A DNA stretch of 64,000 nucleotides, taken from a plasmid. Under the pieces are notes generated by a model. It was not told where the DNA came from. It saw nothing but the letters and a program-made list of their open reading frames with translations, and searched no databases. The DNA is taken from the sequence record NZ_AP019754.1. One strand, written 5' to 3'. Positions 1 through 64,000 of this stretch are shown here, one piece after another. Position 1 is the stretch's first letter. Each line of letters opens with the position of its first letter. Both the position numbers and the translations under genes were made by a program.

Positions 1-1036
1 CTCTGAACTGCCCTATTGAACAGGGACTGACAGGTCCGCGTCCGGGCCAAATCTCTTCATCCACGTCGAAAGTGACGCCAATGGCGGGATGGTCGCAGAG
101 ATTACGGCCAACATTGTCACGGGCATTGCCAATCCCGTGCGGAAATTTATCGCTGGTCGACATCAGTAAAAGCTTTGGCGTTTCAATCGCATTGGCCGCC
201 AGAACAAATGTCTGTGCCGTAATGCGATGGCTGGTTTTATTCCAGTCATAATAGTGGGCGGCAACAATCCTGCCCTGCGCGTCATGCTCAAGCTTATACA
301 CGACCGCCTCGGTGATCACCTGAACGCCTGTGTCCTCAGCCTGCTGAGCGGCCAGACCGCCGTGATACTGAGCATCAATCGGACACACCGGCATACAGTT
401 GTTGTTACCGCAGCAGGCCGGGCGACCATCGTAACTGCGACTGTTGCGTCCCGTGCTGTCGTCCAGCACGCTGAAGTCGGGTGCCAGTCTGGCCGTGACG
501 CGTTGCTGAAGCCATGAAGCCGGCACGCGCGCCATCGGAAACGGTTTACTGCGTGGCGAGCCGTTATCAGGTGAACCGCCGACGCCGGCAATGACCTCAG
601 CCTCATAGTAATAGGGCTCCAAATCCTGATAGCCGATCGGCCAGTCTTTGCCCACGCCATAAAGGGTATGCTGCTGAAAATCATTTGGCACAAAGCGCCA
701 TAGCTGAGCAGCCCAGTGCCAGCTGGTGCCGCCAAAAATACGGATGTATTGCGCATTAAACGCCTGCGGACCGAGCTGTTGCAGATAATCATTAGGCTCA
801 GGCGTATAGCGTGGCTGAGGTGCCATGGGAGAAAAGGGATAAGGTGACATAAAGTCAGACTTAAAGGCGGAACTGCGAAAGCGCTCGACCAGTTCATCGC
901 GCCCAATTTTCGGCCCGGACTCAAGTAATACAACGGATTTACCCGCTTTGGCCAGTCGGGTAGCCAGCAAAGCGCCATTTACGCCCGCGCCTATCACAAC
1001 GACATCCGCCGACTCATTCTTCTTCATTGATGACAT
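1..1036 (-). CDS. GMC-family FAD flavoprotein, gluconate 2-dehydrogenase (2-ketogluconate-forming) dehydrogenase subunit; 3' part of the gene runs off the window start
   Basis: Minus-strand frame open from the ATG at 1036 to position 1, too long to be listed as a complete ORF. N-terminus MSSMKKNESADVVVIGAGVNGALLATRLAKAGKSVVLLESGP is a Rossmann FAD-binding motif; later GGTSWHW and a Cys-rich CCGNNNCMPVCPIDAQYHGG segment are typical of this family. Directly downstream of the Tat-signal small subunit. The listed ORFs 316..978(-) and 227..517(+) are in other frames. Confidence 0.7.
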   Translation of the reverse strand, partial: MSSMKKNESADVVVIGAGVNGALLATRLAKAGKSVVLLESGPKIGRDELVERFRSSAFKSDFMSPYPFSPMAPQPRYTPEPNDYLQQLGPQAFNAQYIRIFGGTSWHWAAQLWRFVPNDFQQHTLYGVGKDWPIGYQDLEPYYYEAEVIAGVGGSPDNGSPRSKPFPMARVPASWLQQRVTARLAPDFSVLDDSTGRNSRSYDGRPACCGNNNCMPVCPIDAQYHGGLAAQQAEDTGVQVITEAVVYKLEHDAQGRIVAAHYYDWNKTSHRITAQTFVLAANAIETPKLLLMSTSDKFPHGIGNARDNVGRNLCDHPAIGVTFDVDEEIWPGRGPVSPCSIGQFR

Positions 1037-1051
1037 TACTCATAAAAAGGA

Positions 1052-1558
1052 TCACGGTTGACTCGCCCAGCTGCCGCAGACGCCATAGGAAAAGCTCGGC
1101 GGTACCAGTTTGTCATTCACAATTTGATTCGCGAGCGTGTTAATGTAGGTGATGTAGCGTGCATTTTTGCCTTTGCCCACAACCCCGGTGTACCAGCCGC
1201 TCAGGATAGTGCTCGCCAGCTTCGCGCTACCTGCGTCACTCTCAGCAAACGGCAGGCGTTCCTGTTGCAACAGATCGGGCTGATGGGCCAGCAGGCTACT
1301 CAAACGCAAAAGCGCAGAGGAGAAATTCTTTTGGATCTGACTCAACGTGTCATACAGCGCAGCACCCACGGTTTCGTTAAGTTCATCCTGCTGGGTAAGC
1401 TGCTGAGAAATCTGCATAAAGATATCCAGCTCATCTGTCTGGGCATCGGGTTGGGCGGCGTTGAGGCGAGCAAGAGGGAGCAGATGTCCGGCAGCGCTGG
1501 TTACAGCAACCAGACCGACCATCTTCAGCACGCGTCGGCGTGAATAGTGATTCATCAT
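1052..1558 (-). CDS. gluconate 2-dehydrogenase small (gamma) subunit with twin-arginine signal
   Basis: 168 aa; N-terminal SRRRVLKMVGLVAVTSAAG is a Tat motif. Sits first in an operon with the GMC flavoprotein, as in Pantoea/Erwinia membrane-bound gluconate dehydrogenases. Confidence 0.7.
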   Translation of the reverse strand: MMNHYSRRRVLKMVGLVAVTSAAGHLLPLARLNAAQPDAQTDELDIFMQISQQLTQQDELNETVGAALYDTLSQIQKNFSSALLRLSSLLAHQPDLLQQERLPFAESDAGSAKLASTILSGWYTGVVGKGKNARYITYINTLANQIVNDKLVPPSFSYGVCGSWASQP

Positions 1559-2021
1559 ATCTTCCAGTAAAAGCCACCTGTCGCTGGCAGCAAATCAGCC
1601 TGCGTAATACGGATTATTATGCTGGCAGCGCGCATAATATTTGGGCCAGGATTCACAGCAATTCCCTGCCGCGTTCGCACCTTAAGCCGCTGGTTAAGCG
1701 CCAATTCAACAGCATAATGGTTGGTGAGTCTGCCATCTGCCGCTTTCAGTCTGCGGGATCATGAACGTCTCTTTCTCAATGATCCACTGGTAATTAACTA
1801 AATGTTAACAATCCGCTGAGGATAAACCAGATAGTTGCTTGGGTTATAAATATATTAAATCGATATTAAACAAATTTGATACGAAGCGGAACTGAGAGCA
1901 CGCTGGCCCATGTGGCATTTTCAGGCTATGGAGGGCGATCGTTGTCTTTGAAGCGGAGTGAAGTAAACTGCCATTCTGCTCTGCTGCAGCGGCACACGTT
2001 CTCAAGCAAACGGAGTTGATC

Positions 2022-3038
2022 ATGCCCCCATTACGTTTACTGTTATCAGAATCGAACGATCCCTGGTTTAACCTGGCGGTAGAAGAGTGTATTTTTCGCC
2101 AGATGCCGGCTAACCAGCGCGTACTGTTTTTGTGGCGTAATGCGGAAACGGTGGTCATTGGTCGGGCGCAGAACCCGTGGAAAGAGTGCAATACACGTCG
2201 TATGGCAGAGGATGGTATTAAGCTGGCGCGACGCAGCAGTGGAGGCGGCGCGGTGTTTCACGATCTGGGCAACTGCTGCTTTACCTTTATGGCGGGCAAG
2301 CCAGGTTACGATAAAAGTGTCTCAACCGCTATCATCCTGCAGGCACTGGCAACGCTGGGCGTCAATGCGCAGGCTTCAGGACGAAACGATCTGGTGATCG
2401 ACACCGGTGACGGCGTGCGCAAAATATCCGGCTCTGCTTATCGCGAAACGCCCGACCGTGGCTTTCATCACGGCACAGTTCTAATTAATGCCGATCTGTC
2501 GCGCCTGGCTGATTATCTCAATCCCGACGTGAAAAAGTTACAGGCGAAAGGCATTGCCTCCGTGCGAGCACGCGTGACAAACCTGCAAACGCTGGTGCCC
2601 AATATCAGCTACAAACGCCTTTGCCATGCCATCACGGAAGCCTGTTTTGAACACTTTGCCACTCGCTGTGAACCCGATGTTATTTCTCCTGATAACCTGC
2701 CGGATCTGCCGGGCTTTGAGCAACAGTTTGCCCGTCAAAGCAGTTGGACGTGGAATTTTGGCCAGGCGCCAGACTTTTCGCATCTTCTGGATCATCGCTT
2801 TGTATGGGGCGGCGTGGAGATACATTTTGATGTTGAACGGGGCGCCATTAGCCGCTGTCAGATATTTAGCGACAGCCTGAACCCTGCGCCACTGGAGGTG
2901 CTGGCCTCCCGCTTACAGGGTGCAGCCTATCAGCCTGACGTTATGGCTCAGCATGTAGAAACGTTGAAAACGGACTATCCGCTGCAGCAGCACGAACTGA
3001 ATGAGCTTGCACAATGGCTGGTGACAAGTCTCCGCTGA
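2022..3038 (+). CDS. lplA: lipoate-protein ligase A
   Basis: Near-colinear match to E. coli LplA ([26 protein letters not shown], [15 protein letters not shown], [17 protein letters not shown]). The ORF track starts at TTG 2016; ATG 2022 has GGAG 6 nt upstream. Confidence 0.9.
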
Positions 3039-3125
3039 CAGTCCGGTGAGCGAGGTAGCGTTTGCCCGGCTCAGCAGCAGAAATGGGCCGCGTCAGACGA
3101 TTGCCTGCGGCTGCCCAGGTTCAAC

Positions 3126-4016
3126 TTAGCTTCCCGTATTGACGCGTTTGCCGATATCTTTCAGTTGCGAATATTTTTCAAGCAATCGCGGTCCGTCATC
3201 CAGGCTCATGGCAAACATCCACAGATAGGTCATGACCGAATAGATGTGCCCTGCGTCACCCATCCCTTTACGGGTCATGGACAGGATGGTAAAGGCAAAC
3301 AGCAGCGCCGCTGCTGTACCTATCGTTATAAAACCTAACGCCTCGCGATCGGATAGCCCTATGCGTAATCGCGCCAGTACGCCGTAGTGTTTCGCCAGAG
3401 CGGGTGCCTGGGCAACGGTGACCAGGCTAACCTCTTTTTCAAGCCGGTTATTCAGACGGCCAAACAGCGCTTCGTTCTTGCGCGAGAAGCCCGGCAGAAA
3501 GCAGGCAAGTATCAACAAAATGATCAGACAGCCCACGCCCGTCCAGAACTCAATTACCAGAAGCATAATGGCTGCGCCGCTAATCGATGCCAGAGAGGTG
3601 ATCAGCGTTGGCAGATGCAGCTCAAAAAAATCGACAAACTCACGTGACAATGTCACGCGAGCGGCGATAGTGGAAGCATTTTGCTTCTCGTGACGTTGTG
3701 CCACGATAACCGGCACGGCCAGTTCGGCATAAATACGGGCGAAGGTGCGGGTATCAACGCTGCGTCTTGCGGCGCCTATTGCCCACATTGCAAAGACCAT
3801 GACCGCATAAAGCACAGCATGAAGCGCCTGCCCGGTGACAATGGCGTTAATGGCGAACCCGGCTAACAGCGGATAAAGCAGGTAGGTAACGTTTTCCGCC
3901 ACCACTAACAGCAGGGTAAGAAAGAGCTTTTTACTGTGACGACGTCCCAGCATCTTGAGGGTGGCAATGGCATTTTGCGGCGCCGTCTCCGGCGTTATTG
4001 TTTTGTGAGAACACAT
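3126..4016 (-). CDS. ABC exporter-type transmembrane domain protein (six-TM ABC_membrane fold), no nucleotide-binding domain
   Basis: The ORF track gives 3126..4208. The likely start is the in-frame ATG at 4016 (MCSHKTITPE...), which sits just after the divergent TetR start region. The hydrophobic profile and loop motifs match type-I ABC exporter TMDs. No Walker A/B or signature motif in or next to the ORF. Confidence 0.55.
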   Translation of the reverse strand: MCSHKTITPETAPQNAIATLKMLGRRHSKKLFLTLLLVVAENVTYLLYPLLAGFAINAIVTGQALHAVLYAVMVFAMWAIGAARRSVDTRTFARIYAELAVPVIVAQRHEKQNASTIAARVTLSREFVDFFELHLPTLITSLASISGAAIMLLVIEFWTGVGCLIILLILACFLPGFSRKNEALFGRLNNRLEKEVSLVTVAQAPALAKHYGVLARLRIGLSDREALGFITIGTAAALLFAFTILSMTRKGMGDAGHIYSVMTYLWMFAMSLDDGPRLLEKYSQLKDIGKRVNTGS

Positions 4017-4110
4017 GATTTTCTTTTGGTAAACGGTTAAAATTGAGCGGTCGCTCAATAGCCAGCGCATCGTATTTGAGCGATTGCTCAAAGTCAATCC
4101 AGGAGTCATA

Positions 4111-4695
4111 ATGAAAGCATCAACGGCAACATCTGGAGAAACACGCAAAGAGACGATTATTGCGGGCGCCATAGCGCTGTTTATCGAGAAGGGAATTGAA
4201 AAAACCACGACACGTGACTTAACGGAATCGCTGGGTATTTCACGCAGCCATATTTATCACTACTTTCCTGACTGGCACACGCTCACCCTGACTGCGCTGG
4301 AGCACTTTATGCAGCGCGAGTTGGATGATTTCACCCTTGAGCTGGCCGCCCTGGATCCTGTGCAGCAACTACACTCTATGATTGAAGGCCACATTCCTGA
4401 CACATCAGATTCAGTCTGGCGGCTTTATGCTTCCTTCTGGCAAATGGCCAGCCATAATGCCGATTACGCTGAACTGGCCGACAAGATTATCGCCGGTTGG
4501 GATGCGTTGCTCTGCAAGATTATTCGCGCGGGCGTTGAACAAGGGTGCTTGCATACGGATGATGTGGCACGCAGCGCACGCCAGCTTAACGCCTTGCTCA
4601 ACGGCTACGCCGATCTGCTGAGTATTACGTCTTCACCCGCGCGAATTGAGCAGGCGTTGGCCGACATTCACCACTTTGTGCAATTTATGCGTTAA
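4111..4695 (+). CDS. TetR/AcrR family transcriptional regulator
   Basis: N-terminal HTH TRKETIIAGAIALFIEKGIEKTTTRDLTESLGISRSHIYHYF. AGGAG before ATG 4111. Divergent from the TMD-only ABC gene. Confidence 0.8.
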   Translation: MKASTATSGETRKETIIAGAIALFIEKGIEKTTTRDLTESLGISRSHIYHYFPDWHTLTLTALEHFMQRELDDFTLELAALDPVQQLHSMIEGHIPDTSDSVWRLYASFWQMASHNADYAELADKIIAGWDALLCKIIRAGVEQGCLHTDDVARSARQLNALLNGYADLLSITSSPARIEQALADIHHFVQFMR

Positions 4696-5158
4696 CGGAG
4701 CGGGAAGTCAGTAAAGCGCCGTTTTCTTCTTTATTGCCATTAATTAAATGTTAAATAGAAGTTATACGAATGATGTGCAGTACGCTTTAAATGTGTCATT
4801 CAAATGGCGCGCGCTTTACATTTTGTGGCTTGATTAATCTCAAATTTTATCGCTTATTCGCGCAGAAATGCTTGCTAACACACTTTATTTTTCTCGCCCA
4901 AACTGATGCCGAAATGCGATAAGCAGGTGTTTTTTGGCGCTTTATTGTTTACAGGTTTTGATAAAAGTGGCTGCCCTGGCCGTTAATTTGGGTCTAAGTC
5001 GCTGGTTTATAAAGTAAATACATTAACAAATCCTCATAAAATTAATCATTGAGTCCTGTGATAAAAACCAATATATTGGCCGCGTTTTTAACACTAGCTC
5101 TAAATTTTATTCACTTATCCAACTGCAGCGTGATGCCACGCCCGGTTGTAGGAGAGAT

Positions 5159-6544
5159 ATGATGACGGATAAAGTCCGTATTGATAGTTTGAATGCGAAT
5201 ACATTAAACGGTAACAATGAGTCTTATCTGGCCCGCCAGGCCGAGTTTGAATCAAATGTTCGAAGTTATCCGCGTAAATTACCATTAGCGATTGCGAAAG
5301 CTAATGGTGTCTGGATCACAGACGTCGAGAACAAACAGTATCTTGACTGTCTTGCCGGTGCCGGAACGCTTGCGTTAGGTCATAATCACCCTGACGTACT
5401 GCAAAGCATCCAAAATGTCATTACCAGCGGCTTGCCGTTACATACTCTGGATCTGACCACGCCACTCAAAGATGCGTTTTCAGAATACCTGCTCTCCCTG
5501 TTACCGGGTCAGGGCAAAGAATACTGCCTGCAATTCACCGGTCCTTCCGGCGCGGATGCCGTTGAAGCCGCTATCAAGCTGGCGAAGAAACATACTGGCC
5601 GTTCAGGGGTGATCAGCTTCTCCGGGGGTTATCACGGCATGACGCACGGTGCGCTTTCTGTCACCGGTAACCTGTCACCGAAAGAAGCCGTTAACGGCAT
5701 GATGCCTGAAGTGCAGTTTATGCCTTATCCGCACCTGTACCGTTGCCCGCTGGGCATTGGTGGTGACGCGGGCGTAAAAGCGCTGACCTACTACTTCGAA
5801 AACCTGATCAACGACGTTGAAAGTGGTGTGCGCAAACCTGCGGCCGTGATCCTCGAAGCAGTTCAGGGTGAAGGCGGCGTGAACCCTGCCCCGGCTGAAT
5901 GGCTGCAGCGCATCCGTAAAGTTACCCAGGAACACGGTATTCTGCTGATTCTGGATGAAGTTCAGGCAGGTTTTGCCCGCACTGGTAAATTCTTTGCGTT
6001 CGAGCATGCCGGTATTGAGCCCGATATCATTGTAATGTCAAAAGCCGTCGGCGGCGGTTTGCCGCTTGCCGTGCTGGGGATCAAAAAGCAGTTTGATGCC
6101 TGGTCACCTGGCCACCACACCGGGACATTCCGTGGCAACCAACTGGCCATGGCAACCGGCCTGACCACGCTGAAGCTGCTGAAAGAAAACAACATCGCTG
6201 GCAGCGTCGCTGAAAAAGGTGAGTGGCTGAAAGGCAAACTTGCCGAACTGCAGAAACGTTATCCTGCCATCGGTAACGTTCGCGGTCTTGGCCTGATGAT
6301 CGGTATTGAAATGGTCAAGCCGAACGAAGCGCAGGATCATATGGGCTGCTACCCGGCCGATGGCGATTTATCGGCTCTGGTTCAGAAGAAATGCTTTGAA
6401 AACGGTCTGATCCTTGAGCGCGGGGGACGTCACGGTTGCGTATTGCGTCTGCTGCCTTCCCTGTTGATCAATCATGACGAAATGCAGGTTTTCCTGGATA
6501 AGTTCGAAAGCGCCCTGCTTGCCGCTGGCGTCGAAGCAGTTTGA
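5159..6544 (+). CDS. dat: diaminobutyrate--2-oxoglutarate aminotransferase (class III PLP aminotransferase)
   Basis: 461 aa; matches Dat of Acinetobacter/Enterobacter ([33 protein letters not shown]). Paired with ddc downstream. Alternative start at ATG 5162. Confidence 0.85.
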
Positions 6545-6558
6545 GTGGAGTAAATTCG

Positions 6559-8025
6559 ATGTCACGGTCAAATCCGATTCTGGCGTCCTCAGTGCAAAGC
6601 ACTGAGGCTTACCAGCAGGCTATCGCACAAAGCAGTGCGGCAGTGGTTAAGTGGCTGGAACAGCCTGAAATGTATCAGGGTAAAACAGTTGCTGAACTGC
6701 GCGAACGTATCCAATTGGACTTTAATCCCGAGGGCCTGGGCAACCAGGCCGCCATTGAGCGCGCGATTGAGTATTTCCTGAAAGACAGTCTGTCGGTCCA
6801 TCACCCACAGTGTGTGGCGCATTTGCACTGCCCGAGTCTGGTCATTAGCCAGGCTGCCGAGGTGCTGATTAACGCGACGAACCAGAGTATGGATTCCTGG
6901 GATCAGGCGCCTTCTGCCACCCTGATTGAAATGAAGCTGATTGAATGGCTGCGTTCACAGGTGGGTTATCAGGCAGGCGATGCCGGTGTGTTCACCAGCG
7001 GCGGCACCCAGAGCAATCTGATGGGGCTGATGCTGGCGCGTGATGCCTTCTTTGCCCGTCAGGGCCATTCTGTTCAGCAGGACGGACTGATCGGCGATCT
7101 CAGAAAGATCAAAGTCTTTTGTTCAGAGAATGCCCACTTCTCCGTGCAGAAGAACATGGCGCTCCTCGGCCTGGGCTACCAGTCCGTGACGTTAGTGAAA
7201 TGCGATGAGTTTGCACGCATGGACATAACCGATCTGGCTGACAAACTGGCACAGTCGAAAGCCAATAATGAACAGGTGCTGGCCATTGTCGCGACAGCAG
7301 GCACCACCGACGCCGGTGCTATCGATCCGCTGCGTGATATCGTCAAACTGGCCGCAGAGCAGAAAATCTGGGTGCACGTTGACGCGGCCTGGGGCGGTGC
7401 ATTGCTGCTGTCAGAGAAGTATCGTCATTATCTGGACGGGCTGGACCTGGTGGATTCCGTTACGCTGGACTTCCACAAACAGTTTTTCCAGACCATCAGC
7501 TGCGGTGCTTTTCTGTTAAAAGAAGCCCGTCACTATGAGCTGATGCGCTATCAGGCGGCATACCTGAACTCTGAGTTTGATGAAGCACAGGGCGTGCCGA
7601 ATCTGGTTTCGAAATCGTTGCAGACCACCCGTCGTTTTGATGCGCTGAAACTGTGGATGGGACTGGAAGCCCTCGGTCAGAAGCAGTACGCCGCCATTAT
7701 CGACCATGGCGTAACGCTGGCTCAGCAGGTGGCGCAGTTTGTTGAGCAGCACGACGCGCTGGAACTGGTTATGAAACCTCAACTGGCGAGCGTCCTGTTC
7801 CGTTATCGTCCACAACAGATGGCGGAGTGGAGCGATGCCGACGTTGCGCTATTCAATCAGCGTATTGGCGATGCTCTGCTGGAATCAGGTCGCGCCAACG
7901 TTGGCGTGACCGAGCATAACGGCGTTACCTGTCTGAAAATGACGTTGTTAAATCCAACCGTGACGCTGGAAGATATTACCGTCCTGCTGGCACTGCTTGA
8001 GAAAACAGCTCAGTCATTACGCTAA
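6559..8025 (+). CDS. ddc: L-2,4-diaminobutyrate decarboxylase (group II PLP decarboxylase)
   Basis: The ORF track starts at TTG 6541; ATG 6559 (MSRSNPIL) has GGAG 10 nt upstream. Motifs SGGTQSNLMGLMLAR and DAAWGG...DFHKQF with the PLP-lysine context. Together dat-ddc is the 1,3-diaminopropane pathway. Confidence 0.85.
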   Translation: MSRSNPILASSVQSTEAYQQAIAQSSAAVVKWLEQPEMYQGKTVAELRERIQLDFNPEGLGNQAAIERAIEYFLKDSLSVHHPQCVAHLHCPSLVISQAAEVLINATNQSMDSWDQAPSATLIEMKLIEWLRSQVGYQAGDAGVFTSGGTQSNLMGLMLARDAFFARQGHSVQQDGLIGDLRKIKVFCSENAHFSVQKNMALLGLGYQSVTLVKCDEFARMDITDLADKLAQSKANNEQVLAIVATAGTTDAGAIDPLRDIVKLAAEQKIWVHVDAAWGGALLLSEKYRHYLDGLDLVDSVTLDFHKQFFQTISCGAFLLKEARHYELMRYQAAYLNSEFDEAQGVPNLVSKSLQTTRRFDALKLWMGLEALGQKQYAAIIDHGVTLAQQVAQFVEQHDALELVMKPQLASVLFRYRPQQMAEWSDADVALFNQRIGDALLESGRANVGVTEHNGVTCLKMTLLNPTVTLEDITVLLALLEKTAQSLR

Positions 8026-8330
8026 ATGCTTCATCATGCCGGTGACAGTGTCACCGGCATGGCGCTCTTATTCCCCATGCTGCTGGCGCATGAGTCCGCT
8101 GCACCTTCCCTCTGAATGCCTCCCTGCCCCTTTAATCAACAGGTTATCATCTGTTTGGACGTCACGGCGTTGCTGGACTTGCCGTTTGCAGGTCTCTTAA
8201 AGGCGAAGAAAAAGCGCAGCACCTATGGGATATCGCGCAGCACTGGCGTGATCATCTCCGTGGCCAAAAACAGCGAGAACGGCTGACGCAGAAACGTTAT
8301 CGTCCTTCTGTTGATAACCGGAGGATCACA

Positions 8331-8801
8331 ATGACCTATCAAATCTCAGGCCTGAAAGCCGATGCTTTCACTCACCTTTACGGACAGAATGAGCGCTATT
8401 TAAAACAACATGGCGTAATGAGACTGAAAGTAGAAAACGCTCCTGGCTATCCCGACAGAATTTCACTGCGTGATATCCCGGCGGGTGAAACCGCGCTGCT
8501 GATTAATCATCTCTATCAACCGGCCCGAACGCCTTATTATGGTTCTCATGCGATCTACCTCTGGGAGCACTGTACCCAACAGGGCATTTACATTAATGCA
8601 TTACCCCCGGTCATGACGCACCGGCTTCTTTCGTTACGGGGCTTTGATGCGCAAGATTTACTGATCCAGGCAGACGTCTGCGAAGGAAAAGCAGCAGACG
8701 AAATGATAACGCACTTTTTTAGCCACCCGACGGTGCGCTATATCCAGGTCCATAACGCCAGGCAGGGATGTTATTCCTGCCGGGTAGATCGTTGTGAGTA
8801 A
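8331..8801 (+). CDS. hypothetical protein (resembles DUF1203-type proteins)
   Basis: 156-aa ORF with AGGA before the ATG. No catalytic motifs recognised. The family assignment is from memory only. Confidence 0.45.
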   Translation: MTYQISGLKADAFTHLYGQNERYLKQHGVMRLKVENAPGYPDRISLRDIPAGETALLINHLYQPARTPYYGSHAIYLWEHCTQQGIYINALPPVMTHRLLSLRGFDAQDLLIQADVCEGKAADEMITHFFSHPTVRYIQVHNARQGCYSCRVDRCE

Positions 8802-9021
8802 CGGGCCCGGCAGTGACCGGGGGAAGGCGAAAGGTGCGCTTCGTCTGTTTTGTTCCCGAAGTCGGTGAGGCGCAGAGAGTGAAATGATACAGCGCGCTCA
8901 GATAGCCCAGGAATGCGTGCAGCAGATTTTCAGAACAGACAGCGAATATGTTCAGTCAGCGCTTGCACCCTGAGGCACCATACTGCAGGATCGGTTTTTT
9001 ACCGCATTTATCGGAAAGACT

Positions 9022-9309
9022 ATGACCGTTCACGCCTCTAAAGATCCCCTGCATGGCGTTACGCTTGAAATGCAGGTCAACAGCCTTGTCGCACAGTATG
9101 GCTGGCCTGAACTGAGTAAGCGCATCAATATTAACTGTTTTAAAAACGACCCCAGCGTGAAGTCCAGCCTGAAGTTTTTACGCCGTACGCCGTGGGCGCG
9201 GGCAGAAGTGGAAGCGCTCTATCTGGCTTCGCTGAGTGAATCTCAGCCGGATTCTGCGCCCCCAGCCAGTGGTGATCCCTGGGCTAACTGGCGCGAAGAT
9301 AAAACCTGA
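9022..9309 (+). CDS. DUF2132 (VF530-like) small DNA-binding-type protein
   Basis: 95 aa; conserved GVTLE...LV..YGW.EL......CF..DPS..SSLKFLR.TPWAR..VE.LY pattern of the VF530/DUF2132 family. Confidence 0.6.
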
Positions 9310-9332
9310 AAACGTGTTAACGCCCTTCTAAA

Positions 9333-9374
9333 CAAAAAAAAGCCCGCGTCACGGATGGCGCGGGCTTAGTTTCG
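9333..9374. terminator. bidirectional rho-independent terminator between DUF2132 gene and mqo
   Basis: aaaaaaaa-GCCCGCG-tcacggatgg-CGCGGGC-ttagtttcg: GC stem flanked by an A-run on one side and a T-rich tract on the other, between convergent genes. Confidence 0.6.
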
Positions 9375-9388
9375 TTCAGATGACCGTA

Positions 9389-11038
9389 TTACAGCGCCAT
9401 ATCGTGCTGCGCCGAGGCTGGGGCTTTTTCGCTGTTAGCAGCGGGCGCTTCAGTTGGCTGATTGCCCATCTGAATAACCGGCGGCTTGGTCAGCTGCAGC
9501 GTTGCTGCCGTTTCATCCCAGACCTGCTGCGTGAGCGCAGGGTTGTCGTTCAGTTTCTGGCCGTAAGCAGGAACGATTTTACGGATTTTTTCCTGCCATT
9601 CTGCTGACTTGAATTGTTCCGGGAACAGTTTCTGCATCACATTGATTGCGATAGGTGCAGCCGTGGATGCGCCAGGCGATGCACCCAGCAATGCGGCAAC
9701 GGTTTTCTGCTGATCGGTCACAATTTCCGTACCCAGTTTCAGCACGCCGCCTTTATCCGCATCCTTTTTGATGATCTGCACGCGCTGACCGGCCTGAATC
9801 AGTTTCCAGTCTTCTTTCTTCGCTTCAGGATAGTACTCTTTCAGCGCGGCAAAACGGTCATCATCGCTCAACATAACCTGACCGATCAGGTATTTGACCA
9901 GGTCAAAGTTATCCATGCCTACGTGGGTCATCGGCATAAAGTTGTGCGTGGTCGTTGTGCTCAGTAAATCAAACAACGAACCATTTTTCAGGAACTTGGT
10001 TGAGAACGTTGCGAAAGGTCCAAACAGCACGACACGCTTACCATCAAGGTAACGGGTATCCAGATGCGGAACCGACATCGGTGGCGCACCCACGGAAGCC
10101 TGACCATACACTTTTGCCAGATGGCGATCGGCAATCGCGCTATTCTCTGTCACCAGGAAGGATCCCCCTACCGGGAAACCTGCGTAATTGTCGGCTTCCG
10201 GAATACCGGTTTTTTGCAGCAGTTTAAGCGCACCGCCACCTGCACCGATAAAGACGTATTTCGCGTCTACGGTACGTTCGCCGCCATTTTTGGCGTCTTT
10301 AATGGTAACGTGCCAGGAATTATCACTGTTACGTTTAAAATCGGTCACTTCCGAAGAGGTTTCCAGGCGGAAATTATCGTTCTTCTTCAGGCTGCCAATT
10401 AACTGACGGGTGATTTCACCATAGTTAACGTCGGTTCCTACTGGCGTCCAGGTAGCAGCCACTTTTTGTTGTGGATCGCGACCTTCCATAACCAGCGGCG
10501 CCCACTGCGCGATCTGCTTGTGATCGGTTGAGAACTTCATGCCCTGGAACAGCACAGTTTTCTGCAGTGCGGCATAGCGTTTCGTCAGATAATCAACGTT
10601 ATCGCCCCAGACAAAGCTCATGTGCGGCGTTGAGTTAATGAACGAACGCGGATTATTTAACACGCCGTCTTTAACCTGAGAGCTCCAGAACTGACGAGAA
10701 ATCATGAAGGCTTCGTTGATTTCCAGCGCTTTGGTCACGTCAATAGAACCGTCTGCACGCTCTGGCGTGTAGTTCAGTTCCATGTTGGCTGAGTGGCCGG
10801 TACCGGCGTTGTTCCAGCCGTTAGAGGATTCCAGCGCTACGCCATCAAGTTTCTCAACCATGATCTGTTTCCAGCCCGGTTGCAGCTCTTCCAGCAGGGT
10901 GCCCAGAGAGGCGCTCATGATACCGCCGCCAATCAGCAGAACATCTGTTTTTTCTGGTGAATTTTCAGCGTGGGTCACTGAAGAAACGAGTAACGCTGCA
11001 AGCGACAGTGCAGGTACAAATTTAGTTGATTTAATCAT
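9389..11038 (-). CDS. mqo: malate:quinone oxidoreductase
   Basis: 549 aa; colinear with E. coli Mqo ([77 protein letters not shown]). Confidence 0.9.
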
Positions 11039-11418
11039 TAGGGATCTACGATTTCGTGGAGAACTAGTTAAAAAAAGTTCCGAAACTTTAAAATATTGTT
11101 ATTTCGTAGTTAATATGAAAATAGTTAAAAAATTAAAAGACAGGGTTTTGCAGTTAATTTAGTTACAAAAGATTAACTTTGTTATCGATATATTTTAACC
11201 ACACAATAAAGGGGCGTTTCGAAATATACAATGCCCTAACACAAATATTCTCTGTGCGACGAATAAACGGAAATGGCGGCGCCTGACCGGAAAGTGGGGT
11301 TATTTACTGCGACAAACGTGCATTAACATGCACGGAACAGGATGAGGCGGTTGACGAAAAAGTATGGGCAGTACACGCAACCTGATGTCCCTGAGCGATA
11401 CGCCTTCAGGGACATGGA

Positions 11419-12363
11419 TTAGTGGCGAATCAGCGCCAGTTCGTCTTCACTCAGACCAGTCATCTTCATAACCGTCTCACGGTCAAGACCGCTTTGAAGC
11501 ATAGTGCGGGCGATTTTCAGCGTCGCTTCGCGCTCTCCCTCTGAGCGGCCTTCTTCGCGACCCAGTTGGATGCCTTTTTCCATGCCTTTTTCCATGCCTT
11601 TTTGTTCGAGCTGCTGCGCAATGGTCATCAGTACGTCTCCGTGTTGCGGCACGCGATGTGCCAGTTCTCTTACCAATGCTTCGGCGTCGGCGGTTTCTCC
11701 CGCCTGCACGATATAGTGTATCAGTGATACGACCTGTGATGAAGAAAGATAGCCCGCCAGTAAGACCGGGACAAGCTTATCAACCAACTCCGCTAAATCG
11801 CGCTGGTGGATATGTTTCTGAAGCAGGGTTAACGCGGCCATACTGCGGTGCTCTGCAATCTCCTCGTCAGGAATAATCGTGACATCCACCAGCGGAAAAG
11901 CCGTGCTATAGAGCCGGTTGGCCAGCGCAGGATCGGTAAATTCATCCAGCCAGCGCGTGGAATAAGGATAAGGACGACGTTTCCCGGTATAGAACAAGAC
12001 AGGGATGACCAGCGGCAATTTTTTATGGCCGGCTTCAAGGTGGCGCTGCATCGCCGCCACGGCATAACGCAGCAGCCTGAATGCCATGTGCTTATCCGGT
12101 GAGGACTGATGTTCGATCAGGACGTGAACATAGCCGTCATCGCCTTGTGCGGTTTTCAGGCTGTACAACACGTCGCTGAAATATTGGCGAAGATCATCTT
12201 CAACGAAAGATCCGGATTCGAGTTTTAACGTGCTGAGATCGCACACGGCCCGTAATTCCGCAGGCAGGTGCAATTCCATAAAATCACGCGCAATCTCTGT
12301 CTGCGTAAGAAACTGGCGGAAGGTGGCATCGTGAGGCGTGGGTGTACTGTTTTTTTTCTTCAT
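11419..12363 (-). CDS. Rpn-family recombination-promoting nuclease / putative transposase (YhgA-like PD-(D/E)XK)
   Basis: 314 aa. N-terminal conserved block HDATFRQFLTQTEIARDFMELHLP...VHVLIEHQS and a C-terminal low-complexity Gly/Glu/Lys repeat region (KGMEKGMEKGIQLGREEGRSEGEREA) typical of Rpn proteins. Confidence 0.8.
   Translation of the reverse strand: MKKKNSTPTPHDATFRQFLTQTEIARDFMELHLPAELRAVCDLSTLKLESGSFVEDDLRQYFSDVLYSLKTAQGDDGYVHVLIEHQSSPDKHMAFRLLRYAVAAMQRHLEAGHKKLPLVIPVLFYTGKRRPYPYSTRWLDEFTDPALANRLYSTAFPLVDVTIIPDEEIAEHRSMAALTLLQKHIHQRDLAELVDKLVPVLLAGYLSSSQVVSLIHYIVQAGETADAEALVRELAHRVPQHGDVLMTIAQQLEQKGMEKGMEKGIQLGREEGRSEGEREATLKIARTMLQSGLDRETVMKMTGLSEDELALIRH
11570..11605. repeat. 12-bp tandem repeat (atgcctttttcc x3, last copy degenerate) inside the rpn C-terminal coding region
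   Basis: Direct reading of the sequence. It encodes the (K/E)KGME iterations on the minus strand. Confidence 0.6.
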
Positions 12364-12622
12364 CTGTCCTGACTCTGCAAGCGCAACCTGGCGTAATGCT
12401 TACCGGCGCGAAAACGAATATGTCGATTCACACATACATTTTGTCCAGCACTCTCTGATTTACCTGCCATGCTGTCAGTATGATTTACAGGCGTTGTCCG
12501 TCATCATGCCAGATATCCACGGTTAAAAGCACGCTAACCTGCTTAATTTACTGGATTTCAGGCGCAAACTGTACTGGTGCGACGACTTCGCGTATGTTGC
12601 AACGCGTACCTCAACACATCTG

Positions 12623-14263
12623 ATGCTGACTATGAATGACTCCCGGCCACAACGATCGTTAAAGAAGCGCCCAATGAAGCTCAGCACCCTGTCGTCATTG
12701 ATGATGGCGGCCGTGCTGATGACCGTAATATTAAGCGTCCATCTGCTTTATTACATCCAGATCGATAACTTCACCCGTTCGCATTTGAAAGATAAAGCGA
12801 TGGCAGTGGCGCGCACTCTGGCCGACAGCCCGGAGATTCAGCAGGCCCTGACGCGGCCAGACGGAAGCACCATCATTCAACCGATCGCGCAGGCAACGCG
12901 AAAACGTAACGATTTGCTGTTTGTCGTCGTCACCGACATGCGCGGTATTCGCTTCTCTCACCCGAACCCTGAAGTGGTTAATCAGCACTTTGTCGGGAAC
13001 GATATTAAACCGGCGTTACGCGGCAGGGAGAATGTCGCGGTGAATCATGGCGTACTGGTTGAGGCGCTCAGGGTATTTACGCCCGTTTTCAATCAGGCGC
13101 ATCAGCAAATTGGCGTGGTGGCCATTGGGATCTCGGTGAATGATGTCGCGGCGCAAATTGCGAAAAGCCGCTGGAATATTCTCTGGACCGTGCTGTTTGG
13201 CGGGCTGGTTGGCATGCTCGGCATATTAATCTTAGTGAAACGCTTAAAGCACATTTTACTGGGATTAGAGCCGTATGAGATTTCCAGCTTGTTTGAAGAG
13301 CGTCAGGCTATTCTCGATTCGATTAAAGAAGGTGTGATTGCGGTTGACGATCAATCCCGCGTCAGCCTGATTAATCAGGCTGCGCAGCAGCTGTTAAAAG
13401 AAACCACCCGCGAAGCATTTCTGAGCGGTGACCGCGTGCCGGAAAATGCACAGATGCTGACGCATTTACGCGATGCATTGCACGAAGGCAAAGCCTCTTA
13501 TGACGAAGAGCTCAACGTACGCGGCAAAATACTGATCAGTAACACCGTGCCGGTGCGCAGTCGTGACAGTATTATTGGGGCAGTGAGCACATTCAGGGAT
13601 AAAACAGAAATCAGCCAGCTAATGCAGCGTCTCGACGGCATGGTAAACTATGTCGATGCACTGCGGGAGCGATCCCATGAATTCATGAACAAGCTGCATG
13701 TGATTCTTGGTCTGCTACACATGAAAAACTATGCGCAGATGGAAGAGTACATCCTTAAAACGGCCAATAACTATCAAACGGAAATAGGTTCGCTGCTACA
13801 GAAGATTAAGTCGCCTGTTATTGCAGGCTTCCTGTTGAGCAAAATTAACCGCGTAACAGATGAAGGCCACCAGCTGATCCTGAGCGAAGCCAGCTATCTG
13901 CCCGACAACGGCAGTGAACAGCAAATCGCAGCACTTATCACGGTACTGGGCAATCTGATTGAAAACGCGCTGGAAGCGCTCGATCCGGAAATGGAAGGGG
14001 AAATCCATGTCATGCTGCATTATCAAAACGGCTGGCTGTCGTGCGAGGTCAGTGACGATGGCCCCGGTATTCCTGCCGATCAGCTCGCCGCCATTTTCGA
14101 ACGCGGCGTCTCTACCAAAGGTGAAGATCGTGGCGTTGGACTGTTTTTACTCAAGCAACAAACGGAAAGTCTGGGCGGTAACGTCAGCGTGGAATCAGAA
14201 CCGGGCGTTTATACTCAGTTTCTGGTTCAGCTTCCGTGGGAAAGAGGGAATATTAGCGAATGA
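12623..14263 (+). CDS. dcuS: C4-dicarboxylate sensor histidine kinase
   Basis: 546 aa; colinear with E. coli DcuS (KRPMKLST, ALAVARTLADSPEI, LLFVVVTDM, SRW.I.W.VLFG, STFRDKTE, HEFMNKLHVILGLLH, GNLIENALEAL). Alternative start at 12632. Confidence 0.85.
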   Translation: MLTMNDSRPQRSLKKRPMKLSTLSSLMMAAVLMTVILSVHLLYYIQIDNFTRSHLKDKAMAVARTLADSPEIQQALTRPDGSTIIQPIAQATRKRNDLLFVVVTDMRGIRFSHPNPEVVNQHFVGNDIKPALRGRENVAVNHGVLVEALRVFTPVFNQAHQQIGVVAIGISVNDVAAQIAKSRWNILWTVLFGGLVGMLGILILVKRLKHILLGLEPYEISSLFEERQAILDSIKEGVIAVDDQSRVSLINQAAQQLLKETTREAFLSGDRVPENAQMLTHLRDALHEGKASYDEELNVRGKILISNTVPVRSRDSIIGAVSTFRDKTEISQLMQRLDGMVNYVDALRERSHEFMNKLHVILGLLHMKNYAQMEEYILKTANNYQTEIGSLLQKIKSPVIAGFLLSKINRVTDEGHQLILSEASYLPDNGSEQQIAALITVLGNLIENALEALDPEMEGEIHVMLHYQNGWLSCEVSDDGPGIPADQLAAIFERGVSTKGEDRGVGLFLLKQQTESLGGNVSVESEPGVYTQFLVQLPWERGNISE

Positions 14264-14979
14264 TCAATGTGTTAGTCGTAGACGATGATGCCATGGTGGC
14301 CGAACTGAACCGATGCTATATCGGGCAGATTGACGGTTTTACCTGCTGTGGTACCGCGTCCACCTTACAGCAAGCCAAAGAGCGCCTGTTGCAGACAGAT
14401 CCGCCCGTTGATCTTATTTTGCTGGATATCTATATGCAGCAGGAAAACGGACTGGACCTGTTGCCAGAGCTGCGCAGTGCGGGGCGTCCGGTTGACGTCA
14501 TTATCATCTCATCCGCTGCCGATGCGGCGACCATTAAAACGTCGCTGAACTACGGCGTTGTGGATTATCTGATAAAACCCTTTCAGTTTTCCCGCTTTGA
14601 AGAGGCGCTGACCGGATGGCGTCAGAAAAAACGGCTGATGGATAATCATCAGTTTTATCAGCAGGCCGATGTGGATCAACTGCTGCATGGTAATCAGGCC
14701 AATGCCAGCGAGACAAAACGCCTGCCAAAAGGGCTGACGCCGCAGACATTACGTACGCTGTGTTTGTGGATTGATGCGCACCCCGGTACCGAGTTTTCTA
14801 CCGATGAGCTGGCCACTGAGGTGAATATTTCTCGCGTATCGTGCCGTAAATACCTGATTTGGCTGGCGCAGAGCAATATTTTGTTTACCAGTATTCACTA
14901 CGGCGTCACGGGACGTCCGGTGTATCGCTATCGTCTGCAGCCGGAGTACCACACGCTTTTACGCCAGTACTGTCAATGA
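14260..14979 (+). CDS. dcuR: C4-dicarboxylate response regulator
   Basis: 239 aa; receiver domain (VLVVDDD...DLILLDIYM) plus a DcuR/CitB-type C-terminal HTH. Overlaps the dcuS stop (ATGA). Confidence 0.85.
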   Translation: MINVLVVDDDAMVAELNRCYIGQIDGFTCCGTASTLQQAKERLLQTDPPVDLILLDIYMQQENGLDLLPELRSAGRPVDVIIISSAADAATIKTSLNYGVVDYLIKPFQFSRFEEALTGWRQKKRLMDNHQFYQQADVDQLLHGNQANASETKRLPKGLTPQTLRTLCLWIDAHPGTEFSTDELATEVNISRVSCRKYLIWLAQSNILFTSIHYGVTGRPVYRYRLQPEYHTLLRQYCQ

Positions 14980-15941
14980 CGGAGCTGAAAGCAATTATCC
15001 AGTAAGGTGAAGTGAAAGTGACGTTGTGACGAGCAAATGACCTGCTTGTCGCGCGTCACGAAGACAGCCTCAATATCAGGATGGCTTTTCAGATACGCAA
15101 TGCCCTTCTCAACGCCCATGCCATAAATCAGCGTGGTATAAATATCACCGTCGATCGACTGATCGGAAATAATGGTCACGCTATACAGCTCATTATCCAG
15201 CGGATAGCCGGTATGTCTGTCAAGAATATGGTGATAACAGACGCCATCCTGTTCGAAGTAACGTTCGTAGATCCCGGACGTCACCACGGATTTGTTCACA
15301 ACATGAATGACACCAATCAGGGCATCCTGGGCCGCAAAAGGGGTTTTCAGACCGATTGCCCATCCCTGCTGCGGCGCATCACGAGGTGCGCCTAACGTTT
15401 GCACGTTGCCGCCAAGGTTAATCAACGCGCTATCGACGCCCTGCTGCTGCAAAAAAGCCTGCACCCGATCGGCAATGTAGCCTTTGGCGATGGCACCCAG
15501 ATCAATTTCCATCCCCGTTTTGTTCAGAAACACCGAACGCGTGTCCGCATCAAGCTGGACATTTTCAGGACAGGTTAAGGGCAACGTTGCCAGTATTGTC
15601 TCCCGCGCAGGAACGCAGTCACCCTGAAAGCCAATTTTCCAGCATTTCACCAGCGGGCCAATCGTGAGATTAAAACTGCTGTCTGGTAACAGACTGACGT
15701 TAAGTGCGCGCTGAATTAAATCAAAGACGGGTTGACTGACGCTCACGGGATGCTGACCGGCAGCATGGTTAATCGCCATCACTTCGGAGTGCGTCCGGTT
15801 AACCGTCAGCAGATTTTCGTACTGTTTGATTAATCTGAAAGCCTGTGCCGCAAGCTTTTCGTCGTGCTCGAATAGCTTAAGCAGAATGGGCGATCCCATC
15901 AGGACGGCGGAATAAGCACAGACTTGCGACTCGGTTTGCAT
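14973..15941 (-). CDS. apbE: FAD:protein FMN transferase (ApbE family), cytoplasmic type (no signal peptide)
   Basis: The ORF track gives ..15983. The in-frame ATG at 15941 gives MQTESQVC.... ApbE family motifs are present (AIAKGY, LINLGGN, SVVTSGIYERYF, HHILDRHTGYP). It lies immediately upstream of, and is co-oriented with, the FMN_bind-containing reductase. Confidence 0.8.
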   Translation of the reverse strand: MQTESQVCAYSAVLMGSPILLKLFEHDEKLAAQAFRLIKQYENLLTVNRTHSEVMAINHAAGQHPVSVSQPVFDLIQRALNVSLLPDSSFNLTIGPLVKCWKIGFQGDCVPARETILATLPLTCPENVQLDADTRSVFLNKTGMEIDLGAIAKGYIADRVQAFLQQQGVDSALINLGGNVQTLGAPRDAPQQGWAIGLKTPFAAQDALIGVIHVVNKSVVTSGIYERYFEQDGVCYHHILDRHTGYPLDNELYSVTIISDQSIDGDIYTTLIYGMGVEKGIAYLKSHPDIEAVFVTRDKQVICSSQRHFHFTLLDNCFQLRH

Positions 15942-16007
15942 AGGCGACACCGCTCTGGGAGGGAATAAAACCGGCACCTGCATGCGGGCAGATGCCGGCG
16001 GTGACGA

Positions 16008-18785
16008 CTAGCGTTTGGCTAACGCCGCAGCGTTGGCACCTGCCAGAATACCAAAGATGATGATGTCCGCAACCGCGTTACCACCGATACGGTTTGCACC
16101 GTGGATCCCGCCGACAACTTCACCGCACGCCCAGGCACCGTGGATTGGCTGTTTATGGCTGTCGAGCACGGCTGTGGTGGTATCAATGGTGACGCCACCC
16201 ATTGTGTGGTGAACACCGGGCGCGATGCGGATCGCATGGAAAGGGCCCTCGTTCAACGGATGACGCAGCGCGGTCTGACGATCGAAGTCCGCGTCTTTCT
16301 GCTGTATCACAAAGCCGTTATAGCGATGCAGCGTTTCTTCCAGCGTCCGGTGTTCCATATTCAGTTTCACCGCCAGCTCGCCTACGGTTGGCGCGCTGAT
16401 AACAAATCCTTTGGCAATATACTCATCGGCCGCTTTGTTATTCATACGAACCTGCTCATCGAAGACAATCCAGGCGCTTTTCTCCGGCAGTGCAATAATC
16501 TGCGCAGAAACTTTATCGCGGGTTTCCATCTCATTACAGAAGCGCTGTCCCGCCTGGCTGACCAGAATGGCCCCACCGCCACGAATAGACTCTGACACCA
16601 GATAGGATGTGGTTTGCTCAACCGTTGGGTGAATCTGAATCTCGCCCATATCCACGGTATCCGCACCAATTTTTTGCAGCATCGCAATGCCTGCGCCAGT
16701 GGCCCCTTTATGGTTGGTGGTGACAAAGCCATCCAGCTCAGGGCGGTATTTCACCACCATTTCCCGGTTGGCGCTGAAGCCACCTGTTGCGACGATGACG
16801 CTTTTCGCATTGAGAATACGGCTGTCGTTGTATTCATCCACCACTTTGACACCGCTGACCGCGCCGTTGTCGAACAAAATTTCCTCTACGGCGGTTTCAA
16901 GCAGGACGTCAATATTACGGTTATTGATATTTTTCACTAACCCACTGATCAGGAAGCCGCCAACGGCCGAGCGGTCGGCAGGACGGTGCGTACGATCAAT
17001 GCTCATGCCGCCGGTGATGGTGATGTCATTCAGTTCGATACCGTGATCGGCCAGCCAGTCAATGGCTTCAGGCGCCAAATCAACGAACTCGCGCAGCAGG
17101 GTCGGGTTGTTTTTGTACTTACCGCCCTTGAGCGTTTCCTCATAAAACAGTTCTTTGCTGTCTTCGATACCTTTCAGTTTCTGAAAACGCGTCTCGGCGG
17201 CGTTCATCCCTACGGATGCTTTGATCGTGTTACCGCCGATAGTGGGCATTTTCTCAATGACAACCACTTTGGCACCTTCATCATGCGCCTGAATGGCCGC
17301 GGCCAGACCGGCACCGCCGCTTCCCACGACCACCACATCATACTGTTGCGGTGCATTGGGATTACCGCCCTCTTCAATCACATGGGCTTTATTTGAAGTG
17401 GTCATTGCACGCGATACTGCTTTTTTCAGGGCCTCACTCTGCGTGGTCGCGCCGGTGATAGCATCAACGTGTGGGCTGTTAGCCACCAGAATACGATTAC
17501 GCAGGCTTTCGAAGGTGGTAGTGAAGTCAACGTCCAGCGTGTCGTCCGGTACCAGCGAGATATCTGTAATACGGTCGGTATCCAGCGTGACGTTGATCTT
17601 CAGCTTAAGCGCTTCGGCCTCAACTTTTTCCTGATAAACACCGGCTTTGTATTTGCGTCCCGACTCACTCATATCGCGAATCATGGCGTCAACCAGCGAG
17701 AAACGCCACAGCGGTTCAGGGATCAATAACGCTTCACGCTGGTTACTGTCGATGTAAAGTTCAAGATGCTCATTATTGATAATGCGATCTGTCCAGTCGG
17801 GATAAGCGATGCAGGCTTTACCAATCGCAACCAGGTCATAGCCTTTTTCCAGCGCTTTTTCCGCATCTTCTTTGTTTACCACACCGCCAACGCCAATGAC
17901 CGGCACTTTCGCCAGCGTTGGGGACCGCATGTTAATAAACTTCTCAATCAGCGGGGTTGGATCGGTGGTATCAACGATAGAGGGGCGCATAAGCTGCCCA
18001 ACAGAAAAGTGGACATAATCGAGCCCGCGTGCCGCCAGCTTTTCCAGTAGGTACAGGGTGTCATCGAAACGGATGCCCGGGACTTCAAGTTCTTCAGGGG
18101 AAAAACGATAGCCGATGATGAACCCGTTATGTGCAAATCGCGCGGCCATTTTATGGGTAATTTCGAGGACTTCCAGCGGAAAGCGGGCACGGTTATCGCG
18201 ACTGCCGCCCCATTTGTCATCGCGTTGATTGGAATTGGGTGAGTAAAATTGCTGTATCAGATAGGTGTTTGCGCCATGAATTTCAACGCCATCAAATCCG
18301 GCTTTAATGGCGCGGTTAACGGCGTCACCAAATTTAGTGATCATGGTATCCACTTCTTCTGCCGTTAGCGCGCGCGGCGTCGTGGCACCCTCACGAGGTG
18401 CGGCAATGGCGCTTGGGGCGACAGGGGTTTTCCCCCCTATCAGCTCAGGCTCAACCATGCGGCCGCCGTGATAGATCTGCAAAATCGCTGTCGAACCTTC
18501 CTGCTTGATGGCGTCAGCAATTCGCTTTAGGCCCGGAATTTTGTTGTCGCTGTCGATGGCTATAGCCCCTGGAAACGCGGGACCTTTTGGATCGATAAAA
18601 CAGCATTCAACAATGACCGTTCCGATGCTGCCAGCACGGGCACGATAATATTCAACCAGTTCACTGGTGACCGTTCCGTCATAAAAACCGGTGCAGGTTG
18701 TCATGGGTGCCATGATCAGGCGATTTTTTAAAACCGCGCCACGCGGCAACGTAATGGAATTGAGAATGGGGGTGAGTGTATTCAT
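16008..18785 (-). CDS. three-domain soluble flavoprotein reductase (N-terminal OYE-like NADH:flavin oxidoreductase, central FMN_bind, C-terminal FAD_binding_2 fumarate-reductase/flavocytochrome-c-type domain); candidate NADH:fumarate (2-enoate) reductase
   Basis: The ORF track starts at TTG 18800; ATG 18785 (MNTLTPILNS) has GGAG 9 nt upstream. OYE motifs: LKNRLIMAPMTT, GFDGVEIHGANTYLIQQF. FMN_bind domain carries the flavinylation motif DAITGATTQS. Dinucleotide-binding YDVVVVGSGGAGLAAA starts the FAD domain, with later catalytic HHTMGG / GEVVGGIHGANRIGGNA motifs. No signal peptide or heme motif. Confidence 0.8.
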   Translation of the reverse strand: MNTLTPILNSITLPRGAVLKNRLIMAPMTTCTGFYDGTVTSELVEYYRARAGSIGTVIVECCFIDPKGPAFPGAIAIDSDNKIPGLKRIADAIKQEGSTAILQIYHGGRMVEPELIGGKTPVAPSAIAAPREGATTPRALTAEEVDTMITKFGDAVNRAIKAGFDGVEIHGANTYLIQQFYSPNSNQRDDKWGGSRDNRARFPLEVLEITHKMAARFAHNGFIIGYRFSPEELEVPGIRFDDTLYLLEKLAARGLDYVHFSVGQLMRPSIVDTTDPTPLIEKFINMRSPTLAKVPVIGVGGVVNKEDAEKALEKGYDLVAIGKACIAYPDWTDRIINNEHLELYIDSNQREALLIPEPLWRFSLVDAMIRDMSESGRKYKAGVYQEKVEAEALKLKINVTLDTDRITDISLVPDDTLDVDFTTTFESLRNRILVANSPHVDAITGATTQSEALKKAVSRAMTTSNKAHVIEEGGNPNAPQQYDVVVVGSGGAGLAAAIQAHDEGAKVVVIEKMPTIGGNTIKASVGMNAAETRFQKLKGIEDSKELFYEETLKGGKYKNNPTLLREFVDLAPEAIDWLADHGIELNDITITGGMSIDRTHRPADRSAVGGFLISGLVKNINNRNIDVLLETAVEEILFDNGAVSGVKVVDEYNDSRILNAKSVIVATGGFSANREMVVKYRPELDGFVTTNHKGATGAGIAMLQKIGADTVDMGEIQIHPTVEQTTSYLVSESIRGGGAILVSQAGQRFCNEMETRDKVSAQIIALPEKSAWIVFDEQVRMNNKAADEYIAKGFVISAPTVGELAVKLNMEHRTLEETLHRYNGFVIQQKDADFDRQTALRHPLNEGPFHAIRIAPGVHHTMGGVTIDTTTAVLDSHKQPIHGAWACGEVVGGIHGANRIGGNAVADIIIFGILAGANAAALAKR

Positions 18786-19176
18786 TGCGATTAACTCCAA
18801 AAATTCAAAACTCGGGAATTCTGTGCGGACGCTTTTTTATTAATAAATAAGTGGTCCGATGTCATAACGCTAATATACCAATTATTTTAGTTTCATAAGT
18901 TTTAATTTTAGTTTTTTAACTTTTAAATATTTCAAGTTTACTATTTGATTAAAGCAGGATCGTGATGTATATTTATTGTTAATCAATAGTTAAGGAAAAT
19001 CAATGAGAATTGTGAAATTAAAAATACTACAATAAAAACAATAGCTTAAACATATAATTCTGTTGCTCACCCTTCCCAAAGTGAAGCTTAAAACCCTTAT
19101 TTTTGCAGTTTAAATATTTGGCTCTAGGTTATTAATAATTTAGTTGTTAAAATTTTAATCGTATAATTTAACTTAC

Positions 19177-19190
19177 TTGATCTGGATCAA
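19177..19190. promoter_or_regulatory. perfect FNR/CRP-family half-site pair TTGAT-N4-ATCAA in the 575-bp AT-rich divergent control region
   Basis: ttgatctggatcaa read directly from the sequence. Lies about 190 bp upstream of the DASS transporter start. Anaerobic dicarboxylate genes are classically FNR-dependent. Confidence 0.4.
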
Positions 19191-19375
19191 TATTCTGTTT
19201 TTAATTAATCGCATCATATCCACATGATCTTTTATAAATGCCTCCATCGCACCAGAGGACAAGTTAAAGAATTATAAGGCATCACGGTTTATTCTCATAA
19301 TTTAGAATAAAGAAGTCCCTATGGACGAATTGCCGGGACGCTGCTCGAATTATCCTTAACACGTAGAAAAATACT

Positions 19376-20884
19376 ATGAAAACACTCTCAAACGTCAAAG
19401 AGCCTCCAAAAGCAGCCCCTGCAACTGCGGGCAAAAATAAAGCACTTATGCTCCTTTTGCCGGTTTTGGTCGCCGTCCTGTTGTTACTCGTCCCCGTGCC
19501 AGCGGGTCTTGAACCTTATGCATGGCACTTCTTTGCCATCTTCGTCGGCGTCATCGTCGGGCTGATTTTTGAACCCTTGCCCGGCGCAGTGATTGGTCTG
19601 ACCGGCGTCGTCGTCATCGCCTTGTTCAGCCAGTTCCTGCTCTTTAGCCCGGCAGAACTGGCCAACCCCAAATTTAAAGTGGCGAGTGAGTCATTTAAAT
19701 GGGCGGTCAGCGGCTTCGGTAACTCAACCGTCTGGCTGATTTTTGGCGCATTCATGTTCGCTGCGGGCTATGACAAGACCCAGTTCGGCCGCCGTCTGGC
19801 ATTGATTCTGGTGAAATACCTGGGCCGCCGGAGTTTAACCCTCGGCTATGCCATCACCTTCGCGGATTTGCTGCTGGCCCCTTTCACCCCGTCGAACACG
19901 GCCCGCAGTGGCGGTACCATTTATCCCATCATTGCCAATCTGCCGCCGCTTTATGGTTCAAAACCCAATGACCCCAGCGCGCGTAAAATTGGATCTTATC
20001 TGATGTGGGTTGCTATCACCGCCGCCTGTATCACCAGCTCCATGTTCCTGTCCGCCCTGGCCCCCAACCTGCTCGCCCTTGCGCTGGTCAAAAGCGTCAT
20101 TGGTTTTGATATCTCCTGGGGAATGTGGTTCCTTGCCTTTTTGCCACTGGGCCTGCTGTTGATTCTGACCATGCCGCTGCTGGCGTACTGGTTCTATCCG
20201 CCTGAAGTGAAGGTGAATGATGAAGTGCCTCGCTGGGCGATTGCTGAGCTGGAAAAACTGGGTAAGTTGACCCGTAATGAAATCCTGTTACTGGTGTTTG
20301 TTGTCTGTGCGCTACTGATGTGGATTTTTGCCACTGCCTGGATCGAACCGGCCATGGCCGCTCTGCTGGTGATTATCCTGATGCTGTGGACCGGGGTACT
20401 TAACTGGAACGACATCACTAGCAATAAAGCCGCCTGGAACACCTTTGCCTGGTTTGCCACACTGGTTGCGCTGGCCGATGGTTTAGCCCGCGTAGGCTTT
20501 ATCGCCTGGCTGGGCAAAGAAGGGGGAATGTTACTGCAGGGATACGATCCTCAAGTGTCGGCTGTGGTGCTGTTGATTGCCTTCTTCCTGCTGCACTACC
20601 TGTTTGCCAGTACCACCGCGCATACGACCGCCTTGCTGCCTGCGATGTTAACCATTGCCGCTTCCATTCCAGGTATTAACATGCCCGTGTTTTGCCTGAT
20701 GCTGTGTACTTCACTGGGTGTGATGGGGATTATCACCCCTTACGGTACCGGCCCAAGCCCTATTTATTACGGCAGCGGCTATTTACCTACGAAAGATTAC
20801 TGGCGTCTGGGCACCATCTTTGGTGCTATCTTCCTGATTGCTATGATGCTCATCGCCTACCCCTGGATGGTGTGGATGTTCTGA
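19376..20884 (+). CDS. DASS-family anion:anion antiporter (TtdT/CitT-like tartrate/C4-dicarboxylate:succinate exchanger)
   Basis: 502 aa polytopic. Colinear with E. coli TtdT over most of its length (VPAGLE, FAVFTGVIVGLI.EP.PGAV, WAVSGFGNS, GRRLALILVK, FTPSNTARSGG.IYPII.NLPPLY, PYGTGPSPIYYGSGYLP..DYWRLG). Confidence 0.8.
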   Translation: MKTLSNVKEPPKAAPATAGKNKALMLLLPVLVAVLLLLVPVPAGLEPYAWHFFAIFVGVIVGLIFEPLPGAVIGLTGVVVIALFSQFLLFSPAELANPKFKVASESFKWAVSGFGNSTVWLIFGAFMFAAGYDKTQFGRRLALILVKYLGRRSLTLGYAITFADLLLAPFTPSNTARSGGTIYPIIANLPPLYGSKPNDPSARKIGSYLMWVAITAACITSSMFLSALAPNLLALALVKSVIGFDISWGMWFLAFLPLGLLLILTMPLLAYWFYPPEVKVNDEVPRWAIAELEKLGKLTRNEILLLVFVVCALLMWIFATAWIEPAMAALLVIILMLWTGVLNWNDITSNKAAWNTFAWFATLVALADGLARVGFIAWLGKEGGMLLQGYDPQVSAVVLLIAFFLLHYLFASTTAHTTALLPAMLTIAASIPGINMPVFCLMLCTSLGVMGIITPYGTGPSPIYYGSGYLPTKDYWRLGTIFGAIFLIAMMLIAYPWMVWMF

Positions 20885-21040
20885 TTGTGTCAAATGCATT
20901 TCGACGCGTCATACGATAACATGCCAACACTTGCCAGCCTGTGCTTATGGCTGGCAAGCATAATAAACAACTCATTCGCCTTTGATGTTGCTCCTGTCAG
21001 CCTGCGTTAACGGAGCCAGCACGTCATTAAGTGAGATACT

Positions 21041-22687
21041 ATGTCGAACAAACCTTTTTTTTATCAGAACCCCTTTCCTCTTGCCCACGAGGACACCGAA
21101 TACTATTTGCTTAGCCCCGACCACGTTTCCGTGGCTGAGTTTGACGGCCAGTCCATATTAAAAGTGGACCCACAGGCATTGACGCTGCTGGCCCAGCAGG
21201 CCTTTCATGATGCGTCTTTTATGTTGCGCCCGGCCCACCAGCAGCAGGTTGCGTCAATTCTGGCTGACCCTGAAGCCAGCGATAACGATAAATACGTCGC
21301 ACTGCAGTTCTTACGAAACTCCGAGATCGCCGCTAAAGGTGTCTTGCCAACCTGCCAGGACACCGGCACTGCCATCATCATGGGCAAAAAAGGCCAGCGA
21401 GTGTGGACCGGTGGCGGTGACGAAGCCGCGCTGTCGCAAGGTATCTACAATACCTATATTGAAGATAACCTGCGTTACTCCCAAAACGCCGCGCTGGATA
21501 TGTATAAAGAAGTGAACACCGGTACCAATCTTCCGGCGCAGATTGACCTCTACAGCGTGGACGGTGATGAATACAAATTCCTTTGCATCGCCAAAGGCGG
21601 CGGTTCCGCCAATAAAACCTATTTGTATCAGGAAACCAAGGCACTGCTCAGCCCGGGCAAGCTGAAAAATTATCTGGTCGATAAAATGCGTACGCTGGGT
21701 ACTGCGGCTTGTCCTCCCTACCATATCGCCTTTGTCATTGGCGGCACCTCTGCCGAAAGTACGCTGAAAACCGTCAAGCTGGCATCGACTCACTACTATG
21801 ATGGTTTACCTACAGAAGGTAACGAGCATGGCCAGGCGTTCCGTGATGTTCAGCTTGAGCAGGAGTTACTGGAAGCGGCGCAGCAGCTTGGGCTGGGAGC
21901 ACAGTTCGGCGGCAAATATTTTGCACATGATATCCGCGTAGTGCGTTTGCCTCGCCACGGCGCATCCTGCCCGGTTGGCATGGGGGTTTCGTGCTCCGCT
22001 GACCGCAATATCAAAGCTAAAATCAACCGCGAGGGTATCTGGATTGAAAAACTGGAAGCCAATCCTGGGCGTTATATCCCTGAAGCACTGCGCAAGCAAG
22101 GTGAAGGCGAAGTGGTTCACATCGACCTGAATCGCCCGATGAATGACATCCTTGCCCAGCTTTCGGAATACCCGGTTTCGACACGTTTGTCCCTGACCGG
22201 GACCATCATCGTTGCGCGTGACATTGCCCATGCCAAACTAAAAGAACGCATTGATAACGGCGAAGGCTTGCCGCAGTACATTAAAGATCACCCTGTCTAT
22301 TATGCGGGTCCGGCCAAAACACCGGAGGGTTACGCATCTGGCTCACTGGGCCCGACGACGGCAGGCCGCATGGATTCGTATGTCGATCTTCTGCAGGCGA
22401 ATGGCGGCAGCAAAGTCATGCTGGCAAAAGGTAACCGTAGCCAGCAGGTCACCGATGCCTGCCACAAGCACGGCGGTTTTTACTTAGGCAGCATTGGTGG
22501 TCCGGCTGCCGTTCTGGCGCAGCAGAGCATCAAGAGTCTGGAGTGCGTGGAGTATGCCGAACTGGGGATGGAAGCTATCTGGAAAATAGAGGTCGAAAAT
22601 TTCCCGGCCTTTATCCTGGTGGATGACAAAGGAAATGACTTCTTCCAGCATATCGAACGTGAGCACTGCTCGCGCTGTGTGAAATAA
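21041..22687 (+). CDS. fumB: class I (Fe-S) fumarate hydratase
   Basis: 548 aa, about 85-90% colinear identity to E. coli FumA/FumB by eye. Called fumB from the dcuSR and anaerobic context; fumA cannot be excluded from sequence alone. Confidence 0.85.
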
Positions 22688-22710
22688 ACACGCGGCGGTA
22701 AACATGATGA

Positions 22711-22740
22711 AACGGCCCCGTTACAGGGGCCGTTTTTTTA
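22711..22740. terminator. rho-independent terminator after fumB (bidirectional with the convergent SDR gene)
   Basis: aacGGCCCCgttacaGGGGCCgttttttt. Confidence 0.7.
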
Positions 22741-23394
22741 TCATCGTTGCAGACGGAGCATGGCGTCGCTTATGCTTTCGTCGCCTTCGGTCAGCTCAAT
22801 AATTTTGCGCGAAATTTGCGGTGTTTCGACCAGAGCCACCAGCGTGGCGGCCACATCCTCACGCGGGACCGACCCGTAAGGAATCGCAAAATCTGCACGT
22901 ACGGTGCCGCGGCCCGCCACATTGGTTAGCGTACCGGGACGAAGAATTACCCAGTCGAGTTGGCTTTCGACCAGGCGAACATCAGCCAGCCGCTTCACGC
23001 GCATGTAATTTTCGAAACCTTCAGATGTCTCTTCGCCACGTGCGGCATCCGGGAAGACTGAAACCAGCAAAAACCGCTTCACACCGGCCTTTTCGGCTGC
23101 GGCAACCGCCAGGGATAACCCCTCGCCGTCAATGGCGTTGGTCAGCTCAATACCCGCGCCTCCCGCCCCAGCGCTAAAAATCACCACATCGTGGCCGGCC
23201 ATTTTCTGCGCCAGTTGATCCACGGTCAGCTTCTGGAGATCCCCCGCCACGGGAACCGCTCCGGCGGATTTAAGTGCTTCGGCCTGCTCAGATTTACGAT
23301 GCAGTGCAGAAACCGCATGTTGCTTAGCGCTGAGCTGTTTCGTCAGATGAGAGCCAACGTTGCCCGCCGCGCCAATAATAAAACATGTCGTCAT
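22741..23394 (-). CDS. NAD(P)H-binding (NmrA/YwnB-like) short-chain oxidoreductase
   Basis: 217 aa; N-terminal IIGAAGNVGSHL Rossmann motif. Confidence 0.7.
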   Translation of the reverse strand: MTTCFIIGAAGNVGSHLTKQLSAKQHAVSALHRKSEQAEALKSAGAVPVAGDLQKLTVDQLAQKMAGHDVVIFSAGAGGAGIELTNAIDGEGLSLAVAAAEKAGVKRFLLVSVFPDAARGEETSEGFENYMRVKRLADVRLVESQLDWVILRPGTLTNVAGRGTVRADFAIPYGSVPREDVAATLVALVETPQISRKIIELTEGDESISDAMLRLQR

Positions 23395-23481
23395 CGTCCT
23401 GCTCCTTTGAAAAAGTCAGATATCAGTATAGACAATAAGCGCAGCGGTAATGAGCGCCCGTCGGGGCGCTTCAGGACATGA

Positions 23482-24546
23482 TTAAGGAATGATTTTCTCA
23501 TGCTTCAGCTTATCGAAAAGCTGAGTGAAGGAATCCAGAGTGCTCCGGTAACCGGTAAAACCCGCCTTGCGACTTTTACTCATGTCGGTGAAGGCTTCCA
23601 TGGGTCGCCCCAGATCCGCGTCGGTGTGCCACCATGAGGCCAGACGCGTGATATCCTGTTCACGCAGGTTTTCACGCTGAGCAAGCGCCTGCCATACGCT
23701 GGCCGCCTCCTGCATGCGCCCGTCAAGCGGCATCATTTTCGCCGGATAAGCGGCAGCCTCGAGACCAAAATACGCCGCCAGTTTTGGCCACATCCAGTTC
23801 CAGCGGAAAACGTCACCGTTTACCGCGTTGAAATCCTGATTTGCCGCGGCCGGGCTGGTCGCCGCCCACTCAAGTTGTTCAGCCAGAAGACCGGCGTCGG
23901 TCATATCCACCACGCCATTCCATTGCTCGGGTGAACCCGGGAAGATAAACGGCCAGCCTTTTTCTTTACATAAGGTGGCGTAAACGGCCAGAGTCTGCCC
24001 CATGTTCATGGCATTTCCGAGCGCATAGCCAATGATGGTATGCGGACGGTGGACGCTCCAGCGATAGCCATATTTTTCGGCGCCAGCGAAGACTTCATCC
24101 TCCTGGGCATAATAGAAGTTGTCTACCGGCTGACGACCCTGCTCTTCGCGGAAAGGCGTGACCGGCACAGCGCCTTTGCCGTAAGCTTCAAATGGCCCCA
24201 GATAGTGCTTAAGGCCCGTCACCAGCGCCACATGTGCGCCCTGGAGGCGTTCGCCAAGCGCTTCAATAACGTTGCGGATCATGCCGCCATTGACGCGGAT
24301 ATTCTCTTTTTCACTGTCCTGGCGCGCCCAGACGCTGAAGAACACTGCATCAGGTTTGACCGCTTTCAATGCCGTTTTTACCGCTTCAGGATCGGTTAAA
24401 TCTGCGGTGAGGTTGCTGCAGCCCTCAGGTACCGCGCTGCGGCCCCGTGACAACCCGCTGACCTGCCAGCCTTCGTTATTTAGCCTTTCTGCTAACGCTC
24501 GACCAATCACACCACTGATTCCAACAATCAAAGCCTGCTTTTGCAT
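23482..24546 (-). CDS. SDR-family NAD-dependent oxidoreductase (epimerase/dehydratase-like, atypical SDR)
   Basis: 354 aa; N-terminal ALIVGISGVIGRALAERL, extended SDR fold. Confidence 0.7.
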   Translation of the reverse strand: MQKQALIVGISGVIGRALAERLNNEGWQVSGLSRGRSAVPEGCSNLTADLTDPEAVKTALKAVKPDAVFFSVWARQDSEKENIRVNGGMIRNVIEALGERLQGAHVALVTGLKHYLGPFEAYGKGAVPVTPFREEQGRQPVDNFYYAQEDEVFAGAEKYGYRWSVHRPHTIIGYALGNAMNMGQTLAVYATLCKEKGWPFIFPGSPEQWNGVVDMTDAGLLAEQLEWAATSPAAANQDFNAVNGDVFRWNWMWPKLAAYFGLEAAAYPAKMMPLDGRMQEAASVWQALAQRENLREQDITRLASWWHTDADLGRPMEAFTDMSKSRKAGFTGYRSTLDSFTQLFDKLKHEKIIP

Positions 24547-24609
24547 GTTAATTCTCCTCTTTTTGCGTAATGCTAAGCGTAATAGAGAATTTCATTCCTA
24601 TTTTGGGTA

Positions 24610-24626
24610 ATAATTCACATCATTAT
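24610..24626. promoter_or_regulatory. LysR-type T-N11-A box (ATAAT-N7-ATTAT) in the SDR/LysR divergent intergenic region
   Basis: ataattcacatcattat inverted repeat, 20 bp upstream of the lysR-family start. Typical autoregulatory site position. Confidence 0.35.
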
Positions 24627-24645
24627 CAACCTGAGTTCATCAATC

Positions 24646-25548
24646 ATGCACGATCAGCGTCTTAAAGACATTGTTCCTTTTGTGGCCAGTGTAGAAAGCG
24701 GGAGTTTTACCGCTGCGGCTGCCCGTTTACATGTCACGGGTTCTGCCATCAGTAAAAGCGTTAGCCGACTGGAGATGCGACTGGGCTCGCGCCTGCTCGA
24801 ACGCACAACGCGAAAACTGCAACTGACGGATGCGGGCAGCGCCTATTACCAAACCTGCTTACGCATCATGGAAGAGCTGGCCGAAGCAGAAGCCGTCCTG
24901 GCTGCGCAACGGATTATTCCTTCCGGCCGTCTGAGACTGGCTGTGCCGCATACTTATGGTCGGCTGAACGTGATGCCGTTGCTGATTCCGTTTTGTCAGC
25001 AGCATCCCGAGCTTGAATTGAGAATGAGTTTTTCAGATCGCTTCATCGATCTGTTTGATGAAGGCATCGACGTTGCGGTCAGAATTGGCGGCTCAGATGA
25101 TTTACCCGCATCAATGGGCTGCCGTCATATTGGTCGTGAACGCATGGTGTTTTGTGCCTCGCCAGCGTGGCTGGAACGCGAAGGACGGCCGCAAAATGAA
25201 CAGGCACTCATGCAGCATCGGGCCATTCTGTATGAACGGGCCGATAACACGCCAAAACCCTGGTTATTTAGTGGTAAAGACGGTCATTCGTACTGGCGGG
25301 ACGTTCCCTTTCGCATGGCGCTGGCTGATGTGGATGCACAACTACAGGCAGTAATTGCCGGATTAGGCGTTGCACAAATGCCCTCGTGGCTGGTACAGAA
25401 CGCCGTTGACAGTGGTGAACTGGAAATCTTACTGCCGCAGCAGCAACCCGAGGGGCTGCCACTCAGTGTGATTTGGCCCCGGCGTAAGCAGCTTCTGCCT
25501 AAAGTGGATGTTTTATTAACCACGCTAACGCAGTTAACCATTCGTTGA
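24646..25548 (+). CDS. LysR family transcriptional regulator
   Basis: 300 aa; N-terminal HTH FVASVESGSFTAAAARLHVTGSAISKSVSRLE plus a LysR substrate-binding domain. Divergent from the SDR gene. Confidence 0.85.
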   Translation: MHDQRLKDIVPFVASVESGSFTAAAARLHVTGSAISKSVSRLEMRLGSRLLERTTRKLQLTDAGSAYYQTCLRIMEELAEAEAVLAAQRIIPSGRLRLAVPHTYGRLNVMPLLIPFCQQHPELELRMSFSDRFIDLFDEGIDVAVRIGGSDDLPASMGCRHIGRERMVFCASPAWLEREGRPQNEQALMQHRAILYERADNTPKPWLFSGKDGHSYWRDVPFRMALADVDAQLQAVIAGLGVAQMPSWLVQNAVDSGELEILLPQQQPEGLPLSVIWPRRKQLLPKVDVLLTTLTQLTIR

Positions 25549-25844
25549 TTGCGAGAGAATTTAATCGCTTTTTCACAGGGTGAGTAATGGAATATGGCGG
25601 ATAATATAACGTCATTATAACGTTTATGCCTGTGCTGCCAGAATCGGATGGGCAGGTTAGGTCATAATATTTCAGTACTTTCTGGTCAACCCAATGGTGT
25701 TTATAACGGAGTGGCGCTAACGTAGAGGCATTCCAATCCGCTCAGGCGTAGGGACAAAGGCGATATGGCAGCAAGGGCGGTGAGCGTTAAAAAAATCAAA
25801 GGTTGTGAAACGTTGCCGGTACCTGACAGTGAACGGCTGCGTTT

Positions 25845-26633
25845 ATGCTAAGTCTGCTCTTTCGCCTGATGGTACTGACTATAATGGCACTTACGCTGGC
25901 GGGATGCGCACGCTCAGATGCATTATGGGCGGTGACAGACAACGTTTGCATGGTGAACTATCACTACACTGGCCACCCGTCACCCTGTCAGCAAATCTAT
26001 ATTCCAGAGGGCAAACGGCAGGGTTTTAGCATTATTCAAAACCCTCGTTATCCCTATCATTTCATTCTGGTTCCCACGATTCCGGTATCCGGTATTGAAA
26101 GCCCGTGGCTATTCATGCCTGGCCGTCCAGATTATTTCGGCTACGCCTGGCTGATGCGTTATCAGTTGATGTCTCAATACGGCAGGCCTGTGCCGGAGGA
26201 CATGCTGGGCATGGCAATCAACTCGGCCTGGGGCCGCAGTCAGAATCAGCTACATATCCACCTCACCTGCCTGCGAGAAGATGTTTACAGGCAGTTAAGG
26301 GCTGAACGTCCCTATATTCAAGATGCGTGGCATCCCCTGCCCGATAAGCTCTTAACGCATACTTATTACGCTCGCCGTGTCCTTCAACCTACAGCGATGG
26401 GCATTTACCCTATCGCATCCGTTGCTCACTACTTTCGCCTGACGCCGCCTATGCTGGCTGAATATGGCGTCGCGTTAGTGCCGACAACGTTCTCGGGTGA
26501 AAAAAAAGGGTTCATCCTGCTGGCAACCCGTCGCGGCTGGGATAAAGGCAATCGCGCCTCCGTTGAGTCTTTACTGGATAAGCGATGTGACATTCTGGGT
26601 TCGGGATCCGCAAAACCCTTACGCTTTAGATAA
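25845..26633 (+). CDS. cdh: CDP-diacylglycerol pyrophosphatase (lipoprotein)
   Basis: Lipobox LTLAGC. Colinear with E. coli Cdh (PSPCQ, GPLQYLLMPT, GR.QN..HIH..C.R.DV, RGWD...RAS.E). Confidence 0.85.
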   Translation: MLSLLFRLMVLTIMALTLAGCARSDALWAVTDNVCMVNYHYTGHPSPCQQIYIPEGKRQGFSIIQNPRYPYHFILVPTIPVSGIESPWLFMPGRPDYFGYAWLMRYQLMSQYGRPVPEDMLGMAINSAWGRSQNQLHIHLTCLREDVYRQLRAERPYIQDAWHPLPDKLLTHTYYARRVLQPTAMGIYPIASVAHYFRLTPPMLAEYGVALVPTTFSGEKKGFILLATRRGWDKGNRASVESLLDKRCDILGSGSAKPLRFR

Positions 26634-26638
26634 TTAAC

Positions 26639-27349
26639 TCACTTATGTAAAATGCGCTGAACCAACGCCCTCAACGCCTGATGTTCCCGAGGATGATGAA
26701 AATAGTGTTCGGCTCCTTGCACCGTCGTCAGTACCGCTTTGTGGCGGTGTGCAAAGGTGACAACCGCACTGAAATCGGCAATCTGGTCCTGGCTTGCAAC
26801 CATAATATTCAGGGACAAGTTTTCTCCCGAAACCCGGTGCTATTGGACATACGCAAGATAATCGGCTCGAAAAACCGTGCCGTCAGAAGCAATGATGACC
26901 TTCTCGCGATTGAGCCGGGTTTCATCAACATCAGCCTTGACCATCATTTTTCTGATGAGACTGTCGAGATCGATAACAGGCGAGAGAAATAATGCCTGAA
27001 ATATTTTTATTTTCTGAGCTGCAATCATGCTAAAACTGGCACCAATGCTGCAGGCAAATAGTGCCGTTGCACTGAATCGTTTCTGAGCATAAGCAAGCAT
27101 GATTTTAATGTCATCAACGGCTTGTGCTACATGGCATTCAGACTCTACATGACGCCTTTCACCATGAGCAGGAAGATCGAAACTCAGTATGCTATATCCC
27201 GCTTTCACAGCCTCAGATGCCAGAATCTCAATGCACTGATCTTCTTTATGGGAAAAATAGCCATGTACGGCAAGGATAAGCTTACCGCCTGCCCGATTAC
27301 CCCAGTGAACGCAAGGAATGCCCTGCACATGGCTTCGTGTGTTTAACAT
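26639..27349 (-). pseudogene. alpha/beta-hydrolase fold protein interrupted by an in-frame TAG (amber) codon at 26840-26842
   Basis: ORF 26840..27349 carries the HG oxyanion region and the nucleophile elbow (FACSIGAS). The same frame continues straight after the TAG for another 66 codons (HRVSGENLSLNIMVASQDQIADF...VQGAEHYFHHP...), supplying the Asp and His of the triad. Total about 236 aa. Confidence 0.6.
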
Positions 27350-27674
27350 AGGGCTTCGCCTTCTTCAGCCTCTCACGTCCTCTGAGTCTAACCGGGCTCA
27401 CAGCAGAAAATTTTGATTCTGGAAAGTCTTAAACGGGACAGTTGTCGACACCGCCAGAGAATGTGGACAACAGTGTGGCCCTGCATGGATACCTCTCACC
27501 ACAGAACGGCCTTAAGACCGCACCGCCGCTAGACCAGATTACATAAAAAGTGAATTTTTTCATTTTGTAACTTTAACGTTATGTTACTTGGTATTTTTGC
27601 TGCCATGATTCATTGCGTTACTTATTGAAATGTGTTGGTCACCCAAACCTTACTATTGCTACAGGGAAAATCAC

Positions 27675-28877
27675 ATGTCACAACGGTCACTTCAGGCACT
27701 GTGTCTGATGAGTTTTTTTCTGGCCGACGTCAGAGACGGTCTGGGACCATTTTTAGGTATTTTTCTGACAGAACGCCACTGGAGCCCGGATGAAATAGGC
27801 CTGGTCATGACCTCAGGCGGCATTGCAGGGCTCCTCTCAACGTTGCCCGCAGGCGTGGTGGCGGATGCAACGCGCTATAAACGTCTTGTCATCTTGACAG
27901 GATGCATTGTGATTACCGTTGCGACCTTATTACTCTGGTACAGCAATCAGTCCTGGACGGCGATCATTTCACAGATCGTTGCCGGTATTGCTGCCGCCTT
28001 TATTGGCCCGACCGTAGCAGGGATAACGCTGGGCCTGACGGGGCAAAAAGGGTTCAACCACCAGATGGGGCGGAACGAGGCTTACAACCATGCCGGAAAC
28101 ACCCTGGCGGCTGTACTGGCAGGATTCGCAGCCTGGAAATGGGGGCTCGGCGCCGTTTTCATTTTAATGATGATAATGGCCGTCTTTGCCGCCATCGCGA
28201 CGTTGGCGATACGTGGAGAGGATATAAATCATGAGGTTGCCCGCGGATTAGAAGACAATCAGTCTCAAAAGCCGACGCTGAGCCTGTGGATCCTGGCGCG
28301 CAAACCCGCACTGCTGGTAACCGGTCTGACTTTACTGCTGTTTCATCTGGCCAACGCCGCACTGTTGCCCATGCTGAGTATGCGCGTTGCCTCATCAACC
28401 GGGCCAGATGCGGTCGATCCCGGTTTGTATGCTGCGGCAACGGTTGTTATTTCTCAGCTGGTGATGATCCCTGTCGCGATTTACGTTTCACGCCGTGTGG
28501 ATAAAATTGGCTATCGCTATTTGATCATGACGGCCCTGTTAATGATGCCGCTTCGGGCGCTTATTGCGGCAGAATTTCCAGAGACGCTATTCGTTATTCC
28601 AGTCCAGGTGCTTGATGGCATTGCGGCAGGAATACTGGGCGTTGCCGTGCCGGGCTACATTGTCTCCCTGCTGCGCGGAAGCGGGCACGTTAATGCGGGT
28701 CAGAGTGTGGTGATGCTAATGCAAGGCGTAGGTGCCTCCATGAGCCCGGCGATGACGGGGCTGATTGTGGCTCGCTATTCCTACAGTATTGCCTTTAGCG
28801 CATTGGGTTGTATCGCCCTGGTGGCCTTACTGCTGTGGTGGAGCACCGGACGAACGCCGGCGGCTGAACCGGCATAA
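27675..28877 (+). CDS. MFS transporter (12-TM)
   Basis: ATG 27675 (MSQRSLQ) with AGGG RBS. Hydrophobic periodicity and MFS motif-A-like GLLSTLPAGVVADATRYKR. Confidence 0.8.
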   Translation: MSQRSLQALCLMSFFLADVRDGLGPFLGIFLTERHWSPDEIGLVMTSGGIAGLLSTLPAGVVADATRYKRLVILTGCIVITVATLLLWYSNQSWTAIISQIVAGIAAAFIGPTVAGITLGLTGQKGFNHQMGRNEAYNHAGNTLAAVLAGFAAWKWGLGAVFILMMIMAVFAAIATLAIRGEDINHEVARGLEDNQSQKPTLSLWILARKPALLVTGLTLLLFHLANAALLPMLSMRVASSTGPDAVDPGLYAAATVVISQLVMIPVAIYVSRRVDKIGYRYLIMTALLMMPLRALIAAEFPETLFVIPVQVLDGIAAGILGVAVPGYIVSLLRGSGHVNAGQSVVMLMQGVGASMSPAMTGLIVARYSYSIAFSALGCIALVALLLWWSTGRTPAAEPA

Positions 28878-29239
28878 TTAAGGGTAATCTGCCAGCAATC
28901 TCACGCTGGCGGATTCTGGTTTGCCCCTGAATACCGCATGCAATAGGCGAATCCGCCATCCTGAATGCCGTTTAAAAGGGACTCAGGCACCATCATATGT
29001 GCCAGAATGTAAACAAAGGTAAAAAATGATTTATGCCTATCTCACTTATTAATCACTCTTTTTTCCTGATTACTTGCAAAAAATTACATTCATGTACTAT
29101 GTTTTCTCGCTGCGGTTAAGAACGCTCTATCATTAATGTCACTGGCCTCTTATAGCTTTCTCTTCCTTTATTTCCGTTAACCTCGCTGACTGGCTGCGAA
29201 AGCTATAGGTCGTCTTCATTTAAGTAGTTTGAGGAAAAT

Positions 29240-30715
29240 ATGGATACAAACCGTTCATCGTCACCCAGGCCTAAAAAACATTTCTGGAATAAAAAGCAAA
29301 AAAAACTCACGGTTGATGACATAACCGTTATCGATAATGACATGTTAAAACGCGCTGTCGGTGCCGCCGCATTAGGTAATGCCATGGAGTGGTTTGACTT
29401 TGGCGTCTACAGCTACCTGGCTGTTATCATTGGTAAGGTCTTTTTCCCCGATGCCAATACGGCAATTCAGTTGATCGCGACCTTTGGTACCTTTGCAGCG
29501 GCGTTTTTAGTCCGCCCACTGGGCGGTCTGGTATTCGGTCCGCTGGGTGACCGAATCGGACGTCAGAAAGTGCTGGCCATCACCATGATCATGATGTCGA
29601 TAGGCACATTTTGCATCGGCATCATTCCATCCTATGCCTCAATCGGCATCATGGCACCCATCCTGCTGCTGGTGGCCCGACTCGTTCAGGGATTCTCTAC
29701 CGGTGGCGAATATGGCGGTGCAGCAACCTTCATCGCAGAGTATTCGACAGATAAACGTCGTGGTTTTATGGGAAGCTTCCTGGAGTTCGGTACATTAGGC
29801 GGCTACCTGCTGGGTGCCTGTCTGGTGACCGTAATGACGAGCTTTATCTCATCAGAAGCCATGATGTCCTGGGGCTGGCGCGTGCCCTTCTTTATTGCCG
29901 CGCCCCTTGGCTTGTTCGGCCTGTATGTGCGTTTGAAACTCGAGGAAACACCTGCTTTTAAACAACATATGCAGAAGCAGGAGGAGCTGGAGCAGAGTAA
30001 ACCGCGCCTGACGCTCTTCAAGATGTTAAGTAAGCACCGCGTGCCCATGATGAAGTGTATCGGGCTGGTCTTATTGTTTAACGTTTCCAACTACATGCTG
30101 ACCTCGTATATGCCCAGCTATCTTACCGGCGTACTGGGTTTACCTGAGCTCAGCGGGCTGCTGCTGGTAATGATCGTGATGTTTGTCATGATGCCGTTAA
30201 CGCTGATGTGGGGCCGCTGGACCGATCGAATTGGTCGTCGCCCGGTGATTGGCTTCGGTGCAGTGGGCCTGATCCTGCTCGCTATCCCCAGCTTTATGTT
30301 GATCGGTTCACATAATATGTGGGCAGTCTTTGCCGGCCTGCTCATACTGGGTATTCTGCACACCTGCTTCAGTGGCACCATGCCCTCAACGCTACCCGCG
30401 CTTTTTGCCACTGATATTCGTTACAGTGCACTGGCGATCGGCTTCAATCTTTCGGTTTCACTGTTTGGCGGCACCACGCCTTTACTTACCGCATGGCTGG
30501 TTGATACCACGCAAAATACCATGATGCCGGCGTACTACATGATGGTTGCAGGGGTGGTGGGATTACTGACGATTCTGACGGTACGTGAAACGGCCCGTAA
30601 GCCCTTAACCGGCTCTTCTCCTGCTGTCGCAAGCGAAGCCGAAGCCCAAAGCCTGATTAATAAAATGGACAGAAAGGCTGAATCCGATCGACCCGCGCCA
30701 GCTGACGCGAAATAA
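29240..30715 (+). CDS. proP: osmoprotectant (proline/glycine betaine):H+ symporter, MFS
   Basis: 491 aa; colinear with E. coli ProP (LGNAMEWFDFGVY, RPLGG..FG.LGD..GRQK.LAIT, GEY.GA..F.AEYS.D..RGFMGS, MPSYL). Shorter C-terminal tail than E. coli. Confidence 0.85.
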   Translation: MDTNRSSSPRPKKHFWNKKQKKLTVDDITVIDNDMLKRAVGAAALGNAMEWFDFGVYSYLAVIIGKVFFPDANTAIQLIATFGTFAAAFLVRPLGGLVFGPLGDRIGRQKVLAITMIMMSIGTFCIGIIPSYASIGIMAPILLLVARLVQGFSTGGEYGGAATFIAEYSTDKRRGFMGSFLEFGTLGGYLLGACLVTVMTSFISSEAMMSWGWRVPFFIAAPLGLFGLYVRLKLEETPAFKQHMQKQEELEQSKPRLTLFKMLSKHRVPMMKCIGLVLLFNVSNYMLTSYMPSYLTGVLGLPELSGLLLVMIVMFVMMPLTLMWGRWTDRIGRRPVIGFGAVGLILLAIPSFMLIGSHNMWAVFAGLLILGILHTCFSGTMPSTLPALFATDIRYSALAIGFNLSVSLFGGTTPLLTAWLVDTTQNTMMPAYYMMVAGVVGLLTILTVRETARKPLTGSSPAVASEAEAQSLINKMDRKAESDRPAPADAK

Positions 30716-30732
30716 TCCGCCGTTTTCATCCA

Positions 30733-30760
30733 AAACACCCTGTCCGCAGGGTGTTTTTTT
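30733..30760. terminator. rho-independent terminator after proP
   Basis: aaACACCCTGtccgCAGGGTGTttttttt. Confidence 0.7.
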
Positions 30761-30775
30761 ATGTGTACATTCAGT

Positions 30776-31312
30776 CTAGTCATTACCAAACCGGGCCACC
30801 GAGCTGGCCGCACCCAGGGCATGTCCTTTGAGTTTCTTCATCAGCTCGTCATGAGTCAAACCCGGTTCAAGCGCAGAGGGTGCAAGATCCGTGGCAATCA
30901 GCACGAAGTTATAGTGGTGAATGCCTGAACCGACAGGCGGACAGGGGCCGTAGTAATGGGCGGTGCCCGGTGAGTTTTTCCCACCCGTGTAACCTTTCCC
31001 CGTTGTCAGTTCACCCTGAGCAAAAGCACTGCGTTCAGAAGCAATGTTGTAAGCCACCATATGACTCACGCCGAGACCTTTAGCCCCCACGGGATCGGTC
31101 ATCAGTAAGGCAAAGCTTTTGGTACCGGCCGGACTCTCTGACCAGTTAAGTTCGGGTGATACGTTTTCGCCGGTGCAGGCCGCATTACTTTTATTCGCAC
31201 CGGCAAATTTTTTATCTAACAAGCCATTATCGCTGAAGTCTTTCGACTGCAGGGTTAAAGCCAATGCAGCAGGACATAAAAAGATTAACAACAGATAAGG
31301 AAATTTTTTCAC
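30776..31312 (-). CDS. secreted YbhB/YbcL-family phosphatidylethanolamine-binding (Raf-kinase-inhibitor-like) protein
   Basis: Signal peptide MKKFPYLLLIFLCPAALA. PEBP motifs (SPEL.WS, HHY.F....D, GPCPP). Confidence 0.8.
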   Translation of the reverse strand: MKKFPYLLLIFLCPAALALTLQSKDFSDNGLLDKKFAGANKSNAACTGENVSPELNWSESPAGTKSFALLMTDPVGAKGLGVSHMVAYNIASERSAFAQGELTTGKGYTGGKNSPGTAHYYGPCPPVGSGIHHYNFVLIATDLAPSALEPGLTHDELMKKLKGHALGAASSVARFGND

Positions 31313-31680
31313 CTGATACTCCTGTGTTATCGAGAGGTTATCCTGGGACGAGAGCGAAATTCATCCAATCCACAATGAAACAGTATATGTCTCAAAACCC
31401 GACAGAGAAGTGCGACAGGAGCCCACAGAAAAGAGGAGAAGAGAAATAAAAACCGCAGTTCGCCAGAGGCGACAGGCCTTCAGGATCGGCCTGTGAAGGG
31501 GAATAAGGCTTATTTTACTGTCATCTTTCAGGGTGAAATCGCCAGTATTTAGCGCCCGATTGCCGGTAGCAAACCGGTCTGACGCCTTTTTTTTATTTAC
31601 ACAAAAGGCCTGATACTTGATCTGAATCACAAAAATCCGCATGATCTGCATCAAACATTTAAACAGGTATTGAGGCAAAA

Positions 31681-31854
31681 ATGACACTTTATCAACACAT
31701 GCTGGTCTTCTATGGCATTGTTGCCTCGGTAGCGGCACTCATCACCTTCTTTATCGCCAAAGACAAGCTCAGCATCAAACTGTTGAGTGCTTTTCTGGTT
31801 GGTGCAACCTGGCCTATGAGTTTTCCGGTAGCATTAATGTTCGCGCTATTTTGA
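31681..31854 (+). CDS. GhoT/OrtT-family (DUF2566) small membrane toxin, 57 aa, orphan (no ghoS-like gene nearby)
   Basis: Not in the ORF track (under 60 aa). GAGG RBS 8 nt upstream. Translation MTLYQHMLVFYGIVASVAALITFFIAKDKLSIKLLSAFLVGATWPMSFPVALMFALF aligns end to end with E. coli GhoT (MALFSKILIFYVIGVNISFVIIWFISHEKTHIRLLSAFLVGITWPMSLPVALLFSLF; the E. coli sequence is from memory), including the LLSAFLVG.TWPMS.PVAL.F.LF C-terminal signature. Two TM helices. Confidence 0.7.
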   Translation: MTLYQHMLVFYGIVASVAALITFFIAKDKLSIKLLSAFLVGATWPMSFPVALMFALF

Positions 31855-32181
31855 AAATTTCTCTCCTGTAGGTCAGATACATCGCTACCTGCTGGGCGGT
31901 CTTCACACTTCAATAAGACACCTTCACCAGACAATTTTGCATAACCTTCCCTTGGCGCAACCGCTGCCCTGTACTGTTCTGCAAAACCCGCTTTTTCCTG
32001 CAAGCGATGGCTGCAATCATCGCCACAGCGTGCCGTTCCGATAGACGCCTTTTGTCATGCACCGCACTCACTGACTTGCTGACGTCGCAAGATACCTGTT
32101 TTGGCAGCGCGCGATCGCCCGCTACCGAAAGGGAAAATCGTAGGGTAACAGACTGAACCTCGTGAAGTTTTTACCCCACCT

Positions 32182-32388
32182 TTATTGTGAACCCTGGTGT
32201 GTTATTTCAGCATAACGGGCCGTCAGTTGCTTCAGGTGCATTTCCAGTTGAGACCGGGCAGCGGCAGGTAAAGGTTCGCCCGCAGGATGTTGTGACAATG
32301 CCCGCAGTTGCTCTTCAACCGGTATGGATTGGTTAAAGGACTGCATAGTGGAAAAAACCACTGATTTCAGCTCGCTGACCCGTTTCAA
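32182..32388 (-). CDS. hypothetical small soluble protein (68 aa) downstream of clcA
   Basis: ORF only; no motif recognised. Sits 68 bp downstream of the clcA stop on the same strand. Confidence 0.3.
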   Translation of the reverse strand: MKRVSELKSVVFSTMQSFNQSIPVEEQLRALSQHPAGEPLPAAARSQLEMHLKQLTARYAEITHQGSQ

Positions 32389-32456
32389 GAATGATTGCCG
32401 TCCGACCTCAGGCCAGATTCCCGGCGTTAATATCTGCGCAATTTCGCCCTGCTCAC

Positions 32457-33863
32457 TCAGGCCCGATCGTGCGTTGCATTGGCCTCCGCCTCACTTTGTT
32501 GCTGCTTTGCCAGAGTCCGGGCGAGAAGCGTTGAATACAACGGCGTTCCGCCGAAATATTGCGCAGACAGGGTAGCCCCAAGACAGGTAATAATCATTGG
32601 CAGAATAAGCTGATAATTATTCGTCATCTCCAGCACCAGAATAATGCCGGTCAAGGGTGCGCGTACCGAGGCCGCAAATAACGCCCCCATGCCCGCAACG
32701 GCAAAGGTTGCCGCTTCAAGATGATACGCCGGAAACATTGCAACACAGAGTTGACCGACGCTGATGCCGAGTAATGTGCCGAGCGTCAGCATCGGCGCGA
32801 AAATACCGCCTGGCGCCCCGGATGCGAAACACAGCAAGGTGGTCAGCGCGCGAAGAAAAAACAGGGAGAGTAAAGCGGCGGAGGTATATGTACCGGCTGA
32901 AAAGTCGGGAATTAACGTAATACCGCCAGTAACGGCCTGAGGCAGTACCAGCCCCAGCAGACCGCATAATCCGCCCAACACTGCACCGCCCAGCACCCAA
33001 CGCGAGGTTTGGCCCTTGTGAAGAGTCTGAAACAGATCCTGCAGCGTGAATATCAGACGATTAAAGGCCACACCGCAGCCACCAAATAGAATCCCTAACA
33101 GCAAATATAACCACAGGGTTTGTATCGGCGCATCTTTCAGTTGCCCGATGTTAATGATGGGTTCGTTACCGTTCAGCGCACGAAAAACAATGCTTGAGGT
33201 AATGACCCCAACAAACACGGCTTTGATAGAAATAAGGCTAAAGCGAAACTGCAGGCGCATTTCTTCAATGATGAACAGAATGCCTGCCAGCGGGGCATTA
33301 AAGGCGGCGGCCAGGCCAGAAGCAGCACCGGTAGCCAGAATAGTATGACGGGATTCAGAAGACCGCATGCGGAAGATATCCAGACACATGCGTCCAATGT
33401 TGCCGCCAATTTGAACTGTCGGCCCTTCTCGCCCAAGCACCATGCCCGAGCCCAGCGCGCCCAGCCCCCCAACGAACTTCACCGGTAAAACTCGCCACCA
33501 GCGTACGGGCCTTAACTCCTCCAGCGCACCTTCTATTTCAGGAATGCCCGATCCACCCGCTTCAGGCGCAAATCGCCTGACAAGAAAATAGCCTGAAGCT
33601 GCCAGCCCTGCGGAAAAAATAAAGGCAAACAAGCCCATTAACAAGGCATTGTTTTCAAACTGGCTCAGCCAGTGGAGGCGGGAATGTATGACCCAGCTTA
33701 CCGCTCTGTCGAATGCCACCGCCGTCAGGCCCGTTAATACACCCACCAGCGCGGCGAGCAGTAATAAGGCAACCGGCGTTTTATCTCGCCGAATAAGATA
33801 TTGTAACAACCGTAGCCGACGGGGGCGAAAAAGACCGGGTCGGTTTGAGACAAAAGCGCGCAT
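32457..33863 (-). CDS. clcA: H+/Cl- exchange transporter ClcA
   Basis: The ORF track starts at TTG 33902; ATG 33863 gives [10 protein letters not shown].... ClC selectivity motifs GSGIP, GREGP, GIFAP and the gating Glu context are all present. Colinear with E. coli ClcA. Confidence 0.9.
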
Positions 33864-34133
33864 GCCTGACCTCAAAATTAGCGTGCTGAACAGCACCAAC
33901 AATGCAAATTAAATCCAGAGGTTATCGCATCCCCGCCATAATTCCTCGCTTTTATTTATCTCCGAATTTTACTAAATCAGCAACCTGCTGCTGCATAAGG
34001 GATGATGTGGGGTAATCATCATGCCTGATAAAATTTCAGGCCTCGTCTGGCAATTTTATCTGCAAGCCATTGATTTGCAGCCTGAGGACGCTCATCATCC
34101 TGCGCCATCAACGATCTTTCTGGAGACGCGTGT

Positions 34134-35054
34134 GTGACCACTCTCAGTAATTCACTGCTTGAAGCCGTTCTTGAGCAGGTCCGTCCGTTAGTTCATCAGG
34201 GCAAAGTCGCTAATTACATTCCGGCGCTGGCTGACGTCGCGGCCGACCATCTGGGTATAGCGGTCTGTTTACGTGATGGCACAGTTTTTCAGGCAGGCGA
34301 TGCTGAAACTCGTTTTTCGATCCAGTCCATTTCGAAAGTGCTCTCACTCACCGTCGCGCTGACGCGTTATGAGGATGCGGAGATATGGCGGCGAGTGGGT
34401 AAAGAACCCTCCGGTCAGCCTTTTAATTCGCTGGTTCAGCTTGAACTGGAGCAGGGAAAACCCCGTAATCCCTTTATTAACGCCGGGGCGCTGGTGATCT
34501 GCGATTTGCTTGAAACCCGGCTGACAGCACCGCGTCAGCGTATGCTGGAAATAATCCGTCAGCTCAGTCAGCAATCGGATATTCAGTACGATCGTCACGT
34601 CGCCCGTTCTGAATACGAACACTCTGCCCGCAACGCGGCTATCGCCTGGCTGATGAAGTCATTTGGTAATTTTGACAACGACGTCACCAGCGTTATGCAG
34701 ACTTATTTTCACTACTGCTCATTGTCCATGAACTGTATTGAACTGGCTCGCAGTTTTATTTATCTGGCTAATCAGGGAAAAACCCTGGATGGCGCGTCCC
34801 TGATTTCGTCCCGCCAGGCGCGGCAGATCAATGCGCTAATGATTACCAGCGGTATGTACGACGGGGCTGGCGAATTTGCCTGGCGGGTGGGCATGCCCGC
34901 CAAATCCGGGGTTGGCGGCGGTATCATTGCCGTCATTCCTGGTGAAATGAGCATCGCGGTCTGGTCACCCGGATTGGATAGCGCGGGCAATTCGTTAGCC
35001 GGCACCGCCGCGCTGGAGTGCCTGACTGACAAACTCGGTCGTTCGATATTCTGA
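34134..35054 (+). CDS. glsB: glutaminase (YneH/GlsB-type)
   Basis: GTG start with GGAG 8 nt upstream. Colinear with E. coli glutaminase 2 ([64 protein letters not shown]). Confidence 0.85.
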
Positions 35055-35055
35055 T

Positions 35056-35997
35056 TCAGCTCACGACATTCACGGGCCGGTTTTGCTCAAATCCCGCCAG
35101 GTTCACCATGAGTCCCTGAAGCAGATTGTGCATGCCGCTGTTACTCGCCCAGGCAATGTGCGGTGTCAGGAGAAGATTGGGGATATCGGGCTGGAGAAGA
35201 GGATGATCCCGCGCAGGGGGTTCACTGCTGAGAACGTCCAGCGCTGCACCGGCAAGGGTGCCATTCCGCAGGGCATCTGCCAGTTGCGCCTCGTGAATTA
35301 AGCCGCCCCGCGCGGTGTTAATCAGTAACGCCTGGGGTTTCATCTTTTCCAGCGTCTCGCGATCGATCAGATGACGGGTTTGCTCGCTAAGAGGGCAGTG
35401 CAGTGAAATGATATCGCTGGAGGCCAGCATCGCATCAAAGCTGACATAGCCGTCACGGATCCTGCTGCTGTCTTTGCGTTCGGCATAAAGCACACGCATT
35501 CCCAAGGCCTGTGCCAGCCTGCCGACTGCGCTGCCGATGTCGCCCTTTCCAACAATACCCAGCGTTGCGCCAGCAATATCCTGAATCGGCGCCCGGTGCA
35601 GGCAAAAATGAGAGGATTCAGGCCAGGAGTGACGCGTGCTGTTGGCGTATTCCACGATCTGGCGCCGCAAGGCAAAAATAAAGGCTATCACGCCTTCCGA
35701 AACACTTTGCGTTGAGTAACCCGGAATGTTGCTCACCACAATGCCACGCTCTTTGCAGGCTACAATATCAATGCAGTCATAGCCCGTTGCCGTGACACAG
35801 ATGTATCGCAGGTCGGGGAGCTGTGCCAGCGTCGCCGCACGTAAGGGCACCTTGTTGGTGATGGCAATGGTCGCCCCCTTTAGCGCTGTAACGATCTCGT
35901 CTTCGGCCGTGTCCGTTCGAAATTGCCAGTCACTACACCAGGCGGGCTGAGTCGGTGGCACGGGCAATGTGTCGCCATCGAGTGTTACGATTTTCAT
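35056..35997 (-). CDS. D-isomer-specific 2-hydroxyacid dehydrogenase (glycerate/hydroxypyruvate reductase-like)
   Basis: 313 aa. NAD-binding GIVGKGDIGSAVGRLAQALGMRV. Catalytic R/E/H triad context (NTARGGLI...LD...EP, HIAWAS). Confidence 0.8.
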   Translation of the reverse strand: MKIVTLDGDTLPVPPTQPAWCSDWQFRTDTAEDEIVTALKGATIAITNKVPLRAATLAQLPDLRYICVTATGYDCIDIVACKERGIVVSNIPGYSTQSVSEGVIAFIFALRRQIVEYANSTRHSWPESSHFCLHRAPIQDIAGATLGIVGKGDIGSAVGRLAQALGMRVLYAERKDSSRIRDGYVSFDAMLASSDIISLHCPLSEQTRHLIDRETLEKMKPQALLINTARGGLIHEAQLADALRNGTLAGAALDVLSSEPPARDHPLLQPDIPNLLLTPHIAWASNSGMHNLLQGLMVNLAGFEQNRPVNVVS

Positions 35998-36060
35998 TAG
36001 ATCTCCTTTATTACAATATCACCGACAAATAATGTTATTTAAATGTACGGCATGAGTAAC

Positions 36061-36079
36061 GATAAAGTTAATCTCAAAG
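36061..36079. promoter_or_regulatory. possible Fur-box-like element upstream of the DUF2946/PepSY gene pair
   Basis: gataaagttaatctcaaag matches 12 of 19 positions of GATAATGATAATCATTATC. PepSY-TM/DUF2946 loci are commonly iron- or copper-regulated. Weak. Confidence 0.25.
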
Positions 36080-36203
36080 GCAATTTGAGTGAATGTGTTC
36101 AAAAGGTGCGACTTTTGATGGCTTAAATGTCATTTTTTTTAACCCTTTTATCTCCGTCGCGTTACACTGCCGCCCTGAAATTGTGAATAACTATCCTGTT
36201 CTG

Positions 36204-36611
36204 ATGATGAAATCCACCCGCTGTAAACAACAACGACTGAGCGCCTGTATTGCGATACTGGCTGTACTGCTGTTGTTTATTGCACCTGTGGTATCAAAAA
36301 ATCTTGCTGAACGTCATGATGCGATGACGATGTCAGGCATGAGTGCGGATATGCCGATGATGGATCATCACAGCGATATGGCGATGACCGATCACAGTAT
36401 GATGAACGACGGCCTCGCCTGCGGTTATTGCGATCTGCTGGTGCATGTTCCGTTAATGTTGTGGGTATTTATTCCCTTCATCTGGTTGATCTGCCTGACC
36501 TGTCGCGCTCCTCCGCCCCGGCACATTGCGCGCCTGGCGTTACCGCGCCTGAACGGTATTTATCGACCCCGCGCACCACCGTTGCCCCGGTTGTTTATTT
36601 CCTTGATGTGA
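36204..36611 (+). CDS. DUF2946-family small exported protein (CxxC motif)
   Basis: The ORF track starts at 36093. The probable start is ATG 36204 (MMKSTRCKQQRLSACIAILAVLLLFIAPVV, signal-like). Contains the CGYC motif. Usual partner of PepSY-TM proteins. Confidence 0.6.
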   Translation: MMKSTRCKQQRLSACIAILAVLLLFIAPVVSKNLAERHDAMTMSGMSADMPMMDHHSDMAMTDHSMMNDGLACGYCDLLVHVPLMLWVFIPFIWLICLTCRAPPPRHIARLALPRLNGIYRPRAPPLPRLFISLM

Positions 36612-36674
36612 TCTTTTCTTCTTACGCCATGGCGCAGGAGGAAAAGCCCGGTATTCTGAAAATATGGAATCGCT

Positions 36675-38411
36675 ATGACTTTTTCACGGGAAAACAATCT
36701 TCCTCAACGCGGGGCGATGTTGAATGTTCTTCGTCGTTTACATTTTTATATTGGCCTGTTTATTGCGCCCTTTATTTTTGTTGCGGCATTAACCGGCACG
36801 CTGTATGTCATTACGCCGCAGTTAGAGAACCTGATTTATAAAGATGCACTCACCACCAACGCCCAGGGCACTGCAAAGCCGCTTTCCGATCAAATTAGTG
36901 CGGCCAGGCGTTATGCCGGTAATGCCCGGATTTATGCCGTAAGGCCCGCTCCGGGCGAACACGACACGACGCGTGTGCAGTTTTCAGAGCCGCAGTCAGG
37001 CCCTTCAGAATCACGTTCTGTTTTTATCGACCCTTATACGCTCGCTGTAAAAGGGGACATGACGGTTTATGGCACCAGCGGCGTATTACCTCTTCGCATG
37101 TGGCTCGATCAGGTTCATCGCGGTCTGCTGCTGGGCGATGTTGGCCGTAATTACAGCGAACTGGCGGCGTCATGGTTATGGGTTGCGGCACTGGGTGGCA
37201 TTCTGCTGTGGCTGGGGACGCGTCCGCGGCGCAAAGTCAGACAGCCGCGTTCTGGCTTTTTATTAACGCGTTCCTGGCATATTACGCTCGGCTTAGTCCT
37301 GTCCCTTGGTCTGGTCTTTTTCTCGGTAACGGGATTAACCTGGTCACAGTGGGCAGGCAGTAATATTGATAAAATGCGCAGCGATTTTGGCTGGTTGACG
37401 CCTCAGGTCAGAACAGCGCTAAATGGCGATGCACCGGTGGTGGCTGCCGATCCTCATGCCGAACATCATGCCACGATGGACGGTATGGCAATGGGCGGCA
37501 CCCTGCCCAGCATGCCGGGTCATAAGACCGACAAACCCGTTATCCTTAATCAGCCTGATGCTGACTGGGACAGGGTTGAGGCGGCCGCACGTAGCGCAGG
37601 TATCAAGGCGGCAAAAATTGAATTACGCCAGCCGAAAAGTGCCGGTCAGGCATGGACAGTGAGTGAGATCGATCGCCGCTGGCCAAGTCAGGTCGATTCG
37701 GTTTCCGTTAATCCTGATGACTTCAGCATTGTCGATCACGTGGAGTTTGCCCATTTTCCGCTGGTCGCGAAGCTGACACGCTGGGGCGTAGATGCACATA
37801 TGGGCGTGCTGTTTGGCCTACCGAACCAACTCATCCTGGCGCTGTTTGGTACGGGGTTATGTGCGATGATCGTTCTGGGTTATCGCATGTGGTGGATTCG
37901 CCGCCCGGCATTACCGCAGGCCAATCCCGCGCAAACGCTGCTGGCAGCATGGCAGGTCTTACCGCGCTATCAGCAGGGGGCCAGCCTGATCCTGGCTCTC
38001 GCATTCGGTTATGCGCTGCCGTTGATGGGCGTGAGTTTACTGGCCTTCTTACTGCTTGATATCCAGCGCTGGCGGAAAGCACAGCGTGCTTCACGTCAGG
38101 AGGTTGTCACGCCGCTGGATAAGCAGTCTCCATTGGCGATTGTTCAATCCCGATTTGCCGTTAAGCGTAAAGAGATGCGTTATTTCCTGCGCAGCGTGGT
38201 CATTCTGGCAATTATTGTGGGAACCGTTATGGCACGCGCCATGGTGAGTGGCGTAATTGAGCAATACAATATTCCGTTCAGCGACTGGACGATAATGATG
38301 TATATCACTCAGGCCATGATGATTCTGCTTTATACCACCGTATTTACCGGCTTAATGTCGATTCCACTCTGGTATTTTTTCCTGGGTGAAAGTGACGAGC
38401 AGGGCAAGTAA
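36675..38411 (+). CDS. PepSY-associated TM-helix protein (PiuB-like) with an extra C-terminal two-TM extension resembling a fused DUF3325-type small membrane protein
   Basis: 578 aa. N-terminal LRRLHFYIGLFIAPFIF is the PepSY-TM hallmark. Hydrophobic segments fit the expected topology up to about residue 470. Residues about 480-578 form an extra two-TM module, which in related loci is a separate downstream gene. Confidence 0.7.
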   Translation: MTFSRENNLPQRGAMLNVLRRLHFYIGLFIAPFIFVAALTGTLYVITPQLENLIYKDALTTNAQGTAKPLSDQISAARRYAGNARIYAVRPAPGEHDTTRVQFSEPQSGPSESRSVFIDPYTLAVKGDMTVYGTSGVLPLRMWLDQVHRGLLLGDVGRNYSELAASWLWVAALGGILLWLGTRPRRKVRQPRSGFLLTRSWHITLGLVLSLGLVFFSVTGLTWSQWAGSNIDKMRSDFGWLTPQVRTALNGDAPVVAADPHAEHHATMDGMAMGGTLPSMPGHKTDKPVILNQPDADWDRVEAAARSAGIKAAKIELRQPKSAGQAWTVSEIDRRWPSQVDSVSVNPDDFSIVDHVEFAHFPLVAKLTRWGVDAHMGVLFGLPNQLILALFGTGLCAMIVLGYRMWWIRRPALPQANPAQTLLAAWQVLPRYQQGASLILALAFGYALPLMGVSLLAFLLLDIQRWRKAQRASRQEVVTPLDKQSPLAIVQSRFAVKRKEMRYFLRSVVILAIIVGTVMARAMVSGVIEQYNIPFSDWTIMMYITQAMMILLYTTVFTGLMSIPLWYFFLGESDEQGK

Positions 38412-38413
38412 TA

Positions 38414-38443
38414 AAAATGCCCGCATTATGCGGGCGTTTGATG
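38414..38443. terminator. rho-independent terminator (bidirectional) between the PepSY gene and the convergent HTH gene
   Basis: aaaaatGCCCGCAttaTGCGGGCgtttgatg. Confidence 0.65.
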
Positions 38444-38470
38444 AATCAGAATGCATGCTAAGCCGTGTCT

Positions 38471-38689
38471 TTAATCATGATGGATATCGTGAACGCGTTG
38501 CAACGCGTGTTTTAACTGGCTGACATCCTCTTTTAACCAGTGCCGTTGCGTCAGAGGCAGATGATCCAGTCCTTCGGGAAGCGGCACACCCTCTAACGCC
38601 CCCTCATTACAAAGCGCCCTGACCAGAGTTGCCTGCGAAACCCCTAGATAGGCTGCCATTTCAGATAATGTCATACGATCTGAGTGCAT
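38471..38689 (-). CDS. small HTH DNA-binding protein (AlpA/excisionase or DUF1323-like)
   Basis: 72 aa with a strong AGGAGG RBS. MTLSEMAAYLGVSQATLVRAL is an HTH segment. Confidence 0.5.
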   Translation of the reverse strand: MHSDRMTLSEMAAYLGVSQATLVRALCNEGALEGVPLPEGLDHLPLTQRHWLKEDVSQLKHALQRVHDIHHD

Positions 38690-38838
38690 TTTTCACCTCC
38701 TGATCTTCACTTGCTGATGCATTTTTGTTCAGCCCTCCCCCGGCTATATTGATCTCAAACAGGATTGGGCATAAAACAGTTGAAAGTGAATAAAGTTGCT
38801 AAGCTGGTAACTCAGATCCTAAAAACAGGGATAAGACT

Positions 38839-39387
38839 GTGCAACGTTATGGATTGATGGCGCTTTTGCTCGTTTCCTGCTGGGCCAGCGCGCATAACAT
38901 CGTCATCGGGCAGCCCCTTCCGTCGGTTTTTATTGCGGATAAAGGTGAAATGCGGCTGGAGGGCGGCAAGGTTAACTATCAAAAATGGAACAGCCTTTCT
39001 CTTCCGGGTCGGACACGTTTAGTTATTCATGTTGCAGGACGATTGTCGGCCAAAGAGCAGTCCGCCCCGCTTATTGCGGCCCTGCAGCGCGCCAACCTGC
39101 CACAAGACCGGTTCCAGACCACAACCATCGTGAATACAGATGATGCTTTGCCTGGCAGCAGTCTGTTTGTGATTAACAGTATCCGCTCCAGTAAAAAAGC
39201 CTCACCATGGCAACAATTTATTATCGACAGTAGCGGCGTGGCACAACATCGCTGGCAGCTTAAGCCAGAAGGTGCCGCTGTCATCGTGCTGGACCCTGAT
39301 GGTCAGGTAAAGTTTGCGAAAGACACGGCGCTCAGTGCGGATGATGTTTCTCAGGTCATTGCAACATTACGTGCGCTGACAGGCTGA
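38839..39387 (+). CDS. ytfJ: YtfJ-family periplasmic protein
   Basis: GTG start with a signal peptide. Colinear with E. coli YtfJ (RYQTTTIVNTDDA.PGS..FV, PWSQFI.DS.GVA...WQL, VVLD.DG.V.WAKDGAL). Confidence 0.8.
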   Translation: MQRYGLMALLLVSCWASAHNIVIGQPLPSVFIADKGEMRLEGGKVNYQKWNSLSLPGRTRLVIHVAGRLSAKEQSAPLIAALQRANLPQDRFQTTTIVNTDDALPGSSLFVINSIRSSKKASPWQQFIIDSSGVAQHRWQLKPEGAAVIVLDPDGQVKFAKDTALSADDVSQVIATLRALTG

Positions 39388-39630
39388 CCCCTGGCAACCC
39401 GGTAAAGGTACCGCACGGTCTGCCAATCCGACGGAGGTTTATGAATTTTCCACCTTTTCCACAAGCTCAACTAGTATTAACGATGTGGATTTAGCAAAAA
39501 AAACCTGTAACCCTAAATGTAAAATAACGGGTAAGCCTGCCAACCATGTTATGGCAGATTAAGCGTCTTTTTGAAGGGCACCGCATCTTTCGCGTTGCCG
39601 TAAATGTATCCGTTTATAAGGACAGCCCGA

Positions 39631-40539
39631 ATGACGGTCTGCGCAAAAAAACACGTTCATCTCACTCGCGATGCTGCGGAGCAGTTACTGGCTGATATTG
39701 ATCGACGCCTTGATCAGTTATTGCCCGTGGAGGGAGAACGGGATGTTGTGGGTGCCGCGATGCGTGAAGGTGCGCTGGCACCGGGAAAACGTATTCGCCC
39801 CATGTTGCTGTTGCTGACCGCCCGCGATCTGGGCTGCGCTGTCAGCCATGACGGATTACTGGATTTGGCCTGTGCGGTGGAAATGGTCCACGCGGCTTCG
39901 CTGATCCTTGACGATATGCCCTGCATGGACGATGCGAAGCTGCGGCGCGGACGCCCCACCATTCATTCTCATTACGGAGAGCATGTGGCAATACTGGCGG
40001 CGGTTGCCTTGCTGAGTAAAGCCTTTGGCGTAATTGCCGATGCAGATGGCCTCACGCCGCTGGCAAAAAATCGGGCGGTTTCTGAACTGTCAAACGCCAT
40101 CGGCATGCAAGGATTGGTTCAGGGTCAGTTCAAGGACCTGTCTGAAGGGGATAAGCCGCGCAGCGCTGAAGCTATTTTGATGACGAATCACTTTAAAACC
40201 AGCACGCTGTTTTGTGCCTCCATGCAGATGGCCTCGATTGTTGCGAATGCCTCCAGCGAAGCGCGTGATTGCCTGCATCGTTTTTCACTTGATCTTGGTC
40301 AGGCATTTCAACTGCTGGACGATTTGACCGATGGCATGACCGACACCGGTAAGGATAGCAATCAGGACGCCGGTAAATCGACGCTGGTCAATCTGTTAGG
40401 CCCGAGGGCGGTTGAAGAACGTCTGAGACAACATCTTCATCTTGCCAGTGAGCATCTCTCTGCGGCCTGCCAACACGGGCACGCCACTCAACATTTTATT
40501 CAGGCCTGGTTTGACAAAAAACTCGCTGCCGTCAGTTAA
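39631..40539 (+). CDS. crtE: geranylgeranyl diphosphate synthase
   Basis: ATG 39631 (MTVCAKKHVHL...) gives 302 aa. FARM DDMPCMDD and SARM QLLDDLTD aspartate-rich motifs. First gene of the crt operon. Confidence 0.9.
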   Translation: MTVCAKKHVHLTRDAAEQLLADIDRRLDQLLPVEGERDVVGAAMREGALAPGKRIRPMLLLLTARDLGCAVSHDGLLDLACAVEMVHAASLILDDMPCMDDAKLRRGRPTIHSHYGEHVAILAAVALLSKAFGVIADADGLTPLAKNRAVSELSNAIGMQGLVQGQFKDLSEGDKPRSAEAILMTNHFKTSTLFCASMQMASIVANASSEARDCLHRFSLDLGQAFQLLDDLTDGMTDTGKDSNQDAGKSTLVNLLGPRAVEERLRQHLHLASEHLSAACQHGHATQHFIQAWFDKKLAAVS

Positions 40540-40548
40540 GGATGCTGC

Positions 40549-41844
40549 ATGAGCCATTTCGCGGCGATCGCACCGCCTTTTTACAGCCATGTTCGCGCAT
40601 TACAGAATCTCGCTCAGGAACTGGTCGCGCGCGGTCATCGGGTGACCTTTATTCAGCAATACGATATTAAACACTTGATCGATAGCGAAACCATTGGATT
40701 TCATTCCGTCGGGACAGACAGCCATCCCCCCGGCGCGTTAACGCGCGTGCTACACCTGGCGGCTCATCCTCTGGGGCCGTCAATGCTGAAGCTCATCAAT
40801 GAAATGGCGCGCACCACCGATATGCTGTGCCGCGAACTCCCCCAGGCATTTAACGATCTGGCGATAGATGGCGTCATTGTTGATCAAATGGAACCGGCAG
40901 GCGCGCTCGTTGCTGAAGCACTGGGACTGCCGTTTATCTCTGTCGCCTGCGCGCTGCCTCTCAATCGTGAACCGGATATGCCCCTGGCGGTTATGCCTTT
41001 CGAATACGGGACCAGCGACGCGGCTCGCGAACGTTATGCTGCCAGTGAAAAAATTTATGACTGGCTAATGCGTCGTCATGACCGCGTCATTGCCGAACAC
41101 AGCCACAGAATGGGCTTAGCCCCCCGGCAAAAGCTCCACCAGTGTTTTTCGCCACTGGCGCAAATCAGCCAGCTTGTTCCTGAACTGGATTTTCCCCGCA
41201 AAGCGTTACCGGCTTGTTTTCATGCCGTCGGGCCTCTGCGCGAAACGCACGCACCGTCAACGTCTTCATCCCGTTATTTTACATCCTCAGAAAAACCCCG
41301 GATTTTCGCCTCGCTGGGCACGCTTCAGGGGCATCGTTATGGGCTGTTTAAAACGATAGTGAAAGCCTGTGAAGAAATTGACGGTCAGCTCCTGTTAGCT
41401 CACTGTGGTCGTCTTACAGACTCTCAGAGTGAAGAACTGTCGCGAAGCCGTCATACACAGGTGGTGGATTTTGCCGATCAGTCAGCCGCGCTGTCACAGG
41501 CGCAGCTGGCGATCACCCACGGCGGCATGAATACGGTACTGGACGCGATTAATTACCGGACGCCCCTTTTAGCGCTTCCACTGGCCTTTGATCAGCCCGG
41601 CGTCGCGTCACGCATCGTTTATCACGGCATCGGCAAGCGTGCTTCCCGCTTTACCACCAGCCATGCTTTGGCTCGTCAGATGCGTTCATTGCTGACCAAC
41701 GTCGACTTTCAGCAGCGCATGGCGAAGATCCAGACCGCCCTTCGTTTGGCAGGGGGCACCATGGCCGCTGCCGATATCATTGAGCAGGTTATGCGCACCG
41801 GTCAGCCTGTCTTAAGTGGGAGCGGCTATGCAACCGCATTATGA
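40549..41844 (+). CDS. crtX: zeaxanthin glucosyltransferase (GT1 family)
   Basis: 431 aa; colinear with Pantoea CrtX (HFAAIAPPF.SHVRALQNLAQELVARGHRVTF, C-terminal PSPG-like GGMNTVLDAI...PLLALPLAFDQPGVASR). Confidence 0.9.
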   Translation: MSHFAAIAPPFYSHVRALQNLAQELVARGHRVTFIQQYDIKHLIDSETIGFHSVGTDSHPPGALTRVLHLAAHPLGPSMLKLINEMARTTDMLCRELPQAFNDLAIDGVIVDQMEPAGALVAEALGLPFISVACALPLNREPDMPLAVMPFEYGTSDAARERYAASEKIYDWLMRRHDRVIAEHSHRMGLAPRQKLHQCFSPLAQISQLVPELDFPRKALPACFHAVGPLRETHAPSTSSSRYFTSSEKPRIFASLGTLQGHRYGLFKTIVKACEEIDGQLLLAHCGRLTDSQSEELSRSRHTQVVDFADQSAALSQAQLAITHGGMNTVLDAINYRTPLLALPLAFDQPGVASRIVYHGIGKRASRFTTSHALARQMRSLLTNVDFQQRMAKIQTALRLAGGTMAAADIIEQVMRTGQPVLSGSGYATAL

Positions 41845-42976
41845 TCTGATTCTCGTGGGGGCTGGACTCGCGAATGGCCTTATCGCCCTGCGTCTTCAGC
41901 AGCAGCAACCTGATATGCGTATTTTGCTTATCGACGCCGCACCCCAGGCGGGCGGGAATCATACGTGGTCATTTCACCACGATGATTTGACTGAGAGCCA
42001 ACATCGTTGGATAGCTTCGCTGGTGGTTCATCACTGGCCCGACTATCAGGTACGCTTTCCCACACGCCGTCGTAAGCTGAACAGCGGCTACTTCTGTATT
42101 ACTTCTCAGCGTTTCGCTGAGGTTTTACAGCGACAGTTTGGCCCGCACTTGTGGATGGATACCGCGGTCGCAGAGGTTAATGCGGAATCTGTTCGGTTGA
42201 AAAAGGGTCAGGTTATCGGTGCCCGCGCGGTGATTGACGGGCGGGGTTATGCGGCAAACTCAGCACTGAGCGTGGGCTTCCAGGCGTTTATTGGCCAGGA
42301 ATGGCGATTGAGCCACCCGCATGGTTTATCGTCTCCCATTATCATGGATGCCACGGTCGATCAGCAAAATGGTTATCGCTTCGTGTACAGCCTGCCGCTC
42401 TCGCCGACCAGATTGTTAATTGAAGACACGCACTATATCGATAATGCGACATTAGATCCTGAACGCGCGCGGCAAAATATTTGCGACTATGCCGCGCAAC
42501 AGGGTTGGCAGCTTCAGACATTGCTGCGTGAAGAACAGGGCGCCTTACCCATCACCCTGTCGGGCAATGCCGAGGCATTCTGGCAGCAGCGCCCCCTGGC
42601 CTGTAGTGGATTACGTGCCGGTCTGTTCCATCCTACCACCGGCTATTCACTGCCGCTGGCGGTTGCCGTGGCCGACCGCCTGAGCGCACTTGATGTCTTT
42701 ACGTCGGCCTCAATTCACCAGGCTATTAGGCATTTTGCCCGCGAGCGCTGGCAGCAGCAGCGCTTTTTCCGCATGCTGAATCGCATGCTGTTTTTAGCCG
42801 GACCCGCCGATTCACGCTGGCGGGTTATGCAGCGTTTTTATGGTTTACCTGAAGATTTAATTGCCCGTTTTTATGCGGGAAAACTCACGCTGACCGATCG
42901 GCTACGTATTCTGAGCGGCAAGCCGCCTGTTCCGGTATTAGCAGCATTGCAAGCCATTATGACGACTCATCGTTAA
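41828..42976 (+). CDS. crtY: lycopene beta-cyclase
   Basis: The ORF track starts at GTG 41816; ATG 41828 (MQPHYDLILVGAGLANGLIA) has GGAG 5 nt upstream and gives 382 aa. FAD-binding dinucleotide fold. Overlaps the crtX 3' end. Confidence 0.9.
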   Translation: MQPHYDLILVGAGLANGLIALRLQQQQPDMRILLIDAAPQAGGNHTWSFHHDDLTESQHRWIASLVVHHWPDYQVRFPTRRRKLNSGYFCITSQRFAEVLQRQFGPHLWMDTAVAEVNAESVRLKKGQVIGARAVIDGRGYAANSALSVGFQAFIGQEWRLSHPHGLSSPIIMDATVDQQNGYRFVYSLPLSPTRLLIEDTHYIDNATLDPERARQNICDYAAQQGWQLQTLLREEQGALPITLSGNAEAFWQQRPLACSGLRAGLFHPTTGYSLPLAVAVADRLSALDVFTSASIHQAIRHFARERWQQQRFFRMLNRMLFLAGPADSRWRVMQRFYGLPEDLIARFYAGKLTLTDRLRILSGKPPVPVLAALQAIMTTHR

Positions 42977-42987
42977 AGAGCGACTAC

Positions 42988-44466
42988 ATGAAACCAACTA
43001 CGGTAATTGGTGCAGGCTTCGGTGGCCTGGCACTGGCAATTCGTCTACAAGCTGCGGGGATCCCCGTCTTACTGCTTGAACAACGTGATAAACCCGGCGG
43101 TCGGGCTTATGTCTACGAGGATCAGGGGTTTACCTTTGATGCAGGCCCGACGGTTATCACCGATCCCAGTGCCATTGAAGAACTGTTTGCACTGGCAGGA
43201 AAACAGTTAAAAGAGTATGTCGAACTGCTGCCGGTTACGCCGTTTTACCGCCTGTGTTGGGAGTCAGGGAAGGTCTTTAATTACGATAACGATCAAACCC
43301 GGCTCGAAGCGCAGATTCAGCAGTTTAATCCCCGCGATGTCGAAGGTTATCGTCAGTTTCTGGACTATTCACGCGCGGTGTTTAAAGAAGGGTATCTGAA
43401 GCTCGGTACTGTCCCTTTTTTATCGTTCAGAGACATGCTTCGCGCCGCACCTCAACTGGCGAAACTGCAGGCATGGAGAAGCGTTTACAGTAAGGTTGCC
43501 AGTTACATCGAAGATGAACATCTGCGCCAGGCGTTTTCTTTCCACTCGCTGTTGGTGGGCGGCAATCCCTTCGCCACCTCATCCATTTATACGTTGATAC
43601 ACGCGCTGGAGCGTGAGTGGGGCGTCTGGTTTCCGCGTGGCGGCACCGGCGCATTAGTTCAGGGGATGATAAAGCTGTTTCAGGATCTGGGTGGTGAAGT
43701 CGTGTTAAACGCCAGAGTCAGCCATATGGAAACGACAGGAAACAAGATTGAAGCCGTGCATTTAGAGGACGGTCGCAGGTTCCTGACGCAAGCCGTCGCG
43801 TCAAATGCAGATGTGGTTCATACCTATCGCGACCTGTTAAGCCAGCACCCTGCCGCGGTTAAGCAGTCCAACAAACTGCAGACTAAGCGTATGAGTAACT
43901 CTCTGTTTGTGCTCTATTTTGGTTTGAATCACCATCATGATCAGCTCGCGCATCACACGGTTTGTTTCGGCCCGCGTTACCGCGAACTGATTGACGAGAT
44001 TTTTAATCACGATGGCCTCGCAGAGGACTTCTCACTTTATCTGCACGCGCCCTGTGTCACGGATTCGTCACTGGCGCCTGAAGGTTGCGGCAGTTACTAT
44101 GTGTTGGCGCCGGTGCCGCATTTAGGCACCGCGAACCTCGACTGGACGGTTGAGGGGCCAAAACTACGCGACCGTATTTTTGAGTACCTTGAGCAGCATT
44201 ACATGCCTGGCTTACGGAGTCAGCTGGTCACGCACCGGATGTTTACGCCGTTTGATTTTCGCGACCAGCTTAATGCCTATCAGGGCTCAGCCTTTTCTGT
44301 GGAGCCCGTTCTTACCCAGAGCGCCTGGTTTCGGCCGCATAACCGCGATAAAACCATTACTAATCTCTACCTGGTCGGCGCAGGCACGCATCCCGGCGCA
44401 GGCATTCCTGGCGTCATCGGCTCGGCAAAAGCGACAGCAGGTTTGATGCTGGAGGATCTGATTTGA
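42988..44466 (+). CDS. crtI: phytoene desaturase
   Basis: 492 aa. N-terminal VIGAGFGGLALAIRLQAAGIPVLLLEQRDKPGGRAY. Colinear with Pantoea CrtI. Confidence 0.9.
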   Translation: MKPTTVIGAGFGGLALAIRLQAAGIPVLLLEQRDKPGGRAYVYEDQGFTFDAGPTVITDPSAIEELFALAGKQLKEYVELLPVTPFYRLCWESGKVFNYDNDQTRLEAQIQQFNPRDVEGYRQFLDYSRAVFKEGYLKLGTVPFLSFRDMLRAAPQLAKLQAWRSVYSKVASYIEDEHLRQAFSFHSLLVGGNPFATSSIYTLIHALEREWGVWFPRGGTGALVQGMIKLFQDLGGEVVLNARVSHMETTGNKIEAVHLEDGRRFLTQAVASNADVVHTYRDLLSQHPAAVKQSNKLQTKRMSNSLFVLYFGLNHHHDQLAHHTVCFGPRYRELIDEIFNHDGLAEDFSLYLHAPCVTDSSLAPEGCGSYYVLAPVPHLGTANLDWTVEGPKLRDRIFEYLEQHYMPGLRSQLVTHRMFTPFDFRDQLNAYQGSAFSVEPVLTQSAWFRPHNRDKTITNLYLVGAGTHPGAGIPGVIGSAKATAGLMLEDLI

Positions 44467-45392
44467 ATAATCCGTCGTTACTCAATCATGCGGTCGAAAC
44501 GATGGCAGTTGGCTCGAAAAGTTTTGCGACAGCCTCAAAGTTATTTGATGCAAAAACCCGGCGCAGCGTACTGATGCTCTACGCCTGGTGCCGCCATTGT
44601 GACGATGTTATTGACGATCAGACGCTGGGCTTCCAGGCCCGGCAGCCTGCCTTACAAACGCCCGAACAACGTCTGATGCAACTTGAGATGAAAACGCGCC
44701 AGGCCTATGCAGGATCGCAGATGCACGAACCGGCGTTTGCGGCTTTTCAGGAAGTGGCTATGGCTCATGATATCGCCCCGGCTTACGCGTTTGATCATCT
44801 GGAAGGATTCGCCATGGATGTACGCGAAGCGCAATACAGCCAACTGGACGATACGCTGCGCTATTGCTATCACGTTGCAGGCGTTGTCGGCTTGATGATG
44901 GCGCAAATCATGGGCGTGCGGGATAACGCCACGCTGGACCGCGCCTGTGACCTTGGGCTGGCATTTCAGTTGACCAATATTGCTCGCGATATTGTGGACG
45001 ATGCGCATGCGGGCCGCTGTTATCTGCCGGCAAGCTGGCTGGAGCATGAAGGTCTGAACAAAGAGAATTATGCGGCACCTGAAAACCGACAGGCGCTGAG
45101 CCGTATCGCCCGTCGTTTGGTGCAGGAAGCAGAACCTTACTATTTGTCTGCCACAGCGGGCCTGGCTGGGTTGCCCCTGCGTTCGGCCTGGGCAATCGCT
45201 ACGGCGAAGCAGGTTTACCGGAAAATAGGTGTAAAAGTTGAACAGGCCGGTCAGCAAGCCTGGGATCAGCGGCAGTCAACGACCACGCCCGAAAAATTAA
45301 CGCTGCTGCTGGCCGCCTCTGGTCAGGCCCTTACTTCCCGGATGCGGGCTCATCCTCCCCGCCCTGCGCATCTCTGGCAGCGCCCGCTCTAG
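44463..45392 (+). CDS. crtB: 15-cis-phytoene synthase
   Basis: 309 aa. Squalene/phytoene synthase motifs (YAWCRHCDDVIDD, YCYHVAGVVGLM, NIARDIVDDA). ATGA-type overlap with crtI. Confidence 0.9.
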   Translation: MNNPSLLNHAVETMAVGSKSFATASKLFDAKTRRSVLMLYAWCRHCDDVIDDQTLGFQARQPALQTPEQRLMQLEMKTRQAYAGSQMHEPAFAAFQEVAMAHDIAPAYAFDHLEGFAMDVREAQYSQLDDTLRYCYHVAGVVGLMMAQIMGVRDNATLDRACDLGLAFQLTNIARDIVDDAHAGRCYLPASWLEHEGLNKENYAAPENRQALSRIARRLVQEAEPYYLSATAGLAGLPLRSAWAIATAKQVYRKIGVKVEQAGQQAWDQRQSTTTPEKLTLLLAASGQALTSRMRAHPPRPAHLWQRPL

Positions 45393-45858
45393 CGCCATGT
45401 CTTTCCCGGAGCGTCGCCTGAAGTTTTGACAGGGGCGGCGCATAGAGGAAGCCAAAAGAAACACAACCTTCTTTGCCCCTGACGGCGTGATGCATACGGT
45501 GCGCCATATACAACCGTTTGAGGTAGCCCTTGCGTGGAATATAGCGGAATGGCCAACGTTGATGCACCAGCCCGTCGTGCACCATAAAATAGAGTAATCC
45601 ATACGCCGTCATACCTGCGCCAATCCACTGGAGCGGCCACATTCCTGTACTGCCCAGATAAATCAGCAGGATCGATAATGCAGCAAAAACCACGGCATAA
45701 AGATCGTTAACTTCAAACGCACCTTTACGCGGTTCATGATGTGAAAGATGCCATCCCCAACCCCAGCCGTGCATGATGTATTTGTGTGCCAGTGCAGCAA
45801 CCACTTCCATGCCAATCACGGTAACGAAAACGATCAGGGCATTCCAAATCCACAACAT
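45331..45858 (-). CDS. crtZ: beta-carotene 3-hydroxylase
   Basis: 175 aa with His-box motifs (HKYIMHGWGWGWHLSHH, HDGLVHQRWPF, HRMHHA). Convergent with crtB, overlapping it by 62 bp, as in Pantoea ananatis. Confidence 0.9.
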   Translation of the reverse strand: MLWIWNALIVFVTVIGMEVVAALAHKYIMHGWGWGWHLSHHEPRKGAFEVNDLYAVVFAALSILLIYLGSTGMWPLQWIGAGMTAYGLLYFMVHDGLVHQRWPFRYIPRKGYLKRLYMAHRMHHAVRGKEGCVSFGFLYAPPLSKLQATLRERHGARAGAARDAQGGEDEPASGK

Positions 45859-45934
45859 AATTTCTCCGGTAGAGACGTCTGGCAGCAGGCTTAAGGATTC
45901 AATTTTAACAGAGATTAGCCGATCTGGCGGCGGG

Positions 45935-45970
45935 AAGGGAAAAAGGCGCGCCAGAAAGGCGCGCCAGGGA
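45935..45970. terminator. rho-independent terminator (minus strand) after the yahK-like gene, upstream of crtZ
   Basis: Minus strand reads GGCGCGCCtttctGGCGCGCCttttt. Confidence 0.55.
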
Positions 45971-46987
45971 TTAGAAGTCGGCTTTCAGAACCACACGGTA
46001 GTTGGCTTTACCTGCACGAACATGGTCCAGTGCATCATTGATTTTCGACATCGGGAAGTACTCCACTGTCGGCGCAATATCTCTACGGCCAGCCAGCTTC
46101 AGCAGTGAACGCAGCTGCGCAGGTGAACCGGTTGAAGAACCCGTCACGGCGCGGTCGCCTAAAATCAGGCTGAAAGCCGGCACATCAAACGGCTTCAGTA
46201 CGGCACCCACGGTATGGAACTTACCGCGAGGCGCCAGGGCCGCAAAGTAGGGTTGCCAGTCGAGATCGACGGCGACCGTGCTGATAATCAGGTCAAACTG
46301 GCCCGCCAGGCTTTTTAAAGCTTCCGGATCGCGGCTGTTCACCACATGATCGGCGCCCATGTCCAGAATAGCCTGCTTCTTATTGGCTGAAGAACTGAAC
46401 GCCGTCACTTCTGCGCCCATCGCGTGTAGAATCTTAATGGCGATGTGGCCCAGACCACCAATACCGATCACGCCAACGCGGCTCATCGCGGTAATGTTAT
46501 GCATAAGTAAGGGTTTAAAGACGGTAATCCCACCACACAGCAGAGGGCCGGCCGTGGCCGCATCCAGCTTTTCAGGTAATGGGATAACCCACTGCCAGTT
46601 GGCGCGCAGTTTGTCAGCAAAGCCCCCATTGTTGCCAATCGTGGTTGTGGTGCCATTGGCGCAGTTGACGTGATCGCCGCTGATGCAGGGATCGCAATGC
46701 TGGCAGCTCTTGGCTGTCCAGCCGATGCCCACGCGCTGTCCCACTTTCAGGCCTTTCGTTTTGGCACTTTCGCCAAGCGCAGCCACGCGTCCAATTACTT
46801 CATGACCGGCAACAACGGGATATGCTGAAATTCCCCATTCGTTATCGATCATCGACAGATCTGAGTGGCATACGCCGCAGTATTCAACTTCAACTTCTAC
46901 ATCTTCAGCGTCTAACGGGCCGGGATCATAGTCGTAACGCTCCAGTGCTTGTCCCGCCTGCATGGCTGCGTAACTCTTAATTGTCAT
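45971..46987 (-). CDS. yahK: Zn-dependent NADPH aldehyde reductase / alcohol dehydrogenase (YahK/Ahr type)
   Basis: ATG 46987 (MTIKSYAA...) has GAGG 6 nt upstream. Zn-ADH motifs GVCHSDL, GHE.VG, C.HC..C, GIGGLGH. Colinear with E. coli YahK. Confidence 0.8.
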
Positions 46988-46999
46988 TCTGTACCTCAT

Positions 47000-47584
47000 T
47001 TAACGCGTTGTTTTGGCGGTCAGCGTATTTGCAACTGTCACGAACTGACCGCCGCCAAGATGATGTAAAGTGTGTAGCGCTGAGTTGCTGTCATCGAAAT
47101 GCCAGCGACCGTCGTAAAAAACCCGATTGTCTGCCGCAGCGGTGACCACTTCACCAAACAGCGTGTCGTACGCCTGCTGCGCTTCGGTTTCAGGTAACAG
47201 ACAGCATTCCATCCACGCAACACAACTCTCTTCCAACAGAGGCACACCGAAGTGTTGACTCTCGCTGGCCTGAATATCAAAAGCCGCAAATTTATCCTGG
47301 TCGCGCCCGGTCGTGCTGCCAACGGCATAAGCCAGATCGACAAATTGCGCGGCAGGGACACAAATACCAAATGCACCACTGGCTTCAATCAGCTCACGTG
47401 ACCAGGTCGATTTATCCACAATAATCGCTACCCGCGGCGGCGAAAATTCGACGGGAACGGACCAGGCTGCGGCCATGATGTTGCGACGCTGTGACTGACT
47501 ATCCCGACTGGTTATTAATATAGTCGGTCCGTGGTTCAGCAAACGGCTTGCGTGTTCCAGCGCGACAGGACGAAAGTGCGACAT
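47000..47584 (-). CDS. flavin reductase-like (FMN-binding split-barrel) protein
   Basis: The ORF track starts at TTG 47614; ATG 47584 (MSHFRPVALEHASRLL...) has AAGGA 7 nt upstream. Flavin_Reduct-domain pattern. Forms an operon with the yahK-like gene. Confidence 0.75.
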   Translation of the reverse strand: MSHFRPVALEHASRLLNHGPTILITSRDSQSQRRNIMAAAWSVPVEFSPPRVAIIVDKSTWSRELIEASGAFGICVPAAQFVDLAYAVGSTTGRDQDKFAAFDIQASESQHFGVPLLEESCVAWMECCLLPETEAQQAYDTLFGEVVTAAADNRVFYDGRWHFDDSNSALHTLHHLGGGQFVTVANTLTAKTTR

Positions 47585-47939
47585 TCGAAAATCCTTAATG
47601 ACTGGGTCAGGCAATATAACGCCAGTACACCCGGTTTGCAGGTTGATGAACCCGGTACTCTAGCGGTTTTTATCTCAGATGAACTTGCCGCTTTGTGCCT
47701 TAGCTTGACAAAATAGTGTTTAATATCATGATTTAACAATCTTGAAATTTTAAACAGGTTGCACGACAAGCGGAACCGCTGAAGGGATAATTTTAGTTCG
47801 GTTTGGTATGAAAGATGAGAAATAAGACTAATCCTTATCAGTCTGCATTCACGGCTGCTGGCAGGATCACCTGGCAGAATAAGCGTAAGTTTGTCACAGT
47901 CAGTGAAGCAGAATTTTAACCATCGTAACGGGAGTTGCT

Positions 47940-48491
47940 ATGAACAATGACAAGCTACAGGCTGAACCTCTTGTCTGGGGACAAGGTCCACAGGTGTTTG
48001 AGGTTTTTATCGAACCCACCTGCCCTTTCTCTGTACGCGCGTTTAACAAATTCGATGCGCTGTTAGAGCAGGTTGGTGAAGATAAAATGACACTCAAAAT
48101 TCATCTTCAGTCGCAGCCCTGGCACATGTACTCTGGCGTAATCGTGCGCTACATCCTCGCGGCATCGGTAGAAAGTAAAGCGGCGGCTAAAGCGGTTCTG
48201 CAGGCCGTTGCCGATCATCGGGAAGCCTTTGAGTTTACAGACCATTGTCGTGGTCCAAACCGAGACGTTACGCCTAATCAGCTTCTCGCCAGACTCAGGG
48301 AGTACAGCGGCGTCGATGCTTATGCGGCATTTGACCGGCCTGATTTGCAAAACCTGATCAAATGGCACTGTAAATATGCCCGCCAGAACGGTATTCATGT
48401 TTCACCCACCTTTATGATTAATGGCCTGGTGCAGCCCGATATCGGCAGTGGTGATACGGTTGATGAGTGGGCAAAACGTATTCTGGCCTGA
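47940..48491 (+). CDS. DsbA/thioredoxin-fold family protein with CxxS (CPFS) in place of the CxxC active site
   Basis: 183 aa. The active-site position reads EPTCPFSVRAF. DsbA-like topology, with the C-terminal HVSPTFMING cis-Pro loop context. Confidence 0.65.
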   Translation: MNNDKLQAEPLVWGQGPQVFEVFIEPTCPFSVRAFNKFDALLEQVGEDKMTLKIHLQSQPWHMYSGVIVRYILAASVESKAAAKAVLQAVADHREAFEFTDHCRGPNRDVTPNQLLARLREYSGVDAYAAFDRPDLQNLIKWHCKYARQNGIHVSPTFMINGLVQPDIGSGDTVDEWAKRILA

Positions 48492-48544
48492 CAGACTTGC
48501 TGCCCAAAAGCAGCCATTCAGGCCCTGCTGTAAAAGGACTTAAT

Positions 48545-48958
48545 ATGACGATGACGCTTGAACAGATTAAAACGAAATACCCTGACGCACTGGCCTGGTC
48601 GTTTGGCGATTCACCCGATCTGGCCAATGAACTGGCCACGTTGGTCCTTACCGGCAAAAAAATCGCCACCTGCAGTTCTCTGCAAGGCTGGTATGAAGAT
48701 GACGTGAAACCGCAACCCGGCGGCTATAGCATCATCTTAAACGGCGCGGATAATCCGGTTTGCGTCATCAGGACGACGGGGCTGTTTGTAACACGCTTCG
48801 ATCGCGTTACGCCGGAGATGGCCATGATGGAAGGCGAAGGTGACCTGAGCCTTGAGTACTGGCAGCGTGAACATCAACGCTTTTTTCAGCGTAACGGTGG
48901 ATTTAGCACTGAAATGGAACTGATATTTGAGACCTTTCAACTTGTTGAAATCATCTGA
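48545..48958 (+). CDS. ASCH-domain protein
   Basis: The ORF track starts at 48467; ATG 48545 has an AAGGA RBS and gives 137 aa with the ASCH beta-barrel pattern (WSFGDSPDLANELATLVLTGKKIATCSS). Confidence 0.65.
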   Translation: MTMTLEQIKTKYPDALAWSFGDSPDLANELATLVLTGKKIATCSSLQGWYEDDVKPQPGGYSIILNGADNPVCVIRTTGLFVTRFDRVTPEMAMMEGEGDLSLEYWQREHQRFFQRNGGFSTEMELIFETFQLVEII

Positions 48959-49020
48959 ATCAGCCGTTAATCCGCACGCTGTCCGGATTAACGGCCTAAA
49001 TCGCGCAGTGCATACCATAA

Positions 49021-49434
49021 TCAGCCCTGCTCACTCAGTACAGGATCCAGTAGCGAAGTGCCATAGGAGTTATCCACGGTGCAGCGCCACTGGTTATCGC
49101 TTTCCAGCCGAAATACATAGGTGGCACGGCGGGTGCTTTCTACGGACTGTCCCTGCCCATCGGGATAGCGCAGCACAGTTTCCATAATCACCAGCGCGGT
49201 GCCTGCGCCCTCAATGACCTCCATCCTGCCCTGCTCTACCACCAGCTGATGCTGAAAATAATTTGCAATCGCTTCAAAGGCGCGACGAATGGCTACGCGA
49301 CCCGTAACGGTCATTCCGGGCTTCACAACCAGGCTGGCATCGGCAGCATAGTGTTTCATCAGGGCATCATAATTACCGGCTGATATCGCCCGGTCGCATA
49401 ACCTGACAACCTCTAAAACGGGATGGTCATTCAT
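49021..49434 (-). CDS. NTF2/SnoaL-like (DUF4440-type) protein
   Basis: ATG 49434 (MNDHPVLEV...) with a GAGGA RBS; 137 aa with the SnoaL-like fold pattern. Confidence 0.6.
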   Translation of the reverse strand: MNDHPVLEVVRLCDRAISAGNYDALMKHYAADASLVVKPGMTVTGRVAIRRAFEAIANYFQHQLVVEQGRMEVIEGAGTALVIMETVLRYPDGQGQSVESTRRATYVFRLESDNQWRCTVDNSYGTSLLDPVLSEQG

Positions 49435-49500
49435 CAGCACTTCCTCACACATAGCGGGTGTGCTAAGTATATCGCCATCAATGTTAAAAAGGAGTTATAT

Positions 49501-49875
49501 ATGTTTAGCCATATGGTTGTTGGTACGGATAATATTGAGCAAGCTAAAAAATTCTACGATGCTGTTTTTGCTGTGATCCGTTGCGAAGATCAGGGCATTG
49601 ATGCCCTGGGTCGCCCTTTTTACGTTAAAAATCACCAGCGTTTTATTATCACTCAGCCCATTAATGGCCAGCCCGCGACCTTTGCCAACGGGGGTACCAT
49701 TGGCTTTACCATGGCCTCCTCTGAAGACGTTTTCAGCTGGTATCAAAAAGGTCTCGAAAACGGCGGGACATCGGCTGAAACACCGCCTCATGTCAGAGAG
49801 ACGGATGGAAGATGCGTCGCCTATCTGCGGGATCCAACCGGCAATAAGCTGTGTGCTTTTTATAATCCGGCATAA
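49501..49875 (+). CDS. VOC (glyoxalase/bleomycin-resistance/dioxygenase) family protein
   Basis: ATG 49501 (MFSHMVVGTDNIEQAKKFYD) with an AAGGAG RBS; 124 aa. Confidence 0.7.
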   Translation: MFSHMVVGTDNIEQAKKFYDAVFAVIRCEDQGIDALGRPFYVKNHQRFIITQPINGQPATFANGGTIGFTMASSEDVFSWYQKGLENGGTSAETPPHVRETDGRCVAYLRDPTGNKLCAFYNPA

Positions 49876-49928
49876 TTTTTTGACGAATTTGGTGTGCGCC
49901 GTGGAGCGCTCCCACAAGCCGGTGGCGG

Positions 49929-50531
49929 ATGGAGATTAACCTGACAGGGTTTCTGCCTGCGCTTCTACCGATTGCCCTTTCTCCCGGCGCGAGTTTCACG
50001 CTGGCGATGAACAGCGCGCTTACGGCTGGCCGCAGGGGGCTGGTGAAAACGCTGCTTGGTACCGCGCTGGGTATTTATACGCATGCTTTGCTGATCGGTC
50101 TGGGCCTGTCGACAGCGCTGGTTGCGTCCCCCGCGCTGTTTGCCCTGTTAAAAATGGCTGGCGTACTTTACCTGTTTTGGCTGGGCGGCCTTTTATTTAT
50201 CACTGGCATCAGGACCAGGGCATTCGTGCTGAAGACAACGGGTAGCGCAATTACCGTTAAAGGTGCGTGGCTGGCTAATGTCGCTAACCCCAAAGCTATC
50301 CTGTTTTACCTGACGGTGGTTTCACAGTTTGTTGGCGACAGGGCCGGTATCGATGCCTTTCTGACGCTGGCAACAGTGCACATTGTCGTAATGAGCCTGT
50401 GGTTAGCGCTCTTCAGCCAGGCGCTGGTCTTCTCGGCGCAAAAAATCAATCCTGTCGCGCTGAAACGCTACGTCAATATCGGTGGTGGATTACTGCTTAT
50501 CGGCATTGCCGTACGCACTCTTATCGCCTGA
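49929..50531 (+). CDS. LysE/RhtB-family amino-acid exporter
   Basis: 200 aa, six TM. N-terminal LPIALSPGASF and mid ANPKAILFY motifs. Confidence 0.8.
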   Translation: MEINLTGFLPALLPIALSPGASFTLAMNSALTAGRRGLVKTLLGTALGIYTHALLIGLGLSTALVASPALFALLKMAGVLYLFWLGGLLFITGIRTRAFVLKTTGSAITVKGAWLANVANPKAILFYLTVVSQFVGDRAGIDAFLTLATVHIVVMSLWLALFSQALVFSAQKINPVALKRYVNIGGGLLLIGIAVRTLIA

Positions 50532-50580
50532 CAGGTCTTTCGCCACCGACTCTCATACTTAAACAAGGAATACGGGAAAA

Positions 50581-51048
50581 ATGATGGCACCTGTTCAGCA
50601 CTGGCATAACGGCGAGTATGCCGTGACGACGGATAAGTCGCAGATGGATATCGGGGCAATACACCGTTACCTCACCCGTTCAAGTTGGGCAGCGGGAATT
50701 GATTACGCCACGGTCGCGCGGTCAATTGAAAACAGCCTGAATTTTGGGCTTTTTCATCAGCAGCAGCAGATTGGCTTTGCGCGATTCATTACTGATTACG
50801 CGACCTTTGCGTACCTGTGCGATGTCTATGTACTTGAAGAATGCCAGGGCAAAGGACTGGGCGGATGGCTGATCGAATGCTGTCAGTCACATCCCGTGGT
50901 TAACACATTGCGCCGGCTGTTGCTCTTCACCTCAACCGCGCCCTGGTTATATCAAAAATTTGGCTACCAGCCGGTAAACAAACCCGACTATGCCTGGACA
51001 ATCACCCGGCCCGATATTTATCAGGCCAACCGCGATGCCCAGACGTAA
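50581..51048 (+). CDS. GNAT family N-acetyltransferase
   Basis: 155 aa. Acetyl-CoA motif A (VLEECQGKGLGGWLIE). Confidence 0.75.
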   Translation: MMAPVQHWHNGEYAVTTDKSQMDIGAIHRYLTRSSWAAGIDYATVARSIENSLNFGLFHQQQQIGFARFITDYATFAYLCDVYVLEECQGKGLGGWLIECCQSHPVVNTLRRLLLFTSTAPWLYQKFGYQPVNKPDYAWTITRPDIYQANRDAQT

Positions 51049-51061
51049 TCAGCCGCCTGTA

Positions 51062-52024
51062 TTACCGATCTGCAATAATCGCCAGCCGCTGGCAGCCACG
51101 CGCCTCCAGGGCCAACGCGGCCTGAGCAGCACGCATGCCGCTGGCACAGACCAGAACAATGCGTTTATCCGCGGGCGGCTGCCAGCCGGCAATGTGCTGT
51201 GGCAATATCCGCTGTGCATACTGGCTGACACTGACAGGTGCTTCCTCTGTCCCCCGTAGATCCACCACGCAGTCATCGGGGGTCAGCAAAGCAGGATCGA
51301 TAAACGGGATGCCGGCCTTTTCGGGCTCAGGCGCATTATCGAACCGGAACTGACGCAGTTGCCACGAGACAAAATCACAGTTGATCATACAGCCCAGTGG
51401 TGAGGGCGAAAGGTGCAGCAGAATGCTGAGCGCCATCTGCGCCTGTAAGGCGCCAAGGGTGGCAACCGCCGGTCCCAGCACGCCTGCGGTGTTGCAGTTA
51501 CCTGAGGCTTTGGGTAATTGTGGAAACAGTGCGCGATAGCTGGGCGCGCCGCCGCAAAAACTGCCTGCATAACCCTGTCGCCCCAGCACCGAAGCGCAAA
51601 CCAGCGGTAGGTTACGGGCAAAGCAGCTGTCGGAAAGCAGATAAGTCACCGCGAAGTTATCCGCAGCGTCGATAACTAAATCAATATCCACCAGTGCTTC
51701 TTCAATACGACTTGCCTGTAACGCTACGGGATGTGCTTCAACCACCGTATCAGGATTACGCTGTGCCAGCGCACGTTGGGCGCAAAACACCTTTGGCTCG
51801 CCAATATCGGCAGTCGTAAATAGCGTCTGACGATGCAGGTTATGCAGCGCCACGACGTCGTCGTCATAGAGCCGGATATAACCGATGCCAGCGCCCGCCA
51901 GGAGCGGTAATAACGTGGAAGCCAGTCCACCCGCGCCAACCACTAAGACGCGGGCAGCGGACAAAGCCTGCTGCCCCTGCTCGCCCACTTCTGGCAGCAT
52001 TGTCTGTCGTTGATAACGTGCCAT
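51062..52024 (-). CDS. thiF: ThiS adenylyltransferase with C-terminal rhodanese domain (ThiF-Rhd fusion)
   Basis: E1-like N-terminus (RQTMLPEVGEQGQQAL...VLVVGAGGLAS). C-terminal rhodanese with the active-site loop VLVCASGMRAAQA. Confidence 0.8.
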   Translation of the reverse strand: MARYQRQTMLPEVGEQGQQALSAARVLVVGAGGLASTLLPLLAGAGIGYIRLYDDDVVALHNLHRQTLFTTADIGEPKVFCAQRALAQRNPDTVVEAHPVALQASRIEEALVDIDLVIDAADNFAVTYLLSDSCFARNLPLVCASVLGRQGYAGSFCGGAPSYRALFPQLPKASGNCNTAGVLGPAVATLGALQAQMALSILLHLSPSPLGCMINCDFVSWQLRQFRFDNAPEPEKAGIPFIDPALLTPDDCVVDLRGTEEAPVSVSQYAQRILPQHIAGWQPPADKRIVLVCASGMRAAQAALALEARGCQRLAIIADR

Positions 52025-52033
52025 CTCTGCTCC

Positions 52034-52792
52034 TTAGCGAAATTGCGCCAGGCCGAAAACGGGCGTAGAGGCGGCAGCCATGTCGCGACGCTCCATCATG
52101 CCAGCCTGACGTGCCTGATATCCCGCTTCAATGGCGCGCGCAAATGCGCCAGCCATACCAACCGGATCGCTGGATTTCGCCACGGCGGTATTCAACAGCA
52201 CAGCATCAAACCCCAATTCCATCGCCTGAGCCGCCTGGCTCGGCGCACCGATCCCGGCATCAATAATGAGTGGAACGTCCTTAAACCAGGCACGCATCGT
52301 GCGTAAGCCCTCGATATTGCGTAATCCCTGGCCTGAGCCGATGGGCGCCCCCCACGGCATCAGCACTTCACAGCCCGCGTCCAGCAGTTTCTCGCCCACA
52401 ATCAGATCTTCTGTGGTGTAAGGGAAAACGTGGAAACCCTCTGCACACAAAATACGTGCTGCTTCGACGAGGGCAAAGGGATCGGGCTGTAAGGTATCGG
52501 CATGACCGATCACCTCAAGCTTGATCCAGGACGTGGCAAACAATTCCCGCGCCATATGCGCAGTCGTCACGGCTTCTTTCACCGTGTGGCAGCCTGCGGT
52601 ATTGGGTAAAACGCGTTTATTTAAGGTTTTCAGGAGATCGCGAAAGGCTCCACCCTGGCTTCCTTCACGACGCAGACTCACCGTAATAATCTCGGCGCCG
52701 GATGCGCCAACGGCCTGTTGCAGAATATCCGGCGAGGGATAACCTGCAGTGCCCAGTAAAAAACGTGACTGTCCGCTAAAGTCATAAAACAT
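52034..52792 (-). CDS. thiG: thiazole synthase
   Basis: 252 aa. Conserved [46 protein letters not shown]. Confidence 0.9.
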
Positions 52793-52794
52793 CG

Positions 52795-52992
52795 TTAGCC
52801 TCCCTGCATCGGCGATAACACTTCAAGACGACAACCCGCCACAAGCGGCTCTGAGGAATAGCGCTCCCGGGGAACAAATTCGCCGTTCACGGCACTGGCG
52901 ACACAGCCAGCATCGATATGTTGTTCCACGAGTAATTCAGCCAGCGTGTGGGCTTCGGTTTCAATAGCAAGGCCGTTCAGTTCTATTTTCAT
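52795..52992 (-). CDS. thiS: sulfur-carrier protein ThiS
   Basis: 65 aa ending in GG. Confidence 0.8.
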
Positions 52993-53921
52993 CGCACTCC
53001 CTCGGACGTCAGTTGTTGCATAAGCTTCTCGGCCATCATCGGGGCCAGCAGGAAGCCGTGACGGTACATGCCGTTAATAGAAAAAATGCCATTTTCGTAA
53101 CGCACTTCGGGCAGATTGTGGCGGTAAGCCGGACGCAGACCTGTGCCGCTTTCAATAATTCGTGCTTCGGCGAGGGCGGGATGGATGCTGTAGGCTGCGC
53201 TTAACAGTTCCATCATAGCGCGCGCGCTGATTGGGCTGTCATCCTGGCTTTCGACCATGGTCGCGCCCAGCATAAAATGCCCCTGTGCCCTGGGCACCAG
53301 ATAACAGGGAAAACGCGGGTGCAGCAGGCGAACAGGACGGGAAAACGTTATTTCGTCGGTGTGGAGAATAACCATTTCACCGCGCACGGCACGCAATTCG
53401 GGTTGGGATTGCCGGGCATGAATACCCCGGCAATCGATAATTTTCCCGCTGGGTTTACCCGGGTGAAACCGGACACCCGCATTCAGTAAACGCGTTTGTA
53501 ATTGTTGCATTGCCAGCCGGGGATCAAGATGACCTTCTGCGGCAAAGAACAAGCCACGGGCAAAACGGTCTTCCAGCGCAGGTTCAATCTCTGCCGGCGT
53601 CACCCACTGATGTGATGAGGTCATGTTAGCGAAACGCGTTAACTCAGCACTGTCGCGCGGGGGCGCAATCACCAGGGTACCCTGCTGTTCCACGCCGCTG
53701 ACCCGGGCCGACCACCATGCCGCAGCATACTGACCCCAGTCAACGACCTGCTGTGGCGCACTTTCCGCTTCGCACCAGGGCGCCAGCATACCGCCAGCCC
53801 AGTGCGATGCCGCGCGGCAGTCCGGTAAGGTAATGATTTCGACAGGTTCACCTTGCTCCGCCAGTAGCGTGGCGATACACAATCCGGACACGCCGCTGCC
53901 GAGCACTGACCAGCGGCTCAT
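52989..53921 (-). CDS. thiO: FAD-dependent glycine oxidase
   Basis: 310 aa. N-terminal VLGSGVSGLCIATLLAEQG; DAO-family C-terminal R/Y motifs. Overlaps the thiS start. Confidence 0.8.
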   Translation of the reverse strand: MSRWSVLGSGVSGLCIATLLAEQGEPVEIITLPDCRAASHWAGGMLAPWCEAESAPQQVVDWGQYAAAWWSARVSGVEQQGTLVIAPPRDSAELTRFANMTSSHQWVTPAEIEPALEDRFARGLFFAAEGHLDPRLAMQQLQTRLLNAGVRFHPGKPSGKIIDCRGIHARQSQPELRAVRGEMVILHTDEITFSRPVRLLHPRFPCYLVPRAQGHFMLGATMVESQDDSPISARAMMELLSAAYSIHPALAEARIIESGTGLRPAYRHNLPEVRYENGIFSINGMYRHGFLLAPMMAEKLMQQLTSEGVR

Positions 53922-54054
53922 TGCCAGCCAACCTGACAGGGTAACATCAGAAACAGGATTTTCACTTTGGCCTCTCTGTTAACAGTCAGAGACCCGTGAT
54001 ACAAGAAGGGAAAAAGCATGAGCCCGGCAAAAGCAGACTCTGCGGCAAGTATCT

Positions 54055-54180
54055 GCCTGGGGCAAAGATACCCGTCTTCCTACGCCAGTATCAACTGGGT
54101 CAGGTTCTAAGGGTCGCTAAGCCGCGCATTGCGCTATTAGCCTCTCAGTCTCTTTGGCGAGACTCCCCTGACGGGTTCTA
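54055..54180 (-). ncRNA. TPP (THI-box) riboswitch in the thiO leader
   Basis: Minus-strand RNA reads ...CAGGGGAGUCUCGCCAAAGAGACUGAGAGG...ACCCUUAGAACCUGACCCAGUUGAUACUGGCGUAGGAAGACGGG. This contains the conserved GGGG.G, CUGAGA and ACCUGAUC.GGUUAAUACC.GCGUAGGGA elements of the THI element. Confidence 0.75.
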
Positions 54181-54237
54181 GTTTTATTTTAAGCCGCGCC
54201 TTACGTCAAGGCTGATGCAGCAATTTGTCGTTAGCGA

Positions 54238-54558
54238 CTAAGGCACATTCAGGTAACGCAGCAGAGCGGTCATACAGGCTGCGCCAAAAATGATGACGAT
54301 CAGCGGCGCCCTGCGCCAGGCGAGAAAAATGGCAAACGACACGCCCAGCAGCCTTGCCATCCCGGCAAAATGCTGACCTTCGAACAACGTGGTGGTGGCT
54401 GCAACGGCCAGTAACAGTACCGTGGCCGCATCGGATAACACATTTTGCGTGCGCTCACTGACAGGCAACCGGTTACCCAGTTTGACGCCCGCATAACGAA
54501 TGGCATAGGTTCCGGCAGCCAGCAAGGCAATGCCTGCAATTATCATCGGATGATTCAT
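54238..54558 (-). CDS. azlD: branched-chain amino-acid exporter small subunit
   Basis: 106 aa, four TM. Overlaps azlC. Confidence 0.75.
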   Translation of the reverse strand: MNHPMIIAGIALLAAGTYAIRYAGVKLGNRLPVSERTQNVLSDAATVLLLAVAATTTLFEGQHFAGMARLLGVSFAIFLAWRRAPLIVIIFGAACMTALLRYLNVP

Positions 54559-55226
54559 TTACGCGATCTCCACGTAAGCAGCCCTAACAACGAAAACAGA
54601 ACAGGCATCCCTGCTGGAACAAATGGCGTGACCGCCAGCGACAGCACGGCGCCGGTAGCCGCAGGAATGCGGGTTCGGGGTTTGCGTAACGCCGGGAAGA
54701 TGAGTGCGATAAGAATGGCGGGAAAAACCGCATCCAGACCGATAACGGAAATATTCGGGATAAACTGGCCAATCGCGGCCCCGAGCATGACGGTGAACGG
54801 CCAGATCAATCCGATACCGATGCCGCACAGCCAAAACGCACTGCGGCGTTGAGCCAGCTGCGGCTGAGAGATGCCGAACACCACACTTTCATCGTTCATA
54901 ATGTGACAGCCGAGCGCCCCCCGCCAGCCTCTGCCCACTAAGTCTTTAACCGCAATGCCAAAGGGAAGATGGCGGGCGTTGACCAGCAAACCTGCCGCCG
55001 CCGCGGTTAACGGACTGCCACCGCCGGCAACGATGCCAATAAATAAGAATTCCGATGCGCCAGCCAGCACCAGCGTTGATAACGCCAGCGGTACCCAAAA
55101 CGGAAAGCCATCAGCAGTGGCGAGCGACCCGTAAGACAGGCCGACAATGCCATCTGCGATACAGACCAGAAAAATTGCTTTTATAACGCCTTTATCCAGC
55201 GTGAATTTTTTTGCCAGCATCAACAT
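54555..55226 (-). CDS. azlC: branched-chain amino-acid exporter AzlC-family permease
   Basis: 223 aa polytopic. AzlC family pattern (GL.VNARHLPFG). Confidence 0.75.
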   Translation of the reverse strand: MLMLAKKFTLDKGVIKAIFLVCIADGIVGLSYGSLATADGFPFWVPLALSTLVLAGASEFLFIGIVAGGGSPLTAAAAGLLVNARHLPFGIAVKDLVGRGWRGALGCHIMNDESVVFGISQPQLAQRRSAFWLCGIGIGLIWPFTVMLGAAIGQFIPNISVIGLDAVFPAILIALIFPALRKPRTRIPAATGAVLSLAVTPFVPAGMPVLFSLLGLLTWRSRK

Positions 55227-55317
55227 CGAATCCCATAACGAACGATAAATCCATTATAATGAACATCGGATATGCATTACAAGACGAACGATACGTTCAT
55301 TTTAACGAACAGGAAAA

Positions 55318-55869
55318 GTGATGAGCACGCCCATTGATATCATTGCCCGAGGTTTAGTAAGAGAACGCCTGCGTGCCGGCCTGACGCTGGCTGAAGTTGC
55401 TCGCCGGGCGGGGATTGCAAAATCGACCCTGTCTCAGCTTGAAGCCGGTAACGGCAATCCGGGTATTGAGACGTTGTGGTCGCTGTGTGTCGCGCTCAAT
55501 ATTCCATTTGCACGCCTGATGGAGCCGGAAACGAACCGGTTACAGGTTATTCGCCGCGGAGAAGGCCCCACGGTGGCTGCTGAGCAGGCTGATTACAAAG
55601 CCGTCTTACTGGCAACCTGTCCACCGGGCGCACGACGGGATATCTATCTGCTGCACATACAGCCCGGCAGCGAACGCTGCTCACAGCCGCATTCACCGAA
55701 TACCATCGAACATTTAATTTTGACGCAAGGGCGCGCAGAGGTTGGGCCGGTTGATTCACCCGTTGAGCTTGAGGTAGGCGATTACATCAGCTACCCGGGC
55801 GACACTGAGCATATTTTTCGTGCGCTTGAGCCAGATACGCTGGCTGTGCTGGTCATGGAGCATGTGTGA
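55318..55869 (+). CDS. XRE-family HTH regulator with C-terminal cupin domain
   Basis: HTH LTLAEVARRAGIAKSTLSQLEAGNGNP followed by a cupin beta-barrel. Divergent from azlCD. Confidence 0.8.
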   Translation: MMSTPIDIIARGLVRERLRAGLTLAEVARRAGIAKSTLSQLEAGNGNPGIETLWSLCVALNIPFARLMEPETNRLQVIRRGEGPTVAAEQADYKAVLLATCPPGARRDIYLLHIQPGSERCSQPHSPNTIEHLILTQGRAEVGPVDSPVELEVGDYISYPGDTEHIFRALEPDTLAVLVMEHV

Positions 55870-55891
55870 AGGCAGGTTTCCCTGCCTTCGG

Positions 55892-57325
55892 TTAAACACA
55901 GACTTCCTGGGCTATTGCGGCGCTCTTGCTGAGGGAGGCCAGTGAGATAACACGATGCGCGCTTTTCTCCAGTAAAGCGAGATCGTGGCTGACCAGCAAA
56001 ATGGCGCAGCGTTGCTGTGTTGCCAGTTCGCTAATCAACGCCAGCGTCTGCTGCTGAACGACAGGATCCAGGCGCGACGTCGGCTCATCCGCGAATAAAA
56101 ACACAGGGTCCAGTAACATCACCCTGAGCAGTGAAAAGCGCTGAAGCTCGCCGCCTGACAAACCTGAAGCCGGACGGTTCAGCAACGCGTGCGCTAATCC
56201 CAGTTGTGCCATCAGTTCATCACGTCGTTTCACCGTGGCGTGGTGCAGCCGCAGCAGATCATCGATAACCCTGGCCATCGCGATGTCAGGTGGAAATATG
56301 GCTGAGGGATCCTGATAAAGTTTTTGGTAACGTAACCTACTGGCAGCCCCTGGACGCACGACCTTGCCCGAATCGGGCGTTATCAAACCGCATAGCGTAT
56401 CCCCCAGGCTACTTTTACCGCAGCCGCTTTCGCCGTAAAGCCCCACGATTTCGCCGGCCCGAAAGATTAGCGAGGCATTGTGAAACAGTTGCTTCCCTGA
56501 CCGTTTCAGAGAAAGGCCCTCTGTCTGTAACACGATGGTTTCATCACAGGGTACTCGCGAGCCTGGCGCCCAGGCCTCAGGATCGGCCGCCAACAGCAAT
56601 TGGGTGTAAGGCGCTTGTGGACGGTATAACACCTGCCCGGCGCTGCCCTGCTCAACGACTTTGCCTTTATGCATCACCATGACCTCACCACCTAACTGCC
56701 GGGCCAGTGCAATGTCGTGCGTGATCGTCAGCAAGGTTTCACCCTGAGCCACCGCCGTATTTAACAGGTTACCCATTTCATCCCGCCGCGCGACGTCCAG
56801 CCCTTTAGTCGGCTCGTCTGCAATCAGCAGCGTCGCGCCCCCCGCGCGAGCAGCCGCGAAGCAAACCCGCTGGGCCATTCCCCCTGAAAGCTGCCAGGGA
56901 AAACGCGCAGAGGCATGCGCAAGCCCCAGTTGGTCGAGTGCCTGTGCCGCGGCCTGTTGTGCATCCCTCCTGGCTAAGCCCCGCACGTACCGGTAACCTT
57001 CCGCGACCTGAGCGCTGACACGCATTGTTGGATCGAGCGCCAGCCCGGGTTCCTGGGGCAAAGACGCGATGCGATGCCCCCACTGAGCGCGAAGACGGGC
57101 CAGATCGGTTTGGAGATCATAACGTTGTCCGTCAATCTCAACCGTGCCTGTGGCACGGAGTCCTTCTGGTAACGCCCCCATGATGGCCTGGGCGAACAGA
57201 CTTTTTCCCGATCCGGTTTCGCCCACCAGCGTCATGGGTTTGCCCGGCTGAATGACCATGCTCACGGGCTCGACGATGCAGTCTTCGGCGTAAACGGCGA
57301 CCTGTTTAATTACTATGCCCGTCAT
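55892..57325 (-). CDS. ABC transporter ATP-binding protein with two fused nucleotide-binding domains (Dpp/Opp/Nik D-F type)
   Basis: 477 aa. Two Walker A sites (GETGSGKS; GESGCGKS), two signature motifs (LSGGMAQR; LSGGELQR) and two Walker B sites. Confidence 0.85.
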   Translation of the reverse strand: MTGIVIKQVAVYAEDCIVEPVSMVIQPGKPMTLVGETGSGKSLFAQAIMGALPEGLRATGTVEIDGQRYDLQTDLARLRAQWGHRIASLPQEPGLALDPTMRVSAQVAEGYRYVRGLARRDAQQAAAQALDQLGLAHASARFPWQLSGGMAQRVCFAAARAGGATLLIADEPTKGLDVARRDEMGNLLNTAVAQGETLLTITHDIALARQLGGEVMVMHKGKVVEQGSAGQVLYRPQAPYTQLLLAADPEAWAPGSRVPCDETIVLQTEGLSLKRSGKQLFHNASLIFRAGEIVGLYGESGCGKSSLGDTLCGLITPDSGKVVRPGAASRLRYQKLYQDPSAIFPPDIAMARVIDDLLRLHHATVKRRDELMAQLGLAHALLNRPASGLSGGELQRFSLLRVMLLDPVFLFADEPTSRLDPVVQQQTLALISELATQQRCAILLVSHDLALLEKSAHRVISLASLSKSAAIAQEVCV

Positions 57326-58101
57326 ATCCGATCCTTATTCACTAATAAATTCATGCCAGTCAGTAACAAAAAAAGCACCAGCACGGGCTGGAGTAGAAGC
57401 CAGGGCGCTTCCCAGGCATAGGGAAAAAGTTCTGTCATCATCAGCCCCAGTTCTGGTGTCGGTGGGCGAACCCCCACGCTGATGAATCCCAATGCGGACA
57501 CCGCCATAACGGCACTGCTAAACGCATAGACCGTTAACGTCAGCAACAAGGGCGCCATGGCTGGCCATAAGTGTCTGCGAAACAGATAGCGTATCGAGAA
57601 ACCGAGCAGTGAAGAGGACTGGATGGCGGGAGACATAACAACGGGTCGCAGGGTGGCTCGCGTCACGCGGAAAAACTCGACCCACAGCACCAGTGAAATC
57701 CCCAGCCACAACATTTCTGGCGAGTCAGGTGAGATAGCCGCTAACAACAGCACCAGCAGCAGACCGGGAAGCGCAAGGCACATATCCGCTAATGCGTTGC
57801 ACACCTTGTCCACCCAACCGCCGCGCCAGGCACTCATGATCCCCGCCAGCGTGCCCATTATCAGTGCCGTGATAACGCATATCGCTGCCAGGCCCAGTGA
57901 TAACCTGAGTGCCGCACTTAACCGGGCCAGCATTGAGCGGCCAAGATGGTCATAGCCCAACCAGGCCTGCCCAGAGGGAAGCTGTAACATCTGCAACAGG
58001 TCCTGCTGCACAGGATCCCCAGCCCCGAATAGCGGCACCAGCCAGGCAAACGCGAGCAACGCCAGAATAATTGCCAGACCTGTTTTTTGACGAAAGGTCA
58101 T
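57322..58101 (-). CDS. ABC transporter permease (DppC/NikC type)
   Basis: ATG 58101 (MTFRQKTG...) makes an ATGA overlap with the upstream permease stop. Six TM, with the BPD_transp_1 EAA-like loop. Confidence 0.8.
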   Translation of the reverse strand: MTFRQKTGLAIILALLAFAWLVPLFGAGDPVQQDLLQMLQLPSGQAWLGYDHLGRSMLARLSAALRLSLGLAAICVITALIMGTLAGIMSAWRGGWVDKVCNALADMCLALPGLLLVLLLAAISPDSPEMLWLGISLVLWVEFFRVTRATLRPVVMSPAIQSSSLLGFSIRYLFRRHLWPAMAPLLLTLTVYAFSSAVMAVSALGFISVGVRPPTPELGLMMTELFPYAWEAPWLLLQPVLVLFLLLTGMNLLVNKDRI

Positions 58102-59036
58102 ATGCGTTTCCCCCTTGGATCCAACACATAGCACAAACCATCGACCAGCATGTTCAGGGTGACAAACGTCAGCCCCAGTACCATTGCGCTGGCCTGTATC
58201 ACGGGCACGTCCCGGGCAAAAATCGCATGGACCAGCGCATGGCCAATGCCTGGCCAGGCAAACAGCATTTCCACCACCACCACGCCTTCCACCAGCCAGA
58301 CGAACTGCATGCCGAGCCAGGTCACGACCGGAACGCTGAGATTACGCAGGGCGTGACGCCAGAAAAGACGCGGTTGAGAGAGACCCTTTTGTGCCCCCCA
58401 GCGATACCAGCTGGCCGTTACAGCCTGGAATGTCGCCTCACGTACGACCCGAGCGCCCACGGCACTTAGCGGCAGCGCCAGCGTCACTGACGGCAGGATG
58501 AAATGTCGCCAGTTTCCCTGCCCGGCACTGGGCAGCCAGTCCAGACGCAGCGCAAACAAAACGATAAGCAGCAGGCCAAGAGCAAAATGCGGAACCGATT
58601 TGAGAATGGCGGCAGCGCCGTTAATGGCCCGGTCCAGGAAACGGCCGGGATGACAGCCTGCCCAAATCCCGAGTGGAATAATCAGCAGCAGGGTCAGTAA
58701 CAGAGAAAAGCCGGCAAGGGCGAACGTTTGTTTCAATTGCCAGACCAGTTCGCCACTGACAGGCTCACCCGATACCAGTGAACGGCCAAAGTTGAAGCGC
58801 AGCAGATCCCACATCCACTGCCCCAGCGCACTTCCCTGGGCGGTCATATCCGCCAGTTGCTGTTTTACCTGGGCTACCGCTGCCAGATCGACCCGATCAT
58901 AACCATAACGTCCCGATGCGATACGCCAGGCCATATCACCCGGTAATGCCTGTACCAGAACAAACGTTAAGATCCCGACCGCGAGAATGACGAAGGCGGC
59001 CTGGCAAAGGCGCCAGCTGAGTTGTTTAAGCATCAT
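58098..59036 (-). CDS. ABC transporter permease (DppB/NikB type)
   Basis: The internal ATG (MMLKQLSWRL...) forms an ATGA overlap with the SBP stop. The ORF track extends to 59045. Confidence 0.8.
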   Translation of the reverse strand: MMLKQLSWRLCQAAFVILAVGILTFVLVQALPGDMAWRIASGRYGYDRVDLAAVAQVKQQLADMTAQGSALGQWMWDLLRFNFGRSLVSGEPVSGELVWQLKQTFALAGFSLLLTLLLIIPLGIWAGCHPGRFLDRAINGAAAILKSVPHFALGLLLIVLFALRLDWLPSAGQGNWRHFILPSVTLALPLSAVGARVVREATFQAVTASWYRWGAQKGLSQPRLFWRHALRNLSVPVVTWLGMQFVWLVEGVVVVEMLFAWPGIGHALVHAIFARDVPVIQASAMVLGLTFVTLNMLVDGLCYVLDPRGKRI

Positions 59037-60559
59037 TTCACCCATTGCATATCACGCAGGCCAAAATGGCGTTCAAACGGATCCAGCGTGACCGAGGTGA
59101 GGCTGGCATTAACTGCCGCTGACTGCTGATACCAGGCGATGGGAATAACCGGCAAATCGCGCTGGAAAGCCGTAGTAATGACCTCTCTGGCCTTTTGTCG
59201 CACCGCAGGATCATGACTCTGCGATAGCGTACCGAGCGCCTCGTTAAAGGCCTTGTCGTGCCAGTTCATTGCTCCCCAGTCACCGCCTTGAGGGCCATAA
59301 TCCTGAAGCAGCGTACCGGTGGGATCGGGCGTTAAAGCAAAATTACGGGCGAACAGCGCCATCTGCAGGCTCCCGTCGTGATGACGAGCGGGGATTTCAC
59401 TGGAGTTAGTTGAATTAATGACGACATCGATTCCGATCTGACGCAGCTGCTGTTGGATCACCATCGCGATGAGCGGCAATTCAGGACGGTCCGGATAGGT
59501 CAGCAGCGTGAGCGTAAAACGCTGTCCATTACGGATCAGTATCCCATCCTGACCGGCTTGCCAGCCTGACTGCGTAAGCAATGCTGTTGCACGCTGTGGT
59601 GAGTAATCCAGCGCGGGCAATGCCGGATTGTGCCACTCGGCCATCGAAGGCGGGAACATCTGTGTCGCCGCCCCCGGATAGCGCAAAACCGCATTAGCAA
59701 GCGCACTCCGGTTAATCGCCAGGCTTAACGCCTCGCGCGTGGTGTGGTCGCTGAGAAAGGGATGTGCCAGATTCAGTTTGAGCATCACCGTTCGTGGAAC
59801 GGAAACGGTAAGCAGCTGCAGAGATCTTTTATGTGACAGGCGCTGCCGACTGGCGGCATCAAGGTTAAAAACATAATCGGCGTCTCCGCTTTCAGCCAGC
59901 AGTGCGCGTGTTTCAGCGCGTCCCGCAGATAAAAATTCAGCGCCAGCGATGGCCGGTTTTTTCCCCCAGTAACCCTCAAATCTCTTTACGCTCAGCGCCT
60001 GAGGCGGCTGAAAACTCACCAGCTGAAACGGACCGCTGCCAATGATCCGCGTGACAGCGTTCGTGTTATCCCATGATGCCAGCGCCAGAATTTGTGAACG
60101 ACTTTCTGCCAGCACCGCCAGTAGCGGTGTAAAAGGTTCACTGAGTGTGATGGTGACCTGTCGATCTTCACCCACGATCGACGTTATCGGTGCCTTATCC
60201 AGCAAGCCCGGCTTACCGCGGGCGATGTTAAGTGATTTCACCACGCTTTCAGCAGTAACAGGGGAACCGTCGTGAAAATGGGCGCCTGGACGCAGTGTAA
60301 AGCGCCATTGCAGACCATCCGGAGAAGCCTGCCAGCTCTCTGCAAGCGCTGGAACAGGGGCTCCTTTAGCATCCGTCTCCACCAGCGTTTCCACCACATC
60401 CATGCGGAGTAAAATATCACCCGAAAGAGCGGGATCGGCACCCTTAATTTCAAATGGGGCGGCAATACGGACCGGTTTTGTTTCGGCAGCACCGGCACTC
60501 AAGGAGGCAAATAACAGGCACGCAAGCGTGCTGTGAAGGAGGTGCTTAAGTTGTTTCAT
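59033..60559 (-). CDS. ABC transporter substrate-binding protein, family 5 (peptide/nickel/opine-metallophore type), signal peptide
   Basis: The ORF track starts at GTG 60577; ATG 60559 (MKQLKHLLHSTLACLLFASLSAGAAE) gives a signal peptide. About 508 aa SBP_bac_5 architecture. Confidence 0.8.
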   Translation of the reverse strand: MKQLKHLLHSTLACLLFASLSAGAAETKPVRIAAPFEIKGADPALSGDILLRMDVVETLVETDAKGAPVPALAESWQASPDGLQWRFTLRPGAHFHDGSPVTAESVVKSLNIARGKPGLLDKAPITSIVGEDRQVTITLSEPFTPLLAVLAESRSQILALASWDNTNAVTRIIGSGPFQLVSFQPPQALSVKRFEGYWGKKPAIAGAEFLSAGRAETRALLAESGDADYVFNLDAASRQRLSHKRSLQLLTVSVPRTVMLKLNLAHPFLSDHTTREALSLAINRSALANAVLRYPGAATQMFPPSMAEWHNPALPALDYSPQRATALLTQSGWQAGQDGILIRNGQRFTLTLLTYPDRPELPLIAMVIQQQLRQIGIDVVINSTNSSEIPARHHDGSLQMALFARNFALTPDPTGTLLQDYGPQGGDWGAMNWHDKAFNEALGTLSQSHDPAVRQKAREVITTAFQRDLPVIPIAWYQQSAAVNASLTSVTLDPFERHFGLRDMQWVK

Positions 60560-60590
60560 AATATGTCTTTTAACCACATAATGTTACCCA

Positions 60591-60615
60591 GAAATATTAT
60601 GTTATAACATATCAA
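60591..60615. promoter_or_regulatory. Zur box (zinc uptake regulator operator) upstream of the ABC importer operon
   Basis: gaaatattATGTTATAACATAtcaa contains the 14-bp perfect palindrome TATGTTATAACATA. Matches the gammaproteobacterial Zur consensus GAAATGTTATAwTATAACATTTC. Confidence 0.65.
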
Positions 60616-60726
60616 CCCAAAGCAAAACCCATCTGAACATGTCGAGTCGAAAACGGGATAGTCACTCAGCAGTTTCACGATCCTGTGTTTTGCTATTCCT
60701 GACAAACAGTGTTGAAAATCACCGCC

Positions 60727-60751
60727 ATTTTGTTATGTTATAACATATTAA
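60727..60751. promoter_or_regulatory. second Zur box, upstream of the divergent zigA-like gene
   Basis: ttttgtTATGTTATAACATAttaaa: the same 16-bp core TTATGTTATAACATAT as box 1, 26 bp upstream of the zigA start. Confidence 0.65.
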
Positions 60752-60776
60752 ATGACACTGATTTTAAGGATCTCTC

Positions 60777-62009
60777 ATGGCGCTTCATTCCTTACCGGAC
60801 TCACCCGATCCCCGCTTGCCTGTTTCTGTACTGTCAGGATTTCTCGGCGCAGGTAAAACGACACTGCTAAATCACATTCTTAATAATCGCGAGGGTCGAC
60901 GCATTGCAGTGATTGTTAACGATATGTCTGAAGTCAACATTGATGCGGCGTTGGTGCGTAATGGCGGAGCTGAACTCTCTCGTACCGACGAAAAGCTGGT
61001 GGAAATGAGCAATGGCTGCATATGCTGCACCCTTCGTGAAGACCTGTTACTGGAGGTCAAACGGCTGGCGCAGGAAGGCCGCTTTGATCATCTTGTCATA
61101 GAATCGACCGGCATCTCTGAGCCGCTTCCGGTTGCAGAAACCTTCACCTTCGCCGATGAGGACGGGGAGAGTTTATCCACTATTGCGCGGTTAGATACCA
61201 TGGTCACCGTCGTAGATGGGTATAACTTCCTTCAGGATTACCGTTCGGTCGACTCGCTTCAGGCACGAGGAGAATCTCTTGGGGCAGAAGATGAGCGATC
61301 TGTCGTCGATCTTCTGGTCGATCAAATCGAATTCTGTGATGTGCTGGTGGTTAATAAGACTGACCTCATCACGGAGGATGAGCAACGGACGCTTAAAGCG
61401 ATGTTACATTCGCTGAATCCACGAGCGCGTATCATCACCAGCCACTTTGGTAACGTTCCCCTTGATCAGGTACTGGATACCGGTCTGTTTGACTTTGATC
61501 AGGCTGCACAGGCACCGGGTTGGCTGAAAGAGCTGCGCGGCGAGCATCAGCCTGAAACAGAAGAGTATGGTATTCGCAGTTTTGTTTACCGTGCCAGGCG
61601 CCCTTTTCATCCAGAACGTTTCTGGCATGCTGTTAACCACCAGCTTGATGGCGTCATTCGCTCGAAAGGCTATTTCTGGCTGGCCAGCCGTCCGGAATAT
61701 GCGGCGATGTGGTCACAGGCCGGTGCGGTCGCACAGCATGGTTATGCCGGGAGCTGGTGGGCCAGCATTCCGCGGGACAAATGGCCCAGAGACAGCGAGT
61801 CTCTGAATTTTATTGCTGAGAACTGGCTGGATGGGATTGGCGATGCCCGACAGGAACTGGTTTTTATCGGCATTGAAATGGATGAAGATCAGGTGCGCAG
61901 CGCGCTTGACGCTGCGCTGTTAACGCCGCTGGAAATGGCTCAGGGCCCCGAATACTGGGTAACGCTTCCGGATCCCATGCCGGGCTGGTTTGGTGATGCT
62001 GATTCCTGA
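60777..62009 (+). CDS. zigA: COG0523 GTPase, zinc metallochaperone (ZigA/Zng1/YeiR-YjiA family)
   Basis: 410 aa. P-loop GFLGAGKTT. CxCC metal motif GCICCTLRE. CobW C-terminal domain. AAGGA RBS. Zur box immediately upstream. Confidence 0.8.
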
Positions 62010-62089
62010 TCGTTATATCCTGAGTGCATCCTCTGACTCGCAATAGAAAACCCGTTTGTCTGTTCTGCATGAAGGCTGAAAGTGATAAG

Positions 62090-62125
62090 AAACAGGCGCA
62101 TTGTCATGCGCCTGTTTTATTGTTG
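62090..62125. terminator. rho-independent terminator (bidirectional) between zigA and sad
   Basis: aAACAGGCGCAttgtcaTGCGCCTGTTttattg. Confidence 0.65.
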
Positions 62126-62150
62126 TTGTCGCCAGAAGCCAGAACGTGGA

Positions 62151-63521
62151 TTACCGACGGTTTTTCCAAATCGTCTGCACATTACAGAACTCATGCACAC
62201 CAAAATGTGACAGTTCGCGGCCATAGCCACTCTTTTTCACACCACCAATGGTGACGCGCGGATCTGAAGCGCCATTGCCATTAATAAACACAGCGCCCAC
62301 TTCCAGCTCTTCACTCATCCGGGCAGCCATATGCTCATCGCCTGTCCAGACGGTCGCGCTCAGCCCAAAGTCGCTGTTATTGGCGATTTCCAGAGCGTGC
62401 TCCGCATCCCGGGCCACGGCAATCGCCGCTACCGGACCAAACAGCTCTTGCCGGAAGGCGGTCATTTCGCTGGTGACGTCTGAAAGGATGGTGGGGGCGT
62501 AATAGTTGCCCTGCCCTGCTATTTTCTCACCGCCTAACACCAACCGGGCACCCTCACGCAGGCTGGCTTGTACCTGCTGATCCAGCTCATCACGCAGATC
62601 GGCGCGGGCCATTGGGCCGATATAGGTGTCCTCATTCAAAGGATCGCCGATTTTAAGCGCTTTGACAGCCTCTACAAAACGGGCCTCAAATGCCTCTGCG
62701 ATGGATGCCTCAATGATGAACCGTTTAGCCGCCATACAGACCTGTCCGGTATTCTGATAACGGCCTGTCACCGCAGATTTCACCGCTTCATCGAGGTCTG
62801 CATCAGCCAGCACGATGAAAGGATCTGATCCGCCCAGTTCCAGCACGGTCTTTTTCAACGCCGCGCCCGCCTGTGCTGCGATCGCTGCACCAGCCCGAAC
62901 ACTGCCTGTTACTGCGACTGCAGCAATACGATCATCTTTGATAGCGGTTGAGACACCTTCGTTATCAACGTTAATCAGATTAAAACCGCCCTTTGGCAGG
63001 TCGGTTGCATCAAATAACTCAGCCATCAGCGTTGCGCTTCCCATGACGTTGGGCGCGTGTTTAAGCAGATAGGTGTTACCCGCCAGCAGCATGCCTACGG
63101 CGCCGCGCAGAACCTGCCAGAAGGGGAAATTCCACGGCATGACGGCCAGTATCACGCCTATAGGGCGAAAGGACTGCCACGCATCAGGTACTTGTGATGG
63201 CTGGTCTTCCAGCATCGCAGGTCCAAATTCTGCATACCAGTCACACAGATTGGCGCATTTCAGGATCTCCGCTCTCGCCTGCGCCACGGGTTTACCCATC
63301 TCGAGGGTAATCATGCGTGTCAGTTCAGGCTCGCGTTCACGAAGCTGATGACCAAGCTGGCGAAGCACCGTTACGCGTGATGCCATGCTGCTTTTTCGCC
63401 ATTTTTTAAACGCGGCCGCGCTGGTGCTTAATGCCTGTTCCAGTTCAGCTGTGTTCTGCATGGGATAGCTGGCAAGAATGTCACCCGTGGTTGGATTACG
63501 TGACACGGCAAAGTCAGTCAT
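62151..63521 (-). CDS. sad: NAD+-dependent succinate-semialdehyde dehydrogenase
   Basis: 456 aa; colinear with E. coli Sad/YneI (MPWNFP.WQV.RGAV, VTGSVRAGAAI.AQAGAALKK.VLELGGSDPFIVL.DADL, GQVC.AAKRFI.E, catalytic Cys and Glu contexts). Confidence 0.85.
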   Translation of the reverse strand: MTDFAVSRNPTTGDILASYPMQNTAELEQALSTSAAAFKKWRKSSMASRVTVLRQLGHQLREREPELTRMITLEMGKPVAQARAEILKCANLCDWYAEFGPAMLEDQPSQVPDAWQSFRPIGVILAVMPWNFPFWQVLRGAVGMLLAGNTYLLKHAPNVMGSATLMAELFDATDLPKGGFNLINVDNEGVSTAIKDDRIAAVAVTGSVRAGAAIAAQAGAALKKTVLELGGSDPFIVLADADLDEAVKSAVTGRYQNTGQVCMAAKRFIIEASIAEAFEARFVEAVKALKIGDPLNEDTYIGPMARADLRDELDQQVQASLREGARLVLGGEKIAGQGNYYAPTILSDVTSEMTAFRQELFGPVAAIAVARDAEHALEIANNSDFGLSATVWTGDEHMAARMSEELEVGAVFINGNGASDPRVTIGGVKKSGYGRELSHFGVHEFCNVQTIWKNRR

Positions 63522-63860
63522 GGTTTCGATCCTTTTCAGTAAGTGATGTTGTCACCATACGCCGGGATAATGCTGATGAAAAATGAATAATGCTGAGCAA
63601 GTTGTTTATAAAAAATGAAGTGATCGCTTTGTCACGCCAGGTTTCGCTCAGGCGAACACCACGAGCAGCGCGTTACTATTTTGGCAGAACGGATCCGGAC
63701 AGACGGCTGGATAACGTGAATGCCATATGTGTTTCAGGCAAGTTATCCACTTATACAGTGAATAGTTCCTATATAACGATCATAAAGAGATCCCTTATAG
63801 ATCCAAAGAGATCCCCGATCGTCGCAGGCCGCACCACACAAGGGCTGAGAGGGGGTTTGC

Positions 63861-63960
63861 ATTCACTGTAATCAGTAAAGTATTCACTGTAATCAGTACT
63901 TTATTCACTATACACAGTAGAATGTTCACTATAATCAGTGCTAATGTTCACTGTAATCAG
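63861..63960. repeat. array of five direct repeats (core (A/G)TTCACT(G/A)TAATCAGT) at 21-22-bp spacing, at the window edge
   Basis: Units begin at 63861, 63882, 63903, 63924 and 63946; the third is degenerate (attcactatacacagt). Read directly from the sequence. Confidence 0.7.
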
Positions 63961-64000
63961 AAAACGATCCTTTTCATCCACAGAATGAAGATCTTATCCA

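Follow-up and report, generated by a model that had tools for sequence, protein, structure and literature searches.

A conserved dcuSR-linked gene module of the Pantoea ananatis megaplasmid LPP-1 with a predicted role in NADH-dependent, soluble fumarate reduction

On the Pantoea ananatis megaplasmid LPP-1 (NZ_AP019754.1) we found six genes laid out as dcuS-dcuR (+), apbE-frd (-), a spacer of 590 bp, and a DASS transporter gene followed by a class I fumarase gene (+). The conservation of gene order and of two DNA motifs supports these genes as a real unit, which would be transcribed in three parts grouped about a single regulatory region. The module likely serves the anaerobic import of malate or fumarate, with surplus NADH being spent on cytoplasmic reduction to succinate. 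The analysis covered a stretch of 64 kb, referred to as the window, and the features are listed in Table 1. The genes, their order and their orientation agree with a preliminary description of this DNA; family models and comparisons with E. coli proteins agree with it.

Table 1. Features of the module and its surroundings (positions in the window; promoter elements and operator are predictions).
Feature	Position	Strand	Remarks
rpn	11419-12363		Real gene; flanks the module on a single side
dcuS	12623-14263	+	C4-dicarboxylate sensor histidine kinase; NCBIfam NF008298 (DcuS/MalK subfamily) 787 bits, cutoff 520
dcuR	14260-14979	+	Response regulator; NCBIfam DcuR equivalog NF007750 448 bits, cutoff 262
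apbE	14973-15941	-	Cytoplasmic FAD:protein FMN transferase paralogue; Pfam ApbE 273 bits
GC-rich hairpin	15970-15999	-	12 bp, then TTTATT; between frd stop and apbE; terminator-like site in scan
frd	16008-18785	-	Soluble three-domain NADH:fumarate oxidoreductase, 925 aa; Pfam domains and NCBIfam model
Predicted extended -10, frd promoter (TGgTATATT)	18872-18880	-	Block conserved including Rahnella, Mangrovibacter, Enterobacter
Inverted repeat AGTTTTTTAACT (AGTT-N4-AACT), candidate DcuR operator	18910-18921		Conserved position
Degenerate second FNR-like box TTAAGGAAAATCAA	18990-19003		Reads TTGACAAAAATCAA in many other species
Perfect FNR box TTGATctggATCAA	19177-19190		Single perfect copy in the 64-kb window, 0.08 expected
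Predicted -10 (CATCAT), DASS-fumarase promoter	19212-19217	+	Conserved block tCGCAT(C/T)ATA
DASS transporter, TtdT/CitT type	19376-20884	+	TIGR00785 496 bits, cutoff 199; Pfam Na_sulph_symp 521 bits
Class I (Fe-S) fumarate hydratase, FumB position	21041-22687	+	NCBIfam FumA equivalog 1200 bits, cutoff 1105
Bidirectional intrinsic terminator	22709-22736		11-bp stem then T-run, detected on both strands; ends the DASS-fumarase operon

We surveyed 75 loci, counting only those in which the DASS-frd spacer was readable. The six genes lie together in 49 of them (termed DcuSR-linked), leaving 26 others. Six-gene loci come from at least three families: besides Erwiniaceae such as Pantoea and Erwinia they were found in Rahnella, in Mangrovibacter and in the Enterobacter cloacae complex. 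The gene order is identical throughout, and the flanking genes vary between these groups. The DASS gene is divergent from frd in nearly all loci. Plasmids of 73 Pantoea records carry the module, and in Erwinia, P. dispersa and P. eucrina it is located on the chromosome. A DASS-frd pair without local dcuSR was found in Cedecea, Ewingella, Winslowiella and the first of two diverged Rahnella copies; the variant in Cedecea, Ewingella and Rahnella indicates that linkage to DcuSR is not obligatory. Dickeya has frd-apbE without dcuSR or the DASS gene, and the reductase was absent from all 5,426 E. coli genomes searched.

The frd product comprises an OYE-like domain (PF00724, residues 23-343), an FMN_bind domain (PF04205, 400-466) and a FAD_binding_2 domain (PF00890, 488-910), and it scores 620 bits against the NCBIfam flavocytochrome c equivalog (cutoff 542). 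Neither a haem/cytochrome domain nor a signal peptide was found in the protein. As had been described, this soluble three-domain enzyme is the only reductase of the locus, with no FrdBCD homologue in the 64-kb window. The most likely translation start is the ATG at 18785: a GGAG lies 9 nt before it, and RefSeq annotates this start as well; a TTG at 18800 is disfavoured. The divergent region therefore measures 590 bp with 29% GC, so that its AT-rich character stands and the earlier length of 575 bp does not. The flavinylation motif DAITGAT447 is invariant across 8 homologues and follows the definition D-x-x-(S/T)-G-A-(S/T) within the FMN_bind domain (PMC12052999). Directly downstream of frd lies apbE, whose start is probably at 15941 rather than 15983, giving 322 aa as in RefSeq. 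Direct reading of its N-terminus (MQTESQVCAYSAVLMG) revealed no signal peptide or lipobox, and against the periplasmic ApbE equivalog the protein reaches only 127 bits (cutoff 498). ApbE would flavinylate Frd. The hairpin between the two genes is possibly a partial terminator reducing apbE expression relative to that of frd.

The catalytic FAD_binding_2 domain is homologous to that of Shewanella Fcc3 (E = 4e-120) with matching active-site residues: the equivalents of H365, E378, R381, R402, H504 and R544 are identical, and T377 is replaced by Ser, which keeps the hydroxyl. In Fcc3 the C4-carboxylate is bound by R402, H504 and R544 and the C1-carboxylate by H365 and T377, with E378, R381 and R402 as the proton relay (10.1101/2022.01.20.477176). 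Fcc3 is periplasmic and receives electrons via a tetrahaem domain, whereas Frd is predicted to be cytoplasmic and haem-free and would take electrons from NADH via two FMN. The NADH:acrylate reductase (ARD) of Vibrio harveyi has the three-domain architecture and the dependence on ApbE in common with Frd; in ARD, however, Met replaces the His binding the C1-carboxylate and the proton relay is altered, while Pantoea Frd retains the fumarate-type residues.

The fumarate reductase (FRD) of Klebsiella pneumoniae and its cytoplasmic ApbE were reportedly characterised by Bertsova et al. in 2014 and 2020, the 2020 study being said to describe induction of the enzyme by fumarate or malate. FRD and Pantoea Frd share the three-domain architecture, the Dxx(S/T)GA(S/T) motif, the fumarate-binding and proton-relay residues, the cytoplasmic location and a dedicated ApbE without signal peptide; the Ser at the position of Fcc3 T377 sets Pantoea Frd apart. 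Since the Klebsiella sequence was not among the 240 homologues listed, orthology of the two enzymes is suggested by architecture and residues. FRD (KPK_2907, UniProt B5XRB0) is a soluble NADH:fumarate oxidoreductase (10.1101/2022.01.20.477176; PMC12052999) that is matured by a cytoplasmic ApbE (PMC12052999), so that the pairing of reductase and ApbE is already known and the label non-canonical, given to the module earlier, overstates its novelty. FRD is induced only without oxygen (10.1101/2022.01.20.477176; PMC12052999); anaerobic induction is thus experimental in Klebsiella and in Pantoea predicted from an FNR box. All parts of the module are of known types, and what is added here is the recurrence of the six genes, the conservation of the FNR box and a candidate DcuR operator.

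The transporter is of the DASS type and not DcuB, in line with the preliminary description: it has the DASS fold, with no DcuB or DcuC homologue in the 64-kb window. Among E. coli proteins it is closest to TtdT (55.5% identity) and CitT (48%), ahead of YbhI (35%). The NCBI annotation names a sodium-coupled symporter, and an identity of 55% to TtdT neither fixes the substrate nor proves antiport. In E. coli, TtdT (L-tartrate:succinate) and CitT (citrate:succinate) are antiporters encoded beside anaerobic pathways ending in succinate. The Pantoea locus, unlike theirs, is without ttdAB or citrate lyase genes, and its transporter is partnered with fumarase and fumarate reductase genes, which makes malate or fumarate the likelier substrate. 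We propose that the protein may act as a malate or fumarate:succinate exchanger. The 156-nt spacer between the DASS and fumarase genes contained no terminator-like site in the terminator scan. The fumarase shows 88.0% identity with FumA, 86.9% with FumB, and carries the name FumA at NCBI; the earlier label fumB is favoured solely by the position after the transporter.

DcuS is 62.5% identical to its E. coli counterpart and keeps the PAS/Cache ligand residues R107, H110 and R147 together with F120, F149, T101 and M103 as well as the phospho-accepting H349. DcuR shows 74.5% identity over its full length, rising to about 80% within the C-terminal DNA-binding region. Both proteins score above the curated cutoffs of their families. 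The genes dcuS and dcuR overlap by 4 nt, and the 3' ends of dcuR and the convergent apbE share 7 nt.

All 49 DcuSR-linked loci have a perfect FNR box, its half-sites being invariant and its 4-nt spacer variable. The block tCGCAT(C/T)ATA follows at a constant distance from the box in 51 loci, suggesting a transcription start of the DASS-fumarase operon near 19224 and roughly 150 nt of 5' UTR. Class II activation by FNR calls for TTGAT-N4-ATCAA with its centre about 41.5 nt before the transcription start; the centre of the box is predicted near -41, which would place it in the class II activator position. For frd, a start near 18865 is predicted, and the second FNR-like box is in a position unfit for a class II site relative to the predicted -10 of this promoter.

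The inverted repeat AGTT-N4-AACT precedes frd: its centre is about 130 nt from the ATG and about 50 nt from the predicted transcription start, upstream of both. Allowing at most one mismatch, we found it at the same position in 47/49 DcuSR-linked loci versus 3/26 others. Exact copies also occur upstream of frd in Enterobacter and Dickeya, and the window holds 3 (0.55 expected). Because the word is also found in the E. coli dcuR-dcuB intergenic region, where an exact AGTTAATTAACT occurs once, we regard the repeat as a candidate DcuR operator, to which DcuR-P probably binds. This E. coli copy may correspond to a dcuB footprint reportedly described by Janausch et al. in 2004. The DcuR footprints in the literature, however, are AT-rich and unlike AGTT-N4-AACT; the site at LEE1, TTATCTCACATAATTTAT (PMC10636207), bears no resemblance to it.

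In E. coli dcuSR adjoins dcuB-fumB, in parallel to the DASS-fumarase pair of Pantoea, where the DASS gene holds the place of dcuB between dcuSR and a class I fumarase gene. DcuS and DcuR have orthologues there, both species possess a long AT-rich regulatory region (570 bp in E. coli), and in both AGTT-N4-AACT stands far upstream of the transporter gene; apart from the 16-nt word the two intergenic regions show no homology. The Pantoea locus differs by having DASS in place of DcuB and by the divergent insertion of the soluble NADH-linked reductase with its flavin transferase, while the locus is without a membrane quinol:fumarate reductase. The E. coli DcuSR regulon comprises dcuB, fumB, frdABCD and dctA.

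Taken together, the conserved unit, the candidate FNR and DcuR sites and the fumarate-binding and proton-relay residues give good support to the sequence of import, dehydration and NADH-dependent reduction that the preliminary description had put forward, and from them we infer the following course. DcuS would sense external fumarate, malate or related C4-dicarboxylates and cause phosphorylation of DcuR; DcuR-P and FNR at the perfect box would then switch on both divergent operons, frd-apbE and DASS-fumarase, so that anoxia as well as substrate would be needed. The DASS carrier would take up malate or fumarate and release succinate, the fumarase would dehydrate malate to fumarate, and Frd carrying the covalent FMN attached by ApbE would pass electrons from NADH via OYE-FMN, covalent FMN and FAD to fumarate. 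No proton-motive force would be produced; the gain would be the regeneration of NAD+, which would leave more carbon for ATP-yielding acetate formation. This redox reading has already been published for the K. pneumoniae enzyme (10.1101/2022.01.20.477176; PMC12052999). More far-reaching, and rather doubtful, is the idea of a self-contained DcuSR regulon. On this view AGTT-N4-AACT would be the genuine DcuR operator, which would account for the remote DcuR site ahead of dcuB in E. coli, and the DASS protein would stand in for DcuB both as C4-dicarboxylate:succinate antiporter and as co-sensor of DcuS; fumarate reduction in the plant-associated Erwiniaceae would be a matter of redox balance only, provided that they depend on the soluble, non-respiratory route and not on frdABCD.

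The genes might instead be mere neighbours, DcuSR acting mainly on other targets such as dctA or chromosomal dcuB/frdABCD, with frd and the DASS gene under FNR and oxygen alone or another regulator. The DASS-frd pairs without local dcuSR, the frd-apbE of Dickeya and the lack of a validated DcuR consensus would fit such an arrangement. We nevertheless consider it quite unlikely, as dcuSR is adjacent in 49 surveyed loci from families with differing flanks and the palindrome tracks this linkage and recurs in the regulatory region of E. coli dcuB; the fumarate and malate induction said to occur in K. pneumoniae points the same way. It is also very unlikely that the module handles another substrate, be it tartrate via a TtdT-like exchanger, mesaconate or another 2-enoate, with an acceptor of Frd other than fumarate. 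The retained C1-carboxylate His, which is replaced in the acrylate enzyme, and the complete set of C4-carboxylate and proton-relay residues argue against this reading, as do the C4-dicarboxylate residues in the DcuS pocket and the absence of ttdAB from the 64-kb window. They outweigh for us that the nearest E. coli transporter is the L-tartrate:succinate antiporter, that relatives of equal architecture reduce acrylate or cinnamate, that Ser replaces Fcc3 T377, and that D-tartrate and mesaconate are further substrates of class I fumarases.

Horizontal acquisition had been suggested from an Rpn nuclease gene and AT-rich DNA seen as bracketing the module. A recently acquired island delimited in this way could draw on the adjacency of rpn and dcuS, the plasmid location, the patchy distribution across Enterobacterales including the absence of the reductase from E. 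coli, and the two diverged Rahnella copies; we judge it extremely improbable. The module genes have 51-54% GC and 58-65% GC3, equal to their neighbours, and the AT-rich tracts are promoter regions with conserved promoter elements. The module stands among core genes of LPP-1 (mqo, dat-ddc), a plasmid reported to be vertically inherited (PMC3505739, PMC12612815), and the chromosomal location noted above for Erwinia and two Pantoea species likewise speaks against a recent island. Such an island is recognised by unusual composition, by bordering mobility genes and by a presence that varies among close relatives; this does not apply here, and we rejected this candidate. Recent acquisition is thus contradicted, and an ancient transfer between families is possible. 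The rpn gene itself does not bracket the unit: it represents an insertion of about 1.3 kb in the mqo-dcuS intergenic region, restricted to P. ananatis and P. allii. Other Pantoea have mqo directly next to dcuS, and the intergenic region of P. agglomerans aligns on both sides of the insertion.

All genes of the six-gene module (dcuS-dcuR, apbE-frd, and the DASS transporter and class I fumarase genes) that had been named in the preliminary description were recovered by ORF listing and profile searches. DcuS and DcuR exceed the curated NCBIfam cutoffs and show 62.5% and 74.5% identity with their E. coli counterparts. The periplasmic domain of DcuS retains R107, H110, R147, F120, F149, T101 and M103 and its kinase retains H349, which fits a C4-dicarboxylate sensor. 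The gene adjoining frd, the gene of the soluble three-domain reductase, codes for a flavin transferase of the ApbE family. The transporter belongs to the DASS family, with TtdT (55.5%) as its nearest E. coli relative, followed by CitT (48%) and YbhI (35%). The final gene had been called fumB: its assignment to the class I fumarases holds, but not the choice of FumB over FumA, as the two are not distinguishable by sequence (87% and 88% identity, respectively). Homologues of DcuB, DcuC or FrdBCD were not found anywhere in the 64-kb window, and the literature searched gave no usable information about frdABCD and dcuB in Pantoea. Compared to the dcuSR-dcuB locus of E. coli, the position of DcuB is taken by a putative DASS exchanger, and a soluble, NADH-linked reductase is added. 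The frd start is most likely an ATG preceded by GGAG, in agreement with RefSeq, so that the divergent AT-rich region, which is indeed present, measures 590 bp with 29% GC instead of the 575 bp given before. The positions of these and further features are listed in the table.

Features of the module and its surroundings (positions refer to the window)
Feature	Position	Strand	Remark
dat-ddc	5159-8025		neighbour of the module
mqo	9389-11038		neighbour of the module
AT-rich tract	11039-11250		conserved mqo upstream region
AGTT-N4-AACT, exact	11076-11087		43 nt upstream of the mqo ATG in P. ananatis
Lineage-specific insertion, as judged by alignment	~11250-12565		~1.3 kb
rpn	11419-12363		within the insertion
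Probable apbE start	15941	-
12-bp GC-rich hairpin, then TTTATT	15970-15999	-	between frd stop codon and apbE
Most likely frd start	18785	-	ATG
AT-rich tract	18786-19375		promoter region between frd and DASS gene
Extended -10 element, TGgTATATT	18880-18872	-	conserved, frd side; predicted frd transcription start near 18865
Inverted repeat AGTT-N4-AACT	18910-18921		~30 nt upstream of the frd -10; arms conserved, spacer varies
Second FNR-like box	18990-19003		degenerate in P. ananatis
Perfect FNR box	19177-19190
Predicted DASS-fumarase transcription start	near 19224	+
Perfect 10-bp hairpin, CTTGCCAGCC...GGCTGGCAAG	20930-20958		inside the 156-nt DASS-fumarase spacer
Strong bidirectional terminator	22709-22736	both	end of the DASS-fumarase operon
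GhoT/OrtT-family toxin gene	about 31680-31850		~9 kb downstream of the module

The Pantoea reductase has the same three-domain architecture as the soluble cytoplasmic NADH:fumarate oxidoreductase of Klebsiella pneumoniae, in which the OYE domain oxidises NADH, a covalent FMN on FMN_bind relays the electrons and FAD_binding_2 reduces fumarate (10.1101/2022.01.20.477176). Flavinylation of the K. pneumoniae reductase requires an ApbE without signal peptide (PMC12052999); the Pantoea ApbE also lacks a signal peptide, and its score is far under the cutoff of the periplasmic ApbE equivalog. The Pantoea reductase aligns to Fcc3 of Shewanella with E = 4e-120; residues equivalent to H365, E378, R381, R402, H504 and R544 are kept, whereas T377 is changed to Ser. 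An acrylate-specific relative carries Met instead of the His that binds the C1 carboxylate (10.1101/2022.01.20.477176), but this His is retained in the Pantoea enzyme. The flavinylation motif, DAITGAT447, does not vary among homologues. Architecture, active-site residues, flavinylation motif and type of ApbE together indicate that the reductase and its cytoplasmic ApbE are a known, characterised system, and the term non-canonical used earlier thus overstates the novelty of this part of the module. The reductase homologues listed included only closer clusters and none from Klebsiella, the plasmid search returned only an unrelated OYE protein as a Klebsiella match, and orthology with the K. pneumoniae FRD is judged by architecture and residues.

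We surveyed synteny using one genome per species, resulting in 306 relatives, of which the best 80 were analysed with 10-kb flanks. Among these 80, the DASS gene is divergent from frd in almost every locus, and the full order fumarase-DASS, frd-apbE, dcuR-dcuS is present in 49 of the 75 loci with a readable DASS-frd spacer. This order was seen in Pantoea, Erwinia, Izhakiella, Kalamiella, Mangrovibacter and one of two Rahnella copies, and also on a Rahnella megaplasmid with unrelated flanks and on the chromosome of the Enterobacter cloacae complex. A reduced form consisting only of the DASS-frd pair is found in Ewingella, Winslowiella, the other Rahnella copy and Cedecea, where it sits between ampG and cyo genes. 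In Dickeya frd-apbE occurs in a further, different context. The reductase was found in 0 of 5,426 complete E. coli genomes. Since the gene order is kept across families despite different flanks, there is good evidence from synteny that the module genes are functionally coupled, and the earlier proposal that the six genes form a unit is supported by this comparison.

Several loci deserve separate mention. On the Dickeya dadantii chromosome (locus L091, 5809-13415) the neighbours of frd are two apbE genes, an aldehyde dehydrogenase gene and a TetR regulator gene; DASS, fumarase or dcuSR genes were not found near frd in this locus. Rahnella genomes carry two DASS-frd copies (e.g. loci L031 and L075 of Rahnella sp. 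AA, L021 and L080 of R. bruchi). The reductase of copy 1 is 86–87% identical to that of Pantoea and lacks apbE, dcuSR and fumarase genes in its surroundings, with a LysR gene nearby, while the reductase of copy 2 is 75–76% identical and is encoded within a complete six-gene module. Reductases 87–88% identical to that of Pantoea were also found in records labelled Halomonas binhaiensis, Pseudomonas graminis and Halomonas sp. MAG (P0046, P0074, P0119 and L068); these assemblies are probably mislabelled or contaminated, or else represent recent transfers.

Exact 8–12-mers conserved across genera were not found in the intergenic region, and conservation emerged only with alignments anchored on the FNR box or the -10 element. 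On the frd side we noticed the inverted repeat AGTT-N4-AACT. Allowing one mismatch at most, it is located 115–180 nt upstream of the frd ATG in 47/49 DcuSR-linked loci, i.e. those with dcuSR beside DASS-frd, but in only 3/26 other surveyed loci. Exact copies precede frd at a distance of 130 nt in Enterobacter and of 140 nt in Dickeya (AGTTAATTAACT in L091). The 570-bp dcuR-dcuB intergenic region of E. coli contains one exact AGTTAATTAACT, centred 386 nt upstream of the dcuB ATG, for which we estimate a chance of about 0.01 in a region of this length. Janausch and colleagues reportedly observed in 2004 a DcuR-P footprint spanning roughly -359 to -410 of dcuB; this copy would presumably fall within it. 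DcuR of Pantoea and DcuR of E. coli share about 80% identity in the DNA-binding part, therefore one recognition sequence is expected in both. However, the DcuR site in the EHEC LEE1 promoter is unlike the repeat (PMC10636207). Apart from this LEE1 site, no DcuR consensus turned up in the literature searched. Taking together the distribution, the E. coli copy and the similarity of DcuR on the one hand, and the different LEE1 site on the other hand, we regard the repeat as a candidate DcuR operator.

We also considered that the E. coli dcuR-dcuB intergenic region might be a relic of the region between the divergent frd and DASS genes. A profile built from 26 intergenic regions (nhmmer) gave 0.7 bits on the E. 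coli region, no better than shuffled sequences, and this explanation was rejected; the only word common to both regions is TAGTTnnnnAACTTTT. Besides the exact copy of the repeat upstream of mqo in P. ananatis, a one-mismatch AATT-N4-AACT is conserved about 88–91 nt upstream of mqo across Pantoea (loci L005-L013, L025, L045 and L066). Malate:quinone oxidoreductase may be under the same regulator, a suggestion of little weight in view of the AT-rich DNA and the close relationship of the species.

The 64-kb window contains a single perfect FNR box, TTGATctggATCAA, with 0.08 expected. Perfect boxes are located 156–225 nt upstream of the DASS ATG in all 49 DcuSR-linked loci compared to 2/26 others. 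Their half-sites do not vary, unlike the four bases between them (CTGG, CCAG, CTAG, CAAG, CGAG, CCTG and others). Anchoring 51 sequences on the box revealed a conserved block tCGCAT(C/T)ATA, the hexamer CAT(C/T)AT being located 35–40 nt from the start of the box. This spacing predicts an FNR site centred near -41, i.e. class II geometry, and places the predicted transcription start of the DASS-fumarase operon accordingly. The second FNR-like box, TTGACAAAAATCAA, is situated about 205–265 nt upstream of frd in many species (e.g. loci L026, L027, L033 and L043), is perfect in L043 and also occurs in DASS-frd-only variants. As an activator site for frd it was rejected, since its distance to the conserved -10 misfits class II and it is degenerate in P. 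ananatis.

In the best-supported model, DcuS would detect external C4-dicarboxylates, and DcuR-P and FNR would co-activate the divergent operons under anoxia. The DASS carrier would exchange malate or fumarate for succinate, by analogy with the succinate antiporters TtdT and CitT, fumarase would provide fumarate and the soluble flavoenzyme would reduce it at the expense of NADH. Within this model the pathway generates no proton-motive force; the phrase "without energy conservation" used earlier nevertheless needs qualifying, because NAD+ regeneration allows more pyruvate to be turned into acetate with formation of ATP. Bertsova and colleagues reportedly found in 2020 that fumarate or malate induces the Klebsiella enzyme, a response that would match DcuSR control. 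Induction of the Klebsiella enzyme only without oxygen (10.1101/2022.01.20.477176) matches the FNR box in Pantoea.

All proteins belong to known families and the reductase-ApbE pair is biochemically characterised in other organisms, therefore the gain is limited to pathway organisation and regulation and does not extend to new biochemistry. Our incomplete literature search yielded no description of the six-gene arrangement, its spread in Enterobacterales, the conserved FNR box or the palindrome. If the model is true, DcuSR, the model C4-dicarboxylate sensor system, would govern a second type of fumarate pathway in many Enterobacterales, one that is cytoplasmic, NADH-linked and without energy conservation. 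Its hosts would include Pantoea and Erwinia, both associated with plants, and the Enterobacter cloacae complex, which is of clinical relevance. The candidate DcuR operator and the class II FNR promoter are concrete predicted regulatory sites, and the module offers a natural case in which to ask how DcuS would work with a transporter besides DcuB or DctA. This should interest specialists in C4-dicarboxylate metabolism, although it is not surprising.

The 10.4-kb region shares 99.5% identity with large plasmids found in many strains of Pantoea ananatis, and the reductase is 100% identical to its counterpart on plasmid pPANA1 of P. ananatis LMG 2665, which indicates that the window is part of the large Pantoea plasmid LPP-1. 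dat-ddc and mqo are named among the LPP-1 core genes (PMC3505739), and the plasmid is described as domesticated and vertically inherited (PMC12612815). The preliminary description had considered horizontal acquisition of the module, bracketed by rpn and AT-rich DNA. Among the surveyed loci, only those of P. ananatis and P. allii have rpn at this position; mqo and dcuS are immediate neighbours in P. vagans, P. agglomerans and other species, and the spacer of other Pantoea is about 295 bp. The mqo-dcuS intergenic region of P. agglomerans aligns to 10980-11249 and 12566-12598, which argues that the segment in between, including rpn, is a lineage-specific insertion into this intergenic region. The AT-rich tracts are mqo upstream and promoter DNA, and the module genes (GC 51–54%, GC3 58–65%) are in line with their neighbours and with the window mean of 52.7%. 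These observations speak against a recent acquisition as an island. The module is chromosomal in Erwinia, P. dispersa and P. eucrina. An ancient transfer between families is possible, since the distribution is patchy and Rahnella has two diverged copies.

An Rfam search of 11000-23500 detected no RNA family. The hairpin between frd and apbE may attenuate read-through and thereby lead to a low ApbE:reductase ratio. The hairpin in the DASS-fumarase spacer lacks a T-run, which makes a role in mRNA stability or processing more likely than one as a terminator. The GhoT/OrtT-family toxin gene downstream of the module corresponds to 31279-31452 in locus L001, and in E. coli ghoST is located directly beside dcuS; this proximity may be a coincidence or a remnant of common ancestry of the neighbourhood.

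Follow-up and report, generated by a model that had tools for sequence, protein, structure and literature searches.

A predicted soluble NADH:fumarate oxidoreductase with a leaderless ApbE flavin transferase on a Pantoea ananatis megaplasmid

The 925-residue product of the frd gene identified in sequence record NZ_AP019754.1 is probably, as judged from its sequence, an NADH:fumarate oxidoreductase of the type represented by Klebsiella pneumoniae FRD, soluble and located in the cytoplasm. The 64,000-nucleotide stretch analysed here (the window) belongs to a P. ananatis megaplasmid of the LPP-1 type, matching pPANA10 at 99.9%. The frd-apbE module is best read as an NADH sink controlled by DcuSR and FNR, in which malate and fumarate would be converted to succinate.

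In the proposed electron path, NADH would reduce a non-covalent FMN in the N-terminal OYE-like domain, and electrons would then pass to an FMN bound by a phosphoester to Thr447 of the FMN_bind domain, this FMN being attached in the cytoplasm by the adjacent leaderless ApbE with FAD as the donor. The next acceptor would be the FAD that the C-terminal domain binds non-covalently, and hydride would pass from it to a fumarate molecule bound through its C1 carboxylate by H719/S731 and through its C4 carboxylate by R756/H859/R899; R756, fed by an E732-R735 relay, would donate the proton to the substrate, yielding succinate. At the level of the module, DcuS/DcuR would sense external C4-dicarboxylates and FNR would sense anoxia, a DASS-type exchanger would import malate or fumarate and export succinate, and a FumB-like fumarase would convert malate to fumarate, with the net outcome that NADH is re-oxidised without a membrane complex.

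Domain organization of the frd product

The frd gene occupies positions 16008..18785 of the minus strand including the stop codon, as identified by ORF, RBS, Pfam and a RefSeq CDS with the same coordinates. The start ATG is at 18785, with GGAG 9 nt upstream, and the length of 925 residues agrees with RefSeq. All the peptides quoted in the first-pass annotation were present in the translated minus-strand ORF 16008..18800, and the domain order proposed there (OYE, FMN_bind, FAD_binding_2) was reproduced by Pfam.

The OYE-like NADH:flavin domain (residues 18-338; 17772..18734, minus strand) was recognized by PF00724 (Oxidored_FMN) with an E-value of 7e-75 and retains the catalytic residues His170, Asn173 and Tyr175, all invariant across 241 orthologues. 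OYE proteins in the PDB matched this part of the product with E-values of 1e-47 to 1e-36, and the fold search returned SYE4 and 3L5A at target-normalised TM scores of 0.85-0.87. The FMN_bind domain (residues 395-461; 17403..17603, minus strand) was recognized by PF04205 (E-value 2e-6; score 28.8 bits, above the cutoff of 22), and includes the ApbE flavinylation motif D441-A-I-T-G-A-T447 (17445..17465, minus strand). This stretch, singled out as DAITGATT in the first-pass annotation, fits the target-site definition D-x-x-[S/T]-G-A-[S/T], of which the last residue is the acceptor (PMC12052999); the 241 orthologues show no variation at D, G, A or T447, and Thr447 (codon 17445-17447) is the predicted site of the FMN phosphoester. 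The FAD_binding_2 domain, predicted to be fumarate-reducing, follows at residues 483-905 (16071..17339, minus strand; Pfam E-value 4.6e-81).

An AlphaFold model of the frd product made with 133 diverse sequences gave a pLDDT of 88.7 and a pTM of 0.64 with uncertain geometry between domains, and because of this pTM no conclusion was drawn as to interdomain flavin distances; a model whose input alignment was shallow (at least 73% identity) reached a pLDDT of 62 and was discarded. No solved structure of a three-domain enzyme was included among the PDB matches.

Identical order of domains and the covalent-FMN motif are shared, by description, with K. pneumoniae FRD (KPK_2907, UniProt B5XRB0), reported together with the cytoplasmic ApbE2 by Bertsova et al. 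(2014 BBA; 2020 FEMS Microbiol Lett) and described as a three-domain protein in which all the residues are conserved. The V. harveyi NADH:acrylate reductase ARD (P0DW92, in the cluster of P0163/P0311) also has this order and an ApbE-dependent covalent FMN. V. ruber Crd, to which the first-pass annotation had also attributed this architecture, does not share it: its NADH:flavin domain belongs to PF03358, and the enzyme includes a second subunit.

Active site and predicted substrate

The FAD domain was mapped residue by residue onto Shewanella Fcc3 (1QJD), with 46.7% identity over 443 residues, and Foldseek superposition on 1QJD and 1D4C gave an rmsd of 1.8-2.3 A, or about 2 A. Fcc3 residues H365, E378, R381, R402, H504, H505 and R544 are all conserved. 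The corresponding set in the frd product consists of H719, S731, E732, R735, R756, H859, H860 and R899, invariant in the 241 orthologues; the residues for fumarate binding and proton relay are thus wholly kept except for the conservative change of Thr377 to Ser731, by which the hydroxyl is retained. None of the fumarate-reductase Arg/His residues, including R756, H859, R899 and H719, was lost.

Substrates are discriminated in this reductase family by Motifs I, II and III (Bertsova et al.), composed in Fcc3 numbering of R402, H504 and R544 (Motif I), H365 and T377 (Motif II), and E378, R381 and R402 (Motif III). All these residues are kept in the frd product, with T377 alone replaced, by S731, and both Ser and Thr were found at this Motif II position among proteins of the HxERRHHR type. 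Since the three motifs discriminate and the fumarate signature is complete here apart from Thr to Ser, the substrate is more predictable than was assumed in the first-pass annotation, which had considered specificity unpredictable from domain order. By description, Klebsiella FRD likewise carries the full set of fumarate-binding and proton-relay residues.

Two methionines lining the pocket of Fcc3 are also changed in the frd product (M236 to T591 and M375 to L729), and together with Ser731 these residues make some shift of substrate range conceivable. An enzyme preferring another unsaturated dicarboxylate such as mesaconate or a substituted fumarate, with a pocket that Ser731, Thr591 and Leu729 would make larger than that of Fcc3, agrees with these three differences from 1QJD and with the fixation of Ser731 in 241/241 orthologues, but is improbable: Ser and Thr alternate freely in proteins that otherwise have the full fumarate signature, fumarate is the product of the neighbouring enzyme, a FumB orthologue of 87% identity, and the residues of the neighbouring DcuS that align with R107, H110 and R147 of E. 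coli DcuS are retained.

Slightly less probable is NADH-dependent reduction of a monocarboxylic 2-enoate (acrylate, methacrylate, crotonate or cinnamate) or of urocanate, with the nearby C4-dicarboxylate genes being coincidental. The order OYE-FMN_bind-FAD_binding_2 is the same as that of V. harveyi ARD, the difficulty of predicting specificity is emphasized by the authors who described this family, and the urocanate reductase 6T85 is a strong match in both structure and sequence (E-value 1e-82, 36-37% identity). ARD, however, is only 43% identical to the Pantoea enzyme (1004 against 925 residues), and has Met in place of the Motif II His and has lost the Motif III Glu/Arg (M, G and P in the ARD cluster member), the signature being MTGPRHHR against HSERRHHR of the frd product. 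With H719, E732 and R735 present, the frd product lacks the Met-for-His signature of acrylate reductase, and an acrylate-type reductase was rejected on this ground. Moreover, the two sets of carboxylate-binding residues are complete and do not vary among the 241 orthologues, and the tight and conserved linkage to dcuSR, fumarase and the dicarboxylate exchanger favours a C4-dicarboxylate; ARD belongs to a context of acrylate detoxification, in contrast to the dcuSR and fumarase genes of Pantoea. The predicted substrate is fumarate.

Cellular location and the ApbE flavin transferase

Within the 925 residues of the frd product, no CxxCH heme motif was detected (six Cys in total), and no signal peptide, Tat motif, lipobox or transmembrane segment was found. 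The highest hydropathy over 19 residues was 1.97 at position 904, in a helix of the C-terminal FAD domain, and as the OYE fold begins at around residue 5, a signal peptide would not fit in front of it. The lack of heme, leader and anchor, anticipated in the first-pass annotation, also agrees with Klebsiella FRD as described. Fcc3 is periplasmic and receives electrons from an N-terminal tetraheme domain, whereas in the Pantoea enzyme this place is taken by OYE and FMN_bind domains and the predicted donor is NADH. The RefSeq name ('flavocytochrome c') and the NCBIfam equivalog of that name, NF005064 (620 bits, above the cutoff of 542), would imply a flavocytochrome c fumarate reductase in the periplasm, with an exported ApbE to flavinylate it. 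This reading is refuted at the sequence level and has next to no probability, given that the NF005064 match is confined to residues 475-924, that residues 5-360 form an OYE domain instead of a tetraheme domain, that heme motifs are missing, and that both the frd product and ApbE are devoid of signal peptide, Tat motif and lipobox.

The apbE gene is located directly downstream of frd in the same orientation (14973..15941, minus strand), and encodes a predicted FAD:protein FMN transferase of 322 residues of the leaderless cytoplasmic type, covered over its full length by PF02424 (E-value 3.3e-81). The longest ORF (14973..15983) would encode 336 residues, but its upstream ATG at 15983 is not conserved. 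The start is most likely at 15941, because Met15 of this ORF corresponds to the Met conserved in 54 orthologous loci and RefSeq agrees. The conserved N-terminus reads M-x-x-[DE]-x-x-V-Y-A-Y-S-A-V-L-M-G-S-P, with about nine residues preceding the conserved core, and neither start gives a lipobox or a hydrophobic leader, in line with the earlier description of a co-oriented ApbE lacking a signal peptide. Alignment with the ApbE structure 7ESA (E-value 9e-68) begins at residue 24 of the 336-residue ORF and includes the blocks AIAKG, LGGN, TSGxYER, HHIxD and DGD. A dedicated leaderless ApbE is a feature shared with Klebsiella FRD and ApbE2, and the cytoplasmic ApbE is essential for the soluble Klebsiella enzyme (PMC12052999).

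A GC-rich hairpin followed by a T-run, resembling a terminator, follows the frd stop and precedes the apbE start (15970..15999, minus strand), and could possibly act as a partial terminator or attenuator lowering apbE expression relative to frd. Terminator-like sites were not enriched over shuffles in the frd-apbE region.

Neighbouring genes and the divergent control region

As proposed in the first-pass annotation, the surroundings are those of C4-dicarboxylate metabolism. The sensor histidine kinase gene dcuS (12623..14263, plus strand; NCBIfam DcuS/MalK family, 787 bits) encodes an orthologue 63% identical to E. coli DcuS, in which the residues aligned to R107, H110 and R147, the periplasmic ligand-binding Arg/His/Arg, are retained. 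The response regulator gene dcuR (14260..14979, plus strand; 448 bits to the NCBIfam DcuR equivalog, the cutoff being 262) encodes an orthologue 74% identical to E. coli DcuR, and is convergent with apbE, the 3' ends overlapping by 7 bp. On the other side, an operon divergent from frd contains a DASS-family dicarboxylate transporter gene (19376..20884, plus strand; Pfam Na_sulph_symp, E-value 3e-156), the product of which is predicted to be a C4-dicarboxylate:succinate exchanger and has LaINDY (6WU1) and chloroplast DiT1/DiT2 as its best solved relatives, and a gene for class I [4Fe-4S] fumarate hydratase of the FumA/FumB type (21041..22687, plus strand; NCBIfam, 1200 bits), 87% identical to E. 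coli FumB. The order dcuS-dcuR, transporter gene, class I fumarase gene is parallel to dcuS-dcuR-dcuB-fumB of E. coli, but a DASS exchanger stands in place of DcuB, and dcuR and the transporter gene are separated by frd-apbE. The Rfam scan of 12000-23000 gave no match.

The AT-rich region between frd and the DASS-fumarase operon (18786..19375, strand not assigned) is the divergent control region, profiled for conservation over 46 orthologous regions. It includes a perfect FNR consensus box, TTGATCTGGATCAA (19177..19190, strand not assigned), which precedes the DASS start codon by about 186-199 bp and is the sole perfect match within the 64 kb (0.08 expected by chance). The box is conserved across genera: of 74 orthologous intergenic regions, 49 have a perfect box in the corresponding place, 161-215 bp from dass, with invariant half-sites and a variable N4 spacer. 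In the window the box is flanked by a conserved block, TAATCGCATCAT, at 19206-19218. The box is about 398 bp from frd and better placed for the DASS promoter; a second FNR-like site closer to frd has two mismatches in the window. The promoter and terminator scan of the frd region gave hits at chance level, and no frd promoter was located by it. Klebsiella FRD is induced only without oxygen, which fits the FNR box of the Pantoea locus.

Distribution and biological meaning

The frd-apbE system is common to Erwiniaceae, Yersiniaceae, Pectobacteriaceae, Hafniaceae and some Enterobacteriaceae, so that the system itself is not rare, even though few enzymes of this architecture have been characterized, as stated in the first-pass annotation. 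Among the best 80 loci of a GTDB scan (all of at least 75% identity), the divergent pairing of frd with DASS was present in nearly all, and the module was conserved in 46 of these 80 species loci. At the DNA level, frd was not found in E. coli among 5,426 complete genomes. The fumarate reductase of E. coli is the membrane-bound FrdABCD.

Among the best 150 representatives from a search of 1.84 billion clusters at 50% identity, only one other OYE+FMN_bind+FAD protein with the fumarate signature, P0161 (84% identity), was found. The characterized Klebsiella FRD most likely shares the cluster of P0161, because it is a three-domain protein with all residues conserved and P0161 is the sole such representative among those 150. 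None of the best 120 homologues each of the window protein, of a Cedecea-like orthologue and of a 76% paralogue from Rahnella was from Klebsiella.

The Pantoea enzyme differs from Klebsiella FRD in its presence in Erwiniaceae, in its location on a megaplasmid and in having Ser for the Motif II Thr. It is unlikely, but conceivable from these sequences, that the Erwiniaceae/Yersiniaceae clade, in which Ser731, Thr591 and Leu729 of the substrate pocket are fixed, differs from Klebsiella FRD in substrate range or kinetics, and that the plasmid-borne dcuSR-apbE-frd-DASS-fumB is a self-contained and horizontally mobile cassette for 'malate fermentation'; if so, plant-associated bacteria would gain a membrane-independent NADH sink in malate-rich and oxygen-poor plant tissue. 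Rahnella and Ewingella seem to have gained another copy, which is Erwinia-like.

The enzyme is a well-conserved representative of a type already characterized in Klebsiella, ordinary in itself and mis-named in databases, and it should not surprise specialists, since both the enzyme type and the cytoplasmic ApbE were described in 2014-2020. Its recognition corrects the annotation of hundreds of Enterobacterales proteins named 'flavocytochrome c' that contain no cytochrome, and the family of orthologues could serve structural work on flavin-to-flavin transfer between domains. Where E. coli has DcuB, the DcuSR neighbourhood of Erwiniaceae has a DASS exchanger together with a predicted NADH-linked fumarate reductase of the soluble kind. 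The module would bear on redox balancing and on the production of succinate by P. ananatis, which is an industrial host, and it may also matter for growth in plant tissue rich in malate.

Domain architecture and substrate site of the frd product

The frd open reading frame is located at 16008..18800 on the minus strand, and with GGAG 9 nt ahead of the ATG at 18785, it encodes a protein of 925 residues, the same product as in RefSeq. The peptides quoted in the first-pass annotation were all found in this translation, and the order of domains read there from the sequence was matched by Pfam: Oxidored_FMN (the OYE domain; residues 18-338, E 7e-75), FMN_bind (residues 395-461, 28.8 bits against a cutoff of 22), and FAD_binding_2 (residues 483-905, E 4.6e-81). 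The ApbE target motif proposed earlier was also confirmed, D-x-x-[ST]-G-A-[ST] giving a single match, DAITGAT at residues 441-447. The last residue of this motif is the FMN acceptor (ApbE review, PMC12052999), and Thr447 is thereby the predicted site in the frd protein.

A heme site, a signal peptide, and a membrane anchor had been considered absent, and the protein agrees in all three respects. No CxxCH was found among its 925 residues, which include six cysteines in total; the maximum of 19-residue hydropathy is 1.97, at position 904 in a C-terminal helix of the FAD domain; and the OYE fold begins at about residue 5, altogether indicating that the frd protein is neither a cytochrome nor exported. 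Although heme-free, it is named "flavocytochrome c" in RefSeq (WP_014333233.1), as are hundreds of its orthologues, and the NCBIfam model behind this name covers only residues 475-924. In an RNA-seq study of P. ananatis LMG 2665T (PMC5867869), a "flavocytochrome c" classified under "Transport", which may be the frd product, was mildly down-regulated in quorum-sensing comparisons.

The FAD domain is 46.7% identical over 443 residues to Fcc3, the flavocytochrome c3 of Shewanella frigidimarina (1QJD), and the AF2 model of the frd protein superposes on Fcc3 at about 2 A. In Fcc3 numbering, Bertsova et al. assigned Motif I (R402, H504, R544) to the C4 carboxylate, Motif II (H365, T377), which by their account decides specificity, to the C1 carboxylate, and Motif III (E378, R381, R402) to the proton path. 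In this alignment, suggested in the first-pass annotation, all the substrate-binding Arg and His are kept, since H365, R381, R402, H504, H505, and R544 correspond to H719, R735, R756, H859, H860, and R899, respectively. E378 corresponds to E732, and the sole substitution among the eight mapped positions is Thr to Ser at T377 (S731), with the hydroxyl retained. Because either Ser or Thr occupies this Motif II position in many HxERRHHR proteins, Ser731 is no mark of a different specificity. No variation was seen at the eight positions, at the His/Asn/Tyr of the OYE domain, or at Thr447 across 241 orthologues with 75% identity or more. Two methionines lining the Fcc3 pocket are replaced in the frd protein, M236 by T591 and M375 by L729.

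Family position and the partner flavin transferase

Among 1.84 billion representatives of 50%-identity clusters, of which the best 150 were examined, the closest to the frd protein was the representative P0161 with 84% identity, followed by those of at most 43%. All three domains in the frd order were present in five of the 150, with the eight-residue signatures HSERRHHR (P0161), MTGPRHHR (P0163, the Vibrio harveyi cluster, that is, the NADH:acrylate reductase ARD), EKKDYATS, YKSGNATS, and HAGGGMLR. The K. pneumoniae soluble fumarate reductase FRD was described with the three-domain architecture and all residues conserved (Bertsova et al.), and therefore should be represented by the cluster of P0161. 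Identity as a flavocytochrome c3 is ruled out because the heme domain is absent, and as an ARD-type acrylate reductase because the ARD signature is absent. Vibrio ruber Crd, previously cited as an example of the frd architecture, must be withdrawn from this group, as its NADH domain is of another kind and the enzyme includes a second subunit.

The gene directly downstream of frd encodes a full-length ApbE (Pfam, E 3e-81; match to PDB 7ESA, E 9e-68). The initiator conserved in 54 orthologous loci is the Met at 15941, the same start as in RefSeq, directly followed by the conserved core Y-A-Y-S-A-V-L-M-G-S-P. Neither a hydrophobic leader nor a lipobox was found in ApbE with either start (15983 or 15941); thus the earlier view of a co-oriented ApbE without signal peptide stands, with its start moved from 15983 to 15941. 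In Klebsiella pneumoniae, a leaderless ApbE is essential for flavinylation of the soluble fumarate reductase (PMC12052999). By every sequence-level criterion tested, frd and apbE appear to belong with the soluble NADH:fumarate oxidoreductase of K. pneumoniae and its ApbE2, and would work like them.

The frd stop is separated from the conserved start of apbE by a GC-rich hairpin (15970-15999, minus strand), in which a 12-bp stem is followed by TTTATT. The upstream ATG at 15983, which is not conserved, falls inside this hairpin, and the hairpin could lower the expression of apbE relative to frd. The coding regions of dcuR and apbE converge and share 7 bp at their 3' ends (14973-14979), which leaves no room for a terminator between both genes.

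Gene neighbourhood, spread, and FNR sites

The C4-dicarboxylate context claimed in the first-pass annotation is borne out by the genes for DcuS, DcuR, a DASS transporter, and a FumB-like fumarase beside frd. The genes for DcuS and DcuR lie upstream and are convergent with frd-apbE; DcuS is 63% identical to E. coli DcuS and keeps R107, H110, and R147 at the aligned positions, and DcuR is 74% identical to its E. coli counterpart. The best solved relatives of the dass product are LaINDY and the chloroplast DiT1/DiT2, all dicarboxylate exchangers, and dass is followed by a class I fumarase gene, whose product is 87% identical to E. coli FumB. The RefSeq annotation has this same set of genes. In E. 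coli, dcuS-dcuR-dcuB-fumB stand in a row, whereas in the Pantoea module DcuB is replaced by the DASS protein, and frd-apbE forms an insertion.

Among the best 80 species-level loci (at least 75% identity), frd, dass, apbE, and dcuR occur together in 46, spanning Pantoea, Erwinia, Izhakiella, Rahnella, Ewingella, and others, and the divergent dass-frd pair in nearly all. Cedecea, Mangrovibacter, Hafnia, Brenneria, Dickeya, and Musicola are also among the frd homologues listed; at the DNA level, none of 5,426 complete E. coli genomes contained frd. The 3.8-kb frd-apbE region is 99.9% identical to P. ananatis LMG 5342 pPANA10 and other P. ananatis megaplasmids of 270-340 kb, and the frd protein is 100% identical to its counterpart on LMG 2665 pPANA1. 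The window also carries the crt carotenoid cluster typical of the LPP-1 plasmid and P. ananatis megaplasmids (39604-45858), with polyprenyl synthetase, glycosyltransferase, crtY, phytoene desaturase, and crtB genes on the plus strand and a crtZ-like gene of the sterol desaturase family on the minus strand. In Pantoea loci, mqo (malate:quinone oxidoreductase; 9389-11038, minus strand) adjoins the dcuSR side, so that another enzyme acting on malate is encoded next to the module, and in the window a gene for an Rpn-family recombination-promoting nuclease (11419-12363) lies between them.

Rahnella and Ewingella each carry two frd copies. One (L019, L022, L024, L025, L028-L030, L032, L045, L047, L052, L061, and L066 among the orthologous loci) is 85-87% identical to the window protein and nested in the Erwinia clade (91% to E. 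rhapontici), with only dass and LysR-type genes around it and neither apbE nor dcuSR within 8 kb; the other (L075-L081), about 76% identical, is accompanied by the full dcuSR-apbE-frd-dass-fumA module. This suggests that the second copy was horizontally acquired and depends on apbE of the full-module copy.

The AT-rich frd-dass intergenic region of 590 bp contains TTGATCTGGATCAA (19177-19190), the sole perfect FNR consensus in the window, where 0.08 is expected by chance. In 49 of 74 orthologous intergenic regions, a perfect FNR box recurs at an equivalent distance from dass (161-215 bp), with invariant half-sites and four variable spacer bases, and is followed by a conserved block at the site expected for the class II -10 element of a dass promoter. 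Erwinia and Rahnella commonly have a further FNR-like site about 215 bp ahead of frd, which in the window carries two mismatches. The box would fit the induction of Klebsiella FRD, reported under anaerobic conditions only. A frd promoter was not located in the intergenic region of the window, where promoter-like matches were at chance level, and an Rfam scan of the module region (12000-23000) gave no element. Elsewhere, two FNR-like sites with one mismatch each, TTGATCTGAATCAC and ATGATCTGCATCAA, lie 24 bp apart (31617-31654) just upstream of a small toxin ORF of the GhoT/OrtT family (~31678-31851).

Proposed electron path and significance

The anatomy of the frd-apbE module is established, and its cofactor content, electron donor, substrate, transport mode, and regulation are proposed from homology with the enzymes of Klebsiella and Shewanella. 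Electrons from NADH would enter at the FMN of the OYE domain and pass through the FMN installed by ApbE on Thr447 to the FAD of the C-terminal domain, and then to fumarate, giving succinate. The fumarate would come from exchange through the DASS transporter and from dehydration of malate by the FumB-type fumarase, both supply and reduction being under the putative control of DcuSR and FNR. The enzyme type, the covalent FMN, and the cytoplasmic ApbE are already known, and frd is widespread. The finding on frd is correct, and is useful as an annotation-level insight into the name "flavocytochrome c" carried by heme-free proteins.

Follow-up and report, generated by a model that had tools for sequence, protein, structure and literature searches.

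An orphan OrtT-like gene on a Pantoea ananatis plasmid and its conserved FNR-type promoter block

A small gene on a plasmid of Pantoea ananatis is very probably the ortholog of ortT (ydcX). On this account it would encode a stand-alone membrane-damaging protein that is controlled at the level of transcription and has no antitoxin. The gene lies within a 64,000-nt stretch of sequence record NZ_AP019754.1 (the window), a region ~99% identical to the large plasmid of P. ananatis strains (PLSDB replicon cluster 1232); this plasmid type is known as the LPP-1 megaplasmid. The argument has two sources. Analysis of the window supplies the constraint on the gene, its family and clade, the absence of GhoS, and the conservation and position of an operator. 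Published work on E. coli and on Pantoea sp. MT58 supplies the mechanism of toxicity, the lack of an antitoxin, the binding of FNR, CRP, and RpoS, the induction, and the fitness effect. We infer the direction of FNR action, the transcription start, and the transfer of the whole account to P. ananatis.

RefSeq and the literature on E. coli and another Pantoea strain already cover the gene, the family to which it belongs, and its lack of a partner. The initial annotation had called the gene unannotated. It was missed in the ORF track only because of a 60-aa ORF cut-off, and the exact protein is RefSeq WP_014333244.1, labelled 'GhoT/OrtT family toxin', whose gene occupies this place on P. ananatis plasmids, flanked by a YbhB/YbcL (PEBP) gene and clcA; 522 public contigs encode the identical protein. 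In addition, an RB-TnSeq study (ISME J 2024, PMC11467524) named the ortholog on the megaplasmid of Pantoea sp. MT58 'ydcX ... orphan toxin OrtT', reported a fitness of -1.7 for the ydcX mutant in acidic contaminated groundwater, and placed ydcX orthologs in the ananatis/stewartii phylogroup. The MT58 gene, on pMT58-1, comes from the same genus and the same kind of megaplasmid, but MT58 itself belongs to the agglomerans/vagans phylogroup, unlike the ananatis/stewartii group of the window. On the agglomerans/vagans-group plasmids examined, which do not include the MT58 locus, the protein is ~88% identical to that of the window, fucO lies upstream, and a small lipoprotein-like ORF comes after the toxin gene.

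As a discovery, the gene carries little weight; its description is useful as the correct annotation of a gene of fewer than 60 aa hidden by an ORF-length cut-off. The modest addition made here is an FNR-type operator/promoter conserved across genera, which gives a testable answer to how a toxin that lacks an antitoxin is kept safe. No statement of this cross-genus conservation of an FNR-type ortT operator was found in the cited OrtT/FNR literature.

The coding region comprises two features.

31681 to 31854, plus strand: ortT-like coding sequence for a putative two-helix inner-membrane toxin of the GhoT/OrtT family (from the ORF, Pfam, and homology)
31672 to 31675, plus strand: Shine-Dalgarno sequence GAGG, read from the sequence, 5 nt before the ATG

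According to the ORF listing, the frame runs from an ATG start through 57 codons to a TGA stop, and there is no in-frame start farther upstream. Both the 57-aa frame and the GAGG ribosome binding site were correctly placed in the initial annotation, and other Pantoea orthologs have GGAG or GAGG in the corresponding place. The 57-aa product, MTLYQHMLVFYGIVASVAALITFFIAKDKLSIKLLSAFLVGATWPMSFPVALMFALF, matches Pfam PF10753 (Toxin_GhoT_OrtT, DUF2566) from residue 4 to residue 57, spanning profile positions 1-55 of 55 with a score of 80.7 bits (E 9.4e-23), above the curated gathering cut-off of 22.1. No NCBIfam model matches the ORF, and no relative of the protein is present in the PDB. An AlphaFold2 model built on 13 homologues contains two helices, residues 3-27 and 29-56, with a mean pLDDT of 73.7, and Kyte-Doolittle hydropathy is positive throughout the protein, with a dip at the KDK loop. 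The predicted structure is thus in keeping with the two transmembrane helices proposed earlier.

This ORF is a genuine gene under constraint. The ORF differs from that of P. allii by 24 synonymous and 3 non-synonymous changes; compared with P. stewartii, 33 nucleotide differences yield only 3 amino-acid differences. Wherever dS is unsaturated, dN/dS is 0.02-0.08, indicating strong purifying selection. All 80 of the species-representative orthologs examined keep an intact frame of exactly 57 codons, and the toxin family is present in at least 222 species genomes, with most orthologs on chromosome-sized or unassigned contigs, not on records titled plasmid. A frame of only 57 aa that adjoins a deletion scar might be suspected of being a chance reading frame or a decaying remnant. 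However, the selection and conservation data refute this idea, to which virtually no probability can be given: the Pfam match covers the full length, the differences from P. allii are overwhelmingly synonymous, every ortholog is intact, and the identical protein recurs on hundreds of contigs.

Within the family, sequence comparison places the window protein with the orphan OrtT-type proteins and away from the GhoS-linked toxins. GhoT is co-transcribed with ghoS, and GhoS is an RNase that cleaves ghoT mRNA. The window protein resembles E. coli GhoT in Pfam family, length, predicted two-helix topology, and the conserved C-terminal half. As the initial annotation had noted, the two align over their full length, here without gaps and with 31 of 57 residues identical (54%), and the C-terminal LLSAFLVGxTWPMSxPVAL motif is kept in the alignments to both GhoT and OrtT. 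The match to E. coli K-12 OrtT (YdcX; PMC4344625) is closer: both proteins are 57 aa, they align without gaps at 40 of 57 identical residues (70%), and they share the N-terminal M[TS]LYQHML, the C-terminal LSAFLVGATWPMSFPVAL, and F38. Orphan OrtT-type proteins from many genera are identical to the window protein at 37-50 of 57 positions, and those from Pantoea agglomerans, Siccibacter, Enterobacter, Dryocola, Kosakonia, Atlantibacter, and Mangrovibacter at 38-50. The second of the two GhoS-linked toxins compared, a Pluralibacter-type protein whose gene lies directly upstream of a ghoS gene, is identical at 24 of 57. The window gene and E. coli ortT both lack a GhoS partner, and in both the same promoter/operator block lies equally far from the ATG. 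The earlier suggestion of an OrtT-like gene, not a GhoST pair, is correct, and the grouping with orphan OrtT-type proteins and the shared ortT promoter block strengthen it. The two loci do differ: E. coli ortT is chromosomal with yncL and ydcY beside it, while the window gene is on an LPP-1-type megaplasmid, flanked by a PEBP-family gene and a type VI secretion system (T6SS) scar/clcA.

A paired ghoS gene, which defines a GhoST system, is absent from the window locus. A tblastn search of the 64-kb window with GhoS gave no match (best E 4.7), and a profile made from 12 diverse GhoS-family proteins, run against every stop-to-stop segment of the six-frame translation of the window, gave a best E of 2.2. 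Neither tblastn nor the HMM finds GhoS in the 368-nt upstream spacer, in agreement with the initial annotation, and there is no adjacent GhoS homologue anywhere in the window. Separately, a tblastn match of the distant GhoS-family protein P0185 at 52723-52923 (E 0.004) was ruled out: it is antisense to a minus-strand operon, it corresponds to no plus-strand ORF, and the GhoS HMM is silent there. Among plasmids in PLSDB, GhoS occurs only in E. coli records and on no Pantoea plasmid, and none of the 80 orthologs has GhoS within 2.5 kb. Searched exhaustively with HMMER, 1.84 billion representatives of a 15-billion-protein collection yielded only 37 GhoS relatives; in this collection, the named members come only from Escherichia, Salmonella, Pluralibacter, and Serratia. 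For the source strain, the probable genome-wide absence of GhoS was judged from this database-wide taxonomy. By these searches, the window gene is an orphan and OrtT-like. With the toxin present in at least 222 species genomes and GhoS confined to a few genera, members of this toxin family are as a rule orphans and only rarely paired with GhoS.

The genes on the upstream side of the toxin gene are as follows.

30776 to 31312, divergent to the toxin ORF: PEBP-family gene, the upstream neighbour
31264 to 31449, plus strand: small ORF of 61 aa that overlaps the start of the PEBP-family gene

The small ORF has no Pfam or NCBIfam match and does overlap its neighbour, so its description as unrelated to GhoS still stands. 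The neighbours of the toxin gene vary among lineages (PEBP in the ananatis/stewartii group, fucO in that of agglomerans, and yncL/ydcY in E. coli), and thus there is no conserved partner gene; neither YdcY nor YncL has an equivalent in the window. In many other Pantoea, the toxin gene is closely followed on the same strand by a small lipoprotein-like ORF that belongs to no Pfam family. The only window match to this ORF, at 29851-29955 (E 4e-4), lies off-frame inside proP and was judged spurious.

Could the gene nevertheless be the toxin of a toxin-antitoxin pair whose partner, a type I-like RNA or a small protein, has escaped recognition, and which stabilises the LPP-1 megaplasmid by post-segregational killing? 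The gene is plasmid-borne, and the spacers on its two sides are sizeable (368 nt upstream, 327 nt downstream); a hairpin with a T-run after it, upstream at ~31560-31595, and the lipoprotein-like ORF of other Pantoea might each be seen as a candidate. However, this explanation is quite improbable. No structured RNA, sRNA, or riboswitch was found by Rfam in 30700-32600 at E<=1, and the upstream spacer folds no better than its shuffles (z -0.27). The hairpin and T-run are common only to close relatives, and P. ananatis, P. allii, and P. stewartii all lack the lipoprotein-like ORF. What is conserved across species is a promoter block of ~38 nt and the ORF itself, with conservation ending at the stop codon. 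Within the ORF, synonymous change is nearly saturated (pS 0.6-0.9), so that a conserved antisense RNA could not be accommodated there. Most orthologs are not on plasmid-titled records, which also argues against a role in plasmid maintenance. Finally, four experimental approaches in E. coli, with YdcY, GhoS, flanking RNA, and a genomic library, turned up no antitoxin to OrtT (PMC4344625).

In the proposed mechanism, the 57-residue hydrophobic protein would form a two-helix hairpin in the inner membrane. At high levels of production, it would damage the membrane and dissipate energy, so that ATP falls and growth slows, and neither a protein nor an RNA antitoxin would restrain it. The type I toxins Hok, TisB, and Ldr are likewise small hydrophobic peptides of the inner membrane, which depolarise the membrane, lower ATP, and promote dormancy, and they are repressed by antisense or adjacent small RNAs. 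The window protein is unrelated to them in sequence, and its locus gives no indication of an antisense or adjacent small RNA. In E. coli, production of OrtT leads to membrane damage, lysis, loss of ATP, and more persisters (Islam, Benedik & Wood 2015, PMC4344625). In the same work, membrane damage was seen by TEM, and the substitution F38R abolished toxicity in both OrtT and GhoT. Phe38 is present in the window protein, but it is not a strict marker of the family, as this position is F, L, T, A, or V in the family alignment.

It is conceivable, if on balance unlikely, that the protein is not physiologically a toxin at all but a small regulated inner-membrane stress protein that, for example, modulates the proton motive force or a transporter, and that its toxicity is an artefact of over-expression such as small hydrophobic proteins commonly give. 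There is no antitoxin in the window, near the 80 orthologs, or in the E. coli tests (PMC4344625); vertical descent has preserved the gene in 222 or more species genomes, under very strong purifying selection and with a fixed promoter architecture; its loss lowers the fitness of MT58 under stress (PMC11467524); and proP, clcA, and glsB, its neighbours in Pantoea, are genes of stress and ion homeostasis. All of this would suit such a protein. However, E. coli lacking ortT showed more growth and a higher metabolism under trimethoprim/sulfamethoxazole (PMC4344625), and induction at native levels accompanies stringent stress in E. coli; together, these fit a genuine growth-reducing role. The membrane damage seen by TEM and its abolition by F38R (PMC4344625) also speak for a specific toxic activity. 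The distinction between a toxin and a membrane modulator is partly semantic, and it leaves family membership unaffected.

The promoter region has the following features.

31612 to 31649, plus strand: core promoter/operator block; no other non-coding sequence is shared across genera
31617 to 31630, no strand assigned: FNR/CRP-family palindrome TTGATCTGAATCAC, 9 of 10 positions matching TTGAT-N4-ATCAA, centre 57.5 nt before the ATG
31617 to 31622, plus strand: -35-like hexamer TTGATC (predicted), within the palindrome
31640 to 31645, plus strand: -10-like hexamer CATGAT (predicted), part of CGCATAnTGCG; predicted start near 31652

TTGAT-N4-ATCAA is the FNR box. When loci are anchored on the box, the 38-nt block is identical to that of distant genera at 21-31 of 38 positions (55-82%), whereas its flanks are at ~25%, the random level. 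By blastn to distant Pantoea, similarity extends from ~31609, ~70 nt before the ATG, to the stop codon, and when seven Pantoea loci and E. coli ortT are aligned, an invariant upstream block stands out. The box-anchored consensus, from the 74 of 80 orthologs that have the block, is ACTTGATCTGnATCA-N8-CGCATAnTGCG. A palindrome with no more than 2 mismatches is present at the fixed position in 74 of 80 species from 16 named genera, its centre always 53-61 nt from the ATG, and in 21 orthologs it is the perfect FNR consensus, TTGATnnnnATCAA. By chance, a box would be expected per locus, within a 20-position search window, at a frequency of ~0.0015 (<=1 mismatch) or ~0.014 (<=2 mismatches). The box is absent from the remaining 6 of the 80, in Atlantibacter and Ca. 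Pantoea multigeneris. The region upstream of E. coli ghoST contains no FNR box with <=1 mismatch. Unlike E. coli ortT, the P. ananatis gene has a second FNR-like box (31641-31654), which overlaps the -10 region.

The spacing from TTGATC to CATAnT is 17 nt in all of the box-bearing orthologs, and the -10-like positions have high information content in a profile of 72 sequences. A simple σ70 scan (>=9/12) called no promoter here, and a terminator scan gave terminator-like matches only inside the ORF; the promoter proposal therefore rests on comparative conservation. TTGATC-17 nt-CATGAT would then constitute a promoter of the σ70 or σS type, as judged from its sequence, with its -35 region inside the FNR/CRP-family operator.

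Work on E. coli links this block to several regulators. In alignment, the palindrome TTGATCTGAATCAC corresponds to E. coli TTGATGCACGTCAA, which Grainger et al. give as their FNR ChIP-chip motif, and the E. coli counterpart, AAAACTTGATGCACGTCAAAAAAT, is an FNR target in vivo by ChIP-chip in anaerobic cultures (PMC1802558). For the ydcX site, the same paper gives 'Identified by transcriptome analysis? No' with respect to the study compared. Because binding was unmatched by a transcriptome change, the site could be weakly functional, or it could be used by CRP or another member of the family. The yncL-ydcX spacer is a target of CRP in genomic SELEX in vitro (PMC3105977), as well as a strong SELEX peak for the RpoS holoenzyme (PMC5493296). 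In E. coli CFT073, ydcX rose 11.85-fold when NO was generated in anaerobic nitrate cultures; cyoABCD and sdh rose together with it, and the authors partly invoke inactivation of FNR (PMC5320621). Triggers of the stringent response also induce E. coli ortT, up to 89-fold with serine hydroxamate by qRT-PCR.

By its sequence, the operator suggests that expression is probably gated by FNR, and both its geometry and the NO induction favour repression. With its centre near -29, the box would cover both the -35 element and the spacer, and FNR bound there should hinder RNA polymerase. In this scheme, active FNR, in anaerobic cells without NO, would sit on the operator and keep the gene low. Loss of FNR activity through oxygen or nitric oxide, combined with stress (the stringent response and ppGpp, stationary phase, the stress σ factor), would allow expression, and the outcome would be a reversible slow-down that aids survival under stress.

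The start near 31652 is a predicted one, and if the -10 element lay ~13 nt farther downstream, the box would be near -41.5 and FNR would activate. The palindrome could then be a class II activator site, or it could belong to CRP and not to FNR, with anaerobiosis or cAMP-CRP switching the gene on. FNR did bind the E. coli site in anaerobic cultures (PMC1802558), CRP did bind the same spacer in vitro (PMC3105977), and the downstream half-site in Pantoea is TCACA, a CRP half-site. However, the conserved TTGATC-17 nt-CATAnT arrangement puts the centre of the box near -29, not -41.5, and where a class II -10 element would lie, 30-35 nt past the box centre on its downstream side, conservation among genera is poor. 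In addition, ydcX rose with cyo and sdh, which are repressed by FNR/ArcA, under anaerobic NO (PMC5320621), and the 21 orthologs with a perfect box have the FNR consensus and not the CRP core TGTGA. Activation by either protein is thus a doubtful alternative, and the class II geometry is less likely than an operator laid over the promoter.

A broader reading is at present tentative and stops somewhat short of being probable. The OrtT family would be an ancient, vertically inherited member of an Enterobacterales regulon, a membrane-depolarising brake that is wired to the oxygen and NO sensor FNR, and also to CRP and σS, by way of an operator that merges with the -35 element and keeps its position in 16 or more named genera, with P. 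ananatis adding the second box over the -10 region. If so, OrtT would be a redox- and NO-triggered brake on growth and a clean model for the control of a toxin without an antitoxin, and genes of the OrtT family would not be the degenerate leftovers of toxin-antitoxin systems.

As an internal control, the only perfect FNR box in the window is found at 19177-19190. It sits between a flavocytochrome c/fumarate-reductase-like gene and a gene for a DASS anion symporter, both typical anaerobic functions.

In Pantoea megaplasmids (window 29240-34900; loci L003 and L005-L010), the ortT-like gene, encoding an orphan membrane toxin of the GhoT/OrtT family, keeps company with genes for stress and ion homeostasis: proP, for osmoprotectant uptake; either clcA, for an H+/Cl- exchanger, or a gene for an MFS transporter; and glsB, for glutaminase B. 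This linkage is suggestive when set beside the acid-stress fitness phenotype of ydcX (ortT) in Pantoea sp. MT58 (PMC11467524).

A complete type VI secretion cluster (VasL, tssE, tssJ, tssG, tssF, tssA, an ImcF-like gene, and more) separates the ortT-like gene from clcA in P. ananatis strains such as R100 and AJ13355. In the window, a short ORF is found beside the toxin gene instead:

32182-32388, minus strand: 68-aa ORF, a VasL remnant by identity with P. ananatis R100 VasL

Over its final 65 codons, this ORF matches R100 VasL, a protein of 463 aa, with 100% identity (VasL residues 399-463), and collinearity between the window and R100 stops at 32380. The ORF is a deletion scar, and the type VI secretion cluster has been lost from the window strain.

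Two further elements are present at the promoter of the ortT-like gene:

31641-31654: second FNR-like box, ATGATCTGCATCAA, with 1 mismatch; a putative site, by sequence
~31553-31597, plus strand: hairpin with a T8 run after it (CCGGT-AGCAA-ACCGG, part of a longer imperfect stem)

The second box lies 24 bp downstream of the conserved FNR/CRP-type box, centre-to-centre, where it overlaps the CATGAT of the -10-like element. P. ananatis has this box, and P. allii and P. stewartii have it in degraded form; in other genera, its position is occupied by the palindrome CGCATnATGCG. The hairpin and T8 run precede the conserved promoter block by ~20-60 nt, and the window shares the T-run and the TTTACACAAAAGG that comes after it with P. 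stewartii and P. allii only. A terminator scan did not call this element as a terminator, and Rfam gave no match in the region. The element could act as a UP-like A/T tract, or a putative plus-strand transcript could end there.

Elsewhere in the window, another FNR-type box is present in the divergent spacer between two genes:

19177-19190: perfect FNR-type box, TTGATCTGGATCAA
16008-18800, minus strand: OYE-flavocytochrome c/fumarate-reductase-like gene (930 aa), on one side of the box
19376-20884, plus strand: DASS anion symporter gene, on the other side

The two genes probably form a plasmid-borne pair for anaerobic respiration and uptake under FNR control.

A lipoprotein-like ORF of 56-58 aa follows the toxin gene on the same strand, ~105-140 nt past it, in most Pantoea other than P. 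ananatis, as well as in Mixta and one unclassified member of the Enterobacterales. Examples are these Pantoea megaplasmid loci:

L006, 3855-4025: lipoprotein-like ORF
L008, 3906-4079: lipoprotein-like ORF
L009, 3846-4022: lipoprotein-like ORF

It is also present at 26 of the 80 ortholog loci (L011-L090). P. ananatis, P. allii, and P. stewartii are without it. The product begins with a signal peptide that carries an LSAC lipobox, and its tail, ETRQQTCQPG..SQNDCGHFPEPEFH, is conserved; it belongs to no Pfam family and shows no relationship to YdcY of E. coli.

GhoS, the antitoxin partner of GhoT in E. coli, has family members in other genera. Those of Serratia fonticola (L091/L092) and Salmonella enterica (L093) have no adjoining GhoT/OrtT-family toxin gene, and are therefore orphan antitoxins. 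At the Pluralibacter-type locus (L094), the toxin gene comes first and ghoS second, whereas E. coli has the two genes in the opposite order.

Follow-up and report, generated by a model that had tools for sequence, protein, structure and literature searches.

A plasmid-borne zigA and NikA-like ABC importer locus of Pantoea ananatis with predicted Zur operators, a counterpart of a zinc-starvation cluster of Paracoccus denitrificans

A large plasmid of Pantoea ananatis LPP-1 carries a locus in which a four-gene ABC operon (55892-60559, minus strand) and a divergent zigA gene (60777-62009, plus strand) are separated by a gap of 217 bp, located between zigA and the gene for the substrate-binding protein (SBP). 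The window, meaning the whole stretch of the plasmid that was analysed, is 64 kb long, and the following features of the locus are discussed.

55892-57325, minus strand: fused ABC ATPase with two nucleotide-binding domains (NBDs), 477 aa, last gene of the operon, two ABC_tran domains
57322-58134, minus strand: NikC/Opp2C-like permease, longest ORF 270 aa, BPD_transp_1 domain
58098-59045, minus strand: NikB/Opp2B-like permease, longest ORF 315 aa, BPD_transp_1 domain
59033-60559, minus strand: first gene of the operon, encoding a NikA-like periplasmic SBP (508 aa) of family 5 (cluster C), PF00496 (264 bits)
60597-60612, no strand assigned: predicted Zur box 1, the box nearer the ABC operon, TTATGTTATAACATAT (exact repeat), placed 38-53 nt before the ATG of the SBP gene
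60712-60739, plus strand: predicted sigma-70 promoter of zigA, from a consensus scan only, block kept in Pantoea allii
60733-60748, no strand assigned: predicted Zur box 2, the box nearer zigA, TTATGTTATAACATAT (exact repeat), placed 29-44 nt before the ATG of zigA
60777-62009, plus strand: zigA, COG0523 zinc metallochaperone GTPase by family, 410 aa, NCBIfam ZigA equivalog
62089-62118, no strand assigned: strong hairpin between zigA and a convergent aldehyde dehydrogenase gene, 13-pair stem followed by a T-rich tail

The SBP has an N-terminus that was recognised by eye as a signal peptide. The NikB/Opp2B-like permease (265 bits for Opp2B and 223 for nikB, both below the cut-off) is 311 aa long from the RefSeq start at 59033, which gives a 1-nt overlap with the SBP stop. 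The NikC/Opp2C-like permease (157 bits for Opp2C and 149 for nikC, again both below the cut-off) is 259 aa long from the start of its RefSeq homologue at 58101, and its stop overlaps the start of the ATPase gene by 4 nt. Both halves of the fused ATPase contain a Walker A motif (GETGSGKS and GESGCGKS), a signature motif (LSGGMAQR and LSGGELQR) and a Walker B motif, and the best NCBIfam matches of this protein are YejF, NikD, CntF/CntD and NikE, each below its own cut-off. All four components score best against models of the Nik/Cnt type.

The zigA product scores 696 bits against the NCBIfam ZigA equivalog (cut-off 600) and contains the cobW and CobW_C domains, a P-loop of the GxxGxGK[ST] type (GFLGAGKTT) and the CxCC motif in the form CICC. 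By family membership, ZigA would act as a GTP-dependent zinc chaperone. The Zur-regulon feature of ZigA, or COG0523 subfamily 1, also appears to be present, in the form of the Zur-type box just upstream of the gene. The Zur-regulated COG0523 protein ZigA of Acinetobacter baumannii is linked to histidine catabolism. The Pantoea protein resembles it in passing the ZigA model, in its CxCC motif and in its Zur-type box, whereas the genomic partner differs, being a NikA-like importer in Pantoea. The initial annotation had described two divergent transcription units, one with a COG0523 GTPase carrying a CxCC motif and the other with a family 5 SBP, two permeases and a single fused two-NBD ATPase. 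This description is borne out by the gene coordinates and strands on either side of the gap, by the equivalog score and CICC motif of ZigA, and by the domains and the two complete motif sets of the ATPase.

At the outer ends of the locus, the hairpin downstream of zigA is likely a bidirectional terminator, and Rfam sRNA matches at this position were sub-threshold only. Just past the 3' end of the ABC operon lies a gene for an XRE regulator, divergent from azlCD in the annotation of the matching PA13 plasmid stretch; among the related loci compared, this arrangement is conserved only within Pantoea.

The two copies of TTATGTTATAACATAT are an exact 16-mer repeat, spaced 136 nt apart, and both are located inside the gap between the SBP gene and zigA. 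The repeat extends to 19 nt at 95% identity, and its core TATGTTATAACATA is a perfect 14-bp palindrome. No further match was found in the 64-kb window with up to 3 mismatches allowed; shuffles gave a chance expectation of 0.33 matches, and 4 matches were reached in none of the 100 shuffles. Compared with the independent pattern GTNAYNNNATAACAT, box 1 has 1 mismatch and box 2 has none (GTTATGTTATAACAT at 60732-60746). Zur operators located between znuA and znuC in E. coli and in three Erwiniaceae can be aligned with both boxes, and TnTnATnTTATAACAT is the common core. In E. amylovora, a consensus Zur box is located in the znuA-znuC gap, and control by Zur and zinc has been examined (PMC7705223). 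Between P. ananatis and P. allii, the boxes and the adjoining promoter blocks form conserved islands, while the centre of the spacer has diverged.

A consensus scan predicts a zigA promoter with a -35 element TTGAAA (60712-60717), a 16-nt spacer and a TG-extended -10 element TATGTT (60734-60739), the latter overlapping box 2. The same scan gave no convincing -35/-10 pair around box 1, and no riboswitch was found in the leader. Overlap with a -10/-35 region, proposed earlier for each box, was predicted for box 2 but not for box 1. The twin identical 16-bp cores themselves were described correctly, the 25-bp coordinates given for them at first being padded versions of 60597-60612 and 60733-60748.

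Related loci were compared in alpha- and gammaproteobacteria. When searched with a Zur pattern built from independent operators of znu genes, 64 of the 79 loci had a Zur-type site no more than 250 bp ahead of the SBP gene, and a Zur-type operator is present at related loci in more than 60 species. The background was 13 sites in 1.08 Mb, or 0.003 per 250 bp, which corresponds to an approximately 270-fold enrichment upstream of the SBP gene; most of these 13 sites precede either a co-directional COG0523 gene or an ABC importer other than this one. In every related locus of sufficient length, all four genes are present in the order SBP, permease, permease, ATPase, and the ATPase match covers a fused-length gene in nearly all loci. 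No non-ABC gene was a conserved neighbour across the related loci compared, and this includes metallophore biosynthesis, cntKLM-type, exporter, catabolic and salvage genes. The reading of the twin palindromes as predicted Zur operators, which the initial annotation had put forward as near-consensus sites, is supported by the alignment with znu operators, the conservation in P. allii and the sites in the related loci. By sequence and by analogy, Zur control of both zigA and the ABC operon is very probable in Pantoea.

This prediction is matched by a characterised system. In P. denitrificans, pden1338-1344 are induced more than 8-fold in zinc-depleted medium (PMC5387054). The promoters of pden1338 and pden1341 contain Zur motifs; EMSA with promoter DNA served to verify binding by Zur, and pden1341 ranked among the promoters that were bound (PMC5387054). 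The binding of P. denitrificans Zur responds only to zinc; Ni, Mn, Fe and Cu have no such effect (PMC5387054). In the cluster described by Neupane et al. (2017), the four ABC genes and their order are as in Pantoea, with a fused ATPase of approximately 478 aa as the last gene, and the COG0523 gene and the SBP gene are each preceded by a Zur-type site. Over near full length, the Pantoea proteins are 55% (SBP, pden1341), 52% and 52% (permeases) and 52% (ATPase, the 478-aa protein being pden1344 by cluster position) identical to their P. denitrificans counterparts, and the zigA product is 60% identical to the COG0523 protein identified as pden1338. The motifs GDWG[AS]M[NG]W and [TLV]T[YF]PDRPEL, characteristic of the pden1341-1344 type, are also present. 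Judged from these sequences, the Pantoea locus is orthologous to pden1338 and pden1341-1344. There are also differences. The seven Paracoccus genes all point the same way, and genes for DUF1826 and DUF6525 lie between the COG0523 and SBP genes, whereas in P. ananatis zigA is divergent and these two genes are absent from the window. The Paracoccus operator is of the alphaproteobacterial type GTAAYRTAATAACAT and the P. ananatis operator of the enterobacterial type, and the Pantoea locus is plasmid-borne, unlike that of P. denitrificans.

The nearest solved relative of the SBP is E. coli NikA (E = 4e-43, approximately 27% identity; Foldseek E = 1e-38). An identity as NikA was rejected, as the protein scored 228 against a cut-off of 600 (Opp5A_nikA) and 178 against 393 (TIGR02294), and the DppA and OppA models of Dpp/Opp peptide importers were far below their cut-offs. 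CntA was rejected with 125 bits against a cut-off of 800. The NikABCDE system has the same order of SBP, permeases and ATPase, and the carboxylate-anchoring Arg137 of NikA is kept in the Pantoea SBP (Arg in 69 of 80 family members). In contrast, the metal ligand His416 is replaced by Gly (Gly425; Gly in 64 of 80), Trp398 by Phe, Tyr402 by Pro and Thr490 by Arg (79 of 80), the functions of NikD and NikE are combined in one fused protein, the operator is of the Zur type, and the annotation of the flanking parts of the matching PA13 stretch contains no nikR. The position of NikA R97 is Lys in 74 of 80 family members and that of DppA R383 is Arg in all 80, while the Asp that anchors the peptide alpha-amino group in DppA (D436, precursor numbering) is Leu409 here and Leu in 77 of 80. 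Basic positions of the pocket thus appear to be kept or gained, as read from alignments of approximately 27% identity and from a model of mediocre quality (pLDDT 79, pTM 0.55).

Zinc import as a chelate is known from other Opp/Nik-class importers. In Staphylococcus aureus, CntABCDF imports zinc in this form under zinc starvation (PMC5666155; PMC6711530) and is regulated by zinc and iron (PMC6711530). CntABCDF, to which the pseudopaline and yersinopine systems are related, is an ABC importer of the same class, but its CntD and CntF are separate proteins and the Pantoea ATPase is single and fused. The resemblance to Cnt uptake that had been suggested at first does not amount to membership, given the CntA score and the lack of a cnt-type biosynthesis neighbour: a cntKLM-type locus, proposed then as a check, is neither annotated in the matching PA13 stretch, where metallophore biosynthesis and exporter products are likewise absent from the annotation, nor conserved in the related loci. 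In the Gram-positive actinobacterium Corynebacterium diphtheriae, dip2162-2165 and dip2125-2128, which resemble the Pantoea system by description, encode transporters with NikA/OppA-family SBPs that are repressed by zinc and Zur and are proposed to import a zincophore; one of the two is associated with the biosynthesis genes sidAB and is additionally under iron/DtxR control (PMC6711530).

From the comparative evidence and the P. denitrificans orthologue, we infer that under zinc-replete conditions chromosome-encoded Zn-Zur would bind one palindrome per promoter and block transcription of both zigA and the operon for the SBP, the two permeases and the fused ATPase. Upon zinc starvation, both units would be derepressed, allowing ZigA to serve as a zinc chaperone that depends on GTP. 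For the importer, as the Erwiniaceae member of the pden1341-1344 family, the likeliest role is to bring in zinc bound to a small anionic chelator, which would not be made by the adjoining genes. Its SBP would recognise the zinc-chelator complex as a unit, much as NikA does for Ni-(His)2 and CntA for staphylopine-metal. A chelated zinc complex as the cargo has close to an even chance, falling at or slightly short of it. Against a zinc cargo are the loss of the NikA ligand His416 from an SBP in whose sequence no His-rich stretch was seen, the lack of a conserved metallophore neighbour, and a mutant phenotype (PMC7731109). In EDTA medium, a P. denitrificans strain mutated in both znuA and aztC suffers from zinc deficiency even though it retains pden1341-1344 (PMC7731109), and therefore this transport system supplies no zinc from defined medium.

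In a second explanation, Zur controls the operon, but the importer takes up an anionic nutrient free of metal, for example an opine- or peptide-like compound or a metabolite whose synthesis needs a zinc enzyme, thereby sparing zinc rather than supplying it. Zinc-sparing functions are common in Zur regulons, and the P. denitrificans island around the orthologue contains PRA-CH, deaminase and CysRS-like paralogues. The missing His416, the zinc starvation of the znuA aztC mutant (PMC7731109) and the predicted strongly basic pocket, which would fit a polyanion, are consistent with such a cargo, as is the binding of opines and agrocinopines by cluster C SBPs, with AccA and AgaA among the SBP matches. 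However, the four components score best against metal-chelate importers and not against peptide or opine systems, the peptide-anchoring Asp is missing, and the related loci compared share no catabolic or salvage gene next to the operon. This explanation is considered rather unlikely.

Import of another chelated metal (Ni, Co, Mn or Fe) for alternative cofactors under zinc scarcity is improbable. The closest characterised relatives are nickel importers, staphylopine-type systems are broad-spectrum (PMC5719457), and zinc limitation in P. denitrificans also induces many ABC systems of the iron and cobalamin type (PMC5387054). However, the NikA equivalog cut-offs were failed and His416 is lost, no nikR, urease or hydrogenase genes are annotated in the matching PA13 stretch, a Zur-type operator recurs in more than 60 species, and P. 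denitrificans Zur is selective for zinc (PMC5387054). Still less probable is direct binding of free Zn2+ by the SBP, which would make the system a third Znu-like high-affinity pump. The predicted Zur regulation would suit such a pump, and a metal-binding test of pden1341 has been suggested (PMC5387054); against it are the zinc deficiency of the mutant that retains the orthologue (PMC7731109), an SBP sequence in which no His-rich loop or clustered His/Cys/Asp motif was seen, and a cluster C fold class that binds organic ligands or metal chelates.

That the palindromes are non-functional or serve another regulator, such as a Fur-family paralogue or the XRE protein encoded next to the operon, is very improbable, as their core fits znu operators and is unlike the Fur-box consensus, the motif shifts by lineage like published Zur motifs, with GTAATATAATAACAT in Paracoccus being the exact published pden1341 site, and the XRE gene is divergent from azlCD in an arrangement kept only within Pantoea.

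The complete reading, with Zur-repressed divergent units, a ZigA chaperone and an importer of a zinc-chelator complex, is on balance slightly favoured. The initial annotation regarded Zur control of a Nik/Opp-class transporter as unusual in Enterobacterales; the control is supported, but the ABC locus is less novel than that suggests, since a 2017 publication already described such control for precisely this transporter family, which is also common across Pantoea and Erwinia. On the basis of these comparisons, the locus is the plant-bacterium counterpart of the P. denitrificans zinc-starvation cluster, for which regulation by Zur was shown earlier.

The zigA gene and the four-gene ABC operon are divergent, and the 217-bp gap between their start codons, with a GC content of 0.35, holds two palindromes, box 1 and box 2. 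The features are as follows.

55892-57325, minus strand: fused ATPase of 477 aa with two complete nucleotide-binding motif sets
Two permease genes of the ABC operon, minus strand: one BPD_transp_1 domain each
59033-60559, minus strand: family-5 substrate-binding protein (SBP), with an N-terminal signal peptide judged by eye
60597-60612: box 1, 38-53 nt 5' of the SBP ATG (60559)
60712-60717 and 60734-60739, plus strand: predicted zigA promoter from a consensus scan, with -35 TTGAAA and TG-extended -10 TATGTT
60733-60748: box 2, 29-44 nt 5' of the zigA ATG (60777)
60777-62009, plus strand: zigA, 696 bits against a cut-off of 600 for the NCBIfam ZigA equivalog

ZigA contains the cobW and CobW_C domains, the P-loop GFLGAGKTT and a CICC motif, and together with the equivalog match this bears out its initial annotation as a COG0523 GTPase with a CxCC motif. 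Domain and motif searches also recovered the importer as described there, with a family-5 SBP, two permeases and a single ATPase with two nucleotide-binding domains. According to the RefSeq start sites, the junctions among the four ABC genes are overlaps of 1-4 nt each. The best NCBIfam models for all four ABC proteins are of the Nik/Cnt type, and all four stay below the equivalog cut-offs; the scores of the SBP are 228 bits (cut-off 600) for Opp5A_nikA, 178 (393) for NikA and 125 (800) for CntA.

On the zigA side, a GC-rich hairpin of 13 pairs (62044-62150) is located between zigA and a convergent aldehyde dehydrogenase gene. This hairpin has sub-threshold Rfam matches to the Salmonella sRNAs STnc40 and STnc320 on both strands and is most simply a bidirectional terminator. 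Downstream of the ABC operon (54238-55869), an XRE-family regulator gene (55318-55869, plus strand) faces the ATPase gene and is transcribed away from azlC-azlD-like genes. The trio is also found less than about 2 kb downstream of the operon in other Pantoea species; it is absent outside Pantoea and hence probably unrelated to the function of the operon.

The two boxes are exact copies of one 16-mer, TTATGTTATAACATAT, as the initial annotation had noticed, and no other copy is present in the window. Allowing up to three mismatches gives no further sites in the 64 kb, and the chance expectation by shuffling is 0.33, with four strand-matches in none of 100 shuffles. The inner 14 bp, TATGTTATAACATA, form a perfect palindrome, and the repeat, with a spacing of 136 nt, extends to 19 nt at 95% identity. 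Each box had been proposed to lie over the likely -10/-35 region of its own unit. This is supported for box 2, which covers the predicted zigA -10, but not for box 1, since the consensus scan gave the ABC operon only one match, an implausible one that runs into the start codon. An Rfam search of the intergenic and leader region gave no family match, and thus no riboswitch or leader RNA.

Zur control of both zigA and the ABC operon is very likely, judging from sequence comparison and from a characterized orthologue, and four independent lines of evidence indicate that the boxes are Zur operators. Firstly, both boxes align with the znuA-znuC operators of E. coli, Erwinia toletana, [Pantoea] beijingensis and Winslowiella iniecta, with TnTnATnTTATAACAT common to all. 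The three Erwiniaceae operators serve as proxies for that of P. ananatis, as a search with ZnuC relatives for the latter returned other Erwiniaceae only. In Erwinia amylovora, a consensus Zur box is present in the 78-bp znuA-znuC region, and control by Zur and zinc has been examined (PMC7705223). Secondly, both boxes and the adjoining promoter blocks are kept between P. ananatis and P. allii, while the central ~60 nt of the spacer have diverged. Thirdly, 64 of 79 related loci have, in the 250 bp 5' of the SBP gene, a site with no more than one mismatch to the search pattern GTNAYNNNATAACAT, which was taken from znu/azt operators outside this locus. Elsewhere in the same loci the pattern occurs at 13 sites in 1.08 Mb (0.003 per 250 bp), most of which are 5' of another ABC importer or of a co-directional COG0523 gene preceding the SBP gene, the latter in Paracoccus, Hoeflea and an uncultured gammaproteobacterium. 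Most loci without a match have a palindrome with two mismatches at -16 to -50. The motif varies by lineage, and its Paracoccus form, GTAATATAATAACAT, is exactly the published pden1341 site. The fourth line is the Zur-regulated orthologue in Paracoccus denitrificans. Set against these lines, a regulator other than Zur is highly improbable, and the initial observation and its interpretation stand overall. A third site in the window, GTCATACGATAACAT (20908-20922), has no mismatches to the Zur search pattern, yet is not palindromic; it follows the stop codon of a DASS symporter gene and precedes the terminator hairpin of that gene, upstream of fumA, and is probably a chance match.

In P. denitrificans, pden1338 and pden1341-1344 are orthologous to the window locus, with 60% identity for the COG0523 protein, 55% for the SBP and 52% for the permeases and the ATPase. 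The gene order is COG0523, DUF1826, DUF6525, SBP, two permeases and a 478-aa fused ATPase, and by gene order, orthology and operator the window locus belongs to the pden1341-1344 family. It has been reported that pden1338-1344 are induced more than 8-fold in zinc-depleted medium and that the pden1338 and pden1341 promoters contain Zur motifs; promoter DNA was used in EMSA, and the authors rank pden1341 among the Zur-bound promoters (Neupane et al., PMC5387054). Binding of Zur to zur/znuA promoter DNA required zinc, and not Ni, Mn, Fe or Cu (PMC5387054). The orthologous cluster lies inside a zinc island (L002, 1-13400) with three COG0523 genes, a HisI-like PRA-CH, a cytidine/deoxycytidylate-type deaminase, a short CysRS-like ORF, DUF1826 and DUF6525, and a called FUR-family ORF overlaps the end of the ATPase gene.

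A scan of a genome collection gave relatives in at least 577 genome stretches. The best 80 of these belong to Pantoea, Erwinia, Rhizobiaceae, Rhodobacterales and others, the closest relatives being from alpha- and gammaproteobacteria, and the family is frequent in plant-associated Erwiniaceae and Rhizobiaceae. The transporter relatives nearly always carry a putative Zur-type operator in the 79 loci examined. Clustering of flanking ORFs across the related loci gave lineage-specific synteny only and no conserved neighbour. A COG0523 gene adjoins the operon in only six lineages. Of the loci examined, those of P. ananatis and P. allii alone have a divergent zigA with one box per promoter, and in other Pantoea and Erwinia the operon has a single box and no COG0523 gene beside it.

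In the Pantoea dispersa group (L013 3770-6602, also L016 and L017), a second importer, consisting of a Peripla_BP_2 SBP, a FecCD permease and an ABC ATPase, is located directly 5' of the NikA-like operon. A near-perfect Zur-type palindrome of its own, GTTACGTTATAACAT, precedes the start codon of this importer by 12-30 nt, so two Zur-boxed chelate-type ABC importers adjoin in this group. In Hoeflea alexandrii (L059), several Zur-type sites cluster (4451-4488 and 5629-5643) beside three COG0523-like genes, and a more distant second SBP-permease pair is found downstream of the NikA-like operon. A record labelled as an 828-kb Enterobacter ludwigii plasmid (L014, CP195345.1) has a Pantoea-type operon with 69% SBP identity and a box context identical to that of Pantoea species, which points to a Pantoea-like megaplasmid or to mislabelling of the record.

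The 6.3-kb region matches large P. ananatis plasmids over its full length at 99.0-99.3% identity (e.g., NC_017553.1 of strain PA13), and the 32 matching plasmid records are all from Pantoea. The PA13 match is annotated with flanking crt carotenoid genes and a thiamine cluster (thiS, thiazole synthase), which we take to be typical of the LPP-1 plasmid. No match to E. coli genomes was obtained with megablast, which is not a sensitive test. The GC content of the operon (0.57) is slightly higher than the window average (0.53), a small difference that gives no strong compositional sign of recent transfer.

The nearest solved protein to the SBP is E. coli NikA (phmmer E = 4e-43; Foldseek E = 1e-38, 27% identity), followed by other nickel-binding SBPs and CntA, with lower scores for peptide binders in both searches. 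The AlphaFold model is mediocre (pLDDT 79, pTM 0.55), and Foldseek gave no gain over the sequence search. In the family alignment of 80 sequences, the NikA metal ligand His416 is replaced by Gly in 64. Arg137 is retained in 69 of them, Lys takes the place of Arg97 in 74, and Arg that of Thr490 in 79. All 80 have Arg where DppA has Arg383, and in 77 the counterpart of DppA Asp436, the anchor of the peptide amino group, is Leu. By homology at low identity, the pocket positions would thus be rich in basic residues, without the nickel ligand and the peptide anchor. Such a pocket would suit a polyanionic ligand, for example a fully coordinated metal-polycarboxylate complex.

In the proposed mechanism, Zn-Zur would occupy both boxes under zinc-replete conditions and keep both promoters off, and both zigA and the ABC operon would be expressed during zinc starvation. 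ZigA, going by its family, may assist the metallation of client proteins, and the ABC system would import a chelated zinc species whose chelator is not made from linked genes. That the cargo is chelated zinc has about an even chance, at best. A metal-free anionic nutrient is unlikely and another metal chelate quite improbable. Free zinc is very improbable: in EDTA-buffered defined medium, a znuA aztC double mutant of P. denitrificans suffers from zinc deficiency despite its intact orthologue (PMC7731109), which argues against free zinc or Zn-EDTA and is compatible with a cargo missing from defined media.

For Enterobacterales, ZnuABC and ZinT are the usual explanation of how zinc is acquired. 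The initial annotation had likened the system to Cnt opine-metallophore importers; the likeness in working remains, but the system is not a Cnt member, as the SBP fails the CntA model, the ATPase is a fused protein and no gene of the cntKLM type was seen next to the operon. It differs from NikABCDE in the failed NikA models, the absent His416, the Zur-type operator and the lack of an annotated nikR nearby. ZniCBA of Rhizobium and Klebsiella (PMC12183173), with three conserved zinc-ligand histidines, was judged by its description to have another SBP class. Zur-regulated NikA/OppA-like importers have also been described in Corynebacterium diphtheriae (PMC6711530). The regulatory logic is already known, being established in P. 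denitrificans; new here is an Erwiniaceae, plasmid-borne member of a Zur-regulated importer kind described before, with Pantoea and Erwinia also carrying a NikA-like ABC importer behind a predicted Zur-type operator. The literature searched gave no paper with a substrate assignment for pden1341 or any orthologue, none linking Pantoea to CntL/CntM and none on zinc in LPP-1, and Haas 2009 is silent on any Opp-type partner for COG0523.

A broader and only tentative proposal is that the transporter could represent a third, widespread class among the zinc-starvation importers of proteobacteria, beside ZnuABC/ZinT and AztABCD/ZniCBA, which takes up zinc on a non-self chelator (metallophore piracy). 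Plant nicotianamine, histidine and an organic polycarboxylate are candidate chelators. No biosynthesis gene is a conserved neighbour in the related loci or annotated in the matching PA13 plasmid stretch, and this fits piracy, as do the predicted basic pocket positions, the frequency in plant-associated Erwiniaceae and Rhizobiaceae, and the lack of zinc rescue by the P. denitrificans orthologue in defined medium. What makes the system interesting is that a widespread transporter family is associated with Zur almost throughout. The identity of the cargo would tell in which form zinc is scavenged by plant-associated and soil bacteria once free zinc is exhausted and, P. ananatis being an onion and rice pathogen, could reveal a fitness factor of LPP-1.
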